Positions 1 to 64,000 of a stretch of DNA of 64,000 nucleotides are shown here, one piece after another (the first letter of the stretch is position 1; each line of letters begins with the position of its first letter). The DNA is taken from the IMG/VR virus record IMGVR_UViG_3300037851_000500, positions 32,001-96,000 of that record; one strand, given 5' to 3'. A program made the translations under genes and the position numbers. The notes below the pieces were generated by a model that ran no database searches, had not been told where the DNA came from, and saw nothing but the letters and a program-made list of their open reading frames with translations. The stretch comes from a virus.

Positions 1-406
1 GTAAATATCCTGTATAAAAAATCTCCCCATCTAAATGATCCAACATTTTTCTGTGAATCATAAAATGCGGAGCAATGTACATATTAATATTTGGGAAAAA
101 AGAAAGAGCAGAATAATCCTGAAATCCTACCAGCCCCCACTTCCCAGGAAATGAATTCATTACCCTCCAAGCAGATTTCAAAAATCCAAATAATGGTTCT
201 GTATCATCCCCAAGATATATCAATAAATCATAAGTTGATAGGCTCACTAATTTAGATAGTGTCTTTGGACATCCAACTAAATCCTTATCCTCAAGAGTTA
301 AAATTTCTATAAATTTATTTGAAATTCCAGAATTCTTGAGAATATTTTTAGTGAGCCTATCAACTTTATTCCTACGAACAACCGGGATTAATATAGAAAC
401 TTTCAT
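1..406 (-). CDS. Glycosyltransferase family 2 (GT-A fold), truncated by window edge
   Basis: Not in the ORF track. Translated by hand from ATG at 406: MKVSILIPVVRRNKVDRLTKNILKNSGISNKFIEILTLEDKDLVGCPKTLSKLVSLSTYDLLIYLGDDTEP. It shows the GT2 N-terminal VSILIP strand and a GDD (DxD-like) motif, and the frame is open to base 2. Confidence 0.8.
   Translation of the reverse strand, partial: MKVSILIPVVRRNKVDRLTKNILKNSGISNKFIEILTLEDKDLVGCPKTLSKLVSLSTYDLLIYLGDDTEPLFGFLKSAWRVMNSFPGKWGLVGFQDYSALSFFPNINMYIAPHFMIHRKMLDHLDGEIFYTGYL
232..366. repeat. Perfect 19-bp inverted repeat inside the GT2 gene, 97-bp spacer
   Basis: AAGTTGATAGGCTCACTAA at 232-250 and TTAGTGAGCCTATCAACTT at 348-366 are exact reverse complements. 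Confidence 0.95.
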
Positions 407-417
407 TATAAATCAAT

Positions 418-801
418 TTATTTTTCACTTGGTATTAAAACTTCAGTTTTACCGTCTAATCTTTTAATTTTAACAACATCACCATCTTCAAGGCGTTTAA
501 CAATATATGGAATCCTTTTCTCTATTACCTTTTCCTGAACTACAATTCTTTGTTTTCCAATGGCTTCTCGTAATCTATAATTTAATTGATTAACTGCACC
601 CACACCAAGATTAGTAGCTGTAGCTACTTTAGAAGAAACACCAATAGCTCCAATAACCATACCAGCAGCATTGAATAACCCAGAAATCCATTTTAACCAA
701 GGAATCCATTCTTCTACAGGGCAATCTGCAATTGCAGCACCAGCAATTTGCCCTAAAGCAAGTAAAACACCACCTAAAATAGTTTTCCATCCAAGGTTCA
801 T
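418..801 (-). CDS. Membrane protein with two TM segments, holin-like
   Basis: Two hydrophobic helices (GWKTILGGVLLALG; GLFNAAGMVIGAIG) and a charged C-tail, at the end of the late region. Confidence 0.55.
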   Translation of the reverse strand: MNLGWKTILGGVLLALGQIAGAAIADCPVEEWIPWLKWISGLFNAAGMVIGAIGVSSKVATATNLGVGAVNQLNYRLREAIGKQRIVVQEKVIEKRIPYIVKRLEDGDVVKIKRLDGKTEVLIPSEK

Positions 802-814
802 AAATCACCTCTTA

Positions 815-1291
815 TTATTTTTTAAGAATTAATGCTTTAACTGCACTGACCTTTTTAACAACATCTTTCTTCCCAATCAAACCAAACTCATATCCTAAAA
901 CATATCCTTCCGCTGCTGTATCCCAATAAATTACAGGAATTTTAGATAAAGAAACCAGTGTACCAGCTTCATCAAAAATAGCCCCCATACTCTGCAAAAT
1001 AAGCATTAAATTTCCTGCCAATAATGGATTCTCAATTTTAAATTTAGCAAAAGCCTCTGATAATTCTTGTGGAGACAAAGATCCCGTTCGAGCTAATTTA
1101 TAAGCATCAGCTATTGCAATATCATCTAAATCCGTTTTACTTTTTCCAATGTAATACCCGAAATCATATCCACCAACCCTAATAATGGAAAGAATAGCTG
1201 CTTCTTCAATAGGTTTGAGTCCAGCGCAGCCACCAATAAATAAAGACAGAAAAAAGGACATAATTGATATCAAAATAATGTGTTTTTTCAT
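815..1291 (-). CDS. Putative lipoprotein (possible lysis accessory)
   Basis: MKK, hydrophobic stretch, then lipobox-like FIGGC. Confidence 0.55.
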   Translation of the reverse strand: MKKHIILISIMSFFLSLFIGGCAGLKPIEEAAILSIIRVGGYDFGYYIGKSKTDLDDIAIADAYKLARTGSLSPQELSEAFAKFKIENPLLAGNLMLILQSMGAIFDEAGTLVSLSKIPVIYWDTAAEGYVLGYEFGLIGKKDVVKKVSAVKALILKK

Positions 1292-2115
1292 AATGCTGCC
1301 TCCATGCGTTTAATGATTTTAGTTATTTTTCCTTTTAAATACTCCCTTACAGATACTTTCTGAAAGGGTTTTGGGCAATAATAACTTATTCTTTTAAGAT
1401 TTTCAAGACCAATAATTCTATTATACCCCAATAAAGATCCAGCAAGATACAAAGGACCGGCATCAACACCAATAAAAAATCTACACTTACCTATTTCTTC
1501 TTTCATTACAGAGAGATCTGGCTGTTGATACCTCAATGTACTTTCTTTTGGTATAATAAAACATTCATCATTACCACAATCTTTATAATTAGATCTAAAA
1601 TCTGGCCGCATATGACATTCAAAAGGCTCATATCCTAAATTACTAATTTCCCCCCAAATAATCTCTGCGACTTTATTAGGACAAAACTTCTCATTTACCC
1701 CAGTATGACCAAAGAAATGAACACCAATTCTTTTAGATTTTTTATTAAAAAATTCATTATGTATTTTATATGGACTCCATGAAAATTCTTTCATTCCCAA
1801 TTCAGTATAGGCACAAATATATGGTTTAGACGGCTCAGTATGATATTCAAAAGGTGGTTTATAGTCCTGTGTATCAGGATAATATAATTTATAAATATAT
1901 GAATACCCTTTTGAATCTATTGTTTCATAAGAAATAATATCTGAACATAATTTATGGTATTGCCTTTTAGTAGGAGATGTTAATTGAACCTTATGACCGA
2001 CTTGTTTTTCAAATTCTTTGTGTACGGGTAAATAATGAATTAAATCCCCCAATCCATGATCAAAAACAAAAAGGTTTCTTCCAACAGAATTTTTAATTTT
2101 ATTAAATGGTTTCAT
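1288..2115 (-). CDS. GT9-like (ADP-heptose transferase family) glycosyltransferase
   Basis: N-terminal HGLGDLI and C-terminal FFIGVDAGPLYLA motifs match the GT9 patterns (GIGD; FIGxDSGPxHLA). Confidence 0.75.
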   Translation of the reverse strand: MKPFNKIKNSVGRNLFVFDHGLGDLIHYLPVHKEFEKQVGHKVQLTSPTKRQYHKLCSDIISYETIDSKGYSYIYKLYYPDTQDYKPPFEYHTEPSKPYICAYTELGMKEFSWSPYKIHNEFFNKKSKRIGVHFFGHTGVNEKFCPNKVAEIIWGEISNLGYEPFECHMRPDFRSNYKDCGNDECFIIPKESTLRYQQPDLSVMKEEIGKCRFFIGVDAGPLYLAGSLLGYNRIIGLENLKRISYYCPKPFQKVSVREYLKGKITKIIKRMEAAL

Positions 2116-2878
2116 TTAAATACCCCCTGACCCCAACAATTGTAGATACTTGGGAGTATAAAAATGGAACTTCCTCATATATTTCACCACTATAATTAAT
2201 AAACTTAAAACCAAAATTTTTAAAGTACACCCAATATCCCGCATAAACAATATCTTCAAAAATAGAAGTTAATTCACTATCATAATAAAATATATCATCG
2301 CCACGATAAAATTTATTTTCCTCTAAAAAACAAATTCTACCGGATGAATTAAAAAATAAATTATTTGGATTATTTAAACCAGAGTAAACAACTCTATTAT
2401 TTGTAAGTTCAATAACAGAATCAGAAGTTGTTCCATACCATCTCATTTGGTGTGTACAAACAGAAAAAAAATTAGGTGGGTGTTTATAGTGTATTTGATC
2501 CCCCCAAAAATCACCAGTAATCGGAGAGAAGGAAACATTATTTAATGATTGTGTACCCCTTGAACATAAATACAATTGTCCTGGGTAAATAGAAATAATA
2601 TCAGAAATGTTATAAGAAAGAGGAAGATTTAATAAAACAGTAGTACCAGTTATAAAATTAAATAGGAGCAAATAGCTATTATTTTCATAAATGCTATTCA
2701 CCCCTATGCACAGCCAATCCCCAGAATAGGCTATTCCACCACCATTATATAATTCATTATCGTTTAAATCATCAAATATTTCTAAAAATAAATTTTTTCC
2801 CGTATTAGTATCTATTAATGAAACAATTCTATTCTTCCTCAATCCATTTGCGTCGAACAGGGTAAACAGAAGACGCAT
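2102..2878 (-). CDS. Putative beta-propeller protein (DUF4915-like)
   Basis: Beta-strand-rich, with a SGLNNPNNLFFNSSGRICFLE blade-like motif; overlaps the GT9 start. Confidence 0.35.
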   Translation of the reverse strand: MRLLFTLFDANGLRKNRIVSLIDTNTGKNLFLEIFDDLNDNELYNGGGIAYSGDWLCIGVNSIYENNSYLLLFNFITGTTVLLNLPLSYNISDIISIYPGQLYLCSRGTQSLNNVSFSPITGDFWGDQIHYKHPPNFFSVCTHQMRWYGTTSDSVIELTNNRVVYSGLNNPNNLFFNSSGRICFLEENKFYRGDDIFYYDSELTSIFEDIVYAGYWVYFKNFGFKFINYSGEIYEEVPFLYSQVSTIVGVRGYLNETI

Positions 2879-2894
2879 AAAACCCCCTCTATTT

Positions 2895-3503
2895 TTATAT
2901 TAAAGCATTATTCAATTTTAATTCCTTTGCTATTTCCTTAGCAACGCTAATAGCTACTTTTTCAATTTCATCTAATTTATTATTGTTATGTACAGTTATA
3001 ACTTCCACCTTTTGAGCAACAGTGCTTAGTTTTTCATTAGTTTTATTTAAAGACTCATGTGTTTCTTTAATTGCATCAGCAAGATCATCAAATTTTTTAT
3101 GGTTTTCTGCCTGTTGCTCCGATCTTTTTTTATCTATTTCATTTAATACATCCACCATCCTATCCCCAACCTCATCTATTTTATTTCCAAGATGTTCTAT
3201 TAAAATATTATTTTGCCTTCCACAAAATTCTCTTACTTCTTGGCATCTCCCAATTGGTTGATAACGGGGATTACCGGATGGATCTAAATAACTTTTGAGC
3301 AAGTCATCTTTAGTAGCCATTTTATTTTGCTCCCTTTCTATTCCATCCACTATATCCGTTAACTTTTTCATATCAGATTCAAGTTTTGGAACTTTATATT
3401 TAGTAACAATTAAAACAGAAAGGGCAAAACCACCAATTATAATTGCTATTGGTAAAATTAATTTAAAACCCTCATATATAATATTATCTCCCATTATAAT
3501 CAT
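2895..3503 (-). CDS. Single-TM coiled-coil protein (holin/antiholin-like)
   Basis: N-terminal TM helix followed by long heptad-rich segments. Confidence 0.45.
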   Translation of the reverse strand: MIIMGDNIIYEGFKLILPIAIIIGGFALSVLIVTKYKVPKLESDMKKLTDIVDGIEREQNKMATKDDLLKSYLDPSGNPRYQPIGRCQEVREFCGRQNNILIEHLGNKIDEVGDRMVDVLNEIDKKRSEQQAENHKKFDDLADAIKETHESLNKTNEKLSTVAQKVEVITVHNNNKLDEIEKVAISVAKEIAKELKLNNALI

Positions 3504-3512
3504 TACTCCATA

Positions 3513-3830
3513 TTAGGTTATATTCCTAACAGGGACATAGAGTAAATAAATGTCATAGCTAGGATCATCTACAGTTTGTAATTTCATGGTGATAACATAA
3601 TTTTTTCCATTAGTACCACCACGAACATAGGGCATTATAAATGTGCCAGAAAAAGTACACTTAGCTTGGTCTAATAAAGTATAGGAAAAATCTGTATTGG
3701 TTACTAATTCAACAGCCGTAAAATCAACATTATAAATTGTCTCTCCATCAAGCCAAGGAGCAGCATCAATTTTAGCAAACCATTTTTCATATGGATCTTT
3801 TGGCCTGGAAAGATAAAATTTTTGGCTCAT
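3513..3830 (-). CDS. Small beta-sandwich virion protein, fibre-adaptor-like
   Basis: KDPYE..D..PWLDGETI...VRGGTNGKNYVIT pattern recalled from phage fibre-tail adaptor proteins. Confidence 0.55.
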   Translation of the reverse strand: MSQKFYLSRPKDPYEKWFAKIDAAPWLDGETIYNVDFTAVELVTNTDFSYTLLDQAKCTFSGTFIMPYVRGGTNGKNYVITMKLQTVDDPSYDIYLLYVPVRNIT

Positions 3831-4180
3831 AAGTTTATCTCCAATTCAGGAGGAGTAACTATTACTCTCCCACTGGAAAAAACCCAAACACGATATTTAT
3901 TAGTAACACAACAATTTATATATTCTCTAAGTTTAATACCGTCACTACCCTGTTTTAAAAACCCCCGGCCAAATCTGCGAATAAATCTATCCCCTAAAGT
4001 GAGATCAATTAAAATATCATGTTTAGGTAAAATATTTATTGTGGGTATAAAAGAAACGCGCACAATTTTTTCTAATGGTAGTGTTTTCCAGGTTTGCTCT
4101 TTTTTATTTCCATCATACTGTGCGCGAATTTCACCTTCACAAGTTTCCATTTCCCAAAAATAAATTAAATTTGGTTCCAT
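3827..4180 (-). CDS. Hypothetical protein in the fibre module
   Basis: ORF overlapping its downstream neighbour by 4 bp; co-oriented with the late operon. Confidence 0.6.
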   Translation of the reverse strand: MEPNLIYFWEMETCEGEIRAQYDGNKKEQTWKTLPLEKIVRVSFIPTINILPKHDILIDLTLGDRFIRRFGRGFLKQGSDGIKLREYINCCVTNKYRVWVFSSGRVIVTPPELEINL

Positions 4181-4208
4181 AAAATATCCTATCTAAATTT
4201 TTATTATG

Positions 4209-4240
4209 TGCTATACCCCCTTTATAAAGGGGGTATAGCA
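4209..4240. other. Perfect 32-bp palindrome (mRNA-stabilising hairpin, terminator or binding site)
   Basis: TGCTATACCCCCTTTATAAAGGGGGTATAGCA is its own reverse complement. It lies 30 nt downstream of the 4271-4762 gene and has no clear U-tract. Confidence 0.85.
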
Positions 4241-4270
4241 ATTCATATTAAAATCAACATAAGCAAAAGT

Positions 4271-4762
4271 CTAGGTTTCATCATACGCAAATGTAGCCGT
4301 TTCAGGAGTTAATTGCCCAGGAGAAGCAGTATTCTGAACAATCATTTGCATACGCAGAAAATCACCCTTGTACCCTGTTCCGGTATGGGGTCCAGTATTA
4401 ACTGCATCCAGGTCAATAACAGCCCCGGAAGTTTTACTAAAAAAGTCAGTTCCAGAAAGATCAGTATCCACATTTGCTGCCCAAGTACCAGTTACAGTGT
4501 ATTCAACACCAATACCAGTACCAAACCCGCTGCTTCCATCAGAATAGGCCCTCAGATTTTGAATATCAACAGATGGGGCCACACTAATATAAAACCGAAG
4601 CATTTTTGTATAACTATAATCTTCACCAGCACCAGGAATTTGTAAACGATTGTTGGTGTCAACAGCCGTTTCATCTACCGATTTAAATCTGACAGTCCCA
4701 GAAGTTTTGTCCACACCTGTACTTGTACCTGTCATTTCGTGAATTTGTACTGTAGCTGCCAT
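4271..4762 (-). CDS. Small beta-rich virion protein, candidate high-copy filament subunit
   Basis: G/T/S-rich beta-sandwich-like sequence with a strong AAGGAG RBS and a downstream hairpin; directly follows the repeat protein. Confidence 0.6.
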   Translation of the reverse strand: MAATVQIHEMTGTSTGVDKTSGTVRFKSVDETAVDTNNRLQIPGAGEDYSYTKMLRFYISVAPSVDIQNLRAYSDGSSGFGTGIGVEYTVTGTWAANVDTDLSGTDFFSKTSGAVIDLDAVNTGPHTGTGYKGDFLRMQMIVQNTASPGQLTPETATFAYDET

Positions 4763-4806
4763 AATTTTTTCTCCTTATAAAATAAGTAATTTTTCTGGAT
4801 TTAATT

Positions 4807-7800
4807 TCATGTAGTTGTAAAATTAAACTTTTTATTTGTCACAACAAATTGGGGTTTCTCATATGTTTTAAAATCAAATTTCTTATTGGTGACAATAAAT
4901 GAATATTTTGGATGTGCTGAAATTAAAGTGGAATAAATAATCACATCCATTAAAGTAGTTTTTGCTACATCACCAGAAAGAATTAATGCGTCCACCCCAA
5001 TCTGTCTGTAGATAGTTTCATAAAAAATACTATCAAGAGTAATTTCATTTAAAGTATAATTATACAACCACCCATCAAATCCAATAAGTTTTTGTTGAGA
5101 AATCTTCGTAAGGAGGGCATCCAGCACAACCCACGGAACAGGAGAACCAATAAGAATAGCGTCAAGTTGTTGGTTGATTACAAAAAGACTTTGTAATTGC
5201 GCTTCCAACAATGTTGTATTCATTATACCATGCTTTACCACCATAGCGTCAAGGGAAAAATTACCAATTATTGTTTTTAATAAAACAGAATCAAAAGTTA
5301 CCTGTCTTAAATTAATAATAGATAAAACTGCATCCAGGGATAAAGAAAAAGAATTTATAGTATATAAAATAGAATCTAAAGATATTTCTTTAAACATTAT
5401 TTTATCCAATAAAGCACCCAAACTAATGTTTAAAACACCTTCAGGTAAATATAAAATAGCATCTAATGATGTATATTTAGATAATAACTGCATTAAAAAA
5501 GCATCAACCGATATAGTTTTAGATTGTATTAATTTTAATAATGCATCTAAAGAAATACCTAAAATATTACCAATAGAATTTAAAAGAGAATCCAAATTTA
5601 ATGATTGTAAAATTAATTTATTAATATTAGCATCTAATTGTGTAATAACTACATTATTTATTCTTGAAATAAAAGAATCAATATCAACAGAACTATAATT
5701 TAAAAACTGAAGAAGACCATCCATTCCTACAGATTTTAAAAGGATATTAAAAATAACAGCATCTATTCCAACATAAGAAAATTCAGAAATACTTAAAATA
5801 GAATCTAAAGAAGCCTGTAATAAATTTAACTTTTGGGTATAAGCATCAATAGAAATATTTTCAAACCCCAAAGAAACCAAAAGAGCATCAACAGATAAAT
5901 TTATAGGAATGTCAATAATAGAAAGGAAAGCATCAATAGATGCTAATCTTGTTAATCCTAAAGCATTTAATAAAGAATCAAAAGAAAAAAGAATATCATT
6001 ACCGCTACCCAAAATAGCATCTAAATAACTTAAATTTGTAGCTCCTATTTTATTTAATAAAGAATCAATAGAAATTTGTTCCATACCTATCTTTTTTAAA
6101 TAAGCATCTAAACTTGGTTCAATAGCACCTATTTTGTACAAAAAAGCATTTAAAGACAGCGTTTTAAACATATTAGAATTTTGAATAAATCCATCTATTG
6201 ATACAACCTTAACAAATTCTTTAAAAACAATAGAATCAAATGATACTTCTTTAGAAAGCAACTTATAAAGAAAAGCATCTATATTTGCGCTTCTTAATTG
6301 ATCTATTTTATTCAACAAAGAATCAATAGTAACCTGTAAATCTATAGATTCGTAAACAATAGAATCCAAATTTGAAATAATATTTATATCCTGCTTATTC
6401 AATAAAGCATCAACTAATGGTGATACTATAAATAATTTTTTAATAAAAGCATCAATAGATGATGATTTAGTTAATCCAGTTTTATTTAATAATGAGTCAA
6501 TGCTTATATCTTCAGTTAAATTTAATTTATTTAATAAACTATCAATGTTTATATCTTTTGTTTCTAATAACTGAATAAAAGCATCAATAGATGATGATTT
6601 AGTTAATCCAGTTTTATTTAATAATGAGTCAATGCTTATATTTTTAGATTCTAATAACTGAATAAAAGCATCAATAGATGATGATTTAGTTAATCCAGTT
6701 TTATTTAATAAAGAATCAATAGATATTAATTTTGTAAATCCAATCTTATTCAATAAAGAATCAAAGCTCATGGAAATAAAGTTTTGTAAATAAACCAAGG
6801 CATCAATGGGAATTTCTTTTGTTGATCCTATTTTATTCAATAAACTATCAATGCTTATATTTTTAGATTCTAATAATTGAATAAAAGCGTCAATAGAAGA
6901 TGATTGTGTAAGTCCTACTTTATTTAATAATGAATCAATTGTTGAAGAAACAGTTGATACTAATAATAACCAAGCATCAAATTCACTTGTTTTTATAATA
7001 CCTGATTTATTTAACAAGGAGTCAATATTTACTGCTCTTTCTGTTAAATAAATTAATATAGCATCTAAACTTGAATCTATTGTAAATCCAATTTTATTTA
7101 ATAAAGAATCTATTTCTACAGAAGAAATATTTAATTTTCGTAATAAAGAATTCAGGGAAACATTTTTCAATAAACCAACATTTGTTAAAAATGAATCCAA
7201 TGATGCCGTTTTTGTTAATCCCATTTTATTTAATAGTGAATCAATAGTAACTGATCTTTCTATTCCCAATTTATTTAATAAAGAATCTAAATTTTGAACT
7301 TTAGTTATATTATCTTTGTTCAATAAAGAATCTAAATTGATAGATTTAAAAACTAAAGATAAAAGAAAAGAATCTAATTGTGTATTTTTAAACTGTTCTT
7401 TTAACAAAAGTGAATCCAATGAAGATTGAACAGATTCTATTGCATAAATAAAAGAATCTAATTGTGCTGATTTAGTTGTTTCCTTTAATAATAAAGCGTC
7501 TGATTGTACTTGTTTTAAAACCGCTAAAACTTTATAGGCATCTAATGATGTTATTTTAGTAATATCTACTTTATTTAATAATGAATCCAGTTGACTCTGT
7601 AATAAATTTATTTTTTGAAGTAAAGAATCAATATCAACAGATGAAATTAACCCTAACTTATTAACTAATGAATCAATATTTACATTTTTTAAAGTAGCTA
7701 ATTTTTGTACTAAAGAATCAATAGACAAAGAATTATAAATTCCTATTTTATTTAATAAAGAATCAATCGGAACATTTAAATATTTAGAAATTTGCAAAAA

Positions 7801-8535
7801 ACTATCAATAGATATACTTGCAGAAAGGGTTTTCTGAACATATGCATCATAATTAAAACCTTGGGTTAATGCTTTTTGAACAAGAGAATCTAAACTGACT
7901 GTTTTAGTCAGCCCGACTTTATTAATAAGTGCATCAACCGATAATGTTTTTGTTAACCCGGTTTTATTTAATAAAGAATCTATTGATGCTGTTTTAGTAA
8001 GATCTGCTTTGTTTAACAGAGAATCAATAGATGATGTTTTAGTTAGCCCAGTTTTATTAAGAAAAGCATCCAGTGATGCTGTTTCATCAAGACCTATTTT
8101 ATTTAATAAAGAATCAATTAATGCTGTTTTTGTTAGTCCAGATTTATTTAATAAAGAATCAATAGATGCTGTTCTATTAAGACCAACAATATTGAGATAA
8201 GCATCTAATGAAACATTTTCGTCATATGTCGTAATAGAATTCCGTAAAACAACATCCTGAATGAATAGTGCAATTTGTGAATCAAGAGATAAAGTCTTTG
8301 AATCTATTTTTTGTAGATAAGAATCTAAATCTGAAGTTTTAGTTTGATTTAATTTATTTAAAAGAGAATCTAAATCTAAAGTTTTTGAATCTATTTTTTG
8401 TAAATAAGCATCTAAATCCGAATCTATTGTAACAGAAAAATTTTCAACATCATTTGCATCTTCAAGAAGATAATAATCTCCATTCTCTAATAAGAGACTT
8501 CCACTTAAATCTTCTTTATAGATATAATTAGCCAT
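4807..8535 (-). CDS. 1242-aa tandem-repeat virion protein, about 80 repeats of 14-15 aa, consensus S-[IL]-D-[SA]-[LF]-L-x-K
   Basis: The repeat runs from about residue 35 to 1205. N-terminal LLLENGDYYLLE motif; C-terminal F[IV]VTNKKFxF present twice. Confidence 0.85.
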   Translation of the reverse strand: MANYIYKEDLSGSLLLENGDYYLLEDANDVENFSVTIDSDLDAYLQKIDSKTLDLDSLLNKLNQTKTSDLDSYLQKIDSKTLSLDSQIALFIQDVVLRNSITTYDENVSLDAYLNIVGLNRTASIDSLLNKSGLTKTALIDSLLNKIGLDETASLDAFLNKTGLTKTSSIDSLLNKADLTKTASIDSLLNKTGLTKTLSVDALINKVGLTKTVSLDSLVQKALTQGFNYDAYVQKTLSASISIDSFLQISKYLNVPIDSLLNKIGIYNSLSIDSLVQKLATLKNVNIDSLVNKLGLISSVDIDSLLQKINLLQSQLDSLLNKVDITKITSLDAYKVLAVLKQVQSDALLLKETTKSAQLDSFIYAIESVQSSLDSLLLKEQFKNTQLDSFLLSLVFKSINLDSLLNKDNITKVQNLDSLLNKLGIERSVTIDSLLNKMGLTKTASLDSFLTNVGLLKNVSLNSLLRKLNISSVEIDSLLNKIGFTIDSSLDAILIYLTERAVNIDSLLNKSGIIKTSEFDAWLLLVSTVSSTIDSLLNKVGLTQSSSIDAFIQLLESKNISIDSLLNKIGSTKEIPIDALVYLQNFISMSFDSLLNKIGFTKLISIDSLLNKTGLTKSSSIDAFIQLLESKNISIDSLLNKTGLTKSSSIDAFIQLLETKDINIDSLLNKLNLTEDISIDSLLNKTGLTKSSSIDAFIKKLFIVSPLVDALLNKQDINIISNLDSIVYESIDLQVTIDSLLNKIDQLRSANIDAFLYKLLSKEVSFDSIVFKEFVKVVSIDGFIQNSNMFKTLSLNAFLYKIGAIEPSLDAYLKKIGMEQISIDSLLNKIGATNLSYLDAILGSGNDILFSFDSLLNALGLTRLASIDAFLSIIDIPINLSVDALLVSLGFENISIDAYTQKLNLLQASLDSILSISEFSYVGIDAVIFNILLKSVGMDGLLQFLNYSSVDIDSFISRINNVVITQLDANINKLILQSLNLDSLLNSIGNILGISLDALLKLIQSKTISVDAFLMQLLSKYTSLDAILYLPEGVLNISLGALLDKIMFKEISLDSILYTINSFSLSLDAVLSIINLRQVTFDSVLLKTIIGNFSLDAMVVKHGIMNTTLLEAQLQSLFVINQQLDAILIGSPVPWVVLDALLTKISQQKLIGFDGWLYNYTLNEITLDSIFYETIYRQIGVDALILSGDVAKTTLMDVIIYSTLISAHPKYSFIVTNKKFDFKTYEKPQFVVTNKKFNFTTT
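6442..6711. repeat. Recent DNA-level duplications inside the repeat gene
   Basis: AATAAAAGCATCAATAGATGATGATTTAGTTAATCCAGTTTTATTTAATAA recurs at 6442, 6574 and 6661. Offsets are 132 and 87 bp, i.e. whole numbers of 14/15-aa units. Confidence 0.85.
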
Positions 8536-8538
8536 TAG

Positions 8539-9312
8539 TTATCCCAAAAATTCAATCATATAAATTATTCCAATAGTACCATTTGCGCCGTTTCGGTTTG
8601 TCGTAGATGATGCATGACCACCGCCGCCGCCAGCGCCATAACCTGTTCCAACTGTTCCAGCAGTATTCAACGCTGGTTGCAATCCATTTTTACCAAGCAA
8701 CGAACAGCCTCCCGCCCCTCCCCATCCGGTAGTTCCACTATAAATTACCCCCGCTTCTCCGGGAGATCCTTTTATATTTAGATCGCCAAGAGTGCCTATT
8801 CCGCCAGATCCACCAACAACCCTATCACCAACCGCTACATAAGCAGTACCATCCGTACCTGCACCACCACCAGTTGCTTTCAAGATTTCAGACCCAATGG
8901 CACCTATATATGAATCCCCACCAGCGGTAGCATTTGCTCCTGTGCTGCCAGAACCAGCGCCACCAATAGTAAATGCTTTGCTTGATCCAATATTAGCAGC
9001 AGTAAATAATTTAATTGCCGCACCACCACCGCCCCCTCCACTGCCGGCTGAATCGGTATTAATTCCGCCACCACCACCACCCCCACCGGCAACAAGTATT
9101 GCAAGACATTTTTTCATACCTGTTGTTGGAGTATAAGTACCACTTGCAGTTAGAACTTGAACAACTACATTTGAAACAAAAAGTGTAAGTAAATTAGCAA
9201 TAGTTATTTTTTGCGACACCGCACTTCCACCAGGATTATCTATAATAGGCAAAATATCCGTAACCAACGGAGCTTCATTTAATGGTAATCTGGTAATTCT
9301 GCTTCCAGGCAT
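8539..9312 (-). CDS. Glycine-rich fibre-tip/adhesin protein, paralogue A
   Basis: N-terminal SRITRLP..TDILPIIDNPGG domain plus a Gly-rich (GGGGGG) domain typical of phage fibre proteins. Confidence 0.75.
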   Translation of the reverse strand: MPGSRITRLPLNEAPLVTDILPIIDNPGGSAVSQKITIANLLTLFVSNVVVQVLTASGTYTPTTGMKKCLAILVAGGGGGGGGINTDSAGSGGGGGGAAIKLFTAANIGSSKAFTIGGAGSGSTGANATAGGDSYIGAIGSEILKATGGGAGTDGTAYVAVGDRVVGGSGGIGTLGDLNIKGSPGEAGVIYSGTTGWGGAGGCSLLGKNGLQPALNTAGTVGTGYGAGGGGGHASSTTNRNGANGTIGIIYMIEFLG

Positions 9313-9320
9313 TTTTTCAC

Positions 9321-10058
9321 CTACACATTTAAAAATTCAATAAAATAAGCTACTCCATTTGCACCAGCACCACCGGCTCTATCTGTTCCTTCAGAACAGG
9401 CCCCCCCGCCACCGCCACCGCCATATGGACCACCATCAGAACCAGCAGCATTTGGACCACCCCCGGCCCCGCCGCCCCCAAATACTGAGTTTCCACCATC
9501 GCCCCCAAGACTAGCAGAGGTTGAATAAATTATTCCGCGCCGTCCACCCTGACCAGGAACATTAATATCTCCACCTGAAGCAGCCCCGCCAGCCCCGCCA
9601 GCACCCAAAGTACCAAGAGTTGTGCTATCCGCGCTTGACGATCCACCAGAACCGGAGCCAGCAGACATTGAATTAACATTTAATGTCGTTGCATTCCCAG
9701 GAGTACCGACAACATAGGCTTTACTTGACCCAATTTCCGCTGCGGTACAAAGACGAATACAAGTTCCTCCACCACCACCTCCACCACCAGCGCAATCCAC
9801 ACCTGTTACCGATCCACCAGCACCGCCAGGACCAACTAAAATAACAAGTACTTTTTTCATCCCGGTTGTAGGTGTATAATTTCCAGATCCAGCCGTAAGT
9901 GTTTGGATGGTAACATTAGTAACAGCCATTGCCAAAAGAGATGAAATTTCCATTTTTTGTAAAACGGCTGTTCCCCCTGGATCATCTACAATAGGCAATA
10001 AATCTGTAGCCAATGGGGTAGTATTTGCATCAAGCCCAGTAATTTTTGAATCTGCCAT
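9321..10058 (-). CDS. Glycine-rich fibre-tip/adhesin protein, paralogue B
   Basis: Shares DLLPIVDDPGG, YTPTTGMKK, IGSSKA and a terminal IEFL with 8539-9312. Confidence 0.75.
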   Translation of the reverse strand: MADSKITGLDANTTPLATDLLPIVDDPGGTAVLQKMEISSLLAMAVTNVTIQTLTAGSGNYTPTTGMKKVLVILVGPGGAGGSVTGVDCAGGGGGGGGTCIRLCTAAEIGSSKAYVVGTPGNATTLNVNSMSAGSGSGGSSSADSTTLGTLGAGGAGGAASGGDINVPGQGGRRGIIYSTSASLGGDGGNSVFGGGGAGGGPNAAGSDGGPYGGGGGGGACSEGTDRAGGAGANGVAYFIEFLNV

Positions 10059-11357
10059 CTATGCCTCCACTCTTAATTGCACAACACCTAAAGCCTCAAA
10101 TGGTACTGTATAAGTTATAAAACTTGCAGCTTCACAAGCTGTTTGATTTGCGCCAGTACGGTATTTTAAAGTAGCAGGTTTTCCGCCGGATGCATAAACA
10201 TCTAAAGCGGATTCAACCATTCCTGATTTTGTAATAAATGGTGAATTCATATATTCACCCGATAACAATTCAAGTCTTTCTGAATCCCCACTTCCAACAA
10301 CGGTTCCGGTTCCGGTCCAGGTTGAAAATGGTTCCGCGTTTTCTTCTGTTACTCCTGTAACATGACCAAAGCAAACGGTGCCTGTGATCCCGCTAACTGC
10401 TACATATTCAAACGCACCAATATCCCAACTCGCGCCATCGCCGCCTCGGTCGGTGCCGATGATGTCATCTTGGAATGGGTAGGTAGCGTCATTGTAAAGG
10501 TTTAAGCCAGATCCAACACATACTGAATCAGAATTTAAATTAAGATTTCCATTTTCATAATCTACAAAACATGCATCCCAATCTGCTGATTCTGTTCCTC
10601 CTGGTGATAAATCAACAGCATTTGTTCCATCAACATCATCGGATGCACAGTAATCTATCGTTATTGTCCCATAAAAATCATCTGTGTTATTACCAGATAT
10701 ACAATTCTTACAAACAAATGTTCCAACAGTTTGTCTATACCCAAATCTGACACCAAAAACTGTGCAATTGTAGACATATAGATCTGGAGTAGAAATTGAT
10801 CCAGTTCTAATACCAGCACTGTATGCTTTAGTTCCATTAGAGAAAAAAATACAATTTGTTATATAAACAGGAGTTGTTCCATAATCAGGACAAATACCAA
10901 CTGAATCATTACCAAGTTTAAATAAACATTTATCAATATATAAATATGAACAACCAGTTGTTGTTCTCAAAAAATAAATGGTGTCACCATATACCGCTTC
11001 GTGTTTTAAAGCTAGTCCCTGAATATATACATATGATTCTCTAACATTAAAAGCATTTGCAACATTAGACTCAAATCTATAAACATTCCCTGATGGATAG
11101 ACTATTCCATTATGACGATATGATTCCGTGGGATCAGTCCAAATTTTAATATATTGTGTTGCTGATGTTGTCCAACCATCTATAGTAAAATATGTTGTAT
11201 CTGCCGTTCCGCCAGTACAACGACATTTAGCAACAGCAATTTCATTCCGCGCTCCAGTTAAATCTCCTTGTTCACCGGCTTCCCAATCGTAGAGCGAGTC
11301 GTAGTTGTAGCCTGAGCCACTATCAGGGTCGATAACTTTGACGACTTCTGTTGCCAT
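10059..11357 (-). CDS. Right-handed beta-helix (pectate-lyase-like) virion protein
   Basis: Parallel beta-helix repeats (ITNCIF, VYNCTV, CKNCIS) and a WDIGAFEY cap motif. Confidence 0.7.
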   Translation of the reverse strand: MATEVVKVIDPDSGSGYNYDSLYDWEAGEQGDLTGARNEIAVAKCRCTGGTADTTYFTIDGWTTSATQYIKIWTDPTESYRHNGIVYPSGNVYRFESNVANAFNVRESYVYIQGLALKHEAVYGDTIYFLRTTTGCSYLYIDKCLFKLGNDSVGICPDYGTTPVYITNCIFFSNGTKAYSAGIRTGSISTPDLYVYNCTVFGVRFGYRQTVGTFVCKNCISGNNTDDFYGTITIDYCASDDVDGTNAVDLSPGGTESADWDACFVDYENGNLNLNSDSVCVGSGLNLYNDATYPFQDDIIGTDRGGDGASWDIGAFEYVAVSGITGTVCFGHVTGVTEENAEPFSTWTGTGTVVGSGDSERLELLSGEYMNSPFITKSGMVESALDVYASGGKPATLKYRTGANQTACEAASFITYTVPFEALGVVQLRVEA

Positions 11358-11573
11358 TTAATTAATCCAATAGGTCCAAAATTGTTTTTCTTCTGGTCCA
11401 ACCCGTTCACCATTTGGTCCAAGCCAATCATGTTTTATTTGACCAATAACTTTATCAGATGTATTAGTAGTAAATGTTGTCAGTGGTGGTTCACAAATTC
11501 TATGTAAGATTTTTTTACAATTCGGAAACCTTTTAATAAAATTATCAAATTCTTCTTTTGAAACTTGTTTCAT
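11358..11573 (-). CDS. Hypothetical protein
   Basis: Abuts its neighbours on both sides in the late operon. Confidence 0.55.
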   Translation of the reverse strand: MKQVSKEEFDNFIKRFPNCKKILHRICEPPLTTFTTNTSDKVIGQIKHDWLGPNGERVGPEEKQFWTYWIN

Positions 11574-11574
11574 T

Positions 11575-12396
11575 TTAATTCTCCAAATGATTAATTAGTT
11601 TGCCAAGTAATTCAGTTTTGCTCATTGTGACAATCCCACCTTGAGATTCGATAACATCAACTTCAGTCGTGCTAATGCTATATTGATGACGCTTATAAAC
11701 GATTTGCATTTTATTTTTAACATCTTGCTTAAAACGTCTCAAAATATCAGGGCGTTCAATTTGAAAAGTAATTACATTTTCATTTTCATTTGTAATCGTT
11801 CCGCCGTTTGAAGTGATTTTGTTTTTTGCTTCTCTAATAAGACTTTCAGGCACAGTTATTCTAACCGTCCCTATCTCGGTCGCGCCTGAATAAGATACAA
11901 GTTCGAATGAAATTTGCGCCAACATTTCAGGTCCAACGTCCCAAAGGTTTGCCGACCGAATAGCATTCCACAAACTAAATGTAAAAGTAGCGTCTGTCTC
12001 AGACATACTAAAATTAGAACATCCCCACGCCTGGAGATAATTTCTTATTTTCATTGCCTTGACGCCCGCTATGCTATTTTGGTTAATAGCTCCAATATTC
12101 TTTTCAAAGACTCGAACATCATATTCACCTTGCGCGGGCCGAGATGCTACAATTTCATAATCCAAATCATCTTGCCACGGCTTTCGGTAATCAAACGCTT
12201 TGGCTTCAGCAAAATCAATTTCAGGGCATTTTATAACAATAAATTTTTGAGGATAACTTGATTCCGCCCACCCTGGCTTAGATGACCAGCCATCAGGCTT
12301 ATAGTTTATACAGTCTCCCTTTTTATGAACTCCGCGTCGGTCTTTTTCAAGATCAGAATTTACATAGTCGGATTTTTTATAAATAAATTCAGTCAT
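11575..12396 (-). CDS. Hypothetical protein, probably virion-associated
   Basis: 273-aa ORF with AAGGA RBS; higher GC than the surroundings. Confidence 0.6.
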   Translation of the reverse strand: MTEFIYKKSDYVNSDLEKDRRGVHKKGDCINYKPDGWSSKPGWAESSYPQKFIVIKCPEIDFAEAKAFDYRKPWQDDLDYEIVASRPAQGEYDVRVFEKNIGAINQNSIAGVKAMKIRNYLQAWGCSNFSMSETDATFTFSLWNAIRSANLWDVGPEMLAQISFELVSYSGATEIGTVRITVPESLIREAKNKITSNGGTITNENENVITFQIERPDILRRFKQDVKNKMQIVYKRHQYSISTTEVDVIESQGGIVTMSKTELLGKLINHLEN

Positions 12397-12410
12397 TACA
12401 TTGTCCTTTG

Positions 12411-12815
12411 TTAAAAATATAAATTTAAATCTTCAGAAAATGCATTCTTATATTCTGGATCACTCAACAAATTTTTAAGTGGAATAATTCTCCACAATTT
12501 AGGTTTTTTACCAGTAATTTGTAAATCAAATTCAATAGTATCAGCCCCACCCACATTATTAGTTGGTGTAATTTTTATTCTATATTTACCATTAGATAAT
12601 TTAAGAGGATATAAATTAAAATACAAATAACCATCATCTTCTGCCTGGGTTAAAACAGATTGATTATTAATATTAACAACAAAAATTTCACAGTATTTGG
12701 AATACCCCTTTATTACTGGGCCATTCTCCTGCAATAAAAGATATATACTTGAAGTAGCAAAACAAAAATTTACAGTGCTAAAAAATAAAAAAATTATAAA
12801 TATTATAATTTTCAT
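12411..12815 (-). CDS. Secreted Ig/FN3-like protein
   Basis: Sec-type signal peptide (MKIIIFIIFLFFSTVNFCFA) and a beta-rich LSNGKYRIKIT strand. Confidence 0.55.
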   Translation of the reverse strand: MKIIIFIIFLFFSTVNFCFATSSIYLLLQENGPVIKGYSKYCEIFVVNINNQSVLTQAEDDGYLYFNLYPLKLSNGKYRIKITPTNNVGGADTIEFDLQITGKKPKLWRIIPLKNLLSDPEYKNAFSEDLNLYF

Positions 12816-13219
12816 TCTGGATATATCCCTAACCCCGTCATTGATGCTGGTATTTCCCCAATATTACCATCGGCCCTTTTAATAAATATAACAACAGGTG
12901 TAGCCGGTGATAATTGTTCATTTCCATCAGATCCATAATTAATTGCATACCCAACAAAATAATAAGTTGTATTATCAATAAATATTCCAGTTAAAATCAA
13001 TTGACAATCATAAGTTACCCCCTCCACAACTACTAAAGTACAAGCAGATTTTAACATTTCCTGACTTTGGGGATATGTACCTTGTGTTGTTCCCCAAGAT
13101 ATTTTATATTTAAAAACAGAAGATGTTGCTGAATGATTCCAAATAGCCCTTACTGCGTGAGCAACACCAAATGAGTTTAAAAGTATTAAAAATAAAATAC
13201 TAAAAAATATTTTTTTCAT
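12812..13219 (-). CDS. Secreted fibronectin type III-like protein
   Basis: Signal peptide ending AHA; W..YKISWGT..GTY..TTYYFVGYAIN FN3 pattern. Confidence 0.7.
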   Translation of the reverse strand: MKKIFFSILFLILLNSFGVAHAVRAIWNHSATSSVFKYKISWGTTQGTYPQSQEMLKSACTLVVVEGVTYDCQLILTGIFIDNTTYYFVGYAINYGSDGNEQLSPATPVVIFIKRADGNIGEIPASMTGLGIYPE

Positions 13220-13249
13220 GTTTATAAATCCTTTAATTATTATAATAAA

Positions 13250-13278
13250 ATTATACTATAAACTAAGATACAAATCAA
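13250..13278 (-). promoter_or_regulatory. sigma70-type promoter for the two secreted proteins
   Basis: Minus strand TTGATT-17 nt-TATAAT upstream of 13219. Confidence 0.65.
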
Positions 13279-13286
13279 TAAACATT

Positions 13287-14147
13287 TTAATAAGATAAAA
13301 CAGAAGAAATCACATTCTTAGGAGGAATAAGGTTATAACAAAAAGGCCCAAATTCCGTTAAATTTTCACACTCATTTAATTGAGTTTTCCAACACCCAGA
13401 CCTATCACAACAAGGTAATTTTCCTATTGTATGCAAAAACGACTGATCTGGATATTTTTCCCATATATAATTTTCTCTGCCTCCACCTATAACTATACAT
13501 GGTTTATGAAAAGCAGCAGCTATATGCATTGGAAAAGATACATGACAAATTACACCAATAGAATGATAAATTAAAGAAAAATAATCTCTAATATTATCTG
13601 TTTTACCAATTAAATTTTTAACTGATTTTAAGGGAGGATGATTATGATGAGAATGACCAGTTTGAACTATATTAAAAGCATTAAAAATATTTAATTCATT
13701 TACTATTTGCTGCCAATAAATTGCAGGGTATTGCTTTAAAGGCATATCATTTTTAAATCCAGCATTTATTACACAATAAGGTTTATTAATACCGAGTCTA
13801 TTTAAAATTTCTAAACTTTTTTCTTTTTCAGTTAAAAATATTTCTGGGTATATTGATGTTCTTTCTATTTTTACATTTAAATATTTTTCCAATAAAATAT
13901 AATATGATTCAGAATAATGATAATTTTTATTATGATTCTCATATTTCCATTCAAAAGGATTTAATTCTATAATAAGATCACATTTATAATTACTAATATT
14001 TGGATTATTATAAAATATTTCAGGATAACAACTTTGAACAGATATTTGAAACTCAAAAGGATAACTTAAATGCAGATCTCTTAAAGCAGAGGTAAATACT
14101 AAACAATCTCCTGGGGCATAGAAGTTCTTAAATGTAATACATTTCAT
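13287..14147 (-). CDS. GT9 family heptosyltransferase-like glycosyltransferase
   Basis: PGDCL N-terminal motif, NLIGKT, SFPMHIAAAFHKPCIVIGG and a Cys cluster CCxxxGCW..C..C. Its ATG directly follows the fibre gene TAA. Confidence 0.85.
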   Translation of the reverse strand: MKCITFKNFYAPGDCLVFTSALRDLHLSYPFEFQISVQSCYPEIFYNNPNISNYKCDLIIELNPFEWKYENHNKNYHYSESYYILLEKYLNVKIERTSIYPEIFLTEKEKSLEILNRLGINKPYCVINAGFKNDMPLKQYPAIYWQQIVNELNIFNAFNIVQTGHSHHNHPPLKSVKNLIGKTDNIRDYFSLIYHSIGVICHVSFPMHIAAAFHKPCIVIGGGRENYIWEKYPDQSFLHTIGKLPCCDRSGCWKTQLNECENLTEFGPFCYNLIPPKNVISSVLSY

Positions 14148-15344
14148 TTATTTTACCTTTATATATTTTCCCATCCCAGACATATTTGAAAGTAACCTTG
14201 GAAGTTGAAAATGGGTTGTATAATCATAATGTGTATATTTTAATCTCCCCAATTTATTTCTAACATATGTTGTTTCTGTGGATAAACCACTATTATAAAT
14301 TGCAAATATCCCTTTTTCTTTACTTACAAAAACAGCATCATCAATTGAATAAGCATTAAATAAACTATTTCTTGCATAAAAATTAATACCATCTGGACTT
14401 AACCAATTAGAATACCCACTCCCATCAAAAAAGATAATTTCCTCACCCGTATATACATTCCCATACCACTGATAAAAATATTCTCCCTTTAGGGCCATAT
14501 TAATAACTGGAACCATTTCAACTGTATCAAAAGCATCAGAAGAAGTAATAAAAAACGGGAATGAGTTATTATCTCCGACCCACCATTTCCCATTTAAAAA
14601 TACAAAATAATTTAACCATTCCGGGGTATATTCACAAAAATAAAATGGATTTGAAGTAACACTAAAAGAAGTTCCATTATTAGTTTTTCTAAATTTATAA
14701 TCTGTACTATAAAAAACAAAGTATCCATTACTATCACAATTTGCACACCCCCCGCACATTACAGAAACATCAGATCCAAAAGTTGCTCCAGTATTCCAAT
14801 TATACCCATCAGATGAATAATAAAATTGACAATTAGCCCCACTCAATGATGATGCTATAAATACAGTTCCATTCCAACCTAAAAATTTCCAATTAACTGT
14901 TGCCGGTGCTGTAAATCCTGTCCATGATATACCATCAGAAGAATATGCCCCGGCATTTGAACCAGATCTAAGAGCAACAAAAATAGTTCCATTAGTTACT
15001 ACCGGACTCCAATATCCAGAGGAGGGTAGGACATCCCCGGTTAATTGCCATGTATCCCCACTGTCTGTAGAATAAAATACTTTTCTACTATTTAACGGAG
15101 TAGCTATAATTGTTGTTCCCTTTTTACATAATTTTACTAAATTAACAGTATTATTTTCAAATTCTACTTGTGACCATGATTGCGGATGTAATTCAAAGTT
15201 GGTAGACCCCGCAACATAGTTTGGATAGTCTGCCTGTAATAAAACAGAACCGTCACATTTTTTCCATTTAAAATCTGGGGCACAAAAGGAAGTTATAATA
15301 CTTCCAACCTTCATAGATGATGGTGAAACAGATAATAGTGTCAT
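14148..15344 (-). CDS. Tail-collar fibre protein with inserted BNR/beta-propeller, paralogue A
   Basis: VGSII..WKKCDGSVLLQADYP, SxDGxxW repeats, FQLP and terminal GKYIKVK. Confidence 0.75.
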   Translation of the reverse strand: MTLLSVSPSSMKVGSIITSFCAPDFKWKKCDGSVLLQADYPNYVAGSTNFELHPQSWSQVEFENNTVNLVKLCKKGTTIIATPLNSRKVFYSTDSGDTWQLTGDVLPSSGYWSPVVTNGTIFVALRSGSNAGAYSSDGISWTGFTAPATVNWKFLGWNGTVFIASSLSGANCQFYYSSDGYNWNTGATFGSDVSVMCGGCANCDSNGYFVFYSTDYKFRKTNNGTSFSVTSNPFYFCEYTPEWLNYFVFLNGKWWVGDNNSFPFFITSSDAFDTVEMVPVINMALKGEYFYQWYGNVYTGEEIIFFDGSGYSNWLSPDGINFYARNSLFNAYSIDDAVFVSKEKGIFAIYNSGLSTETTYVRNKLGRLKYTHYDYTTHFQLPRLLSNMSGMGKYIKVK

Positions 15345-16520
15345 TTATCTAACCCTTATATACCAGTGTCTTCCAGTTTCTTGTCTATGACCACCAGCAA
15401 CTATAGGAAATTGAAAATGGGTAGCACTATTATAATTAAATTCACTAATCCTAATAGTAGATCCTTCACCAGAAATAACAAACCATAAACTATTAGAAGA
15501 ATCCCATACCCCAGAAACCCAAGAATAATCAGATCCTAAAGGTTTAAATATTGGATAAAAATTAATTAAATCATAAGAGTACATTAAATAACCCATAGAA
15601 CTGGAAGGGTCAAAAAATAAATACATGCCATTATCATAAACAACATAGTGAAACCCACCTGAATAGGCAGAATAATAGTAAAACATATCATCATAATCAC
15701 CACTACAAAACATTTGAACCCAATCCCAATTAATACCATCTTCAGAAATTTTTAAAATTCCATTATCTAATAAAATAATAAATTTTCCGTTAACATAAAA
15801 AATACCACCATTATAATTATTTGATGTTTGTACCGTCCATGTAGCACCGGAATCACTACTTGTTCCTAACATACCTGAATTGTGAAGAACTACTATAGTT
15901 CCAGCACCATCTGAAGCTATTCCTTTGTACCCAACATAACCTGAAGTTGAAGGGGTAACTGTATCTATTTCAGACCAACTTGCACCATCTGTTGATCTTG
16001 TCAGTTTATTATAATTGGTAGCACCAACATAAAAATAAGTACCGTCCCAACAAGAATATTTCCAATATTTACTTGCAGATAATGTTCTTAATGTCCAATT
16101 AATTCCATCTGTAGAAGTTGCAGCAGCCGTTCCAGTATCCCCAACCAACAAGCATATAGTTCCATTAGAACAACCATTTAACCAATTTCCAGTAGGAGAA
16201 GTTGCTAATGCCCATTCAGTAGAAGGAAATAAATTAGTTGCATAATAAATTTTACTATTAGTCCCGGCAGCTATATAAGTAGAACCAAGTTTTAATAAAA
16301 TTGACAAACTTAAATAATTAAAATATTCATTATCAAATATTAAATTATTCCATCTATTAGGATGAGGATTATCCAATATACTGTATAATAAAGGATAATC
16401 CGCCTGCAAAACTATTTGACCATAACACTTCACCCACTTATTACTTGGTGGTTGAGTTGCTTCAATTACAGAACCAATCGGATATATTTCCTGTGTTTGT
16501 GGATACAGTAACATTAGCAA
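15345..16520 (-). CDS. Tail-collar fibre protein with inserted BNR/beta-propeller, paralogue B
   Basis: PIGSVI..WVKCYGQIVLQADYP, STDGxxW repeats, FQFP and terminal WYIRVR. Confidence 0.75.
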   Translation of the reverse strand: MLMLLYPQTQEIYPIGSVIEATQPPSNKWVKCYGQIVLQADYPLLYSILDNPHPNRWNNLIFDNEYFNYLSLSILLKLGSTYIAAGTNSKIYYATNLFPSTEWALATSPTGNWLNGCSNGTICLLVGDTGTAAATSTDGINWTLRTLSASKYWKYSCWDGTYFYVGATNYNKLTRSTDGASWSEIDTVTPSTSGYVGYKGIASDGAGTIVVLHNSGMLGTSSDSGATWTVQTSNNYNGGIFYVNGKFIILLDNGILKISEDGINWDWVQMFCSGDYDDMFYYYSAYSGGFHYVVYDNGMYLFFDPSSSMGYLMYSYDLINFYPIFKPLGSDYSWVSGVWDSSNSLWFVISGEGSTIRISEFNYNSATHFQFPIVAGGHRQETGRHWYIRVR

Positions 16521-16975
16521 ACTCCTGCATAAATTGTTACATCCCCAGTAAAATCTATTAATTTTATTTTAAAACTTTTAGCACAAAAAACATTAGCAAA
16601 GACTATTGGAATTCCATAATATCTAGCAGGACTTCCACCATCAGATTCACCAGTATTATCTATATTTAATTCTTCAGAATATCCAATTATAGCATCAGCA
16701 GAATCATAAAATAAAAATCTAAAAGAAGCTATAATACTATCACTTGCATCAAAAGTAGATTTTAAAATTATATAATATCTTCCCTGAACGTCTATCGCAG
16801 CCACAGGGTAAGTCCCAGGCGTATCCTCTGCACTAATTTGTGCGCTTGGCAAAGTAACTACCCCAACACCCATCATTGATCGTTCTGTATGAACAGTTTG
16901 AGAATCAATTGTCATTGATTGGGTAGAAACCTTCTTACCCGATCCTTCCGTTACATCTATGTAGGCTTCACTCAT
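16514..16975 (-). CDS. Putative virion structural protein
   Basis: Beta-rich ORF coupled to the fibre genes. Confidence 0.5.
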   Translation of the reverse strand: MSEAYIDVTEGSGKKVSTQSMTIDSQTVHTERSMMGVGVVTLPSAQISAEDTPGTYPVAAIDVQGRYYIILKSTFDASDSIIASFRFLFYDSADAIIGYSEELNIDNTGESDGGSPARYYGIPIVFANVFCAKSFKIKLIDFTGDVTIYAGVC

Positions 16976-17496
16976 AGCGTATCTCCAAAGTTTAAACGCG
17001 CAAATTCACCAAAGTATTTTTTAGCAGCAGAGTCATACGCTTTAGCCGCTGCAACCTCAGACTCAAAAACACCCAAATGCGTCTGACATTTATTAATACA
17101 TATATTAGATTGCCATTTATTTAAAACTTTATTAAAACATACACCTCTATACTTAGAACTTTTTTCCTTATTCTTATATTTTGTTTTAATAGAATTTATA
17201 TTATTTTGAGTAATACTACAAAATCTCAAATTTTCTTTTCTACAATCTAAACCATTACCATTAATATGATCCAAAATTTCTCCGCTTTTAGCACCCATAA
17301 TCACACGATGTAAATATTTTAATTTAGATATTTTAGTATTTTTATCCCAAAACTGCCCCATAGCATAATGTGTTTTAGATCTATTATTTGTTTTCCTTTT
17401 AAACCAGCATCTACCCTCTACTTTATAAAAATCCTCACAATCAATGATTGCAAATCCTCCGGTGCTCAACGATAAATAATATTTTGACAGATTCAT
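16972..17496 (-). CDS. HNH-AP2 homing endonuclease
   Basis: YLHRVIM..DHINGNGLDCRKENLR plus AP2 domain (SSKYRGV..HLGVFESEVAAAKAYD..FGEFARLNF). Confidence 0.92.
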   Translation of the reverse strand: MNLSKYYLSLSTGGFAIIDCEDFYKVEGRCWFKRKTNNRSKTHYAMGQFWDKNTKISKLKYLHRVIMGAKSGEILDHINGNGLDCRKENLRFCSITQNNINSIKTKYKNKEKSSKYRGVCFNKVLNKWQSNICINKCQTHLGVFESEVAAAKAYDSAAKKYFGEFARLNFGDTL

Positions 17497-17506
17497 AAAA
17501 CACCAA

Positions 17507-18076
17507 TTATACAGACTGTGCTGTAATTGAATAGACTATATTTATTTCCTCTGTTTCCTGAAATGGTCTTGCAGTTCCAAATCGTGTAGCACAAAATAAT
17601 TTACCAGATCCACTTGCACCATCTCCTTTAGTACTGATATTTACCATTCCAGACCCATAAATCGTTGTATTTACTCCTGTAGAAGCTGTAAATGATGCCG
17701 GATTAGCAGAATTTGTAATTTGTCTAGAAGAAACTCCAGCTTCCTGCCAAGTTGGTCTTGCAGCTTCATCATAATCAGTAAATTCATCCCATGAAGTTCC
17801 ACCTGTACCACCCTCCGTATATATCCATGAACTTGCAGGAGTAGAATTACTTTCATATAAAAAAATATAATGATTAGCAAAAGCAGTACCACCAGAAAAA
17901 TATACATCTAAAACATCATCAAGCCCCTCATAGGTGATTAAATTAAAAATATACTCTTTCCATTTTATTTCTTTAGTTATTTTATCTCTACAAACAATCC
18001 CCCAATACCCTTTCAAACCAAACTTGTTTTTAATTCCAAATTGCTTTTCAATAAATTTTTTAATAATACGATTCAT
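17507..18076 (-). CDS. Beta-rich virion protein, candidate bead subunit of a short fibre
   Basis: Start moved to MNRIIKK (AGGAGG RBS). NLITYEGLD..LF..RF...INIVYSIT pattern of phage fibre-associated proteins. Confidence 0.6.
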   Translation of the reverse strand: MNRIIKKFIEKQFGIKNKFGLKGYWGIVCRDKITKEIKWKEYIFNLITYEGLDDVLDVYFSGGTAFANHYIFLYESNSTPASSWIYTEGGTGGTSWDEFTDYDEAARPTWQEAGVSSRQITNSANPASFTASTGVNTTIYGSGMVNISTKGDGASGSGKLFCATRFGTARPFQETEEINIVYSITAQSV

Positions 18077-18093
18077 TTTAAGAGTTCCTCCTT

Positions 18094-18345
18094 TTAAGTA
18101 AATGTGTGTACAACTTGCCAAGATCCATTATAATAAACTTTTTCCTGATCATTTCCAGTATCTATCCATCTCATTCCGGTTACTGGAGTAACATTTGGGT
18201 AATTTTCTGGATCTCCTGGGGGGTATTCACTTGGAAACCCCAATAAGGCAGCTTCAATCAAATCCATATTATCATTTAATTCCAAATCATATCTTTGAGT
18301 AGCTTGTGCTGGTTTAGATAAATAAAAATATGTTGTGAATGCCAT
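18094..18345 (-). CDS. Short fibre-anchor-like virion protein
   Basis: TTYFYLSKP..LNDNMDLIEAAL and GMRWIDT..YYNGSW, typical of fibre N-termini. Confidence 0.6.
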   Translation of the reverse strand: MAFTTYFYLSKPAQATQRYDLELNDNMDLIEAALLGFPSEYPPGDPENYPNVTPVTGMRWIDTGNDQEKVYYNGSWQVVHTFT

Positions 18346-18356
18346 ATTAGCCTCTC

Positions 18357-19556
18357 TTAAATGGGCATGGGTTCTATATCAATATATGCAACGGGGGATT
18401 CAACACCAGCCTCTATATAAAGATATATCTCGGCAATTGAAACACGCGCATCCCCATTATTAAGTGTAACATTAATTCTAAAATATCTATAGGCTGTATC
18501 TGCAACATCACAAACAAAGTCTCTTTTTTCTCCACTTCCCCATGAAATTTGATCGGTAACTGAATCAAGCTCATACCAAATGGAATCATCATTACTTCCA
18601 TACAACGTCCAATTTCTTGGCTGTCTATTTGGTTCAGGAATAGAATTACTTACTAAAGAATAACTACTTATTAGTTTGGCATTATCAACTCCAAGATCTA
18701 TTTTTACCCAACCAGTAGATATAGATGCAACCCAATAATGCCCAGAACCAAAAAGTGTGGAACTATCAAAACATTTCCATCCCCTATAAGAAGAAGTGTA
18801 ATAAGAACTTTCTGTAACCACACATGGGTAAGTATTATACACCACCATATTATGTGGGGCAACATCAATACTGGAATCACTATTATCCACCTGAGTAATT
18901 TCAAATCTTATATTTGGTTGAAAAGTTGTATTATCTGCAATATTAAAAGCAGAAGTATAAATATATTCAGCATCATCATCTGGATTTAAAGTATCTACTA
19001 TTGGAATAAATACAGTTCTTCTTAATGAATTGGTTAAAGCATTATACACACGCACAATAAACATTCCTAAATCAGAACAATCCCCGTCACCATAATCATG
19101 TTCTATACCATAACCTGCTTTTCCGTAACCTACCCCTGGTACTCTTGTCCTTGCCCTCCATGTCACTTTATAATCCACCAATGCTAAATTATATGTTCCA
19201 GATTCTACAAACCCTATACCCTCATTTAAACTTATAGAATAAACCATTCTTTGAGAAGTAGTATCTTGTAAATTTAATATTTCATCAAAATACCCCCATC
19301 CCCATCTTTCTTCTAAATCATTTAATCCCAAAATTTCTTCAAGGAATTCAGTTAATCCAAATTTATCTAATAAAGCTAAAGTCTCAGTTAATAAATAATT
19401 ATATATACTGCCGCCAATTGAGTGAAACCCAATATACTCTATAAAATGTGCTCTATAAATAATTTCATAATCAAATGAATCTGAAAATGCAACAGTTTCA
19501 GAAAAATAATAAACATCTGGAAATGGATTACTTCCTATAAATTTAAATAATTTCAT
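18357..19556 (-). CDS. Tail protein with six N-terminal E-x-phi-x-phi-x-D repeats and a discoidin (F5/8 type C) domain
   Basis: WVKIDLG..PRNWTLYGSND..W..LD..YRYFRINVT..IAEI is the F5/8C signature. Confidence 0.75.
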   Translation of the reverse strand: MKLFKFIGSNPFPDVYYFSETVAFSDSFDYEIIYRAHFIEYIGFHSIGGSIYNYLLTETLALLDKFGLTEFLEEILGLNDLEERWGWGYFDEILNLQDTTSQRMVYSISLNEGIGFVESGTYNLALVDYKVTWRARTRVPGVGYGKAGYGIEHDYGDGDCSDLGMFIVRVYNALTNSLRRTVFIPIVDTLNPDDDAEYIYTSAFNIADNTTFQPNIRFEITQVDNSDSSIDVAPHNMVVYNTYPCVVTESSYYTSSYRGWKCFDSSTLFGSGHYWVASISTGWVKIDLGVDNAKLISSYSLVSNSIPEPNRQPRNWTLYGSNDDSIWYELDSVTDQISWGSGEKRDFVCDVADTAYRYFRINVTLNNGDARVSIAEIYLYIEAGVESPVAYIDIEPMPI

Positions 19557-22500
19557 TCTTCCACCAATCGTAAAGATTCCGGGAAATATGGTCTATAACC
19601 ATATAATTGTATATTTATAGTAAAAGAAACAGCACTATTAAAGTTAAACATCGGAGAAGAACTATATATTAAAGGAACAACCCTAAAGGTCTGACTACCC
19701 AACCAAGTAGAAGCAATATCAACAAATATTGTTGGTTCATAAAAAGTTATTAAACTACCAGAAGCATGAGCAGCAGCATAAGTATCCCTTTGTTGGCGAA
19801 CAATATTCATTAATCTATTATTATCTGCATCAATACCATTATAACTTATTAATTCCTCCCCAATAAAAATTAATCCTGATGTTGGAAGTACACCAGACAA
19901 GTCTGAATATTCTATATAAGAATTATCAAAAATTGAATCGGTTAAAGAATTAACAAGTACCATTGTTATTGGCATAGGAGCAATATTACCAACAACATCC
20001 CAAGTAGTTCCATTAAATCTATAAACCCTTCCACCAATAATATTACTTTGAACAACATCAGAATTAAATCCAAAATAAAGATAAGGAAATTCTCTACTTT
20101 CAAAAATGTTTAAATTGGAAAATTGTGAAACTGGAGTCATATCATTAGTAATTCCTGGAAATCCATTAAAACTATTAGATATTAATAAATTTGATCCCTG
20201 ATCATGGTAAACATAAGGATTATATTCTTCACACTCTAATCTAACTTCAAAAGAATCTCCTACTTCTTCTAAAGACATAATTCTAAAATATTTTCCATTC
20301 CACCCGGTAATTTCATGGGACACTGTAATTATTTCACCAGGGCATAAATAAAGACCAGAAACATCAGCCTCAAAAGCGCAAGACCATTCTACAAATTCAT
20401 TATAATCCATTAATTGCTGTGCTAATCTATTAGCTTGGGAACTTCTCTTTACTCCCCGCATTTTATATGTTTGTATTTTATCATATTCATCAGACAATCT
20501 CAAATAATCTGATTGTGATTCTGCTATTTCATTAACATACTCCTGCAACCTATCCTTATATTCTACTCTAACTAAATTTGGACGTTTAAGCCTTGATTTT
20601 TGTGAAAATACAAAAGTTCCTTCTTTAATATTATCCTTTGGGTTAATATAAAAAGAGCTTCCAGAAATATTTAATCCATGCCAATATGCATCTTCACATA
20701 AAAGATTAAAAGTAGAATCTCCAATTATTTTTAATTGAGTAGTTGACATATGTTCTGTTACTATCACTTCATAAGTTATAAGATTAAAAGTAAATAATCC
20801 ACTTTCACCTTTAAAATAATTTATTGGGTAAGCACTTAAATCCAATGTTAAAATCATAAAATGTGTATCTTTTCCTGTCCAATTGTATGCCACATAAGCA
20901 GTAGACTGTGGATAAGTTGGAATATTCCCTTGAACTGTAAATAAATGCCCAGAACTTTCTTTACCAAAGGAAAATACAGGTGTTTCAGTTGAAGTAGGAA
21001 CTACATATCTTACTTTTTTACCACATTGAAAAATCCAACCCATACATGAATTCATTATATCCCTGGCAATATCCATCACGCTTTCTCTAGCATCCATGCA
21101 CAGAGAATATTGGTATCTTGGTTCCAAAAAATTAATATAATTATTACCAATAACTGCTGTTACAGTTACAGGCTCATTACAAGTGGACGTAGCAGGAGTA
21201 ACACTTGTAACATCTATTAAAGGAATACTGCCCTGTTGAAAATAATCACCAAAAACATCATTTTTAAAAAGAATATCTAGTGCCGATATAGGATTTTCAT
21301 CTCTATGATAAGAATAAGCACTACCTTGATAATACCCACTTAGCAATGTAGTAAAACTACTTGTTAAATTCCAATCAATTGTGGCATAACCACAGGTCCA
21401 TGCTGCTCCTGATTGAGCTACACATCTTAAAACTCCATTAGGATTAAGAGTTGTTGGTGCATTAAGAACCCAAAATTCTCCATAACCACCAAAAGAATAA
21501 TAACCACCATCATAAGCATGATTTAAATATATAAATAACTTATTTTCTATACCCACTTTTCCTATAGACATATCCTCATTAAAAGTTTCACCAGTAAACC
21601 ACCAACCATTATATAGTGGGCCTGTATATACAGTTTCCCTAACTAAAATCTTAATTAACCCACTAGAAAATCTATTATCCCTTAATCTACCAAATCTAAT
21701 TTGGTAATTTGGATAATCATAGCGAAGGGCATACCATTGTTTTATAAGTTCACCAGTATTAGGATTAGTTACCCATAACCATGCTGTAGCATGATAATTT
21801 ATTCCCCAAGCATGACCACACCCATTAGGATTTGACTCCCAAAGACCACGCTCATCCCATGTATCATTACCACCGGAGGAAAAATGATCAAAACTCAAAG
21901 TATCAGAATCTATTGCATATTGACAAATTTTTCCACAAGTTGGGATTTGCATACAAGCATAATATACCCAAATTTCTTCTTCAGTAGCACAAGTAGCTAT
22001 TAAATCTGAAAAGGAACAACAATACTGCAACCCCCACAAAGAATAAAAATAAGGAGCTAAAGTTTTATTTAAAATACCTTCAAATTCCCCTGTTTCTTTA
22101 TCAAATTGCAAAACAGCACATATATTAGGACCACCAATACTAGATATATCACTATATCTCCAAGGATCTCCGTCATTAACTTCATCAGTATATGCATCAT
22201 AGGGTAATTCTGGATTTACCACATCTTGATCATATGCAACTGACGGACTACCCTCAAAAACAAGATAATAATTTTGCCCAGGAACAGGGGCCACAGGTAA
22301 TGGATCTGTTAATGTAATATTCCCTCCAACAAAACTTTCACTCTGATCAATAGTAAAAGCCACATTATAATTATACCCAATTATTACAACTGCATCAAAT
22401 TTTCCATCACGATTAGTTGAAATTAAAGATGGTTTATAATTAGTAATTAAATGTGTAGTTGTACTTCCATAATCAACAGTTATAAATTCCTGTTCATATC

Positions 22501-24094
22501 TTTGAGCATAATCAAGATGCATATATGCCCCTGTAACTGGATTTCTACCCATTTCCTGATCAATATCAACATAAGTTTGTGTTTGAGCTACTATTCTTCT
22601 TGGAACTCCCTTACCACCAAAACTTAAATTACTTATAGATTCCCAAATATATTTATTCACCCACCAACCATCAGGATACCCGGAAAGATCTAAATAAATT
22701 CTTGTTCCTGGTGCTACAGTATCTTGGGTGCATCTTAAATTATCTTGTAAAGGAAAAGCATCTTGTACTAACTGACCAAATACTAATATTTTACCACTTC
22801 TTGTTACTTCCATTGATTTTGCTACAAAGGCACAATTCCCAGAATCAAAATGATTTAACCCATAAATAGGTTCATCCAATTTTAAAGATACTGGGTTTAA
22901 AGTATCTTCTCTATCAATATAAAATAAACTATATTTTAAAGAATATTGAGCGTGGTGCTTACTTTCTGGGTCAGTATCCAACCAATGGTTTTCTCCTGAT
23001 ACTATTTTTCCATGAAAAAAATATATTCTGTTATCCCACTCATCTGTACGAGATAAACTCATATCATTATTCCAACCAGCAGTTATATCATAAATATTCA
23101 TTGGATAGGTAACATTATTAACTGTAGTTGGATAATTAGCAATTACAGTTTCACCATAAAAAGGATGAATTCTTGAAAATCTAAATTGATTTACAAGATT
23201 AATAAAACCTGATTGAAAAGTATACCAATAATCATGTAAACCATCTCTGGAACTATGTCTTTGTACGGAAGATATAAAACTTGGTTGCGGTTTAAATGAT
23301 TCACCAGCATAAATAGAAAAACAAGATGTTACTTCTCCAGTTATGTCTGGAAATTGGGTTAGTCTTATAGCATCTCTAAAATTAAATTCATCAGCATTAT
23401 ATGTATCATCAATTCCAAGGTCCTCGACTATGGAAAAATCCCCAAACCACCCATCATAACTAAACCAGTTGTACCATTTATAAGGAACATCTGGATCTGG
23501 TTCTCTTAAAAGATAAGAAGTTGAATCCGTATAACCTGCATCTTTCCTAATCCATATTGGGTGAACACCAGCACCAATATTATAGTCTTCTAACATTCCC
23601 TCCATTTTAATAGCGTCACTTAACCACAACCCCCAAAACCAAATGTCTTTAGTATTAAAAAACAATCTATCAATATTATGTCTAAGACCAGCACCATAAT
23701 AAGGACCAATTTTTTGAGCAAAAGCAATAGCAAATTTAGAATTTGTAGGTCTGTAATATGAACCAAAATAAGAAGATCCCTGACTATATACTCCCTGTGC
23801 TCTTAATTCAGCAGAATCATACAAACTCAATTGCCCAAACCAAACAATTGAACCGGGGCAAATATCAGAACCAATTAAATATGGAACAGCATCCAATTTA
23901 GTAGATAAGTTAATATCCCTTGTTTCATTATTATATGGTTTATGATTTTTACCACCAATAATACCAAATATCCAAGCCCCCAACATTGAGCCAATCCAAC
24001 CACCCACCATAGAACCAATTGGCCCCCAGTAAGAACCAATTATGGAACCGAGTGTTCCACCAGCAGAACTACCTGTAGAAACATCCACTGACAT
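19553..24094 (-). CDS. Tail tip/central fibre protein (gpJ-like), long paralogue
   Basis: C-terminal part shares DNIKEGxF, PNxxRxExxxR, GVKRxxQAxRxAQ and VSHxxTGW with 24101-26398; large aromatic-rich insertion. Confidence 0.75.
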   Translation of the reverse strand: MSVDVSTGSSAGGTLGSIIGSYWGPIGSMVGGWIGSMLGAWIFGIIGGKNHKPYNNETRDINLSTKLDAVPYLIGSDICPGSIVWFGQLSLYDSAELRAQGVYSQGSSYFGSYYRPTNSKFAIAFAQKIGPYYGAGLRHNIDRLFFNTKDIWFWGLWLSDAIKMEGMLEDYNIGAGVHPIWIRKDAGYTDSTSYLLREPDPDVPYKWYNWFSYDGWFGDFSIVEDLGIDDTYNADEFNFRDAIRLTQFPDITGEVTSCFSIYAGESFKPQPSFISSVQRHSSRDGLHDYWYTFQSGFINLVNQFRFSRIHPFYGETVIANYPTTVNNVTYPMNIYDITAGWNNDMSLSRTDEWDNRIYFFHGKIVSGENHWLDTDPESKHHAQYSLKYSLFYIDREDTLNPVSLKLDEPIYGLNHFDSGNCAFVAKSMEVTRSGKILVFGQLVQDAFPLQDNLRCTQDTVAPGTRIYLDLSGYPDGWWVNKYIWESISNLSFGGKGVPRRIVAQTQTYVDIDQEMGRNPVTGAYMHLDYAQRYEQEFITVDYGSTTTHLITNYKPSLISTNRDGKFDAVVIIGYNYNVAFTIDQSESFVGGNITLTDPLPVAPVPGQNYYLVFEGSPSVAYDQDVVNPELPYDAYTDEVNDGDPWRYSDISSIGGPNICAVLQFDKETGEFEGILNKTLAPYFYSLWGLQYCCSFSDLIATCATEEEIWVYYACMQIPTCGKICQYAIDSDTLSFDHFSSGGNDTWDERGLWESNPNGCGHAWGINYHATAWLWVTNPNTGELIKQWYALRYDYPNYQIRFGRLRDNRFSSGLIKILVRETVYTGPLYNGWWFTGETFNEDMSIGKVGIENKLFIYLNHAYDGGYYSFGGYGEFWVLNAPTTLNPNGVLRCVAQSGAAWTCGYATIDWNLTSSFTTLLSGYYQGSAYSYHRDENPISALDILFKNDVFGDYFQQGSIPLIDVTSVTPATSTCNEPVTVTAVIGNNYINFLEPRYQYSLCMDARESVMDIARDIMNSCMGWIFQCGKKVRYVVPTSTETPVFSFGKESSGHLFTVQGNIPTYPQSTAYVAYNWTGKDTHFMILTLDLSAYPINYFKGESGLFTFNLITYEVIVTEHMSTTQLKIIGDSTFNLLCEDAYWHGLNISGSSFYINPKDNIKEGTFVFSQKSRLKRPNLVRVEYKDRLQEYVNEIAESQSDYLRLSDEYDKIQTYKMRGVKRSSQANRLAQQLMDYNEFVEWSCAFEADVSGLYLCPGEIITVSHEITGWNGKYFRIMSLEEVGDSFEVRLECEEYNPYVYHDQGSNLLISNSFNGFPGITNDMTPVSQFSNLNIFESREFPYLYFGFNSDVVQSNIIGGRVYRFNGTTWDVVGNIAPMPITMVLVNSLTDSIFDNSYIEYSDLSGVLPTSGLIFIGEELISYNGIDADNNRLMNIVRQQRDTYAAAHASGSLITFYEPTIFVDIASTWLGSQTFRVVPLIYSSSPMFNFNSAVSFTINIQLYGYRPYFPESLRLVEE

Positions 24095-24100
24095 GAGTAT

Positions 24101-26398
24101 TTATACCAAAATTAATATATCATTTGGTGTGGTATTATCATTCGGAGCAACAATACCATCTGCACTATAGGATACTATTCTGATTGTCCACTGATTACCA
24201 ACATCAGTATCCTCAAAAGTAATAAAGGGAGTATCAATTTGCTTTAAACTACAATATTTATCGGCTGTATGTGCTACTCTAATTCCGACAGTTCTAACAC
24301 ATCCCTCAAACTCAAAATTAACAGCATCAATACTTGTATAAGTAATGTATTCTTCATCAATCCAAAAACCACCAGATGATGGAAATGCCCCATACAAAGT
24401 AGAATTATCAAACGGAATTACGGTTTGAACATCTGTTATATCTGAAGCCAGTTTAACACTTGGGGTAGTAATAGAAACAAGTGTGATATATTGAAATTCT
24501 GCATCAACCCCATTTTGAACATAAACACGAACACCATACCAATAAGGTTCATCTTCTGGTCTTTTAAAGCACAACCAAATTTTATTTTCAGTATAATCTT
24601 GAATAGCGTTAAATCTTTCTGTTTGCGCCGGAATATCCCATCTTGATGGGGTGGCATTATACGTTGTTCTAAACGGAGAAACTATGCTATCACTATAAAC
24701 ATTAGAATTATATTCCAATAATCCTAATTGAATTTCATCTTCCTCTTTTTCTTCAATATTAACTACTCTAAAGGATTTTTTATCCCACCCTGTTTGTGCA
24801 TGTGAAACACCAACAATATCACCTACTGCATGTTGATACCCCTCTACCCCAGTAATAAATACACAAGTTTGTCTCGCATAAGTAGTGGCATCAGAAAAAA
24901 ATTGGGCCATTCTCATTGCCTGAGTTTTTCTTTTAACTCCACCAAATCTAATAGTCTTTATTTTTCTAAAATTAGTAGTAATACTGGAAGTGCTATTTGC
25001 TTTAGAATAATATTCTGGAGTTTCATGTTCAATAACATCATTGCCATATTCATTAACCCAGGCATTATTTTCCTCATCCCACATTACCCTATTTATAAAT
25101 TCTATCCTGTATATATTAGGAATACTATACTCAGGAATAGATTTAAAAGTAAATGATCCTTCTTTAATATTATCCTTTAATAAAGATATAGTTATTCCAG
25201 AAGAAAAAGCAGAATCAAGATCATCACATAAATCAATATAAGTACTTGTTTGATTATATATAAAAAATTCTATAACTACACCATCTTCATCCGTATATGT
25301 TCCAGAAGCACCTTTCCAAAATTGATCTGGATAATCAGAAAAATCAGAAAATATTCTATTTACTGTACACCCACCGGATGTAACAAAATCAACTTGTAAT
25401 CTATCTGAATAATAATATTCTGGAACTTCACCAGCCTTTTCTATTAATGGTTCCAAAAGCCCCTGCTTATATCTAAGCAAACTTCTACAAGAAGAAAATA
25501 AATCTGTTAATATATCAAAACCTTTGTTTCTATCAGATATATATCGAGAATATCTAAAACGTGGTTCTTGTTGAGTTACACCATTAGCATCTATATAACT
25601 AACAAGCTCATCACAATAATCTGCTTCTATTTTCCAGGGAGAACCAACAGTATCAGGATCACCATTAAATTCTTCAGGATTTATGCCCATTCCATATCTT
25701 TTATTGGTCAAAAAATCATAAGCACATCTTATTGGATTAGCATCCAATTCATCTTCTTCTACACAAAAACCTCTTAATTCAACAGCTATATTTGGAACAG
25801 TCGCAGTAGAAGATCCCTCAACACGAAGCTCCATTGTTGACCAACAGGTGTATTTTAATTTTGGAAATGGGTAAACATTCCCTGAGTACAATGATTCAAA
25901 ATATGAATCCCCAACAGGAACAGCTTCACCAGAATGAAATACTCTTAAATTAATATGATACCCCTCTATATCATCTTCAGCTTGTTCAAATAATTTATCA
26001 TTTGCCCAACGTCTATAAGGATAAGCCATTGTTACTGGGCCTTCACAATGAGCTACAGCCCAAAAAGCATCAAGTTCAACTAAAAATGTTTCTGGCCCCT
26101 CCTTACCACCACCCTCCCTGTCAACATCAATATCGAAATCTCCTTTAGCAATTACACCACCACCACATTTATCTTGCCCATATAAAACTGGTAATGGCGC
26201 ATTTCTTACATAAGAATTAAAAGTTAAATCTCCTTGTGGGTTTGGCTTTTTAGGACTATCTGGGGGGTCAATTAACCTACCTAAGAATCCACCAATTGCC
26301 ATCCCAATCATTGCACCAGGGTATCCACCAATGTACCCACCTATGGCACCACCTATAACAGTACCTATAGTTCCACCAAGAGATCCACCTATATTCAT
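24101..26398 (-). CDS. Tail tip hub protein (gpI/gpJ-like, Phage-tail_3 type)
   Basis: Gly-rich hydrophobic N-terminus, PVLYG, DANP..YDFLTNKRYGMG; follows NlpC/P60. Confidence 0.8.
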   Translation of the reverse strand: MNIGGSLGGTIGTVIGGAIGGYIGGYPGAMIGMAIGGFLGRLIDPPDSPKKPNPQGDLTFNSYVRNAPLPVLYGQDKCGGGVIAKGDFDIDVDREGGGKEGPETFLVELDAFWAVAHCEGPVTMAYPYRRWANDKLFEQAEDDIEGYHINLRVFHSGEAVPVGDSYFESLYSGNVYPFPKLKYTCWSTMELRVEGSSTATVPNIAVELRGFCVEEDELDANPIRCAYDFLTNKRYGMGINPEEFNGDPDTVGSPWKIEADYCDELVSYIDANGVTQQEPRFRYSRYISDRNKGFDILTDLFSSCRSLLRYKQGLLEPLIEKAGEVPEYYYSDRLQVDFVTSGGCTVNRIFSDFSDYPDQFWKGASGTYTDEDGVVIEFFIYNQTSTYIDLCDDLDSAFSSGITISLLKDNIKEGSFTFKSIPEYSIPNIYRIEFINRVMWDEENNAWVNEYGNDVIEHETPEYYSKANSTSSITTNFRKIKTIRFGGVKRKTQAMRMAQFFSDATTYARQTCVFITGVEGYQHAVGDIVGVSHAQTGWDKKSFRVVNIEEKEEDEIQLGLLEYNSNVYSDSIVSPFRTTYNATPSRWDIPAQTERFNAIQDYTENKIWLCFKRPEDEPYWYGVRVYVQNGVDAEFQYITLVSITTPSVKLASDITDVQTVIPFDNSTLYGAFPSSGGFWIDEEYITYTSIDAVNFEFEGCVRTVGIRVAHTADKYCSLKQIDTPFITFEDTDVGNQWTIRIVSYSADGIVAPNDNTTPNDILILV

Positions 26399-26847
26399 TG
26401 TGTATACCCTTTATATCTAAAATAAGATCCTAATCTTTTTTTATAAGAATCAGAAATAATGTCTATTTTTACAACTTTATCTTTAGATGATCCAGAACCA
26501 CGAACATGAATCATATAATTTTCAGAAATAATAAACCCACAATGATGCGCGGGGTACTTATTACCAAATAATTTAAAAGTAATAACATCCCCTTTTTGTG
26601 GGTTTCTTACTTCATCAAAACCATATTTTAATAAATGATTATGCAGCCTATCCTCATTCCTTTTCCACCATGTAGGGATATAACCATTTCCATCATCTGA
26701 AGGTATATGAATTCCACACCTTTTAAAAGAAACTATTATTAATCCTAAACAATCTATACCAAGTATTGATCTTCCTTTATGATAAAATGGCGCACCCAAA
26801 AATTTTCTGGATTCTATTAAAATACGATCTGGGGTAATTTCTGTCAT
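26395..26847 (-). CDS. NlpC/P60 tail-assembly peptidase (gpK-like)
   Basis: GAPFYHKGR..GIDCLGL..HCG..MIH catalytic Cys/His. Confidence 0.92.
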   Translation of the reverse strand: MTEITPDRILIESRKFLGAPFYHKGRSILGIDCLGLIIVSFKRCGIHIPSDDGNGYIPTWWKRNEDRLHNHLLKYGFDEVRNPQKGDVITFKLFGNKYPAHHCGFIISENYMIHVRGSGSSKDKVVKIDIISDSYKKRLGSYFRYKGYTQ

Positions 26848-26849
26848 AA

Positions 26850-27377
26850 TTAAAAATTTGTAATACGTTCAAATTTAAAACCTTTATGATGTCTGCGATT
26901 CCCAGAAACGCAAGAATAACAATGGGAATAATTTAAATTATGATCTTTTGCAAATTGATTTAAATTTTTTCTAAATATAACCCCACCAATTGGAGTTGTA
27001 ATTTTAAACCAACTAAATTCTTTTTGTTTATTTTTCCACTGATCCCTCATAGGTATAAAAATACAATTATCAAAGCAATAATTTCCATTTACATTTATAC
27101 GTTCTATAGAAAGATCCTCAGTTCTGTATTGCCACTTTTTAGCATACAAAAATTTAAAATACATATCTGCTTTAAAACCAACAAAATCATTCCATCTTGA
27201 GTCAATTGTAATACCCCTACCACCATAATTTTTCCATTTAGGTGAATTTGGGTTAGTACACCTATTTTTCATTGATTTCCAAATCCTATAAAATTTAGTC
27301 CCATGTTCCCCATGCTTAAAATTTCTTTCAGAAAGATCTGGTCTAATATTGCCGGTATTTCCATGTTTCCTTTTCAT
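26850..27377 (-). CDS. HNH homing endonuclease
   Basis: YRIWKSMKNRC..NYGGRGI..SIERINVNGNYCFDNC and a C-terminal HHKGFKF DNA-binding module. Confidence 0.9.
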   Translation of the reverse strand: MKRKHGNTGNIRPDLSERNFKHGEHGTKFYRIWKSMKNRCTNPNSPKWKNYGGRGITIDSRWNDFVGFKADMYFKFLYAKKWQYRTEDLSIERINVNGNYCFDNCIFIPMRDQWKNKQKEFSWFKITTPIGGVIFRKNLNQFAKDHNLNYSHCYSCVSGNRRHHKGFKFERITNF

Positions 27378-27420
27378 AATTCCTCCTATGATTTCAATAA
27401 GTTACAATATCATGGGAAGA

Positions 27421-27449
27421 ATTATAACATAGTTCATTGTCCATGTCAA
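27421..27449 (-). promoter_or_regulatory. Perfect-consensus sigma70 promoter for the HNH gene
   Basis: Minus strand TTGACA-17 nt-TATAAT with extended -10 TG; AGGAGG RBS downstream. Confidence 0.85.
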
Positions 27450-27463
27450 GTGATTGAAATTGT

Positions 27464-28306
27464 TTATAATAATGGTGCTTTAGGTGTATGCGGGAACCCA
27501 CCGTAATTAACATAATTATTAAATACATCAATACATGCTGTTGGATTTCTAGCACACATTTTTACAACTTTAAGGGATGTACCAATAGGAATAGTAAATC
27601 CAAAAGGAACTCTAAGAGTAACAGAAGAAGTATCATTAGCAAGAATTGGTCTATATAAATCTATATAAGTACCACTTGTTATTTTTACATACCCAGGAAC
27701 AAAATAATTTGCAACCTGACCATGACTACACGCTAAAACAGCCCCATTTGATTCAGAATCCAAAGTTGTATTTACTGTATAATCATTTATATCTAGTGTA
27801 CAAAGATCATCGCAAAATGACCAATTACACCCGACTTGAAAAATTCTATTTGGAAATTCTCTTTCAAAAATACTAAATGGGCGCATTTGAAAAGTAATCC
27901 AATGCTCATCTCCTTTTGGTTCATCCAAATACCCCTCAAATAAATCCATATACCCTAAAGCAGTTGTACTTTTAGGATTAACAAATATCAAACTAACTGT
28001 ACATCTTCTATTAGTGTATTTCCCCATCATAACATCATTTTTAAAAGATAAATCCGCATTATCCAAACCAATTTCTAATTCATTTAAAATAGTACCTTCT
28101 TCACTCTTAATTGTAGATCGTTTAATAGCTAAAGCTGTAAATGTTTTATTTATTAATCTCTGATAAGGATTAACTACAATATTTTTATTATTTGCCACAT
28201 AACAATAATCATATGAGGTTGATAAAGAAAAAGCGTAACCTGTTAACAGTGTGATCCCAGGTTTAAAAAGGTATTTAACATAATTAACATCAATATCTTT
28301 GGGCAT
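27464..28306 (-). CDS. Tail tip protein, DUF2163/BR0599 (gpL-like)
   Basis: FQVGCNWSFCDDLC and C..C..FNN..NYGGFPHTP Cys motif. Confidence 0.85.
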   Translation of the reverse strand: MPKDIDVNYVKYLFKPGITLLTGYAFSLSTSYDYCYVANNKNIVVNPYQRLINKTFTALAIKRSTIKSEEGTILNELEIGLDNADLSFKNDVMMGKYTNRRCTVSLIFVNPKSTTALGYMDLFEGYLDEPKGDEHWITFQMRPFSIFEREFPNRIFQVGCNWSFCDDLCTLDINDYTVNTTLDSESNGAVLACSHGQVANYFVPGYVKITSGTYIDLYRPILANDTSSVTLRVPFGFTIPIGTSLKVVKMCARNPTACIDVFNNYVNYGGFPHTPKAPLL

Positions 28307-28665
28307 TAAATAATCTCCTCAACAAAAACAATATTAAAATGCCAAATGTTACCCATTCCCTCTGGATTTTCATATGTAAATTCTTTATACCTAACATAAT
28401 AAGTGATGGGTGTGCCCCCAGAAAAAAAATTAGGAGTAACAATCCAATTAAAAGGAATATTAAAACCATTTTGTCCATCATAATGTGCAAGGATTAAATC
28501 TTTTTCAGTATTTGTTTGCCCCCTAATTTCAATTGTCCACGTTCTTCGTGGATGAGTGGATTTCAAACGCGATTTAACCTTCCACCCCTCCATAGGAGTA
28601 GAAAGGACATTATATTCTGGTTTGCCAGGGGTGCATCTATGAATCTCGAATGTAAAATCCGCCAT
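28306..28665 (-). CDS. Distal tail protein (gpM/DUF2460-like)
   Basis: Position after the tape measure; PRRTW..G..IPFNW pattern. Confidence 0.75.
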   Translation of the reverse strand: MADFTFEIHRCTPGKPEYNVLSTPMEGWKVKSRLKSTHPRRTWTIEIRGQTNTEKDLILAHYDGQNGFNIPFNWIVTPNFFSGGTPITYYVRYKEFTYENPEGMGNIWHFNIVFVEEII

Positions 28666-28680
28666 TATATATTATTCCTT

Positions 28681-31600
28681 TTAATAATTTCTCATAGCAT
28701 CTCTAATTCTACGATTACTACGAATCATTCTAACAATATTTCCTTCTAATACAGCAGTATTCTTCATCAAAAAGTCAACACCAGATTGAGTATCAATAGC
28801 ACTTAAATTAATAGGCATATGAACTGTAAACTTATTTCCGCTATCACTTGTTTTAATCATCTTAGATAATTTATCTACTGGGGACACTATTTCATTTTGA
28901 CCATAAGGAGTTTTTTCACCAAAAGTATATGCTTGTCCAGATTTTAATCCTCTACCAATAATTGGTTCTGAAATAGTTCCACCCTCTGCCATAGCAATAT
29001 AACGCTCAGAACCAGAAGCAGCAGCCATACCAGAACCACCGGAGGCCATACCAGAACCACCGGAGGCCATACCAGAACCACCGGAGGCCATTCCGCTTTC
29101 ACCGCCACTAAATAAACCACCAATCATATCAAAAATACTACCAAGCATACCTCCGCTTTTACCAGCAGCTTGAGCATATTGTCCAGACGCAAGTAATGTA
29201 GCAATTTCTCCCAATTTAGAAAGAAATGAAGAAGTACCAGCATTTACCGCTTCTTTAGTTGCATTTACTGCATCCGTAGTTTTCTGAGCCTGATCAACTG
29301 CCCCCTGAGTAGCTTCTTTTACTGCTTGTTGCACACCTTCTGGTTTACCAACTATAAAAACACCAATTGGTCTGGTGCCTTCTAAAACCTGCTTCATTAA
29401 AACTTGATTCTGTTGCTGCAATGCTTCCATAGCTTTATTCATAGATGTAGCGGCAGGAGTCCCACCTTTACCAAATGCTTTTTGTAAAAATGTGGGAGAT
29501 CCAGGCTCACCAGATCCAAGAAAATCCATTAAAGGTTCCGTTATAGTTTTCTTAATGGTTGCTCTAAGAACATCCCTTTGGACAGTATTCATTAAATCTG
29601 TAAGTGCTTCTTTAGCTGTTTTAGTTTGGTCAACAAAATCTGCCATAGCATCTGTCATGCTATCTGCCCATGATTTGGACATATCTATCATTTCAGCCCA
29701 AAGAGGATGCAACTCTCTCCAAACAAGTCTTTCAGTTTCCAGGCGCATTATTTCAAGCTGGTCTACATAATTCTTTTTCATTTGTTCAAAAAATGGTCTA
29801 GAATCATCTTTTATATTTTCTAATTGTGTTTCAATTTCTTTAATTTTAAGAATTATATCAACGGTGTCTTTATTAAATTGTGCCGTAGCAGAATTTAATC
29901 TAGCCTGTCTTTGAATTAATGGTGAATATGCCCCCTCCCAGTATTTCATTGTTCTTATAACCAAATCAGCTTGATCACTATAATTTTTTTGCATTAAATT
30001 TAGTGTAGTTAACTCCATGCGTGTTTTCCGCATAGCTGCTACCATTAAATTCCACTTTTCTGCTACTTTATTAGTATGATCATCCAATTCTTCAAATTGA
30101 GATAACATTTTATCAATATCATTATAAAGTTTTTGAGCGTCCAATTCAATTTCAGCAAATGGAGATTTAAACGCTGCCCCCATTATTTTTTCTTTTAAAT
30201 CTTTTTGTGCATCGGTATACTCTTTTTGTATTTTAATTACTCTATTATAAATACCCTCTGTATAAGCAATTTCAGCATCAGAATTATCATAAAAACCACC
30301 CCTCCTTTTACTATTTTCAATCTGTAATCTTTTGATAGTTTCTTCCGTTAGTAAAATCCATTTTTGCAGCTTTTGCCATTCATTAGTTGGTGCATCATAA
30401 GTGTTTATAAGAAAATCATTCCATTCTTTTTTCAATCGGGATATACGATTTTCTTCTCTTAAAGAGTAATCATTACTTTTTTTGTCCCGTTCCGCATTAT
30501 ATGCAAAAATTAAAGAATTAGTATGATCCAGAGCATCTTTAAATGTATTATATTGATGTTCATATCGTGCATATTGACTTTCATCGTATGCTGTTTCACC
30601 AGCTTTTACACTAGCAAAGTATTTTTCATACGCTGCCAACTGCTCTTGTAACTGTTTTTTCTTTAATTGCGCTTCTTCTGTTTGGAGTCTATGTTCTTCT
30701 GCAAATTTTGCATAACCTTCCAAAGAAGCTGTTTTTGCTTGTTGTAACTGTTTTTTAGTTGAAAGTGCATACTCCAACAAAGCAATGCTATCATGTGGCA
30801 ATTTAAACATCGGCCCAAGATCTACTTGTTTTCTACCAGCTTCAGAAAGTTTTTCAGTTATTCCGTTAATTATATCTTGAATAGATTTTAATCGTTCTTC
30901 AGCAGATTTACTACCATCCCTAAAATTTTGCATAGCTTTAGCTAATTTTTTATCCAACTTATCTGCTTCTTTATTAGTAGCAGAAATATCATCTGTAAAA
31001 CCATGCATAATATCTACTGCATTAGCTGCATTAGTATCATATTTATCAACCCAAGCAGACATAACATCTAAAGATGCGGCTACAAAAGCAGTTATATTTT
31101 CAATAGCTACAAAAACACGCATAATAGCATATGAAAGATTCAAAATACCTTTTAATGAGGTGCTCATATTCTCAAGTTGTAAATTACTACCACCAAATAA
31201 ATCAGAAAAACCACCAATTATATTACCAATATTAGATAATGTATTAAATAAAGATTCAGCAACAATACCAATAGTTGATATTGTGGCACCAAATCCAGCA
31301 GCAATTTCTTTACCAAAATTTGTTAATTCCCCCTTAACATTAATTAACTTATCAGTAAAATCCATTAATTTTTTAGAAAATATGTTTGTAAATTCCTCTG
31401 CACCCACCCGTTTAATAATTTTCCAAACTTCAGTTATTCTATTTTTAGCATGTAACCATGAACCTTCTAATTTTTTATTCATTTCATCAAATGGCATAAG
31501 AGCATCAGACAAAACCACCAGTAAGTCCTTACCTTCTTTTTTTGCGTCTTCTAATACTTTCTTTAAATTAACCCCCATAAATTTAAACATCATAGCCAAC

Positions 31601-34215
31601 TGATCAGAAGCCCGCTGTCTGCCCAAAATAACAGCATTTAATTCTTGTCGCATTTGAGTACCGGCATTAGCCATACCCTCAGTTACAGCCCTAACTGCTG
31701 TTCCAATAGCAGCTATTTTTCTAACATCCTCTTTAGTCTCAGGTACAATTCCTGCTTGAACAAAAGTTTTTGTCAGCATCGTAAGATCTTCAAGAGAAAG
31801 CACAGTTTCAGTAGCTACCAACTGCAATCTATCCATCAACCCACGACTATAATCATAAGCGTGTTGAAAATTATCCTTTACGTTCCCAAACATACGCATT
31901 GAAAGAACGGTAGCTAAAGACATAGCATCTTTTTGAAATTGCCCGATTTCATCCATTGTTTTTGTAAAAAATCCAGCAACCCTACCAATAATATTCTGCA
32001 AGATGTAATAAACAGCAGCATATTGCCATCTAAAATTACGAATCATATCCATTGATGATTTTAAAAATGATTTTGACATAGTATTATTTATTGCCTGCAT
32101 GGATCTAGATGCTTGGCTGTTTATTCTATTAAATTCAGAATGAGCATAACTAAATTGTTTTTTCATTTCTTCTAATTTAGCAATGTCCTTCCCAACTGCT
32201 TCTGAATTTATAAGCCCAGATTTTTGAATAGCTTTGAGTTTTACAATCTGAGCTTCAATATTTTTCATCTCAGTAATATATGCCTTTGCCCCCATTTTTA
32301 AATCACTATATAATTTTTCTGCTTGCTTAGTATACAAATCTTTAAATAAATGTGTATTACCTATTTTTTCTTGATATTTTTGTAACTGTATTAAATCGTT
32401 TTTAAGTTTTTCTATTCCTTTATTTAACCAATCTTCAGGATTCATGCTCTTTCTAATATCATCCACTACTTGTTGTGCCTGAGTCGCTAATTTAGAACGA
32501 TCTATTTTAATATCTTTAACAGTAATAGTATATGATTCCATTAATCCACGTAAACCTTTAGCCCTTTTTTCTAAAAATAAAGCTAATTTATTATAATCAG
32601 ATTTTATTCTTTCATTAGCTACTTCTTCAGCAAGAACTCTGGATATAGCTGCATTTCTTTCAATTTCTTCTATTTGTTTAGTTAATTGGACTCTTTTCTG
32701 AGCATAAGAAGTATGTAATGTTCCTAATTTATTAATAATTGAATTAATTAATAAAAAATTATTTTCAGAAACAGAACCCAAAGAAGCCATTTTATCTTTA
32801 GCTTCTTTAATACTATTAACAATATTTCTAAATGCAGAAGTATCGGGTTTCTCTACTATTTTAGAAATATTTAATTTAGAAAAATCCCTCTGCATTTCCT
32901 TAAAAGTTGTTTGATACTGCTTTATAGAATTTAAACTTTCTGCTATTTTTAAACGCATAGTATCTACAGCAGCAGTATCAATTCCAGGTTTACCTCTAAT
33001 AACCTTTAAAGTAGAATCCCAATTTTTAAGACTTGTGATTATTTCACCAATTTGATTTTGATAAGATCTCCCATGCTGAATTAATTTTTGATATGTTTCC
33101 GTATCCCCCCGCCTAATACTATTAATTTGTTCAGCAAAATTTTTAAAAGACCCCTGAAAAACATTTTCTAATTTACCACCAATTGGGGAAATAGCTTCTT
33201 TTAAAGATTTTTGAGTAGATTGTCCTAAAGATTTAGCATCTACTGATGCTTTATAAAGAATATCCTTTAAAACCATTGCCTGCTTTCCAGTAGCTTCAAA
33301 AGCAGTCATTACTCTAACTTGTTCATTTTTAATATTTTCTAAATATTTTTTAGCTACTTCAATATCCTCTTTACGAACACGCATAAGAGATTCTTCAGCA
33401 GTTTTTCTCAAACTTGCTAAATCATCCAATCGTGCCCTTTGTTCCTTTTGAGCAGAAACAACATTTTTATATTCGGCACCAGTAGATTTCAAAAAATCCG
33501 ATTGCCTTAAAATCTTTCCTGAATCTGAAGACAACCCCAAAGTATTTTTTAATTGGGTATATTGCTTAGAAACATCAGCAACAGTTCTTGTAACACTGGT
33601 AAGAACACTATTAGCTGTATTAGCTATAGTAGATGAAACTTTTGAATGGACTTTAGTTGCTTCTAAATAAAGTGGTTCAAATGCATTACTTTTAATTTCA
33701 CCAATAAGTCTGCTATAGTCATTTTTTGCTGTTTCTATTTGTTTTGTAGCTTTAGTATCTATTGCTGCAATTATTCCAGGTAATAAATTTTCAGATTTAG
33801 TCCCTGAATATTTAGATATTAACCCCTCTTTTTGAGAAGTAGTTTTAGATTGAATTTGAGAAATCTTACGGGAATAACTATCAAGTAATAAGGAACTTTT
33901 TCGTTCGATATTACTTAATGCTACATCCTGCATTTTAATAAAATCTTGATTTAACTTTTGCAGTTCCCCTAATTCACGGCGGGATGCTCCAATAAGAACA
34001 CGAATTTCCCCAACAGTATTTTTGGTCATATTGCCAAATTCTGATAGGAATTGCTTCTGAAAATTTCCATAAGAACTTGCAGCAGATTTGGAAATATCAG
34101 CTACTTGATCCTTAAATTGGTTCATCTTCCGAATAGTATTTCTTAATTCAGAATCCCAATTAGTTTTAAGATCAAGAACTATTTCTTCTACAATCTTATC
34201 GGAGTCATCTGCCAT
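28681..34215 (-). CDS. Tail tape measure protein
   Basis: 1844 aa, helical/coiled-coil, between the chaperones and Dit, with a C-terminal MAEGG..GE..EIVSP motif. Confidence 0.9.
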   Translation of the reverse strand: MADDSDKIVEEIVLDLKTNWDSELRNTIRKMNQFKDQVADISKSAASSYGNFQKQFLSEFGNMTKNTVGEIRVLIGASRRELGELQKLNQDFIKMQDVALSNIERKSSLLLDSYSRKISQIQSKTTSQKEGLISKYSGTKSENLLPGIIAAIDTKATKQIETAKNDYSRLIGEIKSNAFEPLYLEATKVHSKVSSTIANTANSVLTSVTRTVADVSKQYTQLKNTLGLSSDSGKILRQSDFLKSTGAEYKNVVSAQKEQRARLDDLASLRKTAEESLMRVRKEDIEVAKKYLENIKNEQVRVMTAFEATGKQAMVLKDILYKASVDAKSLGQSTQKSLKEAISPIGGKLENVFQGSFKNFAEQINSIRRGDTETYQKLIQHGRSYQNQIGEIITSLKNWDSTLKVIRGKPGIDTAAVDTMRLKIAESLNSIKQYQTTFKEMQRDFSKLNISKIVEKPDTSAFRNIVNSIKEAKDKMASLGSVSENNFLLINSIINKLGTLHTSYAQKRVQLTKQIEEIERNAAISRVLAEEVANERIKSDYNKLALFLEKRAKGLRGLMESYTITVKDIKIDRSKLATQAQQVVDDIRKSMNPEDWLNKGIEKLKNDLIQLQKYQEKIGNTHLFKDLYTKQAEKLYSDLKMGAKAYITEMKNIEAQIVKLKAIQKSGLINSEAVGKDIAKLEEMKKQFSYAHSEFNRINSQASRSMQAINNTMSKSFLKSSMDMIRNFRWQYAAVYYILQNIIGRVAGFFTKTMDEIGQFQKDAMSLATVLSMRMFGNVKDNFQHAYDYSRGLMDRLQLVATETVLSLEDLTMLTKTFVQAGIVPETKEDVRKIAAIGTAVRAVTEGMANAGTQMRQELNAVILGRQRASDQLAMMFKFMGVNLKKVLEDAKKEGKDLLVVLSDALMPFDEMNKKLEGSWLHAKNRITEVWKIIKRVGAEEFTNIFSKKLMDFTDKLINVKGELTNFGKEIAAGFGATISTIGIVAESLFNTLSNIGNIIGGFSDLFGGSNLQLENMSTSLKGILNLSYAIMRVFVAIENITAFVAASLDVMSAWVDKYDTNAANAVDIMHGFTDDISATNKEADKLDKKLAKAMQNFRDGSKSAEERLKSIQDIINGITEKLSEAGRKQVDLGPMFKLPHDSIALLEYALSTKKQLQQAKTASLEGYAKFAEEHRLQTEEAQLKKKQLQEQLAAYEKYFASVKAGETAYDESQYARYEHQYNTFKDALDHTNSLIFAYNAERDKKSNDYSLREENRISRLKKEWNDFLINTYDAPTNEWQKLQKWILLTEETIKRLQIENSKRRGGFYDNSDAEIAYTEGIYNRVIKIQKEYTDAQKDLKEKIMGAAFKSPFAEIELDAQKLYNDIDKMLSQFEELDDHTNKVAEKWNLMVAAMRKTRMELTTLNLMQKNYSDQADLVIRTMKYWEGAYSPLIQRQARLNSATAQFNKDTVDIILKIKEIETQLENIKDDSRPFFEQMKKNYVDQLEIMRLETERLVWRELHPLWAEMIDMSKSWADSMTDAMADFVDQTKTAKEALTDLMNTVQRDVLRATIKKTITEPLMDFLGSGEPGSPTFLQKAFGKGGTPAATSMNKAMEALQQQNQVLMKQVLEGTRPIGVFIVGKPEGVQQAVKEATQGAVDQAQKTTDAVNATKEAVNAGTSSFLSKLGEIATLLASGQYAQAAGKSGGMLGSIFDMIGGLFSGGESGMASGGSGMASGGSGMASGGSGMAAASGSERYIAMAEGGTISEPIIGRGLKSGQAYTFGEKTPYGQNEIVSPVDKLSKMIKTSDSGNKFTVHMPINLSAIDTQSGVDFLMKNTAVLEGNIVRMIRSNRRIRDAMRNY
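29024..29091. repeat. 21-bp tandem repeat x3 encoding GGSGMAS in the TMP C-terminus
   Basis: GCCATACCAGAACCACCGGAG repeated three times exactly. Confidence 0.9.
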
Positions 34216-34219
34216 TATA

Positions 34220-34492
34220 TTACCTCATCCACTTCTTTTTGGCACGATCAATAGAACTTTTATCAGATTTCCAAGATATATTAGACTTGTCCCTTTTTAC
34301 TAATTCTTTTATAGACATTTCTATTTGTGTTATTGCCTTTTTAGGATCTGAAAATGACATAGACGTATCATGTATATAAACAATTCTATTTTCAAAAGTT
34401 ACTAAATCTATGGCTTTTCTTAATGCCATATACTGCTTTACAGGCATTTGAAGCAATTCCTTTAAAGAAATTGCTCCTTTTAAAGCTATCAT
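34220..34492 (-). CDS. Tail assembly chaperone, frameshifted extension (gpT-like)
   Basis: Its frame stays open upstream through the slippery site, in the -1 frame of 34510-34926. Confidence 0.75.
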   Translation of the reverse strand: MIALKGAISLKELLQMPVKQYMALRKAIDLVTFENRIVYIHDTSMSFSDPKKAITQIEMSIKELVKRDKSNISWKSDKSSIDRAKKKWMR

Positions 34493-34509
34493 AATTTGAA
34501 CATATTCTT

Positions 34510-34926
34510 TTACTTCTCTTTGGTAGGGTTTGACTTGCGCTTCTCCCCATCAACATCACTAATAGTTGACATCATCTCTTGAATAAGAGAAACAACCTTA
34601 TTACAAAGTTTCCAAGGCCACGCTTCAATATCATTAATTTCTAAATTAGTATAAACCCCTTGAGAAATTTTACGAACACCAGCAACTATAAACTGCTGTT
34701 GTGCCCTAAACATTTCTTTCATTTCACTGGATCTAATTATATCTTCTTTATTTTCTTCTTTAATATCTTTACCAACATCTTTAGACGCTGCCACCAATAA
34801 ATCACTAATTTCCATCAAAGCGGTCATTTCAGATTTAGTAAAAGATGGAATTTCATAAGTCTCACCTTTATAAGCAAACTGAATTCCCTTACCAAGATCT
34901 GTAAAATCCATAACATTTGCACTCAT
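34510..34926 (-). CDS. Tail assembly chaperone (gpG-like)
   Basis: Between tail tube and TMP, with GGAGG RBS and a slippery site near its end. Confidence 0.8.
   Translation of the reverse strand: MSANVMDFTDLGKGIQFAYKGETYEIPSFTKSEMTALMEISDLLVAASKDVGKDIKEENKEDIIRSSEMKEMFRAQQQFIVAGVRKISQGVYTNLEINDIEAWPWKLCNKVVSLIQEMMSTISDVDGEKRKSNPTKEK
34525..34531 (-). promoter_or_regulatory. Programmed -1 frameshift heptamer A AAC CCT
   Basis: In-frame X XXY YYZ. The -1 frame reads AAA CCC TAC CAA...ATG into 34220-34492 with no stop. Confidence 0.75.
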
Positions 34927-34980
34927 TTTGAACCTCCGTTGTTAGTTTGTTTTTATAAAATAACATTTAAAACAAAATTA

Positions 34981-35035
34981 AGGGGCTATTATTTTAGAAA
35001 TACCTTTATTTTAGTAAATCCAAATAATAGCCCCT
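34981..35035 (-). terminator. Stem-loop, probable terminator after the tail tube/HNH genes
   Basis: AGGGGCTATTATTT / AAATAATAGCCCCT 14-bp stem, followed on the minus strand by TAATTTTGTTTT. Confidence 0.6.
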
Positions 35036-35062
35036 CACCCAAGTTTAAAGTAAAATTTCATT

Positions 35063-35740
35063 TTAATCTTTACAAATTTGAAATTTCCATCCTTTATGAT
35101 GGTTTGCTTTACCATCTAAACACTCATACACATGATTTGGGTTTAATCCATATTTTTTAGAAAATTCATTTACATTTTTTGTAGTAAATTCTTCCCCTTT
35201 TGGAGAAACAGCAATAAATGAGCGTATAGCCCTTGAATTTTTCATTTGATCCTCAAATCTAACAAAAGTACAATTTTCAAAATTATAATTTCCATTAACA
35301 TCAATTCTTTCAATACTTGGACTTTTAATTTTCAATTGTTTTTTAGAATAAAGATATTTAAAATACATATCCTTTTTAAATTCTTCAAAATCTTTCCACC
35401 TGGGGTCATACACTATTCCTCTACCACCATAATTTTTATAACATTTATTATTTATATTATCACATCGTGCTTTTAAACTCTGCCACATTTTATAAAACTT
35501 CATTGTACCTTTAGAATAATTAGTATTCCAAAAACCATGTTTTACATTTTTTGTACGTTTTCTACTTTCTGCATTTAAACATCCACAACTTTTTGTATGC
35601 TCTGATTTTAAATGTTGTGTTATTACAATTGATTTATTACCGCATTCACATCTACATAACCACCTTTTATTTCCCATATAAGCTGTAACAATTAATCTTC
35701 CGAATCTTTTACCATATAAATCCTCAAATTTACCCTGCAT
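35063..35740 (-). CDS. HNH homing endonuclease with N-terminal CxCxCG domain
   Basis: WLCRCECGN..TKSCGC, NYGGRGI, SIERIDVNGNY, HHKGWKF. Start set at MQGKF after GGAGG. Paralogue of 26850-27377. Confidence 0.9.
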   Translation of the reverse strand: MQGKFEDLYGKRFGRLIVTAYMGNKRWLCRCECGNKSIVITQHLKSEHTKSCGCLNAESRKRTKNVKHGFWNTNYSKGTMKFYKMWQSLKARCDNINNKCYKNYGGRGIVYDPRWKDFEEFKKDMYFKYLYSKKQLKIKSPSIERIDVNGNYNFENCTFVRFEDQMKNSRAIRSFIAVSPKGEEFTTKNVNEFSKKYGLNPNHVYECLDGKANHHKGWKFQICKD

Positions 35741-35748
35741 AAAACCTC

Positions 35749-35832
35749 CGTTCATTAATTAGTTTGTATTAAGAGTAGGTAAGATTTCTCCTACCTACTC
35801 TATAATATAGCACAAACTAAAATGAACGTCAA
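35749..35832 (-). promoter_or_regulatory. sigma70 promoter embedded in a long hairpin upstream of the HNH gene
   Basis: TTGACG-17 nt-TATATT at 35832-35804. Nested stems CGTTCATT/AATGAACG, TTAGTTTGT/ACAAACTAA and AGAGTAGGTA/TACCTACTCT. Confidence 0.75.
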
Positions 35833-35838
35833 CCAACA

Positions 35839-36351
35839 TTACGGACTGGAATATCCACCTATGCGAAACAACTGATCGCCTGATACTCTAGAATCATCAA
35901 TAAGAGCAACAAACTTACAAGCATACACCCGCTGATTATCAGTGGTAAAAGAAATCTCAACTGCACCACCAACATTAGGAGCAGCATTATAAAACTGCCA
36001 CACCTCAGAACCATCAGTAGGCTCAAGAACAAGTTCTGCCGTCTGAATAGGTGTCCCAACCGGCTTACCAAAAGTTAAATAGGTTGTTTCATCAACTGCT
36101 GAAGCAAACAAAATTTTAAGATTAGCAAAAGTTGCTTCAGTCATATTAACTGTGACTTCAACAACAAGACCGGCATCAAGAACCCTAACAGCCGTATCTC
36201 CATACTGATCTGATTTCAATTGATAAGTATTTTGAGTAATAGAAACTTGAACACCACCAAAAGTATGCCCAACATGGACACCATTAAAATAAACATAACA
36301 AGGCCCGATACTAATATTATCGGAACTAAAAGAAGTAGGATATACAGTCAT
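35839..36351 (-). CDS. Major tail (tube) protein
   Basis: ISIGP..VGHTFGGVQVSI..DQYG tube-protein pattern and gene position. Confidence 0.85.
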   Translation of the reverse strand: MTVYPTSFSSDNISIGPCYVYFNGVHVGHTFGGVQVSITQNTYQLKSDQYGDTAVRVLDAGLVVEVTVNMTEATFANLKILFASAVDETTYLTFGKPVGTPIQTAELVLEPTDGSEVWQFYNAAPNVGGAVEISFTTDNQRVYACKFVALIDDSRVSGDQLFRIGGYSSP

Positions 36352-36362
36352 AATCAGTCCTC

Positions 36363-36629
36363 CTAAATTGTAGTAATTGTCCTACAAAATCTGCAAGTAA
36401 TGTGTACTTTTTCTTGTTGGCGATAACGTCTATCATGGTATCCAATAACTTGACCACAAATATCTCCAGGATTTTTCCACAATGGACGACCACATCTATT
36501 ACAATATCCTTCCCTTATTACTTCTTTATTATTAATTAAGTTTTCACAAAACTCGCAAGTTTTAATTTTACCCTGGCAAACCACGCGAACCATTGAATAG
36601 TTAAATTTCTTCTTTTCATCAGTTTCCAT
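36363..36629 (-). CDS. Small zinc-ribbon protein
   Basis: CEFC, CNRC and CRFC motifs; start taken at METDEKK. Confidence 0.55.
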   Translation of the reverse strand: METDEKKKFNYSMVRVVCQGKIKTCEFCENLINNKEVIREGYCNRCGRPLWKNPGDICGQVIGYHDRRYRQQEKVHITCRFCRTITTI

Positions 36630-36642
36630 TAGCACCAACTTT

Positions 36643-37140
36643 CTACGCAATTAATATAGCATCTAAAGAAGAAATTTGCTGTCTAACCCCAAGACGAATA
36701 AATACATTTGATAAGCGGAAAGAAAAATTTCTTGTATGAATGGGCTGAGTAGGCGCACCCTCATTCAAACCGTCATTAACTGATAACAAATTAATTGTTT
36801 TAACAGAAACATCATTAGTTTCAATAGATTCTTGATCCAAAAAATTCTGACCAATTAAGATTTCGGTTGCTGTGCCGAGTTTAAATTGGTCTATAGAAAT
36901 TAATCTAAAAAACAATTGCATATCAGGAATTTGAAATGGATATGACCATCTTCCAGGTCTTCCAGTAACAGAAGTTCTATAAATAACTGCCACATCAATA
37001 GAACCAGGAGTAAATACAATATCCCCGGCAGGGGACCAAGCATATATGCGCGGGTCAGCAATTGTTCCACCAGAAACAGATAACCAACTGCTGTTTGCCT
37101 TAAATAAATCAACTATAGCTTTTTCCAGAGATAAAAACAT
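36643..37140 (-). CDS. Tail terminator protein with C-terminal SSLDAILIA extension
   Basis: LEKAIVDLF..PRIY pattern and position just before the tube gene. Confidence 0.7.
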   Translation of the reverse strand: MFLSLEKAIVDLFKANSSWLSVSGGTIADPRIYAWSPAGDIVFTPGSIDVAVIYRTSVTGRPGRWSYPFQIPDMQLFFRLISIDQFKLGTATEILIGQNFLDQESIETNDVSVKTINLLSVNDGLNEGAPTQPIHTRNFSFRLSNVFIRLGVRQQISSLDAILIA

Positions 37141-37854
37141 TTATCTTCTCGCTATAAAAATATTAAAAGTAAATGCCTTTCTTACTCCCTCAGACCTTGT
37201 TCTTCTTTTTATTGCTCTATGTAACCTTTCTTTTATAAAATCTTTAATAGCCGGTTGAATCTCTTTTAAATGCTGACTAATCCAAGGTCTTGCTGCCATA
37301 TTCTCAGTACCTTCTTCAAGCCACTGAGAATATCTACCAACAGATGTTGCTTTACCAATTTCATCATTTACAAATATTTTATTTCCCTTAAAAAATACTG
37401 TTTTTAATTCTCTACGATCTACACTCCAACCACCTGTTTTCAAATTTACTTGTCCTAATTTTAAAACACCAGCTTTGGTAATTTGAAACCCAATAGACTC
37501 CATTAAAGCCCCTGTCATTTCAGCAGGGTAAGACGATGGGGCAGATGCAGTATGTTCCCCCACCACCTTGTATCTTCCACCCCCAGGAGTATAAGGTTCC
37601 ACATTTGGATCAAATTCGACTATAATATATGTTTTACCGGACGGTCTTTCACCAGATACTTCTTCTTTTAATATTTCAACTACAAATTGACCAATTTCAT
37701 TTAATATTTCTAAATGAATATCTTCTATTACCGCTAAAATTGGATCTAATGACCGTTTAACAATATGGGCCATTAATTTATCAGTTTTAACAATCTGCTT
37801 TATCTGAACTCTCAATGATTTTACAACTTCTAAAAAATCAGATTCTTCAGGCAT
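37141..37854 (-). CDS. HK97 gp10-like tail completion protein
   Basis: HTASAP..PAEMTGALMESI and YSQWLEEGTENMAARPWI. Confidence 0.8.
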   Translation of the reverse strand: MPEESDFLEVVKSLRVQIKQIVKTDKLMAHIVKRSLDPILAVIEDIHLEILNEIGQFVVEILKEEVSGERPSGKTYIIVEFDPNVEPYTPGGGRYKVVGEHTASAPSSYPAEMTGALMESIGFQITKAGVLKLGQVNLKTGGWSVDRRELKTVFFKGNKIFVNDEIGKATSVGRYSQWLEEGTENMAARPWISQHLKEIQPAIKDFIKERLHRAIKRRTRSEGVRKAFTFNIFIARR

Positions 37855-37855
37855 T

Positions 37856-38203
37856 TTATGTTTCCTGAATAGCTAAGTATAATTCTTTATGATGCAGCCC
37901 CTTTGAATCATAAACATCCAATGATGGAGTTACATATAAATAAGTAGAAGTATTTTTTAATTTAATTCTATCCCCATGAACAATATCCTCATTCTTTAAA
38001 AAAAATCCCAAAAATTCATTTCTTGCTGTTTGACCAGTTGGAGTTTGTGATAACGTAGAAGTAAAATTCCCAACTTTATCCAAACGACAAGGAACTTCAG
38101 TAGCTATTTCACTCCAAGATTGGAGCATATGCCCCTGACTATTCAAAGAATTAATTTTTCGTTCAATAGAACATCTTTGAACTAATAAGCCTATATAAGA
38201 CAT
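37856..38203 (-). CDS. Head closure/stopper protein
   Basis: CSIER..W..VPCR..DI..GDRI..HHKEL pattern and position. Confidence 0.75.
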   Translation of the reverse strand: MSYIGLLVQRCSIERKINSLNSQGHMLQSWSEIATEVPCRLDKVGNFTSTLSQTPTGQTARNEFLGFFLKNEDIVHGDRIKLKNTSTYLYVTPSLDVYDSKGLHHKELYLAIQET

Positions 38204-38913
38204 TATCCTATAGACTCCTTACGAAATCTTCCAAGGTTAGCAAAAATATTAGGAGCAAAACCTTTTAATGTATTAATTACTGTTGCAGAATAATTCTCAT
38301 ATTGATAACCACCAATAGTTTCACTTTGTAATAAAGGATTTTGTGGTGAATTAATTATCGTTTTAATAGACTCAAACAATAAATATTGAAGTTCAAACAT
38401 TTCTGGGGAATCAGCCTCATAGCCCCCGTTCCATTTAACTTTAATAGTTTTGTAATACCCAAAATCAAAACCTTGATCATAAATTAATAAGCCCTTATTT
38501 TTATATAAAATATACCCATCTGTAGCCAAATAATCTGTAGACTCAGTAACAGCAACATCTCTTATTAAAAATGAAGTTATAGAATTAACAGGGTAAGTTG
38601 GAAACCAAAAATTGTTAAATTTAGGTGGGTCAAAGATACAATATCCCAAATTATATTCGTAAACTATATTATCCTCATTTGGGTCAAGCTCATCAATCGG
38701 ATCTTCATCTGCAATATCATAGGAATACCACTGTGCTTTTAATCGTCTATTACAAAATTTATCAAAAACAGTAGAAGCAGAGTTAATAGTTCTGGATATA
38801 AAATCATCTCTTACTCCACCATCAGAAGTAAAATTAGGATCTACTTGCTGTTGGTACATCTGATAAAATGTATCTAAATCCATTAAAGCATTATTAGTAA
38901 GAGAAACGGGCAT
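38203..38913 (-). CDS. Head-tail adaptor protein
   Basis: INSAS..FCNR, YPVNSI, IKVKWNGGY, SETIGGYQY. Confidence 0.8.
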   Translation of the reverse strand: MPVSLTNNALMDLDTFYQMYQQQVDPNFTSDGGVRDDFISRTINSASTVFDKFCNRRLKAQWYSYDIADEDPIDELDPNEDNIVYEYNLGYCIFDPPKFNNFWFPTYPVNSITSFLIRDVAVTESTDYLATDGYILYKNKGLLIYDQGFDFGYYKTIKVKWNGGYEADSPEMFELQYLLFESIKTIINSPQNPLLQSETIGGYQYENYSATVINTLKGFAPNIFANLGRFRKESIG

Positions 38914-38915
38914 TT

Positions 38916-39203
38916 TTATTTTCTCCCTATAATATCAACAGGGAATAATGGGTCTTGATCCCCAGGATAAAAAAATTCTTCTTCCTCTTTAATTTTACCC
39001 AGTGATTTTTTTTCTGGAGCCACCCACATCATTTTATCTTGTGGGGGCATTTGCACATTTTTATTTCTATCAATATCATTATTTCCAACAAAAATAATTG
39101 CTCTTTTTATTTTAATTAAATTTTCAGCTATATGGTTAGGAAGATCTATAACAGTTTTACCATATCTAATAATGTCAGAGCGATCTAACAGTTTTAACAG
39201 CAT
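38916..39203 (-). CDS. Small head-associated hypothetical protein
   Basis: GAGGT RBS before MLLKLL; lies between the decoration and adaptor genes. Confidence 0.55.
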   Translation of the reverse strand: MLLKLLDRSDIIRYGKTVIDLPNHIAENLIKIKRAIIFVGNNDIDRNKNVQMPPQDKMMWVAPEKKSLGKIKEEEEFFYPGDQDPLFPVDIIGRK

Positions 39204-39221
39204 ACCCACCTCTCTTATAAT

Positions 39222-39253
39222 TAGGGGGTACAAACCGGAGTCTGTACCCCCTA
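39222..39253 (-). terminator. Stem-loop after the capsid/decoration genes
   Basis: TAGGGGGTACA / TGTACCCCCTA 11-bp stem. Confidence 0.6.
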
Positions 39254-39286
39254 CATCCGGCTTTACTACTTAGCCGACAAAATTAA

Positions 39287-39718
39287 TTAACTCGCGGCAA
39301 CTCTGGGCTTACGACCAGTTCCATAAGTAAGAGAAACCACATCCCCGCCTTGAGTAACGGGACGCCAACGATCCTCAAAGGTGATACCATAAAGACCATA
39401 TGAAACATTGCCACCAGCAGCAACAGCATAAACTCGAAGGTAACGATAAAAATCCACCACATCAAAAAGAAAAAGACCAGTAGAATCAATTGCCGCAGCA
39501 GTAACAAAATCTGTATCATAGGTATCATCATCAGATGAATCCCTGAAGGTAAGAGTAAGTGTGCCAGCATTTGCCCCAACATCTGCAATAAACAGAATTC
39601 TATTGGGGCGTTGCCCATCTGCCCACATATCAACATCTGTAAGCGTTTCATTGCCAACAGCAAGTTCAGCGTAAGATTTGAAAAGAATTACACGATGATT
39701 ATTCAGAATATCAAACAT
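39287..39718 (-). CDS. Capsid decoration/cement protein
   Basis: Directly after the MCP with GGAGG RBS; beta-sandwich with YRYLRV motif. Confidence 0.7.
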   Translation of the reverse strand: MFDILNNHRVILFKSYAELAVGNETLTDVDMWADGQRPNRILFIADVGANAGTLTLTFRDSSDDDTYDTDFVTAAAIDSTGLFLFDVVDFYRYLRVYAVAAGGNVSYGLYGITFEDRWRPVTQGGDVVSLTYGTGRKPRVAAS

Positions 39719-39794
39719 AGTTTTTCCTCCATTACAGTCTAATTGTTATTTTTATAAGAGGAAATTTTATTCCCCCATTCAGTAAATTTAAAAA

Positions 39795-41036
39795 TTATGA
39801 AGTCGGACCAAGCAAAACAAATGCTTTTGGCATAGCTGCCTGACCATCTAAACGACCGGAACACCGCAAAGCTGTACGGTTATTTCGGAACTTATAATGG
39901 CGCGAAGAATCCATGCTGAAATCCTGACGGAAGCCAATATAATACCAATTCCAGGCACCAAGAATAACATCACCAGTAGATCCAAGAGCAGGAATTTTAC
40001 CATCTGCCAAAACTGCTGGTCTACCAAGCAAACTCATGGTATATCCATCAGCAATATTGGCATAGGACTCTTGAAGAACCAGCTCTTTACTGGACTCACT
40101 AACAGTCTGACCCCGCAAAGAAGCGCGGGCCTGTTTAGTAATAAACCAAACAGATTGCGGATCAAACATAGAAGGAAGTCTTGCTTCCATATTAAGAATA
40201 TCCTGGACTTCAACTGCATTTGAAGTTTGACGATTAACCATAAGAACACCAGGATCATTAAGAATACCAAGCGGTTTCTTACCACCTGTACCCTGAATAA
40301 ATTCCTTATCAGTGTACCAATACCAAGCAGATCTAAACAGGCGGGTAAGATAATTCAAGAAATTAATAATAGAATCATCAAGCAGGGTGTTAGTAATTTC
40401 GGTATATCCTGCCAATTCGTGGACAATCATCTCAACCAAACCAAAACTGGGTTCAGTGGCGGGCTTTTCTCCACCTTCCTCAACCCAATCAAAAGTAACA
40501 CCAGCAAAATGATCAAAATTCTGATCCTGAACATCAGGATTTTGCATGAGCTTGGGGAACATCATCTTTTCCCCAACCATCGGCCACACTGTAGCCCGCC
40601 GCCACACCAAAGTATCTTCTGCATCATACATAATCATCATGGCGCGAAATTCTTCAGGCACAGTATAACCACCAGCAGAATCGGTAGATTCAGAAAGCAG
40701 TTTTGTTTGAACTCCACCCTTCAAATAAGCAGCAAAATCCTTTGCCCAAGCCTGCATTTCATCAGAAACAACCATCCACGGTGCGGATTTATTGCGAAGA
40801 TTAATAACCGATCCTTGTTTGGTAGTAAGATACCCACCATCAATTTTAGCAAAAGGCAAATTAGAAATAAGTTTAGACGAATCATTATCAGTAAAAGGTC
40901 GAGCGATATTATTCTGCAAATCTTTTACCATTTGCTGAAGGGTGTCTTTTACCATCTGGGTAAAAGGCTCATCCTTCATTGTGGACTCCAACTGCCCCTT
41001 AACTAACGCAATAAGATCTTCTTTGGTCATTTTCAT
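39795..41036 (-). CDS. Major capsid protein, HK97 fold
   Basis: GGYTVPEEF, WVEEGGEKP, GTGGKKPLGIL, LLGRP, RLDG..PKAF. Confidence 0.95.
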   Translation of the reverse strand: MKMTKEDLIALVKGQLESTMKDEPFTQMVKDTLQQMVKDLQNNIARPFTDNDSSKLISNLPFAKIDGGYLTTKQGSVINLRNKSAPWMVVSDEMQAWAKDFAAYLKGGVQTKLLSESTDSAGGYTVPEEFRAMMIMYDAEDTLVWRRATVWPMVGEKMMFPKLMQNPDVQDQNFDHFAGVTFDWVEEGGEKPATEPSFGLVEMIVHELAGYTEITNTLLDDSIINFLNYLTRLFRSAWYWYTDKEFIQGTGGKKPLGILNDPGVLMVNRQTSNAVEVQDILNMEARLPSMFDPQSVWFITKQARASLRGQTVSESSKELVLQESYANIADGYTMSLLGRPAVLADGKIPALGSTGDVILGAWNWYYIGFRQDFSMDSSRHYKFRNNRTALRCSGRLDGQAAMPKAFVLLGPTS

Positions 41037-41069
41037 AATAATTTTTCCTCCATAAATATTTATTTTGAA

Positions 41070-42623
41070 TTAATCAATTTTGCCAGAATTAACAATGGCA
41101 TCAGTTAATTGTTTTTTAAGACTTACTGTAATATCCCCAACAACAGATTTCCCAATTTCGCCTACTACATTTTTCAATTCCGCTTCATCAATTTCAATGG
41201 TGTCTTCATCTTCAGAATTAGATTTTTTGTCATCTACCGGATCTTTTTTTTCGGTATCAACAATTTCTAAATCTTCAGACTCATTACCATTATCTACTTG
41301 ATCCTGCTGTTTTTCATCTTCTAATTCACAAACAAATTCAGGATCAGTATTATTATTACAAATATTCTCTTGTTTATCAACAAGTTTTTCCATAACAGTA
41401 TTCATAGACTTGGATAAAGATTCAACCACAGAAATAATTTTTTCAATTTTTTCAGAAATAATATTAATATCATTATTTACATCTTTTTGCGTTTCATTAT
41501 CACTGGGTTCCGTAACACCAGCAGATTCAACGCTCCCTGTGCCATCATCAGGCTTGTCATCCCCTGCATCATCATCAGACTTAGTATCCAAAATGCTATC
41601 ATCCGGTTTCTTTCCCTCCGTATTGTCATTTTCAATAGAAATGGAATTTTTACCGCTATAAACCCTGTAAGTATAATTATGAACAGAATTGGGATCTCCC
41701 CAATTAAAAGGTTTAACACCATCAAAATAAGTTAATTCAACGTCCTGAATTACAGGCTCAACAAAAATTCCTTTTTCATCATCATACTGAACATGATAAT
41801 AAAATGATTTAACAACCTTTTCTCCATTTTCTTTTACAAAGTCAACAGCAAGATCTTTATCAAATTGTTCTGGATCAAAAGAATAACCAACAACAACTTC
41901 TGCATCCTTTTCAGGATGATCCTCATCAATAGCTTTCCCAAAAATGACATAAGCTCCTTGATTATTTTCAATGGGAACTTGTTTCGGATTAGAAAATTGC
42001 GAAGGATCTCTTACTGGGTAAAATAACCACTCATCGCTTCTACGAGCAAAAAATTCAGGATAACCAACATCCAACATGCTTTTCACAAACTCAGAACCTT
42101 CATAAGAAAGGTTCACATTGGCATTCGGATTTGCTGGAACTGCTACAGCAGAAACTTCAAGCAATTCTTGCTTCAAAAATTCTTTTCCACCCCACCAATT
42201 ATTGGGATCACGCTCATTAAATTCAATTCCTCTAAAACCAACACTAAATGATGTTAAAAATCCATTTGCATATTTTTGAAATATTTTTACAGAAAAATCA
42301 TCATTCTTATCAAATTTGGGCTTAAACAAAAGTCTCTTATTTACGGAATCCACCCAAACTCTGGTAGCTTTCGCAACAGGAAGATCCCAGTAATTATGGG
42401 ACCAAGGAACTACAGGGTTCTTTTTAAAATTCTTCAAATCCCAACCGGAAACACGGATAATATCTTTATCCCTATCCTCATCTTCAGTAGATGCAATAGC
42501 AACAAAGGTTAAATTTGCATCATCTAACTGTTCAATTTTTACCCCAACACAATCTGAACCAAAAACAGGGGCACCATCTTTTTTAATAGGTTGCCCTGCT
42601 TTACTCTTTAATTGATAAGCCAT
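41070..42623 (-). CDS. Prohead protease (HK97/S78-type) with acidic scaffold-like extension
   Basis: ASTEDEDRDKD, WSHNY, SFSVGF, ELLEVSAVAVPANPNA. Confidence 0.92.
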   Translation of the reverse strand: MAYQLKSKAGQPIKKDGAPVFGSDCVGVKIEQLDDANLTFVAIASTEDEDRDKDIIRVSGWDLKNFKKNPVVPWSHNYWDLPVAKATRVWVDSVNKRLLFKPKFDKNDDFSVKIFQKYANGFLTSFSVGFRGIEFNERDPNNWWGGKEFLKQELLEVSAVAVPANPNANVNLSYEGSEFVKSMLDVGYPEFFARRSDEWLFYPVRDPSQFSNPKQVPIENNQGAYVIFGKAIDEDHPEKDAEVVVGYSFDPEQFDKDLAVDFVKENGEKVVKSFYYHVQYDDEKGIFVEPVIQDVELTYFDGVKPFNWGDPNSVHNYTYRVYSGKNSISIENDNTEGKKPDDSILDTKSDDDAGDDKPDDGTGSVESAGVTEPSDNETQKDVNNDINIISEKIEKIISVVESLSKSMNTVMEKLVDKQENICNNNTDPEFVCELEDEKQQDQVDNGNESEDLEIVDTEKKDPVDDKKSNSEDEDTIEIDEAELKNVVGEIGKSVVGDITVSLKKQLTDAIVNSGKID

Positions 42624-42626
42624 AAT

Positions 42627-44567
42627 TTATTCTCCTTTATCCAAAATTAATTCACAATCGCAGCTTAAACTAAAAATCTCACCGGGGAATCTTATTTGAT
42701 GTATCCCCAATTTAAATGTATCAAATGATTTTTTTTCTTTTATTCTTCCTCTATGCCCACACTCATTACTATTAACAAGCCAAACCATAGGTTTATTTTC
42801 AGAATGCAAAACAATGTATTTTACAAAGTTTAATGCCGCACGTATAACGTAATTATTTATTTTAGATAGTCTTGGGTTAGAATCAAAACAAAATTTTACA
42901 TGATCCTCCCAAGTATCAATATCTCTGTTTACTTTAATTAAAGTTTCAAAATATCTTTTAGAAATATCAATGGAAATACGATCAAGCCAGGGGTCTTCCT
43001 TACATAAATTATTTATTTCTTTTTCTGATATATTAAAAATATGTTCCCCAAAAACCCCCATCATAGATAAAATTCCACTTTTTATATTTTCAGATGTATT
43101 TTTAACAAAAATATCATCTGTTATTGTGTTATTTGGTATTGAACTTAACGAACTTGATAAAAATTTTATAATTGCTGTATTCCAGCTTTCTCTTGCTTTA
43201 GCTTCTATTGTCAATATATCACTTTTTTTATTAGCTTGTCCAGAAATTGATCTTCCATCAGTAGGATTATCATCTCTTGGGTCCGATCCATCTGGTGCAG
43301 GGCGTGTATCTCCCCCGGTATTATCATCCCCATTTCCAGAACGATCCGGTCTTACAGCAGCAGCAGTTACTTTATCAATATCTTCAATATCTATATATTT
43401 ATTTGGAATTAATAGTCTGTCCCCTTCAGGTTTTGGGGGTTTATTTAGATAATCCTTTCTATATTCATTAATTGTCATGGCAGGCAATCCACCCAAATAG
43501 GTTTTAGCCTCTAAAACTTCTAATTGCCTGTCTCTTGGTATAGGATTGTCATGTTTAATTTGCAATCGCTCATCAAAAGTTTTACAAACACCCTCAGTCA
43601 ATTCCTCATCCCACAAAAATAAACGTGGGCCTATTGACTCTCTATTAAAAGAAATATCAGATTGAACAGATCCAGCCCTATTAGAATCAATTCCACCTAA
43701 TTTTGACTCTGGAACACGATAACATGCCAAAACCTTGTCCTTAGACCATTTAGCCAAATTTAAAAACTCAAAATCTTTATTTGCGAAACTTAATTGAACT
43801 GGTTTTAACCCAGAGTCTAAAACAGCAACATCATGGAAAACCCCACGATATTTCTCTTTCCACCTTGATTTAATTTCATCAGCTTTATCCTGATCTATTG
43901 GTACTTCAGTGGTTAAAGCAAAATCTGTTCTTGCGCTATTTTTAAAAAAATCTCTTTCATAAATTTCAATGTATTTGTCCAAGTCAGTAGCATATGCTTG
44001 CGCCTGAATAGGACTCATTGGGTCATACGGATTTTTCGGATTTGGATAATTAACTACAATTAATTCAGAAATATCAAAATCTATCCAACCACCTTTTCCA
44101 GATTTAAAAATATATTTGACACTGGGATTTATCATTGAATTAGAAACTTCAGTTTTAACAAAATCTACCATGTTCATAGGCCACAACTCCCAAACTTGAC
44201 CAAGAACATTCTTTACAGGATATAAAACCGACATTCCAGTAAGATCCAACTGAATTTGACAAAATTGCATAATAAATCTAAATGTCATTAAATCATTGGG
44301 ATGATAAAATGGTTTAGTAAATGTTTTAAAATTTTTATTTTTTGTAGATAATTCCTCTCCAGTATCTTTATTATAAAATTTAAATGGTATAGTAGAAACC
44401 CTATCAGAAATAAGTGTTACGCAAGAATATACCCAGGATCTATATGCATCTAACTGTTGATTAACCCCAGTAAGTAAATTACCCCCATCCATTTTTTCCC
44501 TAACAATCATTTGTCGTAATTGTTCATATGATTTTTTAATACTGAAATTATAACCAAAAATTTTCAT
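42627..44567 (-). CDS. Portal protein (HK97 type) with C-terminal extension
   Basis: WVYSCV, PNDLMT, SPIQA, FFKNSA, VLDSGLK, MTINEYR. Confidence 0.92.
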   Translation of the reverse strand: MKIFGYNFSIKKSYEQLRQMIVREKMDGGNLLTGVNQQLDAYRSWVYSCVTLISDRVSTIPFKFYNKDTGEELSTKNKNFKTFTKPFYHPNDLMTFRFIMQFCQIQLDLTGMSVLYPVKNVLGQVWELWPMNMVDFVKTEVSNSMINPSVKYIFKSGKGGWIDFDISELIVVNYPNPKNPYDPMSPIQAQAYATDLDKYIEIYERDFFKNSARTDFALTTEVPIDQDKADEIKSRWKEKYRGVFHDVAVLDSGLKPVQLSFANKDFEFLNLAKWSKDKVLACYRVPESKLGGIDSNRAGSVQSDISFNRESIGPRLFLWDEELTEGVCKTFDERLQIKHDNPIPRDRQLEVLEAKTYLGGLPAMTINEYRKDYLNKPPKPEGDRLLIPNKYIDIEDIDKVTAAAVRPDRSGNGDDNTGGDTRPAPDGSDPRDDNPTDGRSISGQANKKSDILTIEAKARESWNTAIIKFLSSSLSSIPNNTITDDIFVKNTSENIKSGILSMMGVFGEHIFNISEKEINNLCKEDPWLDRISIDISKRYFETLIKVNRDIDTWEDHVKFCFDSNPRLSKINNYVIRAALNFVKYIVLHSENKPMVWLVNSNECGHRGRIKEKKSFDTFKLGIHQIRFPGEIFSLSCDCELILDKGE

Positions 44568-44647
44568 TTACATTCCCTCCACGTTGATTGGTCATTAGAC
44601 CTTTAACGTATTCTCCATTTTTAGCATTAGCTAAGATTATGGACAAA

Positions 44648-47185
44648 CTAGTATATATTCGGCCCCGTATCCTTTCTAATTAGTTGATTTGCCCCTGCTC
44701 TAGCAAACCAAAAGGACATAACAATGTCTGTAGTTTCATAAAATGGATGATGCAAAAATTCTTGAAATAGCAACATCCAAGGGTTATTAGCATCAATCTC
44801 CCCGACTTTAGGTTCTTGTTCAAAACAAAACATCCATTCATTATTCTCAAATTCTTTTTCAATACTGGGCAAACCAATTAAAGGATCTGCTTTATTGCTT
44901 CCTGTTAAAAATCCTTCAATTTTTAATCTATACTTTTTATACTTTTCAGACCCTAAAGAAGTAGTTAGCATTTCAATAAGGGCATCCTGAACACCATTGT
45001 TCTCTGCCATGAAAAGATCAATACCATATTTTTGATAAAATTTAATCATGTAATGTGGTAATTCCTGTGAACCGCGTAAACATACAACCTCTACAGGAAC
45101 TTTCATACCAGAAAATTTATTAACAGCTAAAACGGACAAAATAGTACCAGGACGTTTCTTGCTGGCAAAATCAATTCCAGCAACAAAAATCCAGTTTTTC
45201 TCATTTTCTATTAATCTACTGGGGGAAATACCAAAATGACAACAACGCTTGAAATTAGGAAAGGATTTATCAGCATCGGTATAAGGAATTAATCTATAAC
45301 CACGATTAAAATCCCTTTGCCCTAATACTTTTAATCTATCAATTAGATCATTCTTATTAAATAATGTCCACAATGGTAATGTGTATTTAGCACCAAAAGA
45401 GTCTTTATATAATAAATTATTTAAATCTTCTGAGACAGCCAACTCCATCCAAGACCATACAGGATTGGCCTGAATCATATTTGCTAAATCATTTTCATGC
45501 CATTTATTCATCAAAACTATAACTTCAGAATTATTTGGTATAAGCCGTGTTAACCAAACATTTTTAAATGTTTCCTCAATCTTTTTCCGCATTGTAGGTT
45601 CCAATACGGCTGTTTTCAAATCTTGTGGATCATCTAAAATAATAAGATTTGCACGACCACCAAGAGCAGTAGATAAAATACCATACGCTTCTACAGTTCC
45701 ATCTTTTGACATTGCATCCCGTTTAACAATGAATCTCTGCGACCCCCAAATACTGGTTGGTTGTACATGCGGAGCAATTTTCTTAAAATCATCATCTTTT
45801 GCTATATATTCTCTCAATGCTCGGCATCTTTTAACTGCCTCTGTTTCTGAAACGTGAACCATCTTAACTAATATATTTGGATCTTGTGCAATTCTATATA
45901 AAACATACCCAACACAGATTTGCTCGGTATTATGAGTTACCGTAAAGTCACCAAGCAAAAATAAATGATTCCCATCCAATCCAAAACCAAAGTATTCCTT
46001 TTCCCCCACTGGTTCTACATCAAAACCATAAACTAACGGATTTTTTATTTGTTTCCTAACATCTGCTTTCTTCCTTGTCTTACAAGGAATTAAATGAGTA
46101 TTACCACTAATAATAATTACATAATAAGGAACATCATTTACATATTTAATTCTATGTGAAACAGAAAACCCAAGAGATCTGCAAAGAAACAAAATATCAT
46201 CACGCATCCCAATCCACTTAGTTGCTATCTCAAAACAATTATCAGATAAATACCCATCTGTATCAATCAATCCAGCAAGTAATTGAAGTCTAACCAATCT
46301 ATGATTTTTCAAATATTGTGGGTCTATTCTTTTTCCGTCAATACATGAACTTTTCAAAAATAACCAATGGTCTGTTTTTTTAGTAGATCCATTAATAAAA
46401 TTTAAACTATAATCAAAACACCCAGAACTACTTTGTGTTTGCCGCACACTATAACCATTTTCATTTGCCCATAAATTTATACAATTAACAATCTCCGTAT
46501 CAAAATTATTAATAGTAAATCTAAAATTATGTATGTGACCATCCCCAAGCCATATCCCATAAAAATAGGGGTCCAATTGAACGGGCTTATATTTAAAAGA
46601 AAGTGGTACTTTATAGAGTTTTAAACAATTCTTTTTTACCCACTCAGGAAGTTCTAGAAAATCTTTTAAAGGTAAAACTATCTTTTCCCCCCTCTGATAA
46701 CCAGCTATTCTATTAGAAACAGTAAAAGCAAGAATATGAGATTCATTACATTCAAATGAATCACCATTCTTCAGTGTAACCTTGTATGCCCGCTCTTTCC
46801 CATGACCAAGGAACAAAACTTTTCTGGGAGTACCATCATCCCCCATAATTAAATCACCAACTTTAACATCTTCTACTTTTTTCAAATCTCCTGAATAAGT
46901 AAGCACCTGAGTATCGGCGCAAAATGATTTGCCCATCCCGAAAGCCCCAAGTACAAGCATCTTATTAAAACCATGTTTTTTAGCCTTTCTAACAAATCTG
47001 TGCATAATATTATGTACAGCTTCATTTTTAACCACAGCACCAGAAGTATCTTTTAATACTTGAAAGGTAAAAACTTCAGATTTTTTAGGAAGGAGTTCTT
47101 TATGGTCAACATCTATTTTATCTACAAGTTGACTAAGACTTGATTTAAAAAAATTTTTTATATCCCCATCTAAAGCAGAATACAT
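44648..47185 (-). CDS. terL: Terminase large subunit containing an intein
   Basis: Walker A GAFGMGK|T split by the intein, Walker B IILDDP, nuclease GIDFA and C-terminal TDIVMS. Confidence 0.93.
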   Translation of the reverse strand: MYSALDGDIKNFFKSSLSQLVDKIDVDHKELLPKKSEVFTFQVLKDTSGAVVKNEAVHNIMHRFVRKAKKHGFNKMLVLGAFGMGKSFCADTQVLTYSGDLKKVEDVKVGDLIMGDDGTPRKVLFLGHGKERAYKVTLKNGDSFECNESHILAFTVSNRIAGYQRGEKIVLPLKDFLELPEWVKKNCLKLYKVPLSFKYKPVQLDPYFYGIWLGDGHIHNFRFTINNFDTEIVNCINLWANENGYSVRQTQSSSGCFDYSLNFINGSTKKTDHWLFLKSSCIDGKRIDPQYLKNHRLVRLQLLAGLIDTDGYLSDNCFEIATKWIGMRDDILFLCRSLGFSVSHRIKYVNDVPYYVIIISGNTHLIPCKTRKKADVRKQIKNPLVYGFDVEPVGEKEYFGFGLDGNHLFLLGDFTVTHNTEQICVGYVLYRIAQDPNILVKMVHVSETEAVKRCRALREYIAKDDDFKKIAPHVQPTSIWGSQRFIVKRDAMSKDGTVEAYGILSTALGGRANLIILDDPQDLKTAVLEPTMRKKIEETFKNVWLTRLIPNNSEVIVLMNKWHENDLANMIQANPVWSWMELAVSEDLNNLLYKDSFGAKYTLPLWTLFNKNDLIDRLKVLGQRDFNRGYRLIPYTDADKSFPNFKRCCHFGISPSRLIENEKNWIFVAGIDFASKKRPGTILSVLAVNKFSGMKVPVEVVCLRGSQELPHYMIKFYQKYGIDLFMAENNGVQDALIEMLTTSLGSEKYKKYRLKIEGFLTGSNKADPLIGLPSIEKEFENNEWMFCFEQEPKVGEIDANNPWMLLFQEFLHHPFYETTDIVMSFWFARAGANQLIRKDTGPNIY
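45929..46927 (-). mobile_element. 333-aa intein with LAGLIDADG homing endonuclease in the TerL P-loop
   Basis: Starts SFCADTQV (Ser1), contains GIWLGDG and LAGLIDTDG, ends VTHN followed by Thr+1. Confidence 0.93.
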
Positions 47186-47188
47186 ATT

Positions 47189-47713
47189 TTACCCCAATTT
47201 TTGTTGTTCTATCATTTTAACTTCTTTAGCAACATCAATTGCATGATCCGCATCAATTTGACTAAGTTCCTGAAGTATTAATTTTCTAATATTGGGGTCT
47301 ATTCTATTTACTACTTGGATAACAGCGTTCATAAAACTATTAATTTTAATTTCATATTCGTGCTTAATTGTATCTTTCTTCCCATATTTCTTTGGAAACT
47401 TTCTTTCTAAAAACCAAGCTGATGCTTGCCACTGTCCAAAGTCACCAGCCCTCTCAATATTTTTTACATGCTTAAATTCACAAGTAGCTTGACATTTCTG
47501 AATTAATTCTTCAAAATCTGGGTCAGATCTGTACAGATCTAACTTATACTGGCTAATGTTAACTAACTTAGAAGCCTCTATAAGATCAACACCGGACTCC
47601 ATTATTTCTATTAACTTGGTTTTGAGGTATAATTCTTCAGCACCCTTGGATAAATCAGATATTTTATCTGAACCAACAAAATGATGTTTTGGGGTCAATT
47701 TAAACCGCTTCAT
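47189..47713 (-). CDS. terS: Terminase small subunit
   Basis: HTH plus WQASAWFLERKFPKKYG, immediately upstream of terL; start at MKRFKL after GGAG. Confidence 0.8.
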   Translation of the reverse strand: MKRFKLTPKHHFVGSDKISDLSKGAEELYLKTKLIEIMESGVDLIEASKLVNISQYKLDLYRSDPDFEELIQKCQATCEFKHVKNIERAGDFGQWQASAWFLERKFPKKYGKKDTIKHEYEIKINSFMNAVIQVVNRIDPNIRKLILQELSQIDADHAIDVAKEVKMIEQQKLG

Positions 47714-47782
47714 AAAAAATCTCCAATACACTAAGTAATTGTTTATTATTCTATACGAAAACAACTAAGGAAGTCAACAATT

Positions 47783-48262
47783 ATGAAAAAACAAATTTTT
47801 TCAAAAAGAGTGCCAACGATTGAAAGATTTAATGTGCCGCCAGAAAATGGAGACTTTTTAAAAGTGTTCCAGGCTGCAATGAAAGAAAAAATAATGCTCA
47901 TGGAATGTGGTGAATACAATCCAAAAGAATTTAAAAAAATTGTTCGCAATAAATTCAAAAGAGATGTTAAATATTTTAACCTTAAAGTTAAGCCTCTTTT
48001 ACTCAGTTGTAAAATAAGCCCCAAATTTTACTTGGAAGTACAAGAAACTGCAAAAATTGTATTTGGGGATTATGTAGCTATGGATGAGCTTATTATTTTT
48101 CTTTTAGATTATTTTGTAGAAAATTATGGAAAGGAAAATTACATCAGGGGGGTTCCACTGTTTACGCGGAAATATAGCGGGAATAACTATTCGCGGGTAA
48201 AACGCTTTAATTCTAAGTTTTCACAATTTTACAAAAATCATGTGGTTTCTTTCAAAAATTAG
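47783..48262 (+). CDS. Hypothetical basic protein, divergent from the late operon
   Basis: 159-aa ORF at the strand switch. Confidence 0.6.
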   Translation: MKKQIFSKRVPTIERFNVPPENGDFLKVFQAAMKEKIMLMECGEYNPKEFKKIVRNKFKRDVKYFNLKVKPLLLSCKISPKFYLEVQETAKIVFGDYVAMDELIIFLLDYFVENYGKENYIRGVPLFTRKYSGNNYSRVKRFNSKFSQFYKNHVVSFKN

Positions 48263-48283
48263 TAAATCCATCCGAAAATATTC

Positions 48284-48312
48284 TTGACTTCTTTCCTTAA
48301 TCCAAGTATACT
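48284..48312 (+). promoter_or_regulatory. sigma70 promoter
   Basis: TTGACT-17 nt-TATACT. Confidence 0.8.
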
Positions 48313-48324
48313 AAAAGTTACTTC

Positions 48325-48367
48325 AAAAAATTTGAGGGATTCAGCCCCGACAAGACCGAATCCCTCA
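48325..48367 (-). terminator. Leader hairpin that reads as an intrinsic terminator on the minus strand
   Basis: TGAGGGATTC / GAATCCCTCA stem, followed on the minus strand by AATTTTTT. Confidence 0.6.
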
Positions 48368-48402
48368 CCTGATCCCACAACACCACAAAGGAGGTAACTC
48401 TA

Positions 48403-48897
48403 ATGCCCCAGAAACCCAATGGCAAGGTAACTGGAACCTTTTTTGTGGACCCCAGAAGGAGGGAACCACCAATGGTTAATAATATAGTTCAATTCCCAGT
48501 AGTATGTCAAGAGAAAATATTCCCAGAAGATTATTTCAATTTCTGCAAAAAATACTGCAAAATAATTTCTTCCATGAAAAAATCCCCCTGGAAAAGTAGA
48601 TCCTCACCACTATCATATTTTACAATCAATAAAAAAAGTATAAAATTAAGCAAAAATCAAAGAAAAATAATTATTTTATTGCACCAATACTATTTTAGTC
48701 ATGGAAAACCATACATTGTAAAAAGAGAAAATATTAAAAATATAATAAAAAAATCAACAGGAAATAATCTTAGCAAAAGTTCAATAAGCAAATCAATAAG
48801 CGCATTATGTAAAAGAAATATTATTTGTAGGGTAATAATAAAAGATAAATTTGGTCATAAGTCTGTAATCCTGCCACACAATTCCTGCCTTTCATAA
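48403..48897 (+). CDS. Winged-HTH DNA-binding protein, paralogue A
   Basis: IKLSKNQR..LH..YFSHGKP..LSKSSISKSISALCKRNII. Confidence 0.7.
   Translation: MPQKPNGKVTGTFFVDPRRREPPMVNNIVQFPVVCQEKIFPEDYFNFCKKYCKIISSMKKSPWKSRSSPLSYFTINKKSIKLSKNQRKIIILLHQYYFSHGKPYIVKRENIKNIIKKSTGNNLSKSSISKSISALCKRNIICRVIIKDKFGHKSVILPHNSCLS
48481..48510 (-). promoter_or_regulatory. Candidate antisense sigma70 promoter
   Basis: Minus strand TTGACA-18 nt-TATATT, pointing across the RBS of 48403. Confidence 0.5.
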
Positions 48898-48916
48898 TAA
48901 ATTAAAAAGGTAAAAT

Positions 48917-49414
48917 ATGAATAAATTTAAATTAATACAAATTAAATTAAAAAATGAAAAAAAATTTAAATTTGAAAAAGGCCCATTAAAAGCAACAAAA
49001 GAAATGTGTATTCAGCGGTGTCAAGATCTACTAAAATTAAAAAATTACCCTTGGGCTAAAAATGAAAATCCAATAGCATTTTATATGAAACGTGGGAATA
49101 TAAAATTAGGAAAAAATCAAAGAATATTAATAAATTTTTTACATAAATCATATTTCAGCCGTGGAAAACCCTGTTTTTTAAAAAGGATAAATATAATTAA
49201 ACAAGCAAAATTACAAGGTTTAGACAAAAGTAACCTTACAAAAACAATAATTGCATTAGTTAATCATGGTATCCTTTTAAAAATAACCGGGGAATCAAAC
49301 AAACAAAAAACTGTATTTATATTGCCCAATATATATTTGTACATAGAAAAAGAACCTGAAAAACAGAAGAAAAAATCAGAATCACCCTGGAGGGGGGGTG
49401 AAAACGGTTTGTAA
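48917..49414 (+). CDS. Winged-HTH DNA-binding protein, paralogue B
   Basis: IKLGKNQR..LHKSYFSRGKP..LDKSNLTKTIIALVNHGIL. Confidence 0.7.
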   Translation: MNKFKLIQIKLKNEKKFKFEKGPLKATKEMCIQRCQDLLKLKNYPWAKNENPIAFYMKRGNIKLGKNQRILINFLHKSYFSRGKPCFLKRINIIKQAKLQGLDKSNLTKTIIALVNHGILLKITGESNKQKTVFILPNIYLYIEKEPEKQKKKSESPWRGGENGL

Positions 49415-49522
49415 AGCAATGTAATCATTGATAAATTTTTGTCTTCTTTAATATATACAATTACTAATATACTAACTACCAATACACCTGTATTTGTAAT
49501 AGGTACAGATATACAAATAAAT

Positions 49523-49605
49523 TAACTAATCATTACTCATAAATTGCTTCGCAATTTATTCGTATATGATTAGTTAGCGTTTCGCCAAAAACTGCGAAAC
49601 GCTAA
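49523..49605. other. Two adjacent strong hairpins in an AT-rich intergenic gap (candidate replication origin)
   Basis: TAACTAATCAT..ATAAATTGC-TTC-GCAATTTAT..ATGATTAGTTA and TTAGCGTTTCGC-8 nt-GCGAAACGCTAA. Confidence 0.7.
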
Positions 49606-49674
49606 TTCTATAAATCTTTAAATCATTTTTATAGTCAAAACGGCTTTGAACTACATTTGGTATAGGAGGTCAAT

Positions 49675-50715
49675 TTGATACCTGTAAAATCGCTCTCAGG
49701 ACGTTTGGTATTAAGAGAAAAGGTTGATTCAAAGTCTATTAACCCTATTGAAGAACACATATATAGAAAGTTAAAGTTAAATAATTACAAGCACAGTGCT
49801 TTGGACAATACAGAACAAAATGAATTTTGTAATATAGTTCAATTTAAAACGTCTATTGATTTAAAAGATATGTTAAAGCCCCTTGGATTAGGAAATGCAT
49901 ATTATCGGTCAAGGATGAAAAGTGCCCCGGTATTATTATCAACTGAAATTTTATTTAGTAAATTTGCGGAATTGTTTGTTAATAATGTAAAAATTAATTT
50001 TTTAGTAACTCAGGAACTATGTAACTATTGGAATAAACTAATAATTGAATTTAAACCAGTTGGAATTTCCAAAATAAACATAAATGAAACATCAAAAACA
50101 TATTTTTTTGCAGCCGTATTATTTACCCATACCATGTATTTTAAAGCCCACTCATTAGCAAATATGAAAAGAGCAATTGATATTATAATAAAATTTGGGG
50201 ATAAACTCCCAGTTTTAACATCTAATAAAAAATCAATATTTCAAATATTTACAACAGTATTAACTGAAAAAAGAATGGATTTATTATTTTCATGTGATAG
50301 TGGATTTGATTTTATAAATAGGTTTTATTATAAAGGATCAAAACATAATAATGTATTTAATGGAAAATTTAAATCATTATTTAAACAATATTTTTCTTCA
50401 AATAATATAAATGGTGAAAAATATTTTAAAAAATATGAAGTGACCCTATCAAAATGGTTTGATTCAATTTCAAAAGAATTTACAAGCCCAAACTCTTTAA
50501 GAAAAACTTGTGAATTAAAATTAATAGGGGCTAATAAAAATTGCAATTCTTTAATAGAAGAATATTTTTCTTTTTTATCCATGCAAAAAACAATGGTGGG
50601 AGCTTTAGATATAGTAAAAGAAACATGGTGGCTGAGTTTTGTTGATTATGTCAGGTATACTTTGGGATATTCAGACTTTTGGAAAATTAAAGCACAAGTT
50701 GACAAAACCAAATAA
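49675..50715 (+). CDS. Hypothetical protein (possibly replication-related)
   Basis: 346 aa, AGGAGG RBS with TTG start. Confidence 0.6.
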   Translation: MIPVKSLSGRLVLREKVDSKSINPIEEHIYRKLKLNNYKHSALDNTEQNEFCNIVQFKTSIDLKDMLKPLGLGNAYYRSRMKSAPVLLSTEILFSKFAELFVNNVKINFLVTQELCNYWNKLIIEFKPVGISKININETSKTYFFAAVLFTHTMYFKAHSLANMKRAIDIIIKFGDKLPVLTSNKKSIFQIFTTVLTEKRMDLLFSCDSGFDFINRFYYKGSKHNNVFNGKFKSLFKQYFSSNNINGEKYFKKYEVTLSKWFDSISKEFTSPNSLRKTCELKLIGANKNCNSLIEEYFSFLSMQKTMVGALDIVKETWWLSFVDYVRYTLGYSDFWKIKAQVDKTK

Positions 50716-50727
50716 AATTAGTACAGT
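50699..50727 (+). promoter_or_regulatory. sigma70 promoter
   Basis: TTGACA-17 nt-TACAGT. Confidence 0.65.
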
Positions 50728-50759
50728 TAAGAAAAAGAAGTAAAAGGGGGCAAATATTT

Positions 50760-51329
50760 ATGGTATTACACTATAGTCAAGAAGATTTTTACAAATTGCC
50801 TGATTGGGAGAAGTTAAGGCTGAAACGGTCCAGGTCCAAATACCGTGGGTATAGAATAATGACCAAAGACCAGGAAGTTTCCCGTAAAGAATCTATTTTT
50901 TCAATTTGTGCTCATTTTGGAATGACCACAATTGAAGAATTAGAGGATGAAGCATTTTCTGTTATGGAAGATCATTGGCCTACTAAAATTGAATATTTTC
51001 TTACACCAAAAATTTTAGATTATTTGTCTATAAGTACAATTTGCAATTTTGGGTATTGCTCCTACTGCATTAATTATGAGGGGTATACAAGAAATAAATT
51101 AAAAACAAATATTATTCCATTTACTGGAATTTGTACAAAAGATGGAGAGGAGGGTATTACCCCACACAATTCCAGATGTTGCAATTGGGAATTGGGGACT
51201 CTCCATGTTCAAATAATGTTTGTAAAAATTGAAAAAATTCTTGAAAATTGTAAATCATATAATATGGATGAATATATTAAAGATTTGGAAAATTTCAACT
51301 TCTGGAATTATTTCTTTTCTATTAATTAA
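50760..51329 (+). CDS. Cys-rich hypothetical protein
   Basis: CSYC..GIC..CCNW. Confidence 0.6.
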   Translation: MVLHYSQEDFYKLPDWEKLRLKRSRSKYRGYRIMTKDQEVSRKESIFSICAHFGMTTIEELEDEAFSVMEDHWPTKIEYFLTPKILDYLSISTICNFGYCSYCINYEGYTRNKLKTNIIPFTGICTKDGEEGITPHNSRCCNWELGTLHVQIMFVKIEKILENCKSYNMDEYIKDLENFNFWNYFFSIN

Positions 51330-51347
51330 ACTGTCTGAGAGGTTATC

Positions 51348-51791
51348 ATGGTTAAAAGACAAGAACTAAAAGCAATTAAAAAACACAGGTTGTCAATTAA
51401 ACAGGAACCAGTTGAAATTAAAAAAACAATGTACAAATCGGAATATTGTCTAACTGACAACGATTTGGTAGCGATCTTTGGTACTGATTTAATTGAAGAA
51501 TATTTATCTGATAAAAAAATAGATACTTTTGAAACATTTTTGTTGACAGAAGAAACTTTTGATATTAAAATAAATCGTAACAAACTGTTGGAACCGATTG
51601 AAAAAGGCAAATTCATTGTTTTTGAGAACATCGGAAAAGTTGATAAGGAAATAATTGATTGGTTTATTGAACGATTCCCAAAATGCGTTTTTTACCCAAT
51701 TCAGGAATGGTTTGGTAAAAAAGCAAATACACTTATCTGCATTCTTGGGAGCTTACATGGCAAGCCGGTTGGCGTTGTTAAAAAACATTAA
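51348..51791 (+). CDS. Hypothetical protein
   Basis: GAGG RBS, 147 aa. Confidence 0.65.
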   Translation: MVKRQELKAIKKHRLSIKQEPVEIKKTMYKSEYCLTDNDLVAIFGTDLIEEYLSDKKIDTFETFLLTEETFDIKINRNKLLEPIEKGKFIVFENIGKVDKEIIDWFIERFPKCVFYPIQEWFGKKANTLICILGSLHGKPVGVVKKH

Positions 51792-51808
51792 CGAAAGGAA
51801 AATTAAAA

Positions 51809-52186
51809 ATGGCTAAGAAAGCAGCAGTAGCAGACAAGAAAAAGAGCAAGAGCAACAAACTGAAGATTAAAAACAAAAAAGAATCTTTAGCAAAGGGTGA
51901 AGGAAAAAAGCGTCCCGGTCGCCCCGCAACCAAAAAGCCGGTTGTTGGATGGGAAGTTAGCAGCAAGGATCAAAATAAAATTGCAAATGAATTCTCTAAT
52001 GCTCAAAAGATGTTTGATTCTATTGGGGAGAGTGTTAGCAAATTTGCATTTGATGCTGCTCCTAAATCAGCGATGGATGCAGTTAGGGAAATTATTAAAC
52101 TTCAGGGTCAAATGAAAACCATGTGCAAAACTATTCGGGTTATTAAAAAGGGGATGAAACCCAAATTTGGTGAATTGCCTGCGTGA
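51809..52186 (+). CDS. Lys-rich histone H1/Hc1-like DNA-binding protein
   Basis: MAKKAAVADKKK..KKRPGRPATKK (AT-hook-like), then a helical hairpin resembling the Hc1 family. Confidence 0.5.
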   Translation: MAKKAAVADKKKSKSNKLKIKNKKESLAKGEGKKRPGRPATKKPVVGWEVSSKDQNKIANEFSNAQKMFDSIGESVSKFAFDAAPKSAMDAVREIIKLQGQMKTMCKTIRVIKKGMKPKFGELPA

Positions 52187-52245
52187 CACTTACATGGGCG
52201 GGAAGTCGCCTAAGCGTCTTCGTGGTCCATTTAAGTGTTTTATAT

Positions 52246-52297
52246 AAAATCCCCCTGAAATTAGTAGTGTGAGCGAACTTTTCAGGGGGATTTTTTT
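52246..52297 (+). terminator. Intrinsic terminator
   Basis: AAAATCCCCCTGAAA / TTTCAGGGGGATTTT stem with a T7 tract. Confidence 0.8.
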
Positions 52298-52301
52298 ATA
52301 C

Positions 52302-52330
52302 TTGACTTAACTTGGATCTTTTAGTATATT
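52302..52330 (+). promoter_or_regulatory. sigma70 promoter
   Basis: TTGACT-17 nt-TATATT right after the terminator. Confidence 0.7.
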
Positions 52331-52360
52331 TTTTACAGGGTGGTTAATTTATAATACGGG

Positions 52361-52669
52361 GTGATTTTAATGAATAAAAAACAATATGGAGAATTTCATT
52401 GCCCAATTTGTAAAGCTGTATTTCATATTAAAAAACAATTAGACGGTCATTTAGGAGGTGCCCATAGAAGAAATATTACAAAAGAAGGAGTACCAAAATG
52501 TAAACATTGTGGGCAGAGATTGTTTGTAGGACAGAATTGGGGAATGTGGGCAGTTAAACAACGCAATTTAATTTGTAATATATGTAAAAATAAACAAAAT
52601 AGAGAATCCCACAAAAAAAGAGTTGAAAGAAAAATGCAGGAGAAGAAAAATAATGCTACCCCAAGTTGA
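52361..52669 (+). CDS. C2H2 plus C4 zinc-finger protein
   Basis: CPIC..F..L..HLGGAH; CKHC..CNIC. Confidence 0.7.
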   Translation: MILMNKKQYGEFHCPICKAVFHIKKQLDGHLGGAHRRNITKEGVPKCKHCGQRLFVGQNWGMWAVKQRNLICNICKNKQNRESHKKRVERKMQEKKNNATPS

Positions 52670-53378
52670 TATAGTTTCATTTTTAAATGAAAATTTTGAT
52701 TTTAACAATGAATTAAAATTAAAATTAACAAATTTAGAATTTAAAAGTGGGAATATCAGTCTCTTTGAATTATTTTGTATTTGTGCAATTATAAAAGTAA
52801 GAAGCCCAGAGCTTGTAATGGAATTCGGGACATTTAATGGACGTACCACGATTAATATTGCCAATAACCTCCCAGATGATAGTAAAATAATTACGTTTGA
52901 CCTTCCATTTGACCAAAATGCTAAAAAGGGAACTCTGTTTAAAGTTAAAACAAAATTTCCTTTAGCTGACGGCAAAACAGACCCAAATGATGAGCTTGGT
53001 TTTGTTGGGCATGAAAAACTATTTAAAGATCATTTTTATTATAAATTTGGAAAAATTAAACAAATATGGGCTGATACTGGATCTATAGATTCAAAATCTG
53101 AAGAATGGAATAATAAAGCAGATCTATTTTTTATTGATGCTTCACATACATTTGAAAATTGTTATAATGATTCTAAAACAGCTTATGAAATAATCAAACA
53201 ATTTGGAATTATAATTTGGCATGATTACGGTGGGTGGGATGGAGTCACTAAAGCTATTGATCTTATTTATGAAAAAATAAATAAAACAAATATAATATAT
53301 ATAAATATGTACCACATTAAAGACACCTCACTTGCTGTTGGGGTAGTTATTAACAAAGGAGGAATAGACTTATGGTAA
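52653..53378 (+). CDS. Class I SAM-dependent methyltransferase (Methyltransf_24-like, glycan O-methyltransferase type)
   Basis: MEFGTFNGRTT, DLFFIDASHTFE, GIIIWHDY. Confidence 0.85.
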   Translation: MLPQVDIVSFLNENFDFNNELKLKLTNLEFKSGNISLFELFCICAIIKVRSPELVMEFGTFNGRTTINIANNLPDDSKIITFDLPFDQNAKKGTLFKVKTKFPLADGKTDPNDELGFVGHEKLFKDHFYYKFGKIKQIWADTGSIDSKSEEWNNKADLFFIDASHTFENCYNDSKTAYEIIKQFGIIIWHDYGGWDGVTKAIDLIYEKINKTNIIYINMYHIKDTSLAVGVVINKGGIDLW

Positions 53379-53722
53379 CAGATATGTTAGCGAGAATTGA
53401 AAATTTTATTATTAATATTGCTGAAATAGCTGAAATTAAAACTGCTGGAAAAAGTTATTCTGAAACCAATTCAATTGTAATTATATACAAAAGTGGAAAA
53501 GAAAGCATATTAAATATTAGTGAATCATCTTATAAAAATTTAATGGAATATTTTAATACCCTATGTCCAGATTTTAACGATGATTATACCCGTAAGAATT
53601 TAATTAATGCCGTTGTGTTTCAAAGAAGTCAATTTATGCAAAAGATGATGCAGGAAGGGGCTTTACCAAAAAGTGATTTTCCTGATAAAGTTATGCCAAA
53701 AAATCATGGAGCAAAACAATGA
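53372..53722 (+). CDS. Hypothetical protein
   Basis: GGAGG RBS; overlaps its neighbours. Confidence 0.6.
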   Translation: MVTDMLARIENFIINIAEIAEIKTAGKSYSETNSIVIIYKSGKESILNISESSYKNLMEYFNTLCPDFNDDYTRKNLINAVVFQRSQFMQKMMQEGALPKSDFPDKVMPKNHGAKQ

Positions 53723-53925
53723 AAATTGGAAATTTAAAAGTACAAAAAAATTATTCCTCTGGAAAAACTAAATGGGCTATTTTAGGTAGATTTCGTAGGG
53801 GGGTATGGGAACAAACTAATTTAGAAGGAAAAGATTTAATTTTTGATATAAAGTACGATGCTTGCTGTTTTTTGCTTTCTATAAATGAGGATTGGAATAA
53901 TAAGGGAAAAAGTTATGGAAATTAA
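53719..53925 (+). CDS. Hypothetical protein
   Basis: ATGA overlap with the upstream gene. Confidence 0.5.
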   Translation: MKIGNLKVQKNYSSGKTKWAILGRFRRGVWEQTNLEGKDLIFDIKYDACCFLLSINEDWNNKGKSYGN

Positions 53926-54316
53926 TGAAATTCATAAAAAAGCATGGGGGCATGAATTTTGGGTTGTTAATAATGATTTATATTGTGGTAAAATACTTTA
54001 TGTAGAATCTCACTGGAAAGTATCATACCACTATCATAAAAATAAGCATGAAACATTTCATATTTTAGATGGTTTTGGGTATTTTAATTACAATGGAAAA
54101 GAATTTAAATTACAAGCAAGTGATACAATTGTAATTCCACAGAATACACCTCATAGCTTCGGAGGATTGTCCACATATCCTTTGATCATTATAGAATTCT
54201 CTACTCCACATGATGAAGAAGATAGTTATAGAGATGATAAAAGCCACAGAATAGATCATGAAGAATATTCACGTTGGTTAAGTCTCCCACTATTTTATCC
54301 AAAAATGATTCTATGA
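53915..54316 (+). CDS. Cupin, sugar isomerase-like (mannose-6-phosphate/D-lyxose isomerase type)
   Basis: KAWGHE..YCGKIL..SYHYHKNKHETF..PHSF..EFSTPH..DSYR. Confidence 0.85.
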   Translation: MEINEIHKKAWGHEFWVVNNDLYCGKILYVESHWKVSYHYHKNKHETFHILDGFGYFNYNGKEFKLQASDTIVIPQNTPHSFGGLSTYPLIIIEFSTPHDEEDSYRDDKSHRIDHEEYSRWLSLPLFYPKMIL

Positions 54317-54484
54317 TACGATACCAATTAAAAGTAAAAATAGAACCGTTCCACTGTCCTATGTTCGGGGTTATACTTTCTGAATGTAATCTTCATTGTG
54401 ATTTCTGTACAATTCCTTTTGAAAAAAGAACACTATTAAAAAATAATAAACCACCAACAAGTACCAGAGTAGAGGAACTTAATA

Positions 54485-55138
54485 ATGGTACGTTATAAAT
54501 TAAAATATAAAATGAAAAAGATGCTTGCTGGTATGGTTTTTGGTAAATGGACAGTGTTAAAAAGAACAAAAACAGGTAAACATGGTGCCCCTTATTGGTT
54601 ATGCCGTTGCTCTTGTGGGGCAGAAAAAGATATTGCCAGTACTACTTTATGGGGTGGTCAATCAAAATCTTGTGGGAAACAAAATATATTTCATGCTAAA
54701 GAATATTTTTATAAAAATATAAAAGTTAATAATAAAACCGGATGTTGGTTATGGTTACACAATGAACATAGTATATATGGGCAAATTTCTATTTCTGGTA
54801 TAAATGTACCAGTACATAGATTTAGTTATGAAATACATAAAGGCCCAATTCCAAATAATCTATTTATCTGCCATCAATGTGATACCCCAAAATGTGTAAA
54901 CCCATATCACCTTAAAACAGGCACACAACAAGATAATATTAATAATGCAATAAAACGTGGAAGAAATGTAAAAGGTCAAAAAGTAGGAACATCCATTTTA
55001 ACTGATAAACAAGTAATTGAAATAAAAAGTATACTAAAAAATAAAACATCTACTCATGAACAAATAGCAATTAAATTTAAAACATCCAGAACAGCAATTA
55101 CAGCTATATCTACCGGACAAAATTGGAGTCATCTTTAA
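54485..55138 (+). CDS. HNH homing endonuclease (His-Cys/HNH_3 type)
   Basis: WLCRCSCG, GCWLW, HRFSY..ICHQCDTPKCVNPYHL..GTQQDN. Confidence 0.92.
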   Translation: MVRYKLKYKMKKMLAGMVFGKWTVLKRTKTGKHGAPYWLCRCSCGAEKDIASTTLWGGQSKSCGKQNIFHAKEYFYKNIKVNNKTGCWLWLHNEHSIYGQISISGINVPVHRFSYEIHKGPIPNNLFICHQCDTPKCVNPYHLKTGTQQDNINNAIKRGRNVKGQKVGTSILTDKQVIEIKSILKNKTSTHEQIAIKFKTSRTAITAISTGQNWSHL

Positions 55139-55183
55139 TAAATATATAAAGTTGAGTTAGTAAATAAATTTTGTAAATAGGAG

Positions 55184-55738
55184 GTGCGTATGCTTATAGG
55201 TCTTACTGGTAAAGGGGGTTCTGGAAAAACCACATTTGCTGGATTTATAATTAAATACGCCTCAATTCCATTTATTCAGGTTAATTTTAAAGATGCCCTT
55301 GTTCATATGGCTAAAAAAATAGGGTGGAATGGAATTAAAGACGAAAAAGGTAGAAAGTTATTACAAACATTGGCAACAGAAGTTGTTAGAGACTGTATTG
55401 ATGAAGATTACTGGTGCAATGCATGGTTTGATAATATAAGATTTGATTGTTTTATTGGAGAAAAATCAATAGTTATTGATGATGTTAGATTTGAAAATGA
55501 AGCACAAACAATAATAAGTACAGCAATTGAAAAAGGTTGTGAATATAAAATTGTTAAATTAATTACAAATAATCAACCTGAAGTTATGACTGAACAAGCA
55601 AAAAAACATAGATCAGAACAGGGAATCCCGGAAGAATTAGTCACTAATGTTATATATATGGAATATGGTTTAAATTTTGTTGAAGAAGCAGCAAAGGAGT
55701 TTTTAAAAGATAACAAAATTCTAAAGGAAGGAATTTAA
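55184..55738 (+). CDS. Deoxynucleoside monophosphate kinase
   Basis: IGLTGKGGSGKT, RKLLQTLATE, IDDVRFENE, HRSE. Confidence 0.88.
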   Translation: MRMLIGLTGKGGSGKTTFAGFIIKYASIPFIQVNFKDALVHMAKKIGWNGIKDEKGRKLLQTLATEVVRDCIDEDYWCNAWFDNIRFDCFIGEKSIVIDDVRFENEAQTIISTAIEKGCEYKIVKLITNNQPEVMTEQAKKHRSEQGIPEELVTNVIYMEYGLNFVEEAAKEFLKDNKILKEGI

Positions 55739-55742
55739 ACCA

Positions 55743-56150
55743 ATGTGGAGTTCAGATTATGATCTGCGAGAACGGGTATTTAATAAAACTGGTGGTTTTT
55801 GTTTTTATTGTGGAAGACGTTTAGTTTTAAATAGCCCACAAAGAAAAGACAGAATGACAATGGACCACTTAGTTCCAAGATCTAAAGGTGGAAATGGGTA
55901 TTTTCATAATCTGGTTCCAAGCTGTAAAAGGTGTAATAGAGTTAAAGGTGATACAGAAGATATTGAACAATTTAGATTTGAATTAACTATGGATCATTTT
56001 CAGAAAAAGTATCATGTTAGATTTACCAGGAAGCATATTGAATTTTTAAGAAGTGTATTAAAAGTAAGTGTACCGGCTAGAAACTTTATTTTTTATTTTG
56101 AAAACTCAAAAAACCTTAGAAGAATAGCAGAACCATTATTAAACCTATAA
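55743..56150 (+). CDS. HNH endonuclease (McrA-like)
   Basis: CFYCG..MDHLVPRSKGG..NLVPSCKRCNRVKG. Confidence 0.9.
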   Translation: MWSSDYDLRERVFNKTGGFCFYCGRRLVLNSPQRKDRMTMDHLVPRSKGGNGYFHNLVPSCKRCNRVKGDTEDIEQFRFELTMDHFQKKYHVRFTRKHIEFLRSVLKVSVPARNFIFYFENSKNLRRIAEPLLNL

Positions 56151-56166
56151 TTAAAAGATAACTAAT

Positions 56167-56421
56167 ATGAAAAAGTTTATTTGTCCAGCATGTGGAAAAA
56201 AAATATCAGTTTTTAATATTAGCAATAGGTATAATAAAGAAGAAGATTCTTTTACCTGTAAAAATTGTAAATTATCTGCTAAATTAAGACATTTTACTAA
56301 GGGGATTAAAATAAAGGAAATAGAAAAAGAAAGAATTAAAAAAATGATTATATGGTGCATAATATCCATACCTTTTCAAACAATTATTTTTTATTCAATT
56401 CTTGAAAGGATATTTTTATGA
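56167..56421 (+). CDS. Zinc-ribbon protein with C-terminal TM
   Basis: CPAC..CKNC plus a hydrophobic tail. Confidence 0.6.
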   Translation: MKKFICPACGKKISVFNISNRYNKEEDSFTCKNCKLSAKLRHFTKGIKIKEIEKERIKKMIIWCIISIPFQTIIFYSILERIFL

Positions 56422-56705
56422 GTATAAATTTAGGTGGTAATAATTCACCGCTTAATTTAAACAAAATGAAATTTAATGTGGACCTATCTAAAATAGCAAA
56501 AGTAAGATGTACAAAATGTAGTAATGAATCATTTACTATGTTAGGATCAATTAAAATGATTAGTCCTATACAATCAACCAGTGGTAAGTGGGATACAGCT
56601 ATAGAAGCGCAATGGGTATGTTTAAATTGCCACCACCCATTTGATCCAAGTGAATATTTAGAAAATTTAAAACAGGAAGTAAAAAAAGAGAACAAAGGAG
56701 AGTAA
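56418..56705 (+). CDS. Zinc-ribbon protein
   Basis: CTKC..SP..SG..CLNC. Confidence 0.65.
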   Translation: MSINLGGNNSPLNLNKMKFNVDLSKIAKVRCTKCSNESFTMLGSIKMISPIQSTSGKWDTAIEAQWVCLNCHHPFDPSEYLENLKQEVKKENKGE

Positions 56706-56706
56706 G

Positions 56707-57618
56707 ATGGCAACAGCAAGAATTGTTGATGATCTGTGCCTTGTTGATATTGATGCTATAACTATTCCCGATGCATGGTTTCAGTGTATTTATCAAATTC
56801 TCCATTATGGCAGGAAATATACAATTGATCGCGGATCTTTTGCAGGACAGCAAAGATTGGAGTTTGATTATATTACCGCGTCAATATCTAAACCTGGATT
56901 TGGGGCTGATTCAGATATAAATAATATGTTGCCACGTTTAAGGGAAGGAATTTCTATTCCAAATCCAGTAGAAGAAGGATATTTAAATGATTATTTACCA
57001 TATTTGATGACTGGAGAACTAAAACCGGGGGAATCATATACTTATGGGCAAAGATTAAATAAATGCCCTATCCCGTTTGAATGGATTGTAAATTATGATT
57101 CTGGAAAACACGCTTATTGTTCAGAGGATTTTACAAAAGTTTTAACTCAAGATAGAAAACTTTATGAAAATAATAAAATAATTCATAAAGAGAAAAATAA
57201 AGAAACATATAAAGCCAATGCCTTTTTTAATCAAATTGAATTTTTAATTTATACTTATAAAAGATATGGGTTTAAAAATAATCAAATGGTTCTTCAAATA
57301 GCACAACCATCTGATATGTTTTTACAAGATCCCCCATGTTTAAGATTAATAGACACCAGAATTTTAAATAATAAACTACATTTTTTTGTTGAATTTAGAT
57401 CTTGGGATTTATGGGCTGGTTTTCCAGCTAATCTTGCTGCAATTGAGATTTTAAAACAGTATATTGCTGGAGAATTAAACGTAGAAACGGGGGTTACTAT
57501 AGCCCGTTCAAAGGGGTTGCATATATATAACTATACCTGGGAATTAGCTGAAATAGTGGCTAATAAAACAATGAGCGAAGCGCAAGAATCAATTATGGAT
57601 TTAAAAAATGCAAACTAA
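56707..57618 (+). CDS. thyA: Thymidylate synthase (ThyA family, archaeal/deltaproteobacterial-like)
   Basis: YTYGQRL, PPC, FRSWD..GFPAN (Asn indicates dUMP specificity), LHIY. Confidence 0.88.
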   Translation: MATARIVDDLCLVDIDAITIPDAWFQCIYQILHYGRKYTIDRGSFAGQQRLEFDYITASISKPGFGADSDINNMLPRLREGISIPNPVEEGYLNDYLPYLMTGELKPGESYTYGQRLNKCPIPFEWIVNYDSGKHAYCSEDFTKVLTQDRKLYENNKIIHKEKNKETYKANAFFNQIEFLIYTYKRYGFKNNQMVLQIAQPSDMFLQDPPCLRLIDTRILNNKLHFFVEFRSWDLWAGFPANLAAIEILKQYIAGELNVETGVTIARSKGLHIYNYTWELAEIVANKTMSEAQESIMDLKNAN

Positions 57619-57973
57619 ATACTCAATTTATGAATTAATGGACTTATTTGAATTTTCAGATGAGGATAAAAAGGATTTGCCCATATTATCTCCAACAAAT
57701 GATTTTAAATTGTTAGAGGAAAATTTAAAAAAATTTAAAAAGGTATTTAAAAAAAATTATCGTAAAGTAGCAATGAAATATCATCCAGATAAACACCCAG
57801 ATAAAAAACTGGCACATAAGAAACTTGTTGTTATTACCCAGTTAATGAAAATGATAAATAATGTAAAAATTCAGGAACAAATAAGGGAATCCGCTACAAT
57901 AACTGTTAAATTTCATTTTTATGGATCTTATTCATCTTCTACATGGGGTGGAACACCCACATCCACATGGTAA
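57608..57973 (+). CDS. J-domain (DnaJ-like) protein
   Basis: YRKVAMKYHPDK. Confidence 0.8.
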   Translation: MQTKYSIYELMDLFEFSDEDKKDLPILSPTNDFKLLEENLKKFKKVFKKNYRKVAMKYHPDKHPDKKLAHKKLVVITQLMKMINNVKIQEQIRESATITVKFHFYGSYSSSTWGGTPTSTW

Positions 57974-57980
57974 ATGCGAC

Positions 57981-58009
57981 TTGACTTGGATGATTTTTTG
58001 TGAGATAAT
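57981..58009 (+). promoter_or_regulatory. sigma70 promoter (extended -10)
   Basis: TTGACT-17 nt-GATAAT with TG upstream. Confidence 0.6.
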
Positions 58010-58128
58010 ATTTTTTAAATTGGCCCAAGGTATTATCTTTAACATAAAACATGGAGGTGCCTTATGTAGAACACAATTAAAAAAACCAAAATTAGACAAA
58101 CCTAAATTTAGAAAATAGGAGGTTACTT

Positions 58129-59064
58129 ATGAAAAAAATCACTTTTCTGTTTATCCTGTTTATTATTCTAACCACTAATTCTTATGCATTTACAAGTGCA
58201 AATTGCCCAATTGATCCAAAAGAAACAAATCCAGTTTATAATAACAATTTTAATCCCAGTAATACATTTAATCCCAGTAATACATTTAATCCCAGTAATA
58301 CATTTAATCCCAGTAATACATTTAATCCCAGTAATACATTTAATCCCAGTAATACATTTAATCCCAGTAATACATTTAATCCAACAAACACGAACACGAA
58401 CACGAATTCTATTAATTACAAAGCAAAATATGAAGAAGCAAGAGAGATGGCAACAATAATTACTCATGCAGTTACTACAGAGTTGCAATTTAAAGAGGGC
58501 GCTCACTCTGAAAAGACCGATTCAAGAGTAATTAAAGTAGATGAGATTATTGAACTATTAGATGTCTTGGAGTATGAGGAATGTAAACGTGGCAAAGGTG
58601 GAGAGGGGGATGTAAAAATTGTGGATGGCCTTATTAGACCCCAATTTCACAAAACAAAAGAAATTAAATTTCATAAAAATATGAATCAATTTAATAAGGC
58701 CAATTATAGATTTATTGGTTGGGTTACAGGAATTGCCGGGACAAATGATGTTAGTATGGAGAATGTTGTTTATAGTGCTGGACAATTTGGTATGGATAAT
58801 GGAGCTACGGATATAATCAAAATAAAGGAATCCTCTACAGAGTGGGGCGATACCACTGGGTATGCCTTTGATCTGGGTGGATTCGTTACATCCATTATAG
58901 GTGGTGTGGGTAGAAATTCAATTGGTCCTGGTGGTTCCGGTAATGCTGGAATTAATGGTATGAAAGGTGGAAGTGCTGATAGAAGTGATGTAAAATTTGC
59001 ATTATTTGTTTCAAATGAAAAATTAAAAGAAGTTAGTGAAAAGTATTCTCAAAAAAATAAATAA
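58129..59064 (+). CDS. Secreted protein with FNPSNT tandem repeats
   Basis: AGGAGG RBS, signal peptide ending SYA, repeat linker, then a globular C-terminal domain. Confidence 0.8.
   Translation: MKKITFLFILFIILTTNSYAFTSANCPIDPKETNPVYNNNFNPSNTFNPSNTFNPSNTFNPSNTFNPSNTFNPSNTFNPSNTFNPTNTNTNTNSINYKAKYEEAREMATIITHAVTTELQFKEGAHSEKTDSRVIKVDEIIELLDVLEYEECKRGKGGEGDVKIVDGLIRPQFHKTKEIKFHKNMNQFNKANYRFIGWVTGIAGTNDVSMENVVYSAGQFGMDNGATDIIKIKESSTEWGDTTGYAFDLGGFVTSIIGGVGRNSIGPGGSGNAGINGMKGGSADRSDVKFALFVSNEKLKEVSEKYSQKNK
58249..58382 (+). repeat. 18-bp perfect tandem repeat x7 plus a partial copy
   Basis: TTTAATCCCAGTAATACA x7 with no spacers. Confidence 0.95.
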
Positions 59065-59085
59065 GGTTATGGGTAAAAATGTACA

Positions 59086-59120
59086 ATTTAGGGGGAGGAA
59101 TTAATTTCTTCCCCCTAAAT
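59086..59120. terminator. Stem-loop after the secreted repeat protein gene
   Basis: ATTTAGGGGGAGGAA / TTTCTTCCCCCTAAAT. Confidence 0.6.
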
Positions 59121-59164
59121 AATTTAGAGGCAATTTTAAATAAAGAATAAGGAGGCAATTTATT

Positions 59165-59668
59165 TTGAAGCGACTACTTATCGGCCTTGGGGTGATTTCG
59201 TTATTAATGCCCCAATACTGTTTAGGGTCGCCAATTGATGAAGCCATAAATGAAACATTAAATAAATTACATCCGTATGTACCAAATAATATTGCAACAA
59301 AAAACCTTTTAAGATTAACAGCAGCAGTAGAATCAGATAATGGAAAAAATATAAACAATAAATCATCAATTGGTGTTTTTCAATTAACTGGGGCTACTAT
59401 AAAATATGTACAGAATTATATATGCCAAGATGAAAATCTTTATAAAATAGTAGCTCAATTAAAAGAAAAAAGTATTAATCATTATCATGCAGCATTAGCA
59501 ATTATTTATTATGGAATAAGAGTTAATTTATTTGAATTAAAAATTACAAAAAATGTAGATAATATAGATCTTCTATTATTATCTCTTATTTGGAAAAATG
59601 AGTACAATACATATAAGGGCGCAGGAAATGTATTCATAGCAATATACAAATATAAATTGTATTACTAA
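59165..59668 (+). CDS. Lysozyme/transglycosylase-like protein with N-terminal signal or anchor
   Basis: LLxxTAAVES..GVFQL..WKNEYNT.KGAG lysozyme-superfamily pattern. Confidence 0.65.
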   Translation: MKRLLIGLGVISLLMPQYCLGSPIDEAINETLNKLHPYVPNNIATKNLLRLTAAVESDNGKNINNKSSIGVFQLTGATIKYVQNYICQDENLYKIVAQLKEKSINHYHAALAIIYYGIRVNLFELKITKNVDNIDLLLLSLIWKNEYNTYKGAGNVFIAIYKYKLYY

Positions 59669-59741
59669 GAAAGGTGGTTAATTATGCGGTTAATGTGGAT
59701 GATTGATACAAACTCATTAAAAATAAAAGGATATTAATTTA

Positions 59742-59960
59742 ATGGCTATTTCTTCACAACTGGAAACAACTTTCATTTGTAGGAATTGTGGTATTAAGCT
59801 CACGCTCGAAGAAAAAAACATTAAACCTAAAAAACTTTTTGGAAATGAATTAGATAATGCAAAAATATGTCTTATCAGAAAAGCAATGCACGTTGGGTGG
59901 TTATTTGAGACAAGAGACTGTACCTGTCCACAATGTAGAAGTGACAAGGGAAGAAATTGA
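59742..59960 (+). CDS. Small zinc-binding protein
   Basis: CRNC..GW..CPQC. Confidence 0.55.
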   Translation: MAISSQLETTFICRNCGIKLTLEEKNIKPKKLFGNELDNAKICLIRKAMHVGWLFETRDCTCPQCRSDKGRN

Positions 59961-60104
59961 AAAAATAAAAAAAAGAGCAATAAGTTGTTTAGGAACGTAC
60001 ACACCCTCTGAAGCAAAATTAAGAGTTGATGCTAAACACATAAAAGAAATATGTGATTTAGCTTTAAAGGTGAAACCAAAAAGATTCAAATTGAGGATAA
60101 AAAA

Positions 60105-60425
60105 ATGCAAAAACTAATTTTAACATTCTTTTCATTATTTATTTTAATATTGATCACTTTATTTGTGTGCAATTGCTCCACTTATAATTTATATGTTATG
60201 CAAATTACACCTTTAGATCAAAAAGAAAAATTAACAAGTAGGGATTTAAAAGAACCGGAACAATCTTCTGCACCAGCAATAGGGGATATGTCTAAAGCAC
60301 CTAATAGAAATTTTACTGATGTTCGCAATTGGGGAAATCTTCTTTATATTGCTGTTGATACACAAACTCCTAAAATAATTTCTCCAAACACATCAATTCC
60401 AGTACAAGTAACTCCTTTACCATAG
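60105..60425 (+). CDS. Membrane-anchored or lipoprotein-like protein
   Basis: N-terminal hydrophobic helix ending CNC. Confidence 0.55.
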   Translation: MQKLILTFFSLFILILITLFVCNCSTYNLYVMQITPLDQKEKLTSRDLKEPEQSSAPAIGDMSKAPNRNFTDVRNWGNLLYIAVDTQTPKIISPNTSIPVQVTPLP

Positions 60426-60437
60426 GAACTAATTACA

Positions 60438-61421
60438 ATGATTAAAATATTAAATCCAGAAGAAGTTAATATAGCAGTTATCGGGGATATAATGCTGGAT
60501 ATTTATAATTATGGTGACGCCATAAGAATATCCCCAGAAGCGCCTGTACCAGTTTTCAATAGTAAAGAAATAAAACTGTTTTTGGGGGGGGCTGCAAATA
60601 CATGGTTAAATTTACGCAATACTGGAGTAAATGCATATTTATTCGGAAGAATTGGAGATGATTATTACGGAACAATTTTAAAGCAATTATTACATACTAA
60701 CAGAGATGATTTTAAAAACACGATTTTCATAGATTTTAAAACACCAACAATAACAAAAGAAAGAATAGTTGCCAGATCACAACAAATAGTAAGAATTGAT
60801 AAAGAATTAATTACCCCTATAACAGAAAATATAGTTAAATTTATTTATTCTGGTCTTGAAGCATTAAATAAAAATAAAAAATTAGATGCTATAATTATTT
60901 CTGATTATGGTAAAGGGATAATTTGTGATAATTTAATAACAGCAATAAAACATGATCCAGCACTTTCATGTATTAAAATATTTGTAGATCCATTTCCAAA
61001 AAATTATAAACTTTATGAGATGGCTAAATATATAACTCCAAATCAAAAGGAATTTGATGAAATTGGTGGTTTAGAGGTTTTACATGACAAATTAAATATT
61101 AACAATGTAATAAGAACAGAGGGAGAAGGTGGAATAACTGTTTTTATTAAAAATATATTTAGTCCTTTTTCATATCACATAGATACAGAACAACAAAATG
61201 TTTATGATGTTTCCGGTGCCGGGGATACCGTAATTGCCATAATATCTTCTATGACAAGTATGGGGTTTGCATTAAAAGATGCTACCTATGCAGCAAATAA
61301 ATGTGCTGGAAGTGTAATTTCACAAATGGGAACAACAGCAGTTGACTCAGAATTTTTTAAAAAGACAATGAATAAAATTATTGATAGTGGTGAGGACTAT
61401 GTTAAAAAACCCAATAATTGA
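60438..61421 (+). CDS. hldA: D-glycero-beta-D-manno-heptose-7-phosphate kinase (RfaE/HldE domain I, HldA)
   Basis: VIGDIMLD..RISPEAPVPV..LGGAAN, QQIVRID, ISDYGKG, TPNQKE, VYDVSGAGDTV. Confidence 0.92.
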   Translation: MIKILNPEEVNIAVIGDIMLDIYNYGDAIRISPEAPVPVFNSKEIKLFLGGAANTWLNLRNTGVNAYLFGRIGDDYYGTILKQLLHTNRDDFKNTIFIDFKTPTITKERIVARSQQIVRIDKELITPITENIVKFIYSGLEALNKNKKLDAIIISDYGKGIICDNLITAIKHDPALSCIKIFVDPFPKNYKLYEMAKYITPNQKEFDEIGGLEVLHDKLNINNVIRTEGEGGITVFIKNIFSPFSYHIDTEQQNVYDVSGAGDTVIAIISSMTSMGFALKDATYAANKCAGSVISQMGTTAVDSEFFKKTMNKIIDSGEDYVKKPNN

Positions 61422-61710
61422 AAATAGAATTGGAAAATTTTTTATAGGAACTAAATATTTAGAAAAAGAACCAAATTTAGTAATGAGAATAATGGGAAAA
61501 TGCATCATTGTAGAAGCTATTAGTCACTATCATACAAACTCAATAGAATACATTGCATATAGTCCATATTTTGAACCTAAAGAACAATATGAACGTGGAA
61601 ATTTTTATAATATTGAAGTAACTGAAGATGAAGAAGGAGTAAAATCTTTTAAATTTGTAAAAGTAATGGACGAAGATAAAATAAAAGTACTAAGAGTAAT
61701 AACATTTTAA
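61399..61710 (+). CDS. Hypothetical protein
   Basis: GAGGA RBS before MLKNP; overlaps the kinase stop. Confidence 0.55.
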   Translation: MLKNPIIENRIGKFFIGTKYLEKEPNLVMRIMGKCIIVEAISHYHTNSIEYIAYSPYFEPKEQYERGNFYNIEVTEDEEGVKSFKFVKVMDEDKIKVLRVITF

Positions 61711-61722
61711 AGGGGGCCAATT

Positions 61723-62583
61723 ATGTCAAGAAAAGCTCTATTAGTTGGGATAAATAACTTTTCTAATATTAGTGGATTAAATGGATGTGTAAATGATACC
61801 TACAATGTTAGAGATATTTTAAAAAATTATTTCAAGTTTGAAAATTCAGATATTAGACTATTAGCAGATAATAGAGCTACAAAACCAGCAATTTTAAATA
61901 GACTTAATGATATGATTTCTACATCTATTGCTGGAGATTTGATAATATTTCATTTATCTTCTCATGGGTCACAAATTAGAGACAGAAATAATGATGAACT
62001 TGCAGATAATTTAGATGAACTATTTTGTTGTTGCGATATGGATTGGGATGATCCAGGAACATTCATATTAGATGATGATCTTGTAGAAATAATTGGGAAT
62101 TTACCAAAAAATGTAAATTTAGAAGTACTATTAGATACGTGCCATTCTGGAACGGGTACAAGGGGGTGTTCAATTAAAAAAGAAGAATTTCCGACAAGAT
62201 ATAGATATACTCCACCACCTCCTGATATTTTTGCAAGAAGTGAGGGCGATGATTTACCAGTAAATAAGATGTTTTCCTCTGTAAAACAAGTAAATGAAAA
62301 TACAAAAGATGTAAATGACCGATTAATTGTTAAAATGGGCCATATTCTTTGGGCAGGATGCAAATCCCATCAAACTTCTGCTGATGCCTATATTAAAGGG
62401 TCATATAATGGTGCTTTTACCTATTACTTCTGTAAACATATTAGAGATGCTAATGGAAAAATTACAAGACCCGAATTATTAAAAAGAATTCGCAGTTCCT
62501 TAAAATATGAAGGGTATGAACAAGTGGTACAAATGGAAACCAATAAAGCCCACTATTATAAGGAGGTATTTTCCAATGGCTAA
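61723..62583 (+). CDS. Caspase-family (peptidase C14, metacaspase-like) protease
   Basis: KALLVGIN, LNGCVND, SSHG (catalytic His), DTCHSG (catalytic Cys), QTSADA..GAFT. Confidence 0.92.
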   Translation: MSRKALLVGINNFSNISGLNGCVNDTYNVRDILKNYFKFENSDIRLLADNRATKPAILNRLNDMISTSIAGDLIIFHLSSHGSQIRDRNNDELADNLDELFCCCDMDWDDPGTFILDDDLVEIIGNLPKNVNLEVLLDTCHSGTGTRGCSIKKEEFPTRYRYTPPPPDIFARSEGDDLPVNKMFSSVKQVNENTKDVNDRLIVKMGHILWAGCKSHQTSADAYIKGSYNGAFTYYFCKHIRDANGKITRPELLKRIRSSLKYEGYEQVVQMETNKAHYYKEVFSNG

Positions 62584-62779
62584 AACTAAAATGCCAAAAA
62601 TTGAAATGTTTATAGATTCAGAAGGAAAATTTCGTTTTAGAATAATAGCAAGAAATGGGAAAACACTTTGTCAAAGTGAGGGGTATTCAAGAAAAACAGA
62701 TTGTACAAAGGCGATCCATGCTTTAACAGATGCAATGTTACAATATGAGTTGGAAAATATTAATATTGTGATGGTATAA
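62576..62779 (+). CDS. YegP/DUF1508 family protein
   Basis: GKFRFRIIARNGKTLCQSEGYSRK; AGGAGG RBS. Confidence 0.85.
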   Translation: MAKTKMPKIEMFIDSEGKFRFRIIARNGKTLCQSEGYSRKTDCTKAIHALTDAMLQYELENINIVMV

Positions 62780-62781
62780 AT

Positions 62782-63006
62782 ATGAGTGAAAACTATTTAG
62801 TAACTCAAGGGCAATTATTAGTTATAAAAAAATTAATTGAACTTGCTGAAATACACCCAATTGTTATAGATGATGCTATAAGGGATATAGACAATATTTT
62901 AAAAAATCAGCATGTTTTTACTTCTAAAAACTCAATTGAAAATAATGTTATAAATATAAAATTATTAAGTAAACATATTAAAAATTTAGAGGATGATGGC
63001 AAATGA
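62782..63006 (+). CDS. Hypothetical protein
   Basis: Tightly packed ORF. Confidence 0.5.
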   Translation: MSENYLVTQGQLLVIKKLIELAEIHPIVIDDAIRDIDNILKNQHVFTSKNSIENNVINIKLLSKHIKNLEDDGK

Positions 63007-63317
63007 GATTTGTATTTGATTTAGACGAAACAATTTGTACCAATTATGGAACAAGTGATTACACAAAGTCAAAACCGTCTTATATAATGGTAGGTATAAT
63101 TAATAAATTATATGAAAAAGGGCATTATATTGAAATAAGAACCGCAAGGGGAAAATCCAGTGGAAAAGACTGGAGAAAACTTACTAAAAAACAACTTAAA
63201 GATTGGGAAATAAAGTTTCATAAACTAAGTTTTAATAAACCAAGTGCAGATTTTTATATTGATGATAAAGCTCTAACACCAAGGATGTTTTTAGACAAAT
63301 TTGCTTGGACAGACTAA
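63003..63317 (+). CDS. Minimal HAD-family sugar-phosphate phosphatase (capsule-biosynthesis phosphatase-like)
   Basis: FDLDETIC, TARG, KP..FYIDDKA. Confidence 0.82.
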   Translation: MRFVFDLDETICTNYGTSDYTKSKPSYIMVGIINKLYEKGHYIEIRTARGKSSGKDWRKLTKKQLKDWEIKFHKLSFNKPSADFYIDDKALTPRMFLDKFAWTD

Positions 63318-63526
63318 TGAAAACATGGAAAGTAATATACTATTCTATTGTTCTTTCCCTTATAATATCTTCATTTATAATTCTTAATAAAACTTTTGAC
63401 AAATTACATATAATTATAGAAGAAAAAAATATAGAAATATCTGTGTTAAATTATAAATTATTAAATTGTAAATTAAACACAATAAATGAAATAAACTCTG
63501 AAAAGGCTAACAATACTGATGAATGA
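63317..63526 (+). CDS. Small membrane protein
   Basis: Single N-terminal TM helix. Confidence 0.45.
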   Translation: MKTWKVIYYSIVLSLIISSFIILNKTFDKLHIIIEEKNIEISVLNYKLLNCKLNTINEINSEKANNTDE

Positions 63527-63836
63527 TTTATCTGATGACAAAAAATCAGAATTATGCTTGAAATGTCTAAAGTGTTGCACCTATATTGCTGTACCATCTA
63601 TAATAGACTCAAATAATGCATTTGTTGTAAACTTTTATAAAACCAGAGGATGTAAAACATTTGTTCACAAAAATATATTAATGATTGTTATTGAATATAA
63701 ATGCCCACATTTAACAGAAAATGGTTGTTCTATTTATGATAAAAGACCTATAATTTGTAAAAATTATGATGGGAGGTTAGACGAAACCATAAAGGTTATG
63801 GGGGATATTTGTTTGTGGGAAAAAGAAAATGGATAA
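63519..63836 (+). CDS. YkgJ family cysteine-cluster protein
   Basis: CLKCLKCC..CPHL..CSIYDKRPIICKNY. Confidence 0.85.
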   Translation: MNDLSDDKKSELCLKCLKCCTYIAVPSIIDSNNAFVVNFYKTRGCKTFVHKNILMIVIEYKCPHLTENGCSIYDKRPIICKNYDGRLDETIKVMGDICLWEKENG

Positions 63837-64000
63837 AAAATATATAATAGCAATTGGTGGGGCTGTTATAAAAACAGCAAGATATGAATTAATAGAAGCG
63901 ATTCAAATAGGAAAAGCTGAAATACTTATCCACAATGGAGGATCTATTTTCCATGATTTTCAGTTAGCTACTGAAATTTTACCAAATAAAAACCATTCTT
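63829..64000 (+). CDS. Deoxyhypusine-synthase-fold protein (GSU2086-like), truncated by window edge
   Basis: Translated by hand: MDKKYIIAIGGAVIKTARYELIEAIQIGKAEILIHNGGSIFHDFQLA. It resembles the G.HVIK..NGA..IHDFE.A motif. Confidence 0.5.
   Translation, partial: MDKKYIIAIGGAVIKTARYELIEAIQIGKAEILIHNGGSIFHDFQLATEILPNKNHS

Follow-up and report, generated by a model that had tools for sequence, protein, structure and literature searches.

The cassette at positions 3513-8535 (minus strand) of the 64,000-nucleotide stretch of viral DNA analysed here (the window) probably encodes a chain-like virion fibre templated by a rope protein. We put the probability of this reading at about 0.7, and all of its support is computational, without any experimental datum. 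In the proposed mechanism, a 1242-aa rope, largely unstructured when alone, would carry about 80 tandem docking units, and each unit would lie as a beta-strand along one copy of a 163-aa bead subunit, between the conserved segment 19-27 of the bead and its C-terminal strand, with the invariant Asp of the unit opposite the near-invariant Arg25 of the bead. Beads would be spaced one per 14-15 rope residues, and the number of units would fix the number of beads and hence the length of the fibre, like a ruler. A preliminary description of this DNA had inferred such docking repeats whose number sets filament length, and this core inference is supported, by computation only. The open reading frames lie on the minus strand as it had placed them, as checked against the ORF list. 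The source phage is uncultured and tailed, with a 112-kb genome and a siphovirus-like virion.

The rope protein (P0001; 4807..8535, minus strand; ORF and translation) is the putative template and scaffold of the fibre. Its docking array (residues 41-1195; 4951..8415, minus strand) comprises 80 units of 14 or 15 aa built around a hydrophobic-D-[S/A]-hydrophobic-hydrophobic core, with a consensus of approximately T-K-x-x-S-[IL]-D-[SA]-[LF]-L-[NQ]-K-x-G-L. A search of the protein for the strict motif [LIVFM]-D-[SAG]-[LIVFMWYAQ] gave 72 hits, and 63 of the successive spacings are of 14 or 15 residues. When the protein was shuffled 1000 times, a mean of 4.3 motifs (maximum 12) and a mean of 0.01 spacings of 14 or 15 were obtained, and the repeat is far above chance expectation. 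The count of 80, which was reached after splitting eight double-length gaps between strict motifs, agrees with the about 80 repeats of 14-15 aa with a hydrophobic-D-[SA]-hydrophobic core reported earlier. Unit lengths are 14 aa in 42 cases, 15 aa in 36 and 12 aa in one; the core position is Asp in 74 of the 80 units, followed by Ser or Ala in 75 and preceded by Leu, Ile, Phe or Val in 74. In the central part of the rope, 15-aa IDSLLNK-type and 14-aa IDAF-type units alternate as a 29-aa super-repeat, and the DNA of the array carries tandem duplications of 45, 87, 132 and 219 bp. The protein matched no Pfam family above the cut-off, its PHROG matches are all of unknown function, a sequence search of the PDB found no relative, and the motif was found nowhere else in the 112-kb genome. 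As read from the sequence, the C-terminal tail (4810..4914, minus strand) contains a duplicated short motif, F-[IV]-V-T-N-K-K-F-x-F, and rope homologues likewise end in short aromatic or basic duplicated tails. It is possible that these duplicated motifs are anchor strands, although an anchoring role is only inferred.

The bead subunit (P0002, 163 aa; 4271..4762, minus strand), earlier described as beta-rich, was predicted by AF2 with a 108-sequence alignment to be an all-beta sandwich, complete when alone (pLDDT 97.7). Since the lone bead is predicted as a complete and very confident fold, no missing strand is evident, and rope binding would therefore be strand augmentation or insertion, with a pili-like completion of a missing strand not proven. 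The bead family is unannotated and metagenome-only, with 697 clusters at 50% identity, all of them unnamed. Most of the folds nearest to it, if only weakly so, belong to donor-strand fibre subunits, among them FimG, FimA, PapA, TasA and CanA (Z 5-6.6, TM about 0.5, Foldseek probability up to 0.99), and the matches are only middling (best Z 6.0-6.6, Foldseek E about 0.01-0.02). None of 108 bead family members matched PF23140 (Gp80), and 8JOU, the GP4 fibre structure, was absent from the fold-match lists; a relation of the bead to known beads was not detectable by sequence or fold.

The bead gene also bears signs of an abundant product, namely a strong ribosome-binding site, a 3' hairpin and a capsid-like GC content (42%, like that of the major capsid gene, with a window mean of 32%). 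The Shine-Dalgarno sequence AAGGAG (4771..4776, minus strand) stands 8 nt ahead of the ATG at 4762, and a perfect 32-bp palindrome with a 14-bp stem and a 4-nt loop lies directly 3' of the gene (4209..4240), both as noted before. This palindrome is the strongest short-range inverted repeat within the first 48 kb, and RNA of the intergenic region has a folding energy of -31.4 kcal/mol. As no clear U-run follows the palindrome, a role as terminator or as transcript stabiliser is only inferred. The comparison of this arrangement with hairpins behind other structural genes was only partly right: similar hairpins follow the Ig-domain tail-region gene at 35839-36351 (-28.0) and the HNH gene at 35063-35755 (-34.8), but the major capsid gene is followed by only a weak one (-8.1).

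The proposed multimer prediction of subunit and repeats was carried out with two bead copies and three repeat units (a 44-aa rope segment, protein residues 606-649). With 0.48 for the best control, the complex reached a median ipSAE of 0.77. Of 80 solved complexes 58 attained this mark, as did 2 of 110 mismatched pairs, and at least 98% of contacts were common to the three runs. Residues 4-37 of the 44-residue rope segment contact the two bead copies, one per unit. In the predicted interface, bead residues 24, 25 and 26 pair in parallel with rope residues 16, 17 and 18, and the C-terminal strand of the bead, from residue 159 to residue 154, pairs with rope residues 11 to 16 in antiparallel orientation. 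In the two bead copies, Arg25 is predicted to touch rope Asp17 and Asp31, which are 14 residues, or one unit, apart, and this Arg is kept in 94 of the 108 bead sequences. Judged from the model, conservation of the bead is highest at the interface (mean top-residue frequency of 0.57, compared with 0.44 elsewhere, p = 0.001). The earlier claim that each repeat is a donor strand for one 163-aa copy is upheld as regards docking, which is predicted, with missing-strand completion not proven. These scores are model confidence, obtained with our own alignments in which paralogous repeats stand in for rope homologues; the complex has two copies of one chain, unlike the calibration set of the tool, and covers only 2 of 80 docking sites. 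Unrelated 50-residue peptides scored 0.32-0.48 with the bead pair, which therefore takes peptides rather readily.

The linkage of the two genes, which we searched from bead homologues as well as from rope homologues in viral contigs, gives further evidence. Where the flank is long enough, almost every related viral contig has the 163-aa gene and a rope-type repeat no more than about 3 kb apart. From the bead side, the 19 full-length homologues have a rope-type repeat ORF at a distance of a few kb at most, except at three loci: two are on incomplete contigs (L006, 51% complete, and L003, 5 kb), and L017 is a 6.9-kb fragment whose genes are identical to those of L018, which has the repeat ORF. 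From the rope side, the bead gene is in the flank at 9 of 11 loci; the tenth, L037, starts inside a P0005 homologue, so its bead gene would be off the contig end. The remaining one, L036 (about 61 units), has no bead gene in its flanks, which extend over 8.4 kb on the upstream side and over 0.56 kb to the contig end on the downstream side. The co-occurrence suggested in the preliminary description holds from both genes across phage contigs. Among the relatives, which are 47-80% identical in the bead and have GC contents of 37-62%, unit number ranges from 5 to 61, and the 80 found here is the most. In one relative (L008), about 10 units are embedded in a J-like tail protein.

Two smaller genes complete the cassette. 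P0006 (105 aa; 3513..3830, minus strand), whose gene is located two genes downstream of the bead gene, is the fibre-adaptor-like protein noticed before: it scored 33.9 bits (E 4.6e-8), above the cut-off of 27, against PF23148, the Pfam family of the GP4 fibre-tail adaptor gp77, and hhalign of its family profile against GP4 gp77 gave a probability of 96.4% (E 1.1e-9). Homologues occur in most related loci, not in all. As a Gp77 homologue it is presumed to anchor the fibre to the virion, as its counterpart does in podophage GP4. P0005 (117 aa; 3827..4180, minus strand) is an accessory protein of unknown role, perhaps a chaperone, cap or connector; its homologues adjoin the bead gene at every locus with a full-length bead gene. 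No relative of it was found in Pfam, PHROG, the atlas or GP4, and its atlas model is poor (pLDDT 0.39). Ahead of the rope gene stand the two Gly-rich paralogues of tail-fibre type that had been pointed out: P0003 (257 aa; 8539..9312, minus strand), immediately upstream, matches PF21722 (Gly_rich_2) and tail-fibre PHROGs 863 and 6202, and P0004 (245 aa; 9321..10058, minus strand) matches PF21722 and PHROG 863.

Other readings of the cassette have to be weighed against these data. The repeat protein could be a fibre shaft that folds on its own, as a trimeric beta-structure or a coiled coil, with the 163-aa protein being a separate and merely syntenic structural protein. The fibre of adenovirus is a trimeric triple beta-spiral with a 15-residue repeat, and the 14-15-residue period, the regular hydrophobic positions and the frequent Gly found here recall such shafts; the helix-like composition of the IDSLLNK core, the completeness of the lone bead model and the scores of up to 0.48 for unrelated peptides also fit. 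However, the two genes stay linked in widely differing phages despite a 16-fold variation in unit number, the specific complex scores above its controls with its beads spaced by exactly one unit, and bead conservation peaks at the predicted interface. In addition, pLDDT of the rope partner is 76-78 with the bead and falls to 31 once an unrelated protein replaces it, and the rope is 29% Leu plus Ile, from which we infer that the chain needs cover. We consider a self-folding shaft unlikely on these grounds.

Even less credence is given to the possibility that P0005 or another protein polymerises on the rope, with P0002 bound to the repeats only transiently, as an assembly chaperone or capping factor. 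The linkage of P0005 to the system is as tight as that of P0002 and its role is not known, and a groove accepting peptides, as seen with the control peptides, would also suit a chaperone. Nevertheless, the marks of abundance belong to P0002, the poor P0005 model comes without any binding data, and the bead of the solved systems is a small beta-sandwich protein of 140-171 aa (PMC13730344). The repeats could finally serve chiefly as a Ser/Thr-rich glycosylation scaffold for glycosyltransferases of the same operon, with the 163-aa protein unrelated or only a repeat chaperone, since Ser/Thr are common at unit positions -2, -4 and -6 and a GT9 heptosyltransferase-like gene (13287-14147) is transcribed in the direction of the rope cassette. 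We regard this as highly improbable: the units are conserved at Asp and the hydrophobic residues rather than at Ser/Thr, the rope-bead-P0005 set is present in most related loci while glycosyltransferases were not seen as constant partners in an unsystematic look, and the predicted specific interface would be left unexplained. Glycosylated repeats and a bead fibre are not mutually exclusive.

For the rope-templated fibre, occupancy of all 80 units is inferred, as are a length of about 0.1-0.4 µm, the attachment site on the siphovirus-like virion and the function, which is likely to be scanning of the host surface or a first, reversible contact with it, as proposed for solved rope fibres. The span of roughly 400 nm suggested before stands as an upper bound (80 x 14.5 residues x 0.33 nm); a pitch like that of A1002, where a bead pair takes up about 2.7 nm, would give a fibre closer to 110 nm.

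The rope-plus-bead concept is already known, and the present case is notable for its scale and its unrelated bead family. The structure of GP4 Fiber-1 is reportedly that of Zheng et al. 2023. Rope-plus-bead fibres formed by beta-sheet augmentation have been solved for the podophages GP4 and A1002 and the myophage Bas63, which bears out the earlier mention of short bead-chain fibres in phage structures (PMC13730344, PMC12609058). Fiber-1 of the Ralstonia podophage GP4 (PDB 8JOU) consists of the gp77 adaptor, a separately encoded rope and gp80 dimers, with five dimers, or 10 gp80 chains, on the rope (PMC13730344, PMC12609058). The present cassette likewise has clustered genes, a separately encoded rope, on which a small beta-rich subunit would dock at tandem sites, and a gp77-type adaptor encoded alongside, for which homology was found here. 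It differs in its bead, which has no detectable Gp80 relative by sequence and no 8JOU among its fold matches, in having about 80 sites instead of 10 chains, in the extra, always-linked 117-aa protein, and in its virion, which is siphovirus-like, with an 1844-aa tape measure, and not that of a podophage; whether beads pair as dimers here, as gp80 does, is unknown.

The chain-like fibre of the Pseudomonas podophage A1002 has a nozzle-rope, gp39, with 11 gp40/gp41 dimers (PMC13730344). There too, beads sit in tandem on a rope through beta-sheet augmentation, bead number is set by site number, and about 12 rope residues are used per bead monomer (about 268 for 22), compared with 14-15 here. Its rope is a domain of the nozzle protein with 11 dimer sites and two bead types, whereas ours is free-standing, with 1242 aa, about 80 near-uniform sites and one bead gene. 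In the collar-whisker complex of the myophages Bas63 and Sf14, a rope-like extension holds whisker dimers and the Ig-like collar is related to the GP4 adaptor (PMC12609058), so the rope principle is not limited to podophages; in Bas63 there are only two dimers, the collar protein supplies the rope as its N-terminal arm, and the whisker has a structural relation to the GP4 fibre subunit that is not detectable for our bead. An 80-unit version had been called exceptional, and indeed the known rope fibres have at most 11 bead pairs, of unrelated beads, and the relatives up to 61 units as counted.

More distant parallels can also be drawn. The neck fibre of the Anabaena myophage A-1(L) is a bead chain of about 100 nm with about 16 beads and an adhesin-like tip (PMC10966104), but it is made of trimers head to tail without a rope, and its length is not set by a template. 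Donor-strand fibres (FimA/FimG, PapA, TasA, CanA) share a beta-sandwich subunit with a foreign strand beside its own C-terminal strand; there each subunit gives its N-terminal strand to a neighbour, whereas one long separate polypeptide would supply all strands here, to a bead that is predicted to fold completely without them and has no sequence relation to those subunits. Tape measure proteins resemble the rope in that one long polypeptide sets the length of a many-subunit assembly, although they are helical, lie inside a tube, lack a discrete docking motif per subunit and have no homology to the rope; the true tape measure of this phage is the 1844-aa protein noted earlier, which we located at 28681-34215.

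The rope protein (P0001, 1242 aa), encoded at 4807-8535(-), is a tandem array over nearly its whole length. In its strict form, [LIVFM]-D-[SAG]-hydrophobic, the motif was found in 72 copies, and 63 of the spacings from one copy to the next were 14 or 15 residues; in shuffles of the rope (n = 1000) the means were 4.3 motifs and 0.01 such spacings. Once eight degenerate units are resolved, 80 units can be counted across residues 41-1195, which bears out the roughly 80 copies of a 14-15-aa repeat with a hydrophobic-D-[SA]-hydrophobic core given in the preliminary description. In the unit core, Asp is present in 74 of the 80 units and the next position is Ser or Ala in 75 of the 80, with hydrophobic residues at -1, +2 and +3; in the flanks, +5 and -5 are often Lys and -2 is often Ser. 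At the array centre, units of 15 and 14 residues take turns, forming a 29-residue super-repeat, and the motif is unique to the rope within the 112-kb genome. DNA tandem duplications of 45, 87, 132 and 219 bp (1, 2, 3 and 5 units), with up to 90% identity, were observed inside the rope gene at 6439-6939 and 7899-8205; we regard them as recent, and the unit array as still expanding or contracting. The rope starts with LLLENGDYYLLE (8461-8496(-), residues 14-25), a short duplicated motif preceding the array. In relatives, varied globular N-terminal domains are found at this place, and many ropes have such a domain (lectin- or beta-helix-like by eye). The C-terminal end of every rope is a short tail of aromatic or basic character, present in duplicate in the rope here. 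A PDB sequence search with the rope returned nothing meaningful.

The window covers bases 32001-96000 of its source IMG/VR record (112,111 bp), which is complete according to CheckV, and a single minus-strand virion operon occupies the left 48 kb of the window in the order terminase, portal, protease-like, major capsid, 1844-aa tape measure, two lambda-J-like tip proteins and accessory genes, with the rope/bead cassette at its downstream end. The rope was considered as a tape measure protein and rejected, as it had zero matches to tape-measure families and its gene lies outside the stretch from the tail chaperone to the distal tail genes; the true tape measure lies at 28681-34215, and the rope gene is downstream of the J-like tip genes. 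The two consecutive tip proteins, of 1513 aa (19553-24094(-)) and 765 aa (24101-26398(-)), each have a lambda-J-type Phage-tail_3 region; such a doubling is unusual for the central tip protein. Also observed inside the virion operon was a gene for a GT9 (heptosyltransferase-like) glycosyltransferase (13287-14147(-); PF01075, E 1.6e-8), with glycosylation of fibre parts a possibility. Against GenBank phages, zero matches were obtained by megablast with the first 20 kb of the window or by tblastn using either the bead or the adaptor as query, and a sigma-70 promoter scan found no more sites than in shuffles.

The gene for the 163-aa bead protein (P0002, 4271-4762(-)) has a strong RBS before it and a 32-bp palindrome after it, both as previously described, and its GC content (42% against a mean of 32%) is capsid-like. 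The RBS, the hairpin and the capsid-like GC fit a product required in many copies. The earlier claim that other structural genes share the hairpin-after-gene arrangement can be kept only in part: strong hairpins come after the Ig-domain tail-region gene at 35839-36351 and an inserted HNH endonuclease gene, but the capsid gene has only a weak one behind it. This HNH gene (35063-35755(-); PHROG 374, E 3e-46) lies inside the tail gene block, flanked by tail assembly genes and the Ig-domain gene, with a hairpin of -34.8 kcal/mol after it, and is probably a homing insertion. The fibre-adaptor-like gene noted earlier after the bead gene could be identified as P0006 (105 aa, 3513-3830(-)), which falls in PF23148, the Pfam family of podophage GP4's fibre-tail adaptor gp77, scoring 33.9 bits (cut-off 27) with E 4.6e-8, and the adaptor family profile aligned to GP4 gp77 (hhalign 96.4%, E 1.1e-9). 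A PDB sequence search with the adaptor gave nothing meaningful. The adjacent 117-aa protein (P0005, 3827-4180(-)) was tried as a relative of the bead family, the adaptor family or GP4 gp76-gp83, and profile comparisons showed no relation. Upstream of the rope gene, the two Gly-rich proteins P0003 (257 aa, 8539-9312(-)) and P0004 (245 aa, 9321-10058(-)) are of ordinary tail-fibre type.

Co-occurrence of the rope and bead genes across phage genomes, proposed earlier as a check, was supported by scans from both sides. Using the bead, an IMG/VR scan returned 23 loci, 19 of them with full-length homologues (47-80% identity; contig GC from 37% to 62%). A repeat ORF of the same type was located directly upstream of the bead gene in six full-length-bead loci and shortly downstream in five more, and whole-record searches added three further bead loci with a repeat ORF, of which one has only ~6 units, ending a 406-aa protein, and another has ~10 within a 1034-aa J-like tail protein. 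The repeat ORF was not found in only two bead loci, both incomplete contigs, apart from a third, L017, a 6.9-kb fragment whose genes are identical to those of L018, which has the repeat ORF. When the search was made from the repeat side, the bead gene was present in the flank of 9 of 11 loci, and the tenth starts inside a homologue of the 117-aa gene, so that its bead gene would lie beyond the contig end. The sole unresolved exception to the linkage is L036, a 33%-GC contig encoding a rope-type protein of ~61 units (8384-11275(+)), in which no bead, P0005 or adaptor gene was found in the available flanks; the contig stops 0.56 kb past the rope gene, and the next ORF (159 aa) is unrelated. The 117-aa family is present in every locus with a full-length bead gene and the adaptor in about two thirds of those. 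The unit number in relatives ranges from 5 to 61, and with 80 here, the largest seen, the variation is 16-fold.

The bead family comprises 697 clusters at 50% identity (E up to 0.001), or 361 at E up to 1e-10, all of them "hypothetical" and metagenomic, and it is absent from 50,697 deposited phage genomes. Neither the bead nor P0005 matched any Pfam or PHROG family, and in a protein atlas the bead fell only into viral clusters without a name, while P0005 yielded no usable result. The AlphaFold2 model of the bead from 108 sequences, which supersedes a mediocre one from 17 (pLDDT 72.8), is an all-beta sandwich with a pLDDT of 97.7. PDB sequence searches with the bead and with a deep bead profile gave nothing meaningful. 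By fold, the best Foldseek rows were FimG and FimA (E ~0.02, TM 0.4-0.5), with no close solved structure; the best VIA-align Z of 6.0-6.6 is a middling score on the tool's own scale, and pilin matches (Z 5.2-6.6) are weak. Donor-strand fibre subunits (chaperone-usher pilins, TasA, CanA, archaeal pili) make up about half of the top 50 fold rows, and the likeness of the modelled bead to such subunits is only a hint. Among BFVD predicted viral structures, only weak uncharacterised matches were obtained. For the known beads, PF23140 (the Gp80 family) had no match at E up to 0.1 in P0002 or any of the 108 family members, the hhalign probability against GP4 gp80 was 0.2-0.4%, and 8JOU (the GP4 Fiber-1 structure) and other bead entries were missing from the top 50 of Foldseek and VIA-align with either bead model, though 8JOU is in the library; a gp80 / VP1 gp11 / A1002 gp40 fold is not thereby excluded. 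On these grounds, the bead is not a demonstrable relative of known beads.

Other domain arrangements were observed among representative-library proteins. P0041 (243 aa) has ~five rope-type units (…IDAIV…VDGLI…IDGLK…IDAVL…LDAVV…) directly before a bead domain in one predicted protein, and would be a gene-fusion link between the rope and bead families or a pilin-like self-polymerising form; its genomic context is unverified, and a viral contig scan for it found nothing. P0077 (558 aa) continues after its bead domain into a large C-terminal domain, and in P0145 (521 aa) a propeller-like insert splits the bead domain, from which some beads may carry enzymatic or binding modules. P0094 (1123 aa, 12 partial matches) was set aside as an unrelated repeat protein.

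Structure prediction of the 163-aa protein with the repeats, suggested previously as a search for strand pairing, showed a rope strand augmenting the bead. Two bead copies with the family alignment were combined with a 44-residue three-unit rope segment (residues 606-649), for which the alignment consisted of seven paralogous segments. The median ipSAE was 0.77 versus 0.48 for the best of three controls, a mark that 58 of 80 solved complexes attained, as did 2 of 110 mismatched pairs; these benchmark counts are only rough because we used our own alignments and a two-copy design. Three runs had at least 98% of contacts in common, and the partner pLDDT was 76-78 compared with 31 when an unrelated protein was substituted for the bead. 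The lowest-error contacts are strand contacts, with rope 16-18 parallel to bead 24-26 and rope 11-16 antiparallel to bead 159-154. Arg25 of one bead copy contacts Asp17 and that of the other Asp31, exactly one unit apart, and units of 14 aa and of 15 aa both take part in the modelled contacts. The contacts given for the model are those with the rope alone. The 29-aa super-repeat would fit bead pairs, yet both modelled copies bind in the same register. Bead interface residues are more conserved than the remainder (0.57 vs 0.44, p = 0.001) and Arg25 is retained in 94 of 108 sequences, so that in these contacts the most conserved repeat residue lies against a bead residue that is itself among the most conserved. 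Binding of the bead to the rope by beta-sheet augmentation is seen in the model only, with no experiment.

We consider that the cassette is best read as encoding a rope-templated chain-like fibre, made of the rope (4807-8535), the bead (4271-4762), a presumed accessory protein (3827-4180) and a gp77-type adaptor (3513-3830), although all of the evidence is computational. On this siphovirus-like virion the fibre might sit at the neck or at the tail tip, and the Gly-rich proteins might cap the rope. It is not excluded that the repeat protein is a self-folding shaft and the small protein merely syntenic, but such a shaft explains neither the gene linkage nor the specific register in the model; triple beta-spiral and coiled-coil readings of the repeat were considered on its period alone. 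A role of the rope as a glycan scaffold is compatible with the fibre reading and, taken for itself, leaves the conserved unit positions unexplained. It is also possible, but less likely, that P0002 is a chaperone and another protein is the bead. For the rope-templated fibre, 80 beads of ~18 kDa together with the rope would give ~1.5 MDa per fibre. The filament of ~400 nm inferred earlier from extended repeats holds only as an upper bound: with the strand stretched to its full length, 80 x 14.5 x 0.33 nm would give ~380 nm, but the A1002 pitch of ~2.7 nm per bead pair would give a lower bound of ~110 nm, and both values are inferred.

More broadly, we give a probability of about one half to the reading that a large unnamed fibre family exists in uncultured phages, in which beads unrelated to the Gp80 type are templated by a free-standing rope whose count of docking units, 5 to 80, can be tuned genetically. 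Such a family would either have arisen independently or be a remote offshoot of the rope-and-bead principle, in convergence with donor-strand pili, and this phage would be its extreme, with ~80 beads, ~1.5 MDa and a length of up to several hundred nm, greater than that of its own tail. Rope-templated fibres are a very recent subject, described in 2023-2026; the four or five phages in which they have been solved carry 2 to 11 bead pairs. The principle now looks far more widespread, given 697 unnamed bead clusters, a second bead not demonstrably related to the first and long-tailed phages. The repeat number appears to set the length, which would be a simple molecular-ruler case for an external appendage. 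With a short conserved docking motif and a matching Arg-Asp contact, the system can be studied using recombinant fragments, and it would put names on three common families of "hypothetical" phage genes.

The bead-chain phage fibres mentioned in the preliminary description do exist, in GP4, A1002 and Bas63, and work by the proposed mechanism (PMC13730344; PMC12609058). GP4 carries five dimers of gp80 (140 aa) on a separately encoded rope held by gp77 (PMC13730344; PMC12609058); in A1002, a rope-like domain of ~268 residues and ~300 Å takes part in augmented beta-sheets with 11 gp40/gp41 dimers (PMC13730344); and in myophage Bas63, an arm of the collar protein bears two whisker dimers (PMC12609058). 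The neck fibre of A-1(L), built of head-to-tail trimers without a rope (PMC10966104), is a different thing. In the related locus L008, a 1034-aa protein (8883-11987(+)) carries ~10 rope-type units (SMDAIL…) that separate its N-terminal domain from a long J-like tail-tip region, and is like A1002 in that the rope is fused to a tail protein. In GP4, gp79 (325 aa; L026:8948-9925(-)) has ~ten units of ~20 aa with a hydrophobic-x-hydrophobic-D/E core; as these equal in number the ten gp80 chains in 8JOU, gp79 is probably the GP4 rope, which is an inference only. Its unit motif faintly resembles the rope motif here, and a PDB sequence search found neither gp79 nor gp78.

The rope-and-bead principle is therefore already known, and the cassette is not categorically new. 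Like the GP4-type fibre, it has a gp77-family adaptor gene beside the fibre genes and a rope with tandem docking sites (80 units; docking predicted only), but its bead falls outside the Gp80 family PF23140 by sequence. Chaperone-usher pilins have an incomplete Ig-like fold needing a donated strand; they are the best, though weak, fold matches of the bead (Z 5.2-6.6), and the bead without the rope is predicted to fold completely (pLDDT 97.7). The bead has no N-terminal donor strand of its own, opening directly with its first strand, and the strands are on a separate protein. Compared with the known rope-and-bead fibres, the rope here is free-standing, with a sevenfold excess of sites over the longest solved example, and it is combined with a bead not demonstrably related to theirs, a long-tailed virion, a constantly linked extra protein and a broad unannotated family.

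Follow-up and report, generated by a model that had tools for sequence, protein, structure and literature searches.

The product of a tail terminator gene, assigned as such by its predicted fold and gene order, ends in a 15-residue extension that matches one unit of the repeat forming a separate, rope-like protein of the same uncultured freshwater phage, and tails of this kind recur in two separate clades of terminator relatives. The gene lies in the window, by which we mean the whole 64,000-nucleotide stretch analysed here (positions 32,001 to 96,000 of IMG/VR record IMGVR_UViG_3300037851_000500). We propose, with about an even chance of being right, that the terminator tail is a portable docking tag that would recruit a reader of the rope repeat, most likely a conserved 163-aa protein (the 'bead'), to the top of the tail. 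The 150-residue terminator core carries a flexible 15-residue extension equivalent to one unit of the rope's 14/15-residue repeat, and under this proposal the exterior of the terminator ring at the tail top would show the same peptide that the rope shows about 80 times. The displayed tail would recruit whichever protein reads it (the 163-aa product of the gene next to the rope is the likeliest), with up to six bead copies, or pairs, around the neck as the outcome. The features concerned are as follows, in window coordinates:

4271..4762, minus strand: conserved 163-aa bead, presumed reader of the repeat (424 clusters)
4807..8535, minus strand: rope protein of 1242 aa, with about 74-80 units of 14/15 aa
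7051..7069: partner of the 19-nt identical stretch, inside rope unit IDSSLDAILIY (rope residue about 490)
28681-34215: tape measure gene, 1844 aa (phrog_167)
35839..36351, minus strand: 170-aa Ig-like protein, candidate major tail protein (phrog_2175)
36643..37140, minus strand: tail terminator gene, putative by sequence and assigned by fold, 165 aa, with the conserved core at residues 1-150
36646..36690, minus strand: 15-residue C-terminal extension (the candidate tag), one rope unit, GVRQQISSLDAILIA, missing from most relatives
36649..36667: 19-nt identical stretch, codons for LDAILI plus 1 nt
37141..37854, minus strand: tail completion or Neck1 gene (phrog_5, E 8.9e-06)
37856..38913, minus strand: two head-tail adaptor or closure genes (phrog_615, phrog_442)

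The preliminary description had called 36643..37140 a putative tail terminator, and both fold and gene order bear this out. The AF2 model built from a 44-sequence alignment has a mean pLDDT of 88, with residues 1-150 forming the fold; a model from an 11-sequence alignment reached a pLDDT of 42 and was discarded. In VIA-align, the model matches the RcGTA terminator (6tba_4A) with Z 14.2 and an rmsd of 2.4 over 128 residues, the pyocin R2 collar with Z 12.4, and the terminators of Mu (Z 12.2), T5 (p142, Z 11.3) and lambda (gpU, Z 10.3), and more than 25 terminator or collar chains reach Z >= 8. The best Foldseek matches are likewise neck and terminator chains, and the structure searches return almost exclusively terminators and collar proteins. 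Searches of Pfam and PHROG with the 165-aa sequence gave no family match, so the assignment rests on fold, and tblastn with terminator and rope queries against 50,697 phage records gave 0 matches. The genes run in the order head-tail adaptor, phrog_615 adaptor, Neck1/tail completion, terminator and a zinc-ribbon ORF, followed downstream by the 170-aa Ig-like candidate tube gene, an HNH endonuclease and the 1844-aa tape measure. PHROG neighbours and the ORF map thus place the terminator downstream of the genes for adaptor, head closure and tail completion and upstream of that for the major tail protein. The interval from the terminator to the tape measure contains no gene of sheath size or with a sheath annotation, and this layout is that of a long non-contractile tail. 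As judged from the model and the gene order, the product is a tail terminator, presumably the hexameric terminator of a siphovirus-type phage. Fold, core size, gene position and a presumed hexameric tube cap are common to it and to the terminators of the lambda gpU, T5 p142, RcGTA and SPP1 gp17 type, and its core fold is also that of Mu gp37, T4 gp15 and the pyocin and PVC caps (PMC11915804).

Beyond this core, the open reading frame continues to the C-terminus GVRQQISSLDAILIA and then a stop. Residues 151-165 (...QQISSLDAILIA) are an addition to the fold, flexible with a pLDDT of about 50, and contain a short four-residue helix at 159-162 in the AF2 model. The preliminary description had likened this end to rope units such as DSSLDAILIY and QQLDAILIG, and both are indeed present in the rope, in IDSSLDAILIY (residue 490) and INQQLDAILIG (residue 1124), among units with the core [S][IL]D[SA][LF][LI]. 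The tail stops five residues past the invariant Asp (SSLDAILIA-COOH), and its SSLDAILI is identical to the corresponding word of IDSSLDAILIY. This is the longest rope word found in another protein of the 112-kb genome and the sole word of at least 8 residues shared there between non-paralogous proteins; chance-shared 6-mers are common (n = 45).

Profiles of the phage's own rope placed the tail at background level. An HMM of its 74 rope units gave the tail 4.5 bits in hmmsearch, no better than junk six-frame ORFs, a result that the preliminary description had said would count against its reading and that, taken literally, does so. With a PSSM from the same rope, no hit in the proteome outscored the tail (13.0 bits), but reversed sequences reached 15.8, 13.5 and 13.1 bits, and both models were rejected as discriminators of the tail. 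Only a PSSM built from 24 ropes of 21 phage genomes (hereafter the 24-rope PSSM; window of 10 residues) separated the tail from background, scoring it at 17.2 bits, rank 7 of 453,113 positions in the 21 genomes, for which the reversed-sequence control gave 2 matches of at least 16 bits. All 7-mers of SSLDAILIA (3/3) occur in other phages' ropes, the own rope being excluded, and in the exact 7-mer run test runs of 3 or more numbered 3 forward versus 1 reversed, a weak enrichment. The match between tail and rope exceeds chance only when its exact placement at the C-terminus and the comparative evidence are taken into account. On sequence evidence, the tail is probably a genuine, selected rope unit, for which its recurrence in relatives, the 24-rope PSSM scores and the shared 7-mers are the strongest evidence.

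Most relatives of the terminator end where its core ends. A search of 1.84 billion representatives placed the family in 38 clusters at 50% identity, mostly of 145-150 residues, and C-terminal tails were compared across 44 members, 34 of which have the core FxR/K motif within 4 residues of the C-terminus. Close relatives (59-81% identical) end in ..NVFIR plus zero to few residues, and the existence of tail-less relatives as close as 73-81% identity indicates that the tail is dispensable. A C-terminal phi-D-A-I-L-phi tail was found in 4/44 terminators: the window terminator (P0001), which ends ..SSLDAILIA; P0002 (80% identical), which ends ..DSSFDAILVETGQKISSFDAILIA / ..KDSSFDAILVETGQKISSFDAILIA and holds two units 14 residues apart, the period of the rope; P0035 (30% identical), which ends ..SLSFDAILID; and P0045 (26% identical), which ends ..VYIDAILY. 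The tail ends at Asp+5 in three of these and at Asp+4 in the remaining one. Beside the score of P0001, the 24-rope PSSM gave 13.6 and 14.6 bits for the two units of P0002 and 16.4 bits for P0035, with other scored members at 8.2 bits or less; the P0045 tail, one residue short of the 10-residue window, went unscored. In a maximum-likelihood tree of the core, the tailed terminators fall into two separate clades, each with support of 100/99 and nested among tail-less members, so at least two gains are needed, and recurrence in two independent clades is an argument that the tail, as a displayed peptide, has a selected function.

The preliminary description had expected the extension to occur only in phages carrying the rope/bead pair. 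The extension is confined to two clades among the 44 relatives, and its co-occurrence with the pair is known from one genome, that of the window, the other tailed terminators being encoded on contigs of 1.1-4.4 kb. Scans of viral contigs with the rope, P0035, P0045 and alignment A4 found nothing, nor did a scan of genome contigs with alignment A4. A metagenome scan with alignment A1 recovered only two contigs, of 30.7 kb (its end lies 3 kb beyond the terminator) and 1.6 kb, both leaving the rope region uncovered, and contigs L001 and L002 are likewise uninformative on that region. Other family members bear other C-terminal additions: a periodic, Ser-rich tail of 37 residues in P0018, P0049 and P0050 (SLSTSPSVSVSISPSISFSISPSVSESISASTSPSE), short acidic tails in P0005 and P0008, and one of a further kind in P0007. 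The C-terminus of the terminator family is a hotspot for extensions.

The claim that the neck displays the rope peptide divides into two parts. The peptide part stands, in that the tail appears to be a genuine rope unit, is an add-on to the core and recurs in two clades; the display part draws on analogy. In myophage terminators the C-terminal arms extend to the sheath; if the same geometry applies here, the terminator C-terminus would be exposed at the ring periphery, and a flexible 15-residue extension emerging there would be free to hold an outside partner. In the terminators of myophages and contractile injection systems, the C-terminal arms reach outward and complete the sheath sheet in a 'handshake' (PMC11915804). 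The window terminator resembles these in extending past its core at the C-terminus, towards an external partner in those systems and, as we infer, here too. However, the arms of those terminators are beta-hairpins that bind sheath, whereas the extension of the window terminator is a rope-repeat unit and no sheath gene lies between terminator and tape measure. Siphophage terminators have been described as having a short C-terminus (in the Mu paper, PMC11915804), unlike the window terminator and its three tailed relatives with their repeat-derived tails. If the proposal is correct, a role of the terminator C-terminus that is known to date from sheath-bearing tails alone would extend to siphophages.

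Docking on a repeated peptide is described in podophage A1002, in which a rope-like extension of the tail ring protein (nozzle-rope gp39) has 11 docking sites, each docking a fibre dimer by beta-augmentation, with the small protein separately encoded (PMC13730344). Chain-like fibres related to those of A1002 occur in podophages GP4 and VP1 (PMC13730344). As in A1002, a ring protein (here the terminator, and also the J-like protein of phage G014 described below) carries rope units as a terminal extension. A1002 has 11 sites, against one unit in the window terminator and two in P0002; the units here are carried by the terminator, at the end of a long non-contractile tail nearest the head, and the main rope has a 1242-aa gene of its own. 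Here we infer that binding occurs at all and that the reader of the tail is the 163-aa protein.

Four other explanations of the tail were considered. The least improbable of them, and still unlikely, is that the Ser/Thr preceding the Asp (ropes have T-T-S-phi-D, the tail S-S-L-D) forms a glycosylation sequon recognized by sugar transferases of the phage itself, with the tail serving as a substrate instead of a docking site. Positions T(-4), T(-3) and S(-2) are conserved in the PSSM, Ser stands at -2 in three of the four terminator tails, P0018 has its 37-residue Ser-rich tail, and glycosyltransferase-like genes, recognized by N-terminal motifs only, lie inside the neck-tail modules of phages G015 and G008. 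However, conservation is just as strong in the hydrophobic D-A-I-L-phi core as at the Ser, a pattern better suited to a binding interface than to a sequon, and P0045 has Tyr at -2. Glycosylation and docking are mutually compatible roles for the tail. By the same N-terminal motifs only, about six glycosyltransferase-like genes occupy G015 50581-56303, between terminator and tube gene, and a similar pair lies at G008 31259-33192.

Next in likelihood, and also improbable, is a generic amphipathic C-terminal helix that makes an ordinary neck contact (with the tube, the tail completion protein or the head closure protein) and resembles the rope by convergence. N-capped amphipathic peptides like the rope motif are common, unrelated proteins contain similar S-phi-D-A-phi-phi peptides, AF2 hints at a short helix at 159-162, and the own-rope models score the tail at background level. 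Yet the 8-residue identity with the phage's own rope is unique in the genome, the spacing of the two copies in P0002, 14 residues, is exactly that of the rope, the end of the tail is held at Asp+5 in three terminators and Asp+4 in the fourth, and tail-less relatives assemble necks without it.

Terminal rope units on other virion proteins, in phages that encode the bead, also bear on the docking-tag proposal; two of these proteins are encoded as follows (in locus coordinates, with those of the genome in brackets):

L117:6855-12077 (G014 66855-72077), minus strand: J-like central tail fibre gene of G014, with 13 C-terminal rope units
L126:17168-17623 (G015 57168-57623), minus strand: unannotated 151-aa gene of G015, between Hc1 (head closure) and Neck1

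The J-like tail-tip protein of G014 (1740 aa) is a homologue, along its length, of the product of window 19553-24094 (E 2e-129); its C-terminal region (residues 1545-1729) adds 13 tandem rope units, and it ends ..DTDLDAILISDVEEDSIMMILNNNML; G014 also encodes a separate 1281-aa rope. The 151-aa protein of G015 begins with the rope unit MATSTASIDGILKT and matches rope 8-mers, including the Thr/Ser linker. In phage G007, a 302-aa virion-module protein has two N-terminal units 15 residues apart, and a 124-aa cassette protein, homologue of window 3513-3830, ends in GLDAVLYE, a tail that the homologues in the window (3513-3830) and G014 do not have. To judge from these sequences, the rope unit may be modular, with 1 to about 80 copies attached at the ends of structural proteins. 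The pattern is supportive and inconclusive, because the PSSM also matches unrelated proteins and the 7-mer test is weakly enriched. In other phages, for example, the 24-rope PSSM hits both an SSB-like acidic tail, SSEIDALLNQLEDDD, and a GT2 motif, ASLDSILNQ. A second set of 9 genomes, whose beads are diverged, was tested for terminal enrichment; the hits were the SSB-like acidic tail, the GT2 motif and unannotated proteins, and for that reason none was counted as a tag. Two further candidates, a 274-aa protein of G014 (..SYFDAVIYTFS) and a 109-aa protein of G008 (NFNIDAILNP), were rejected as tags since the ends of their homologues suggest a conserved part of their own families. In phage G026, a 371-aa replication-module protein (L190:9735-10850 = G026 49735-50850, minus strand) ends ..DDDDDDNKSVNSSEIDALLNQLEDDD, and ..GVDDILEELDEE is the end of a 370-aa protein encoded next to it; both tails are acidic and amphipathic, imitate the rope motif and are false positives for the rope PSSM.

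A broader reading, which we put somewhat short of an even chance, is that rope units are a portable address label that would place the conserved 163-aa protein at chosen sites of the virion, in 1, 2, a dozen or 80 copies, on the terminator, a neck-module protein, the J-like tail tip or a dedicated rope, and that would have been gained independently at least twice in the terminator family. If the tag does recruit the bead, virion decoration would be programmed by a short peptide movable between structural proteins, in widespread freshwater phages. This would be a simple rule for positioning accessory proteins on phage particles and would mean that chain-like fibres, recently described in podophages, also have a counterpart in long-tailed phages and at the neck. 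The 15-residue peptide and the 163-residue protein are a small pair that could serve to attach cargo to phage particles.

The rope and bead are found together well beyond the window. Rope homologues (n = 48) have the same 14/15-aa phi-D-[ASG]-phi-phi repeat, and the window rope, with its 74-80 or so units, presents tandem short candidate docking repeats on an extended peptide. The bead falls into 424 clusters (63-80% identity for the 120 of them that were listed), and a bead query of the ESM Atlas returned unnamed viral clusters only and no structure. It was found on 80 IMG/VR contigs, of which 29 of the longer records were fetched whole. In the first 20 viral records examined, with GC of 31-62%, a motif-rich rope gene adjoins the bead or sits within a few kb of it, so that a separately encoded small protein is linked to a rope gene in all 20.

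These records bear on a third alternative, which we regard as doubtful: the tail would join the rope assembly, for example by sharing a bead oligomer with the rope end, and the fibre would hang from the neck like whiskers, an anchorage that the preliminary description had also raised. The tail peptide is the same as the rope units, six tails would be present at the neck, and the doubled tag of P0002 would hold more firmly. However, a terminator of this family was found in 0/29 bead-carrying viral records, with the window's own genome as the positive control, which weakens neck anchorage as a general rule and implies that the rope/bead pair travels among unrelated phages. Terminal rope tags among the 29 were seen only in G007 (with its near-copy G006) and G015, and since most bead/rope records have no tagged neck protein, the rope would normally be held another way. 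Close relatives of the terminator do without the tail, and the rope's own distinct N- and C-terminal modules could serve as anchors. Rope C-termini share short tandem K-P-x-F-[IV] motifs (KKFDFKTYEKPQFVVTNKKFNFTTT in the window, EKAQFITVSEKPQFIYEIQG and APTDRFIVISETDRFIVIPNSDR; the homologues compared were P0070, P0073, P0087, P0085 and others), and it may be through this motif that the rope is actually anchored or capped. Rope N-terminal domains vary, some of them with signal peptides.

At the DNA level, the 19-nt identity between 36649-36667 and 7051-7069 given in the preliminary description was confirmed: the 19-mer AATTAATATAGCATCTAAA occurs exactly twice in the window, where 0.04 occurrences are expected from shuffled sequence. 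The chance of identical codons for LDAILI is about 0.007-0.02 under the genome's own codon usage. Outside the 19 nt, terminator and rope DNA in register are identical at 25/48 positions, so there is no long DNA homology between tail and rope. Window positions 36300-36732 recur with zero differences in a second freshwater metagenome from another study, and the tail is therefore not an assembly artefact. Least likely of the alternatives is a functionless relic, a stray piece of the rope gene recombined onto the terminator 3' end, which would fit the shared codons of the 19-nt identity and the dispensability of the tail in relatives but not the lack of DNA similarity past 19 nt, the retention of the motif in P0002 at 80% identity, its second origin in a clade about 30% identical, or the identical sequence in the second metagenome.

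No meaningful overlapping ORF lies on the plus strand over the terminator tail. The gene after the terminator most likely starts at an ATG 14 nt beyond the terminator stop, as read from the sequence; its longest ORF starts at a TTG and overlaps the terminator end by 8 nt. This ORF (36363-36650, minus strand), between terminator and candidate tube gene, encodes a 95-aa Cys-rich, zinc-ribbon-like protein with weak, below-threshold matches to DZR_2 and DUF6011. Three HNH endonuclease genes are scattered in the tail module (35063-35755, 26850-27377 and 16972-17496, minus strand), and two of the three share the word KNYGGRGI.
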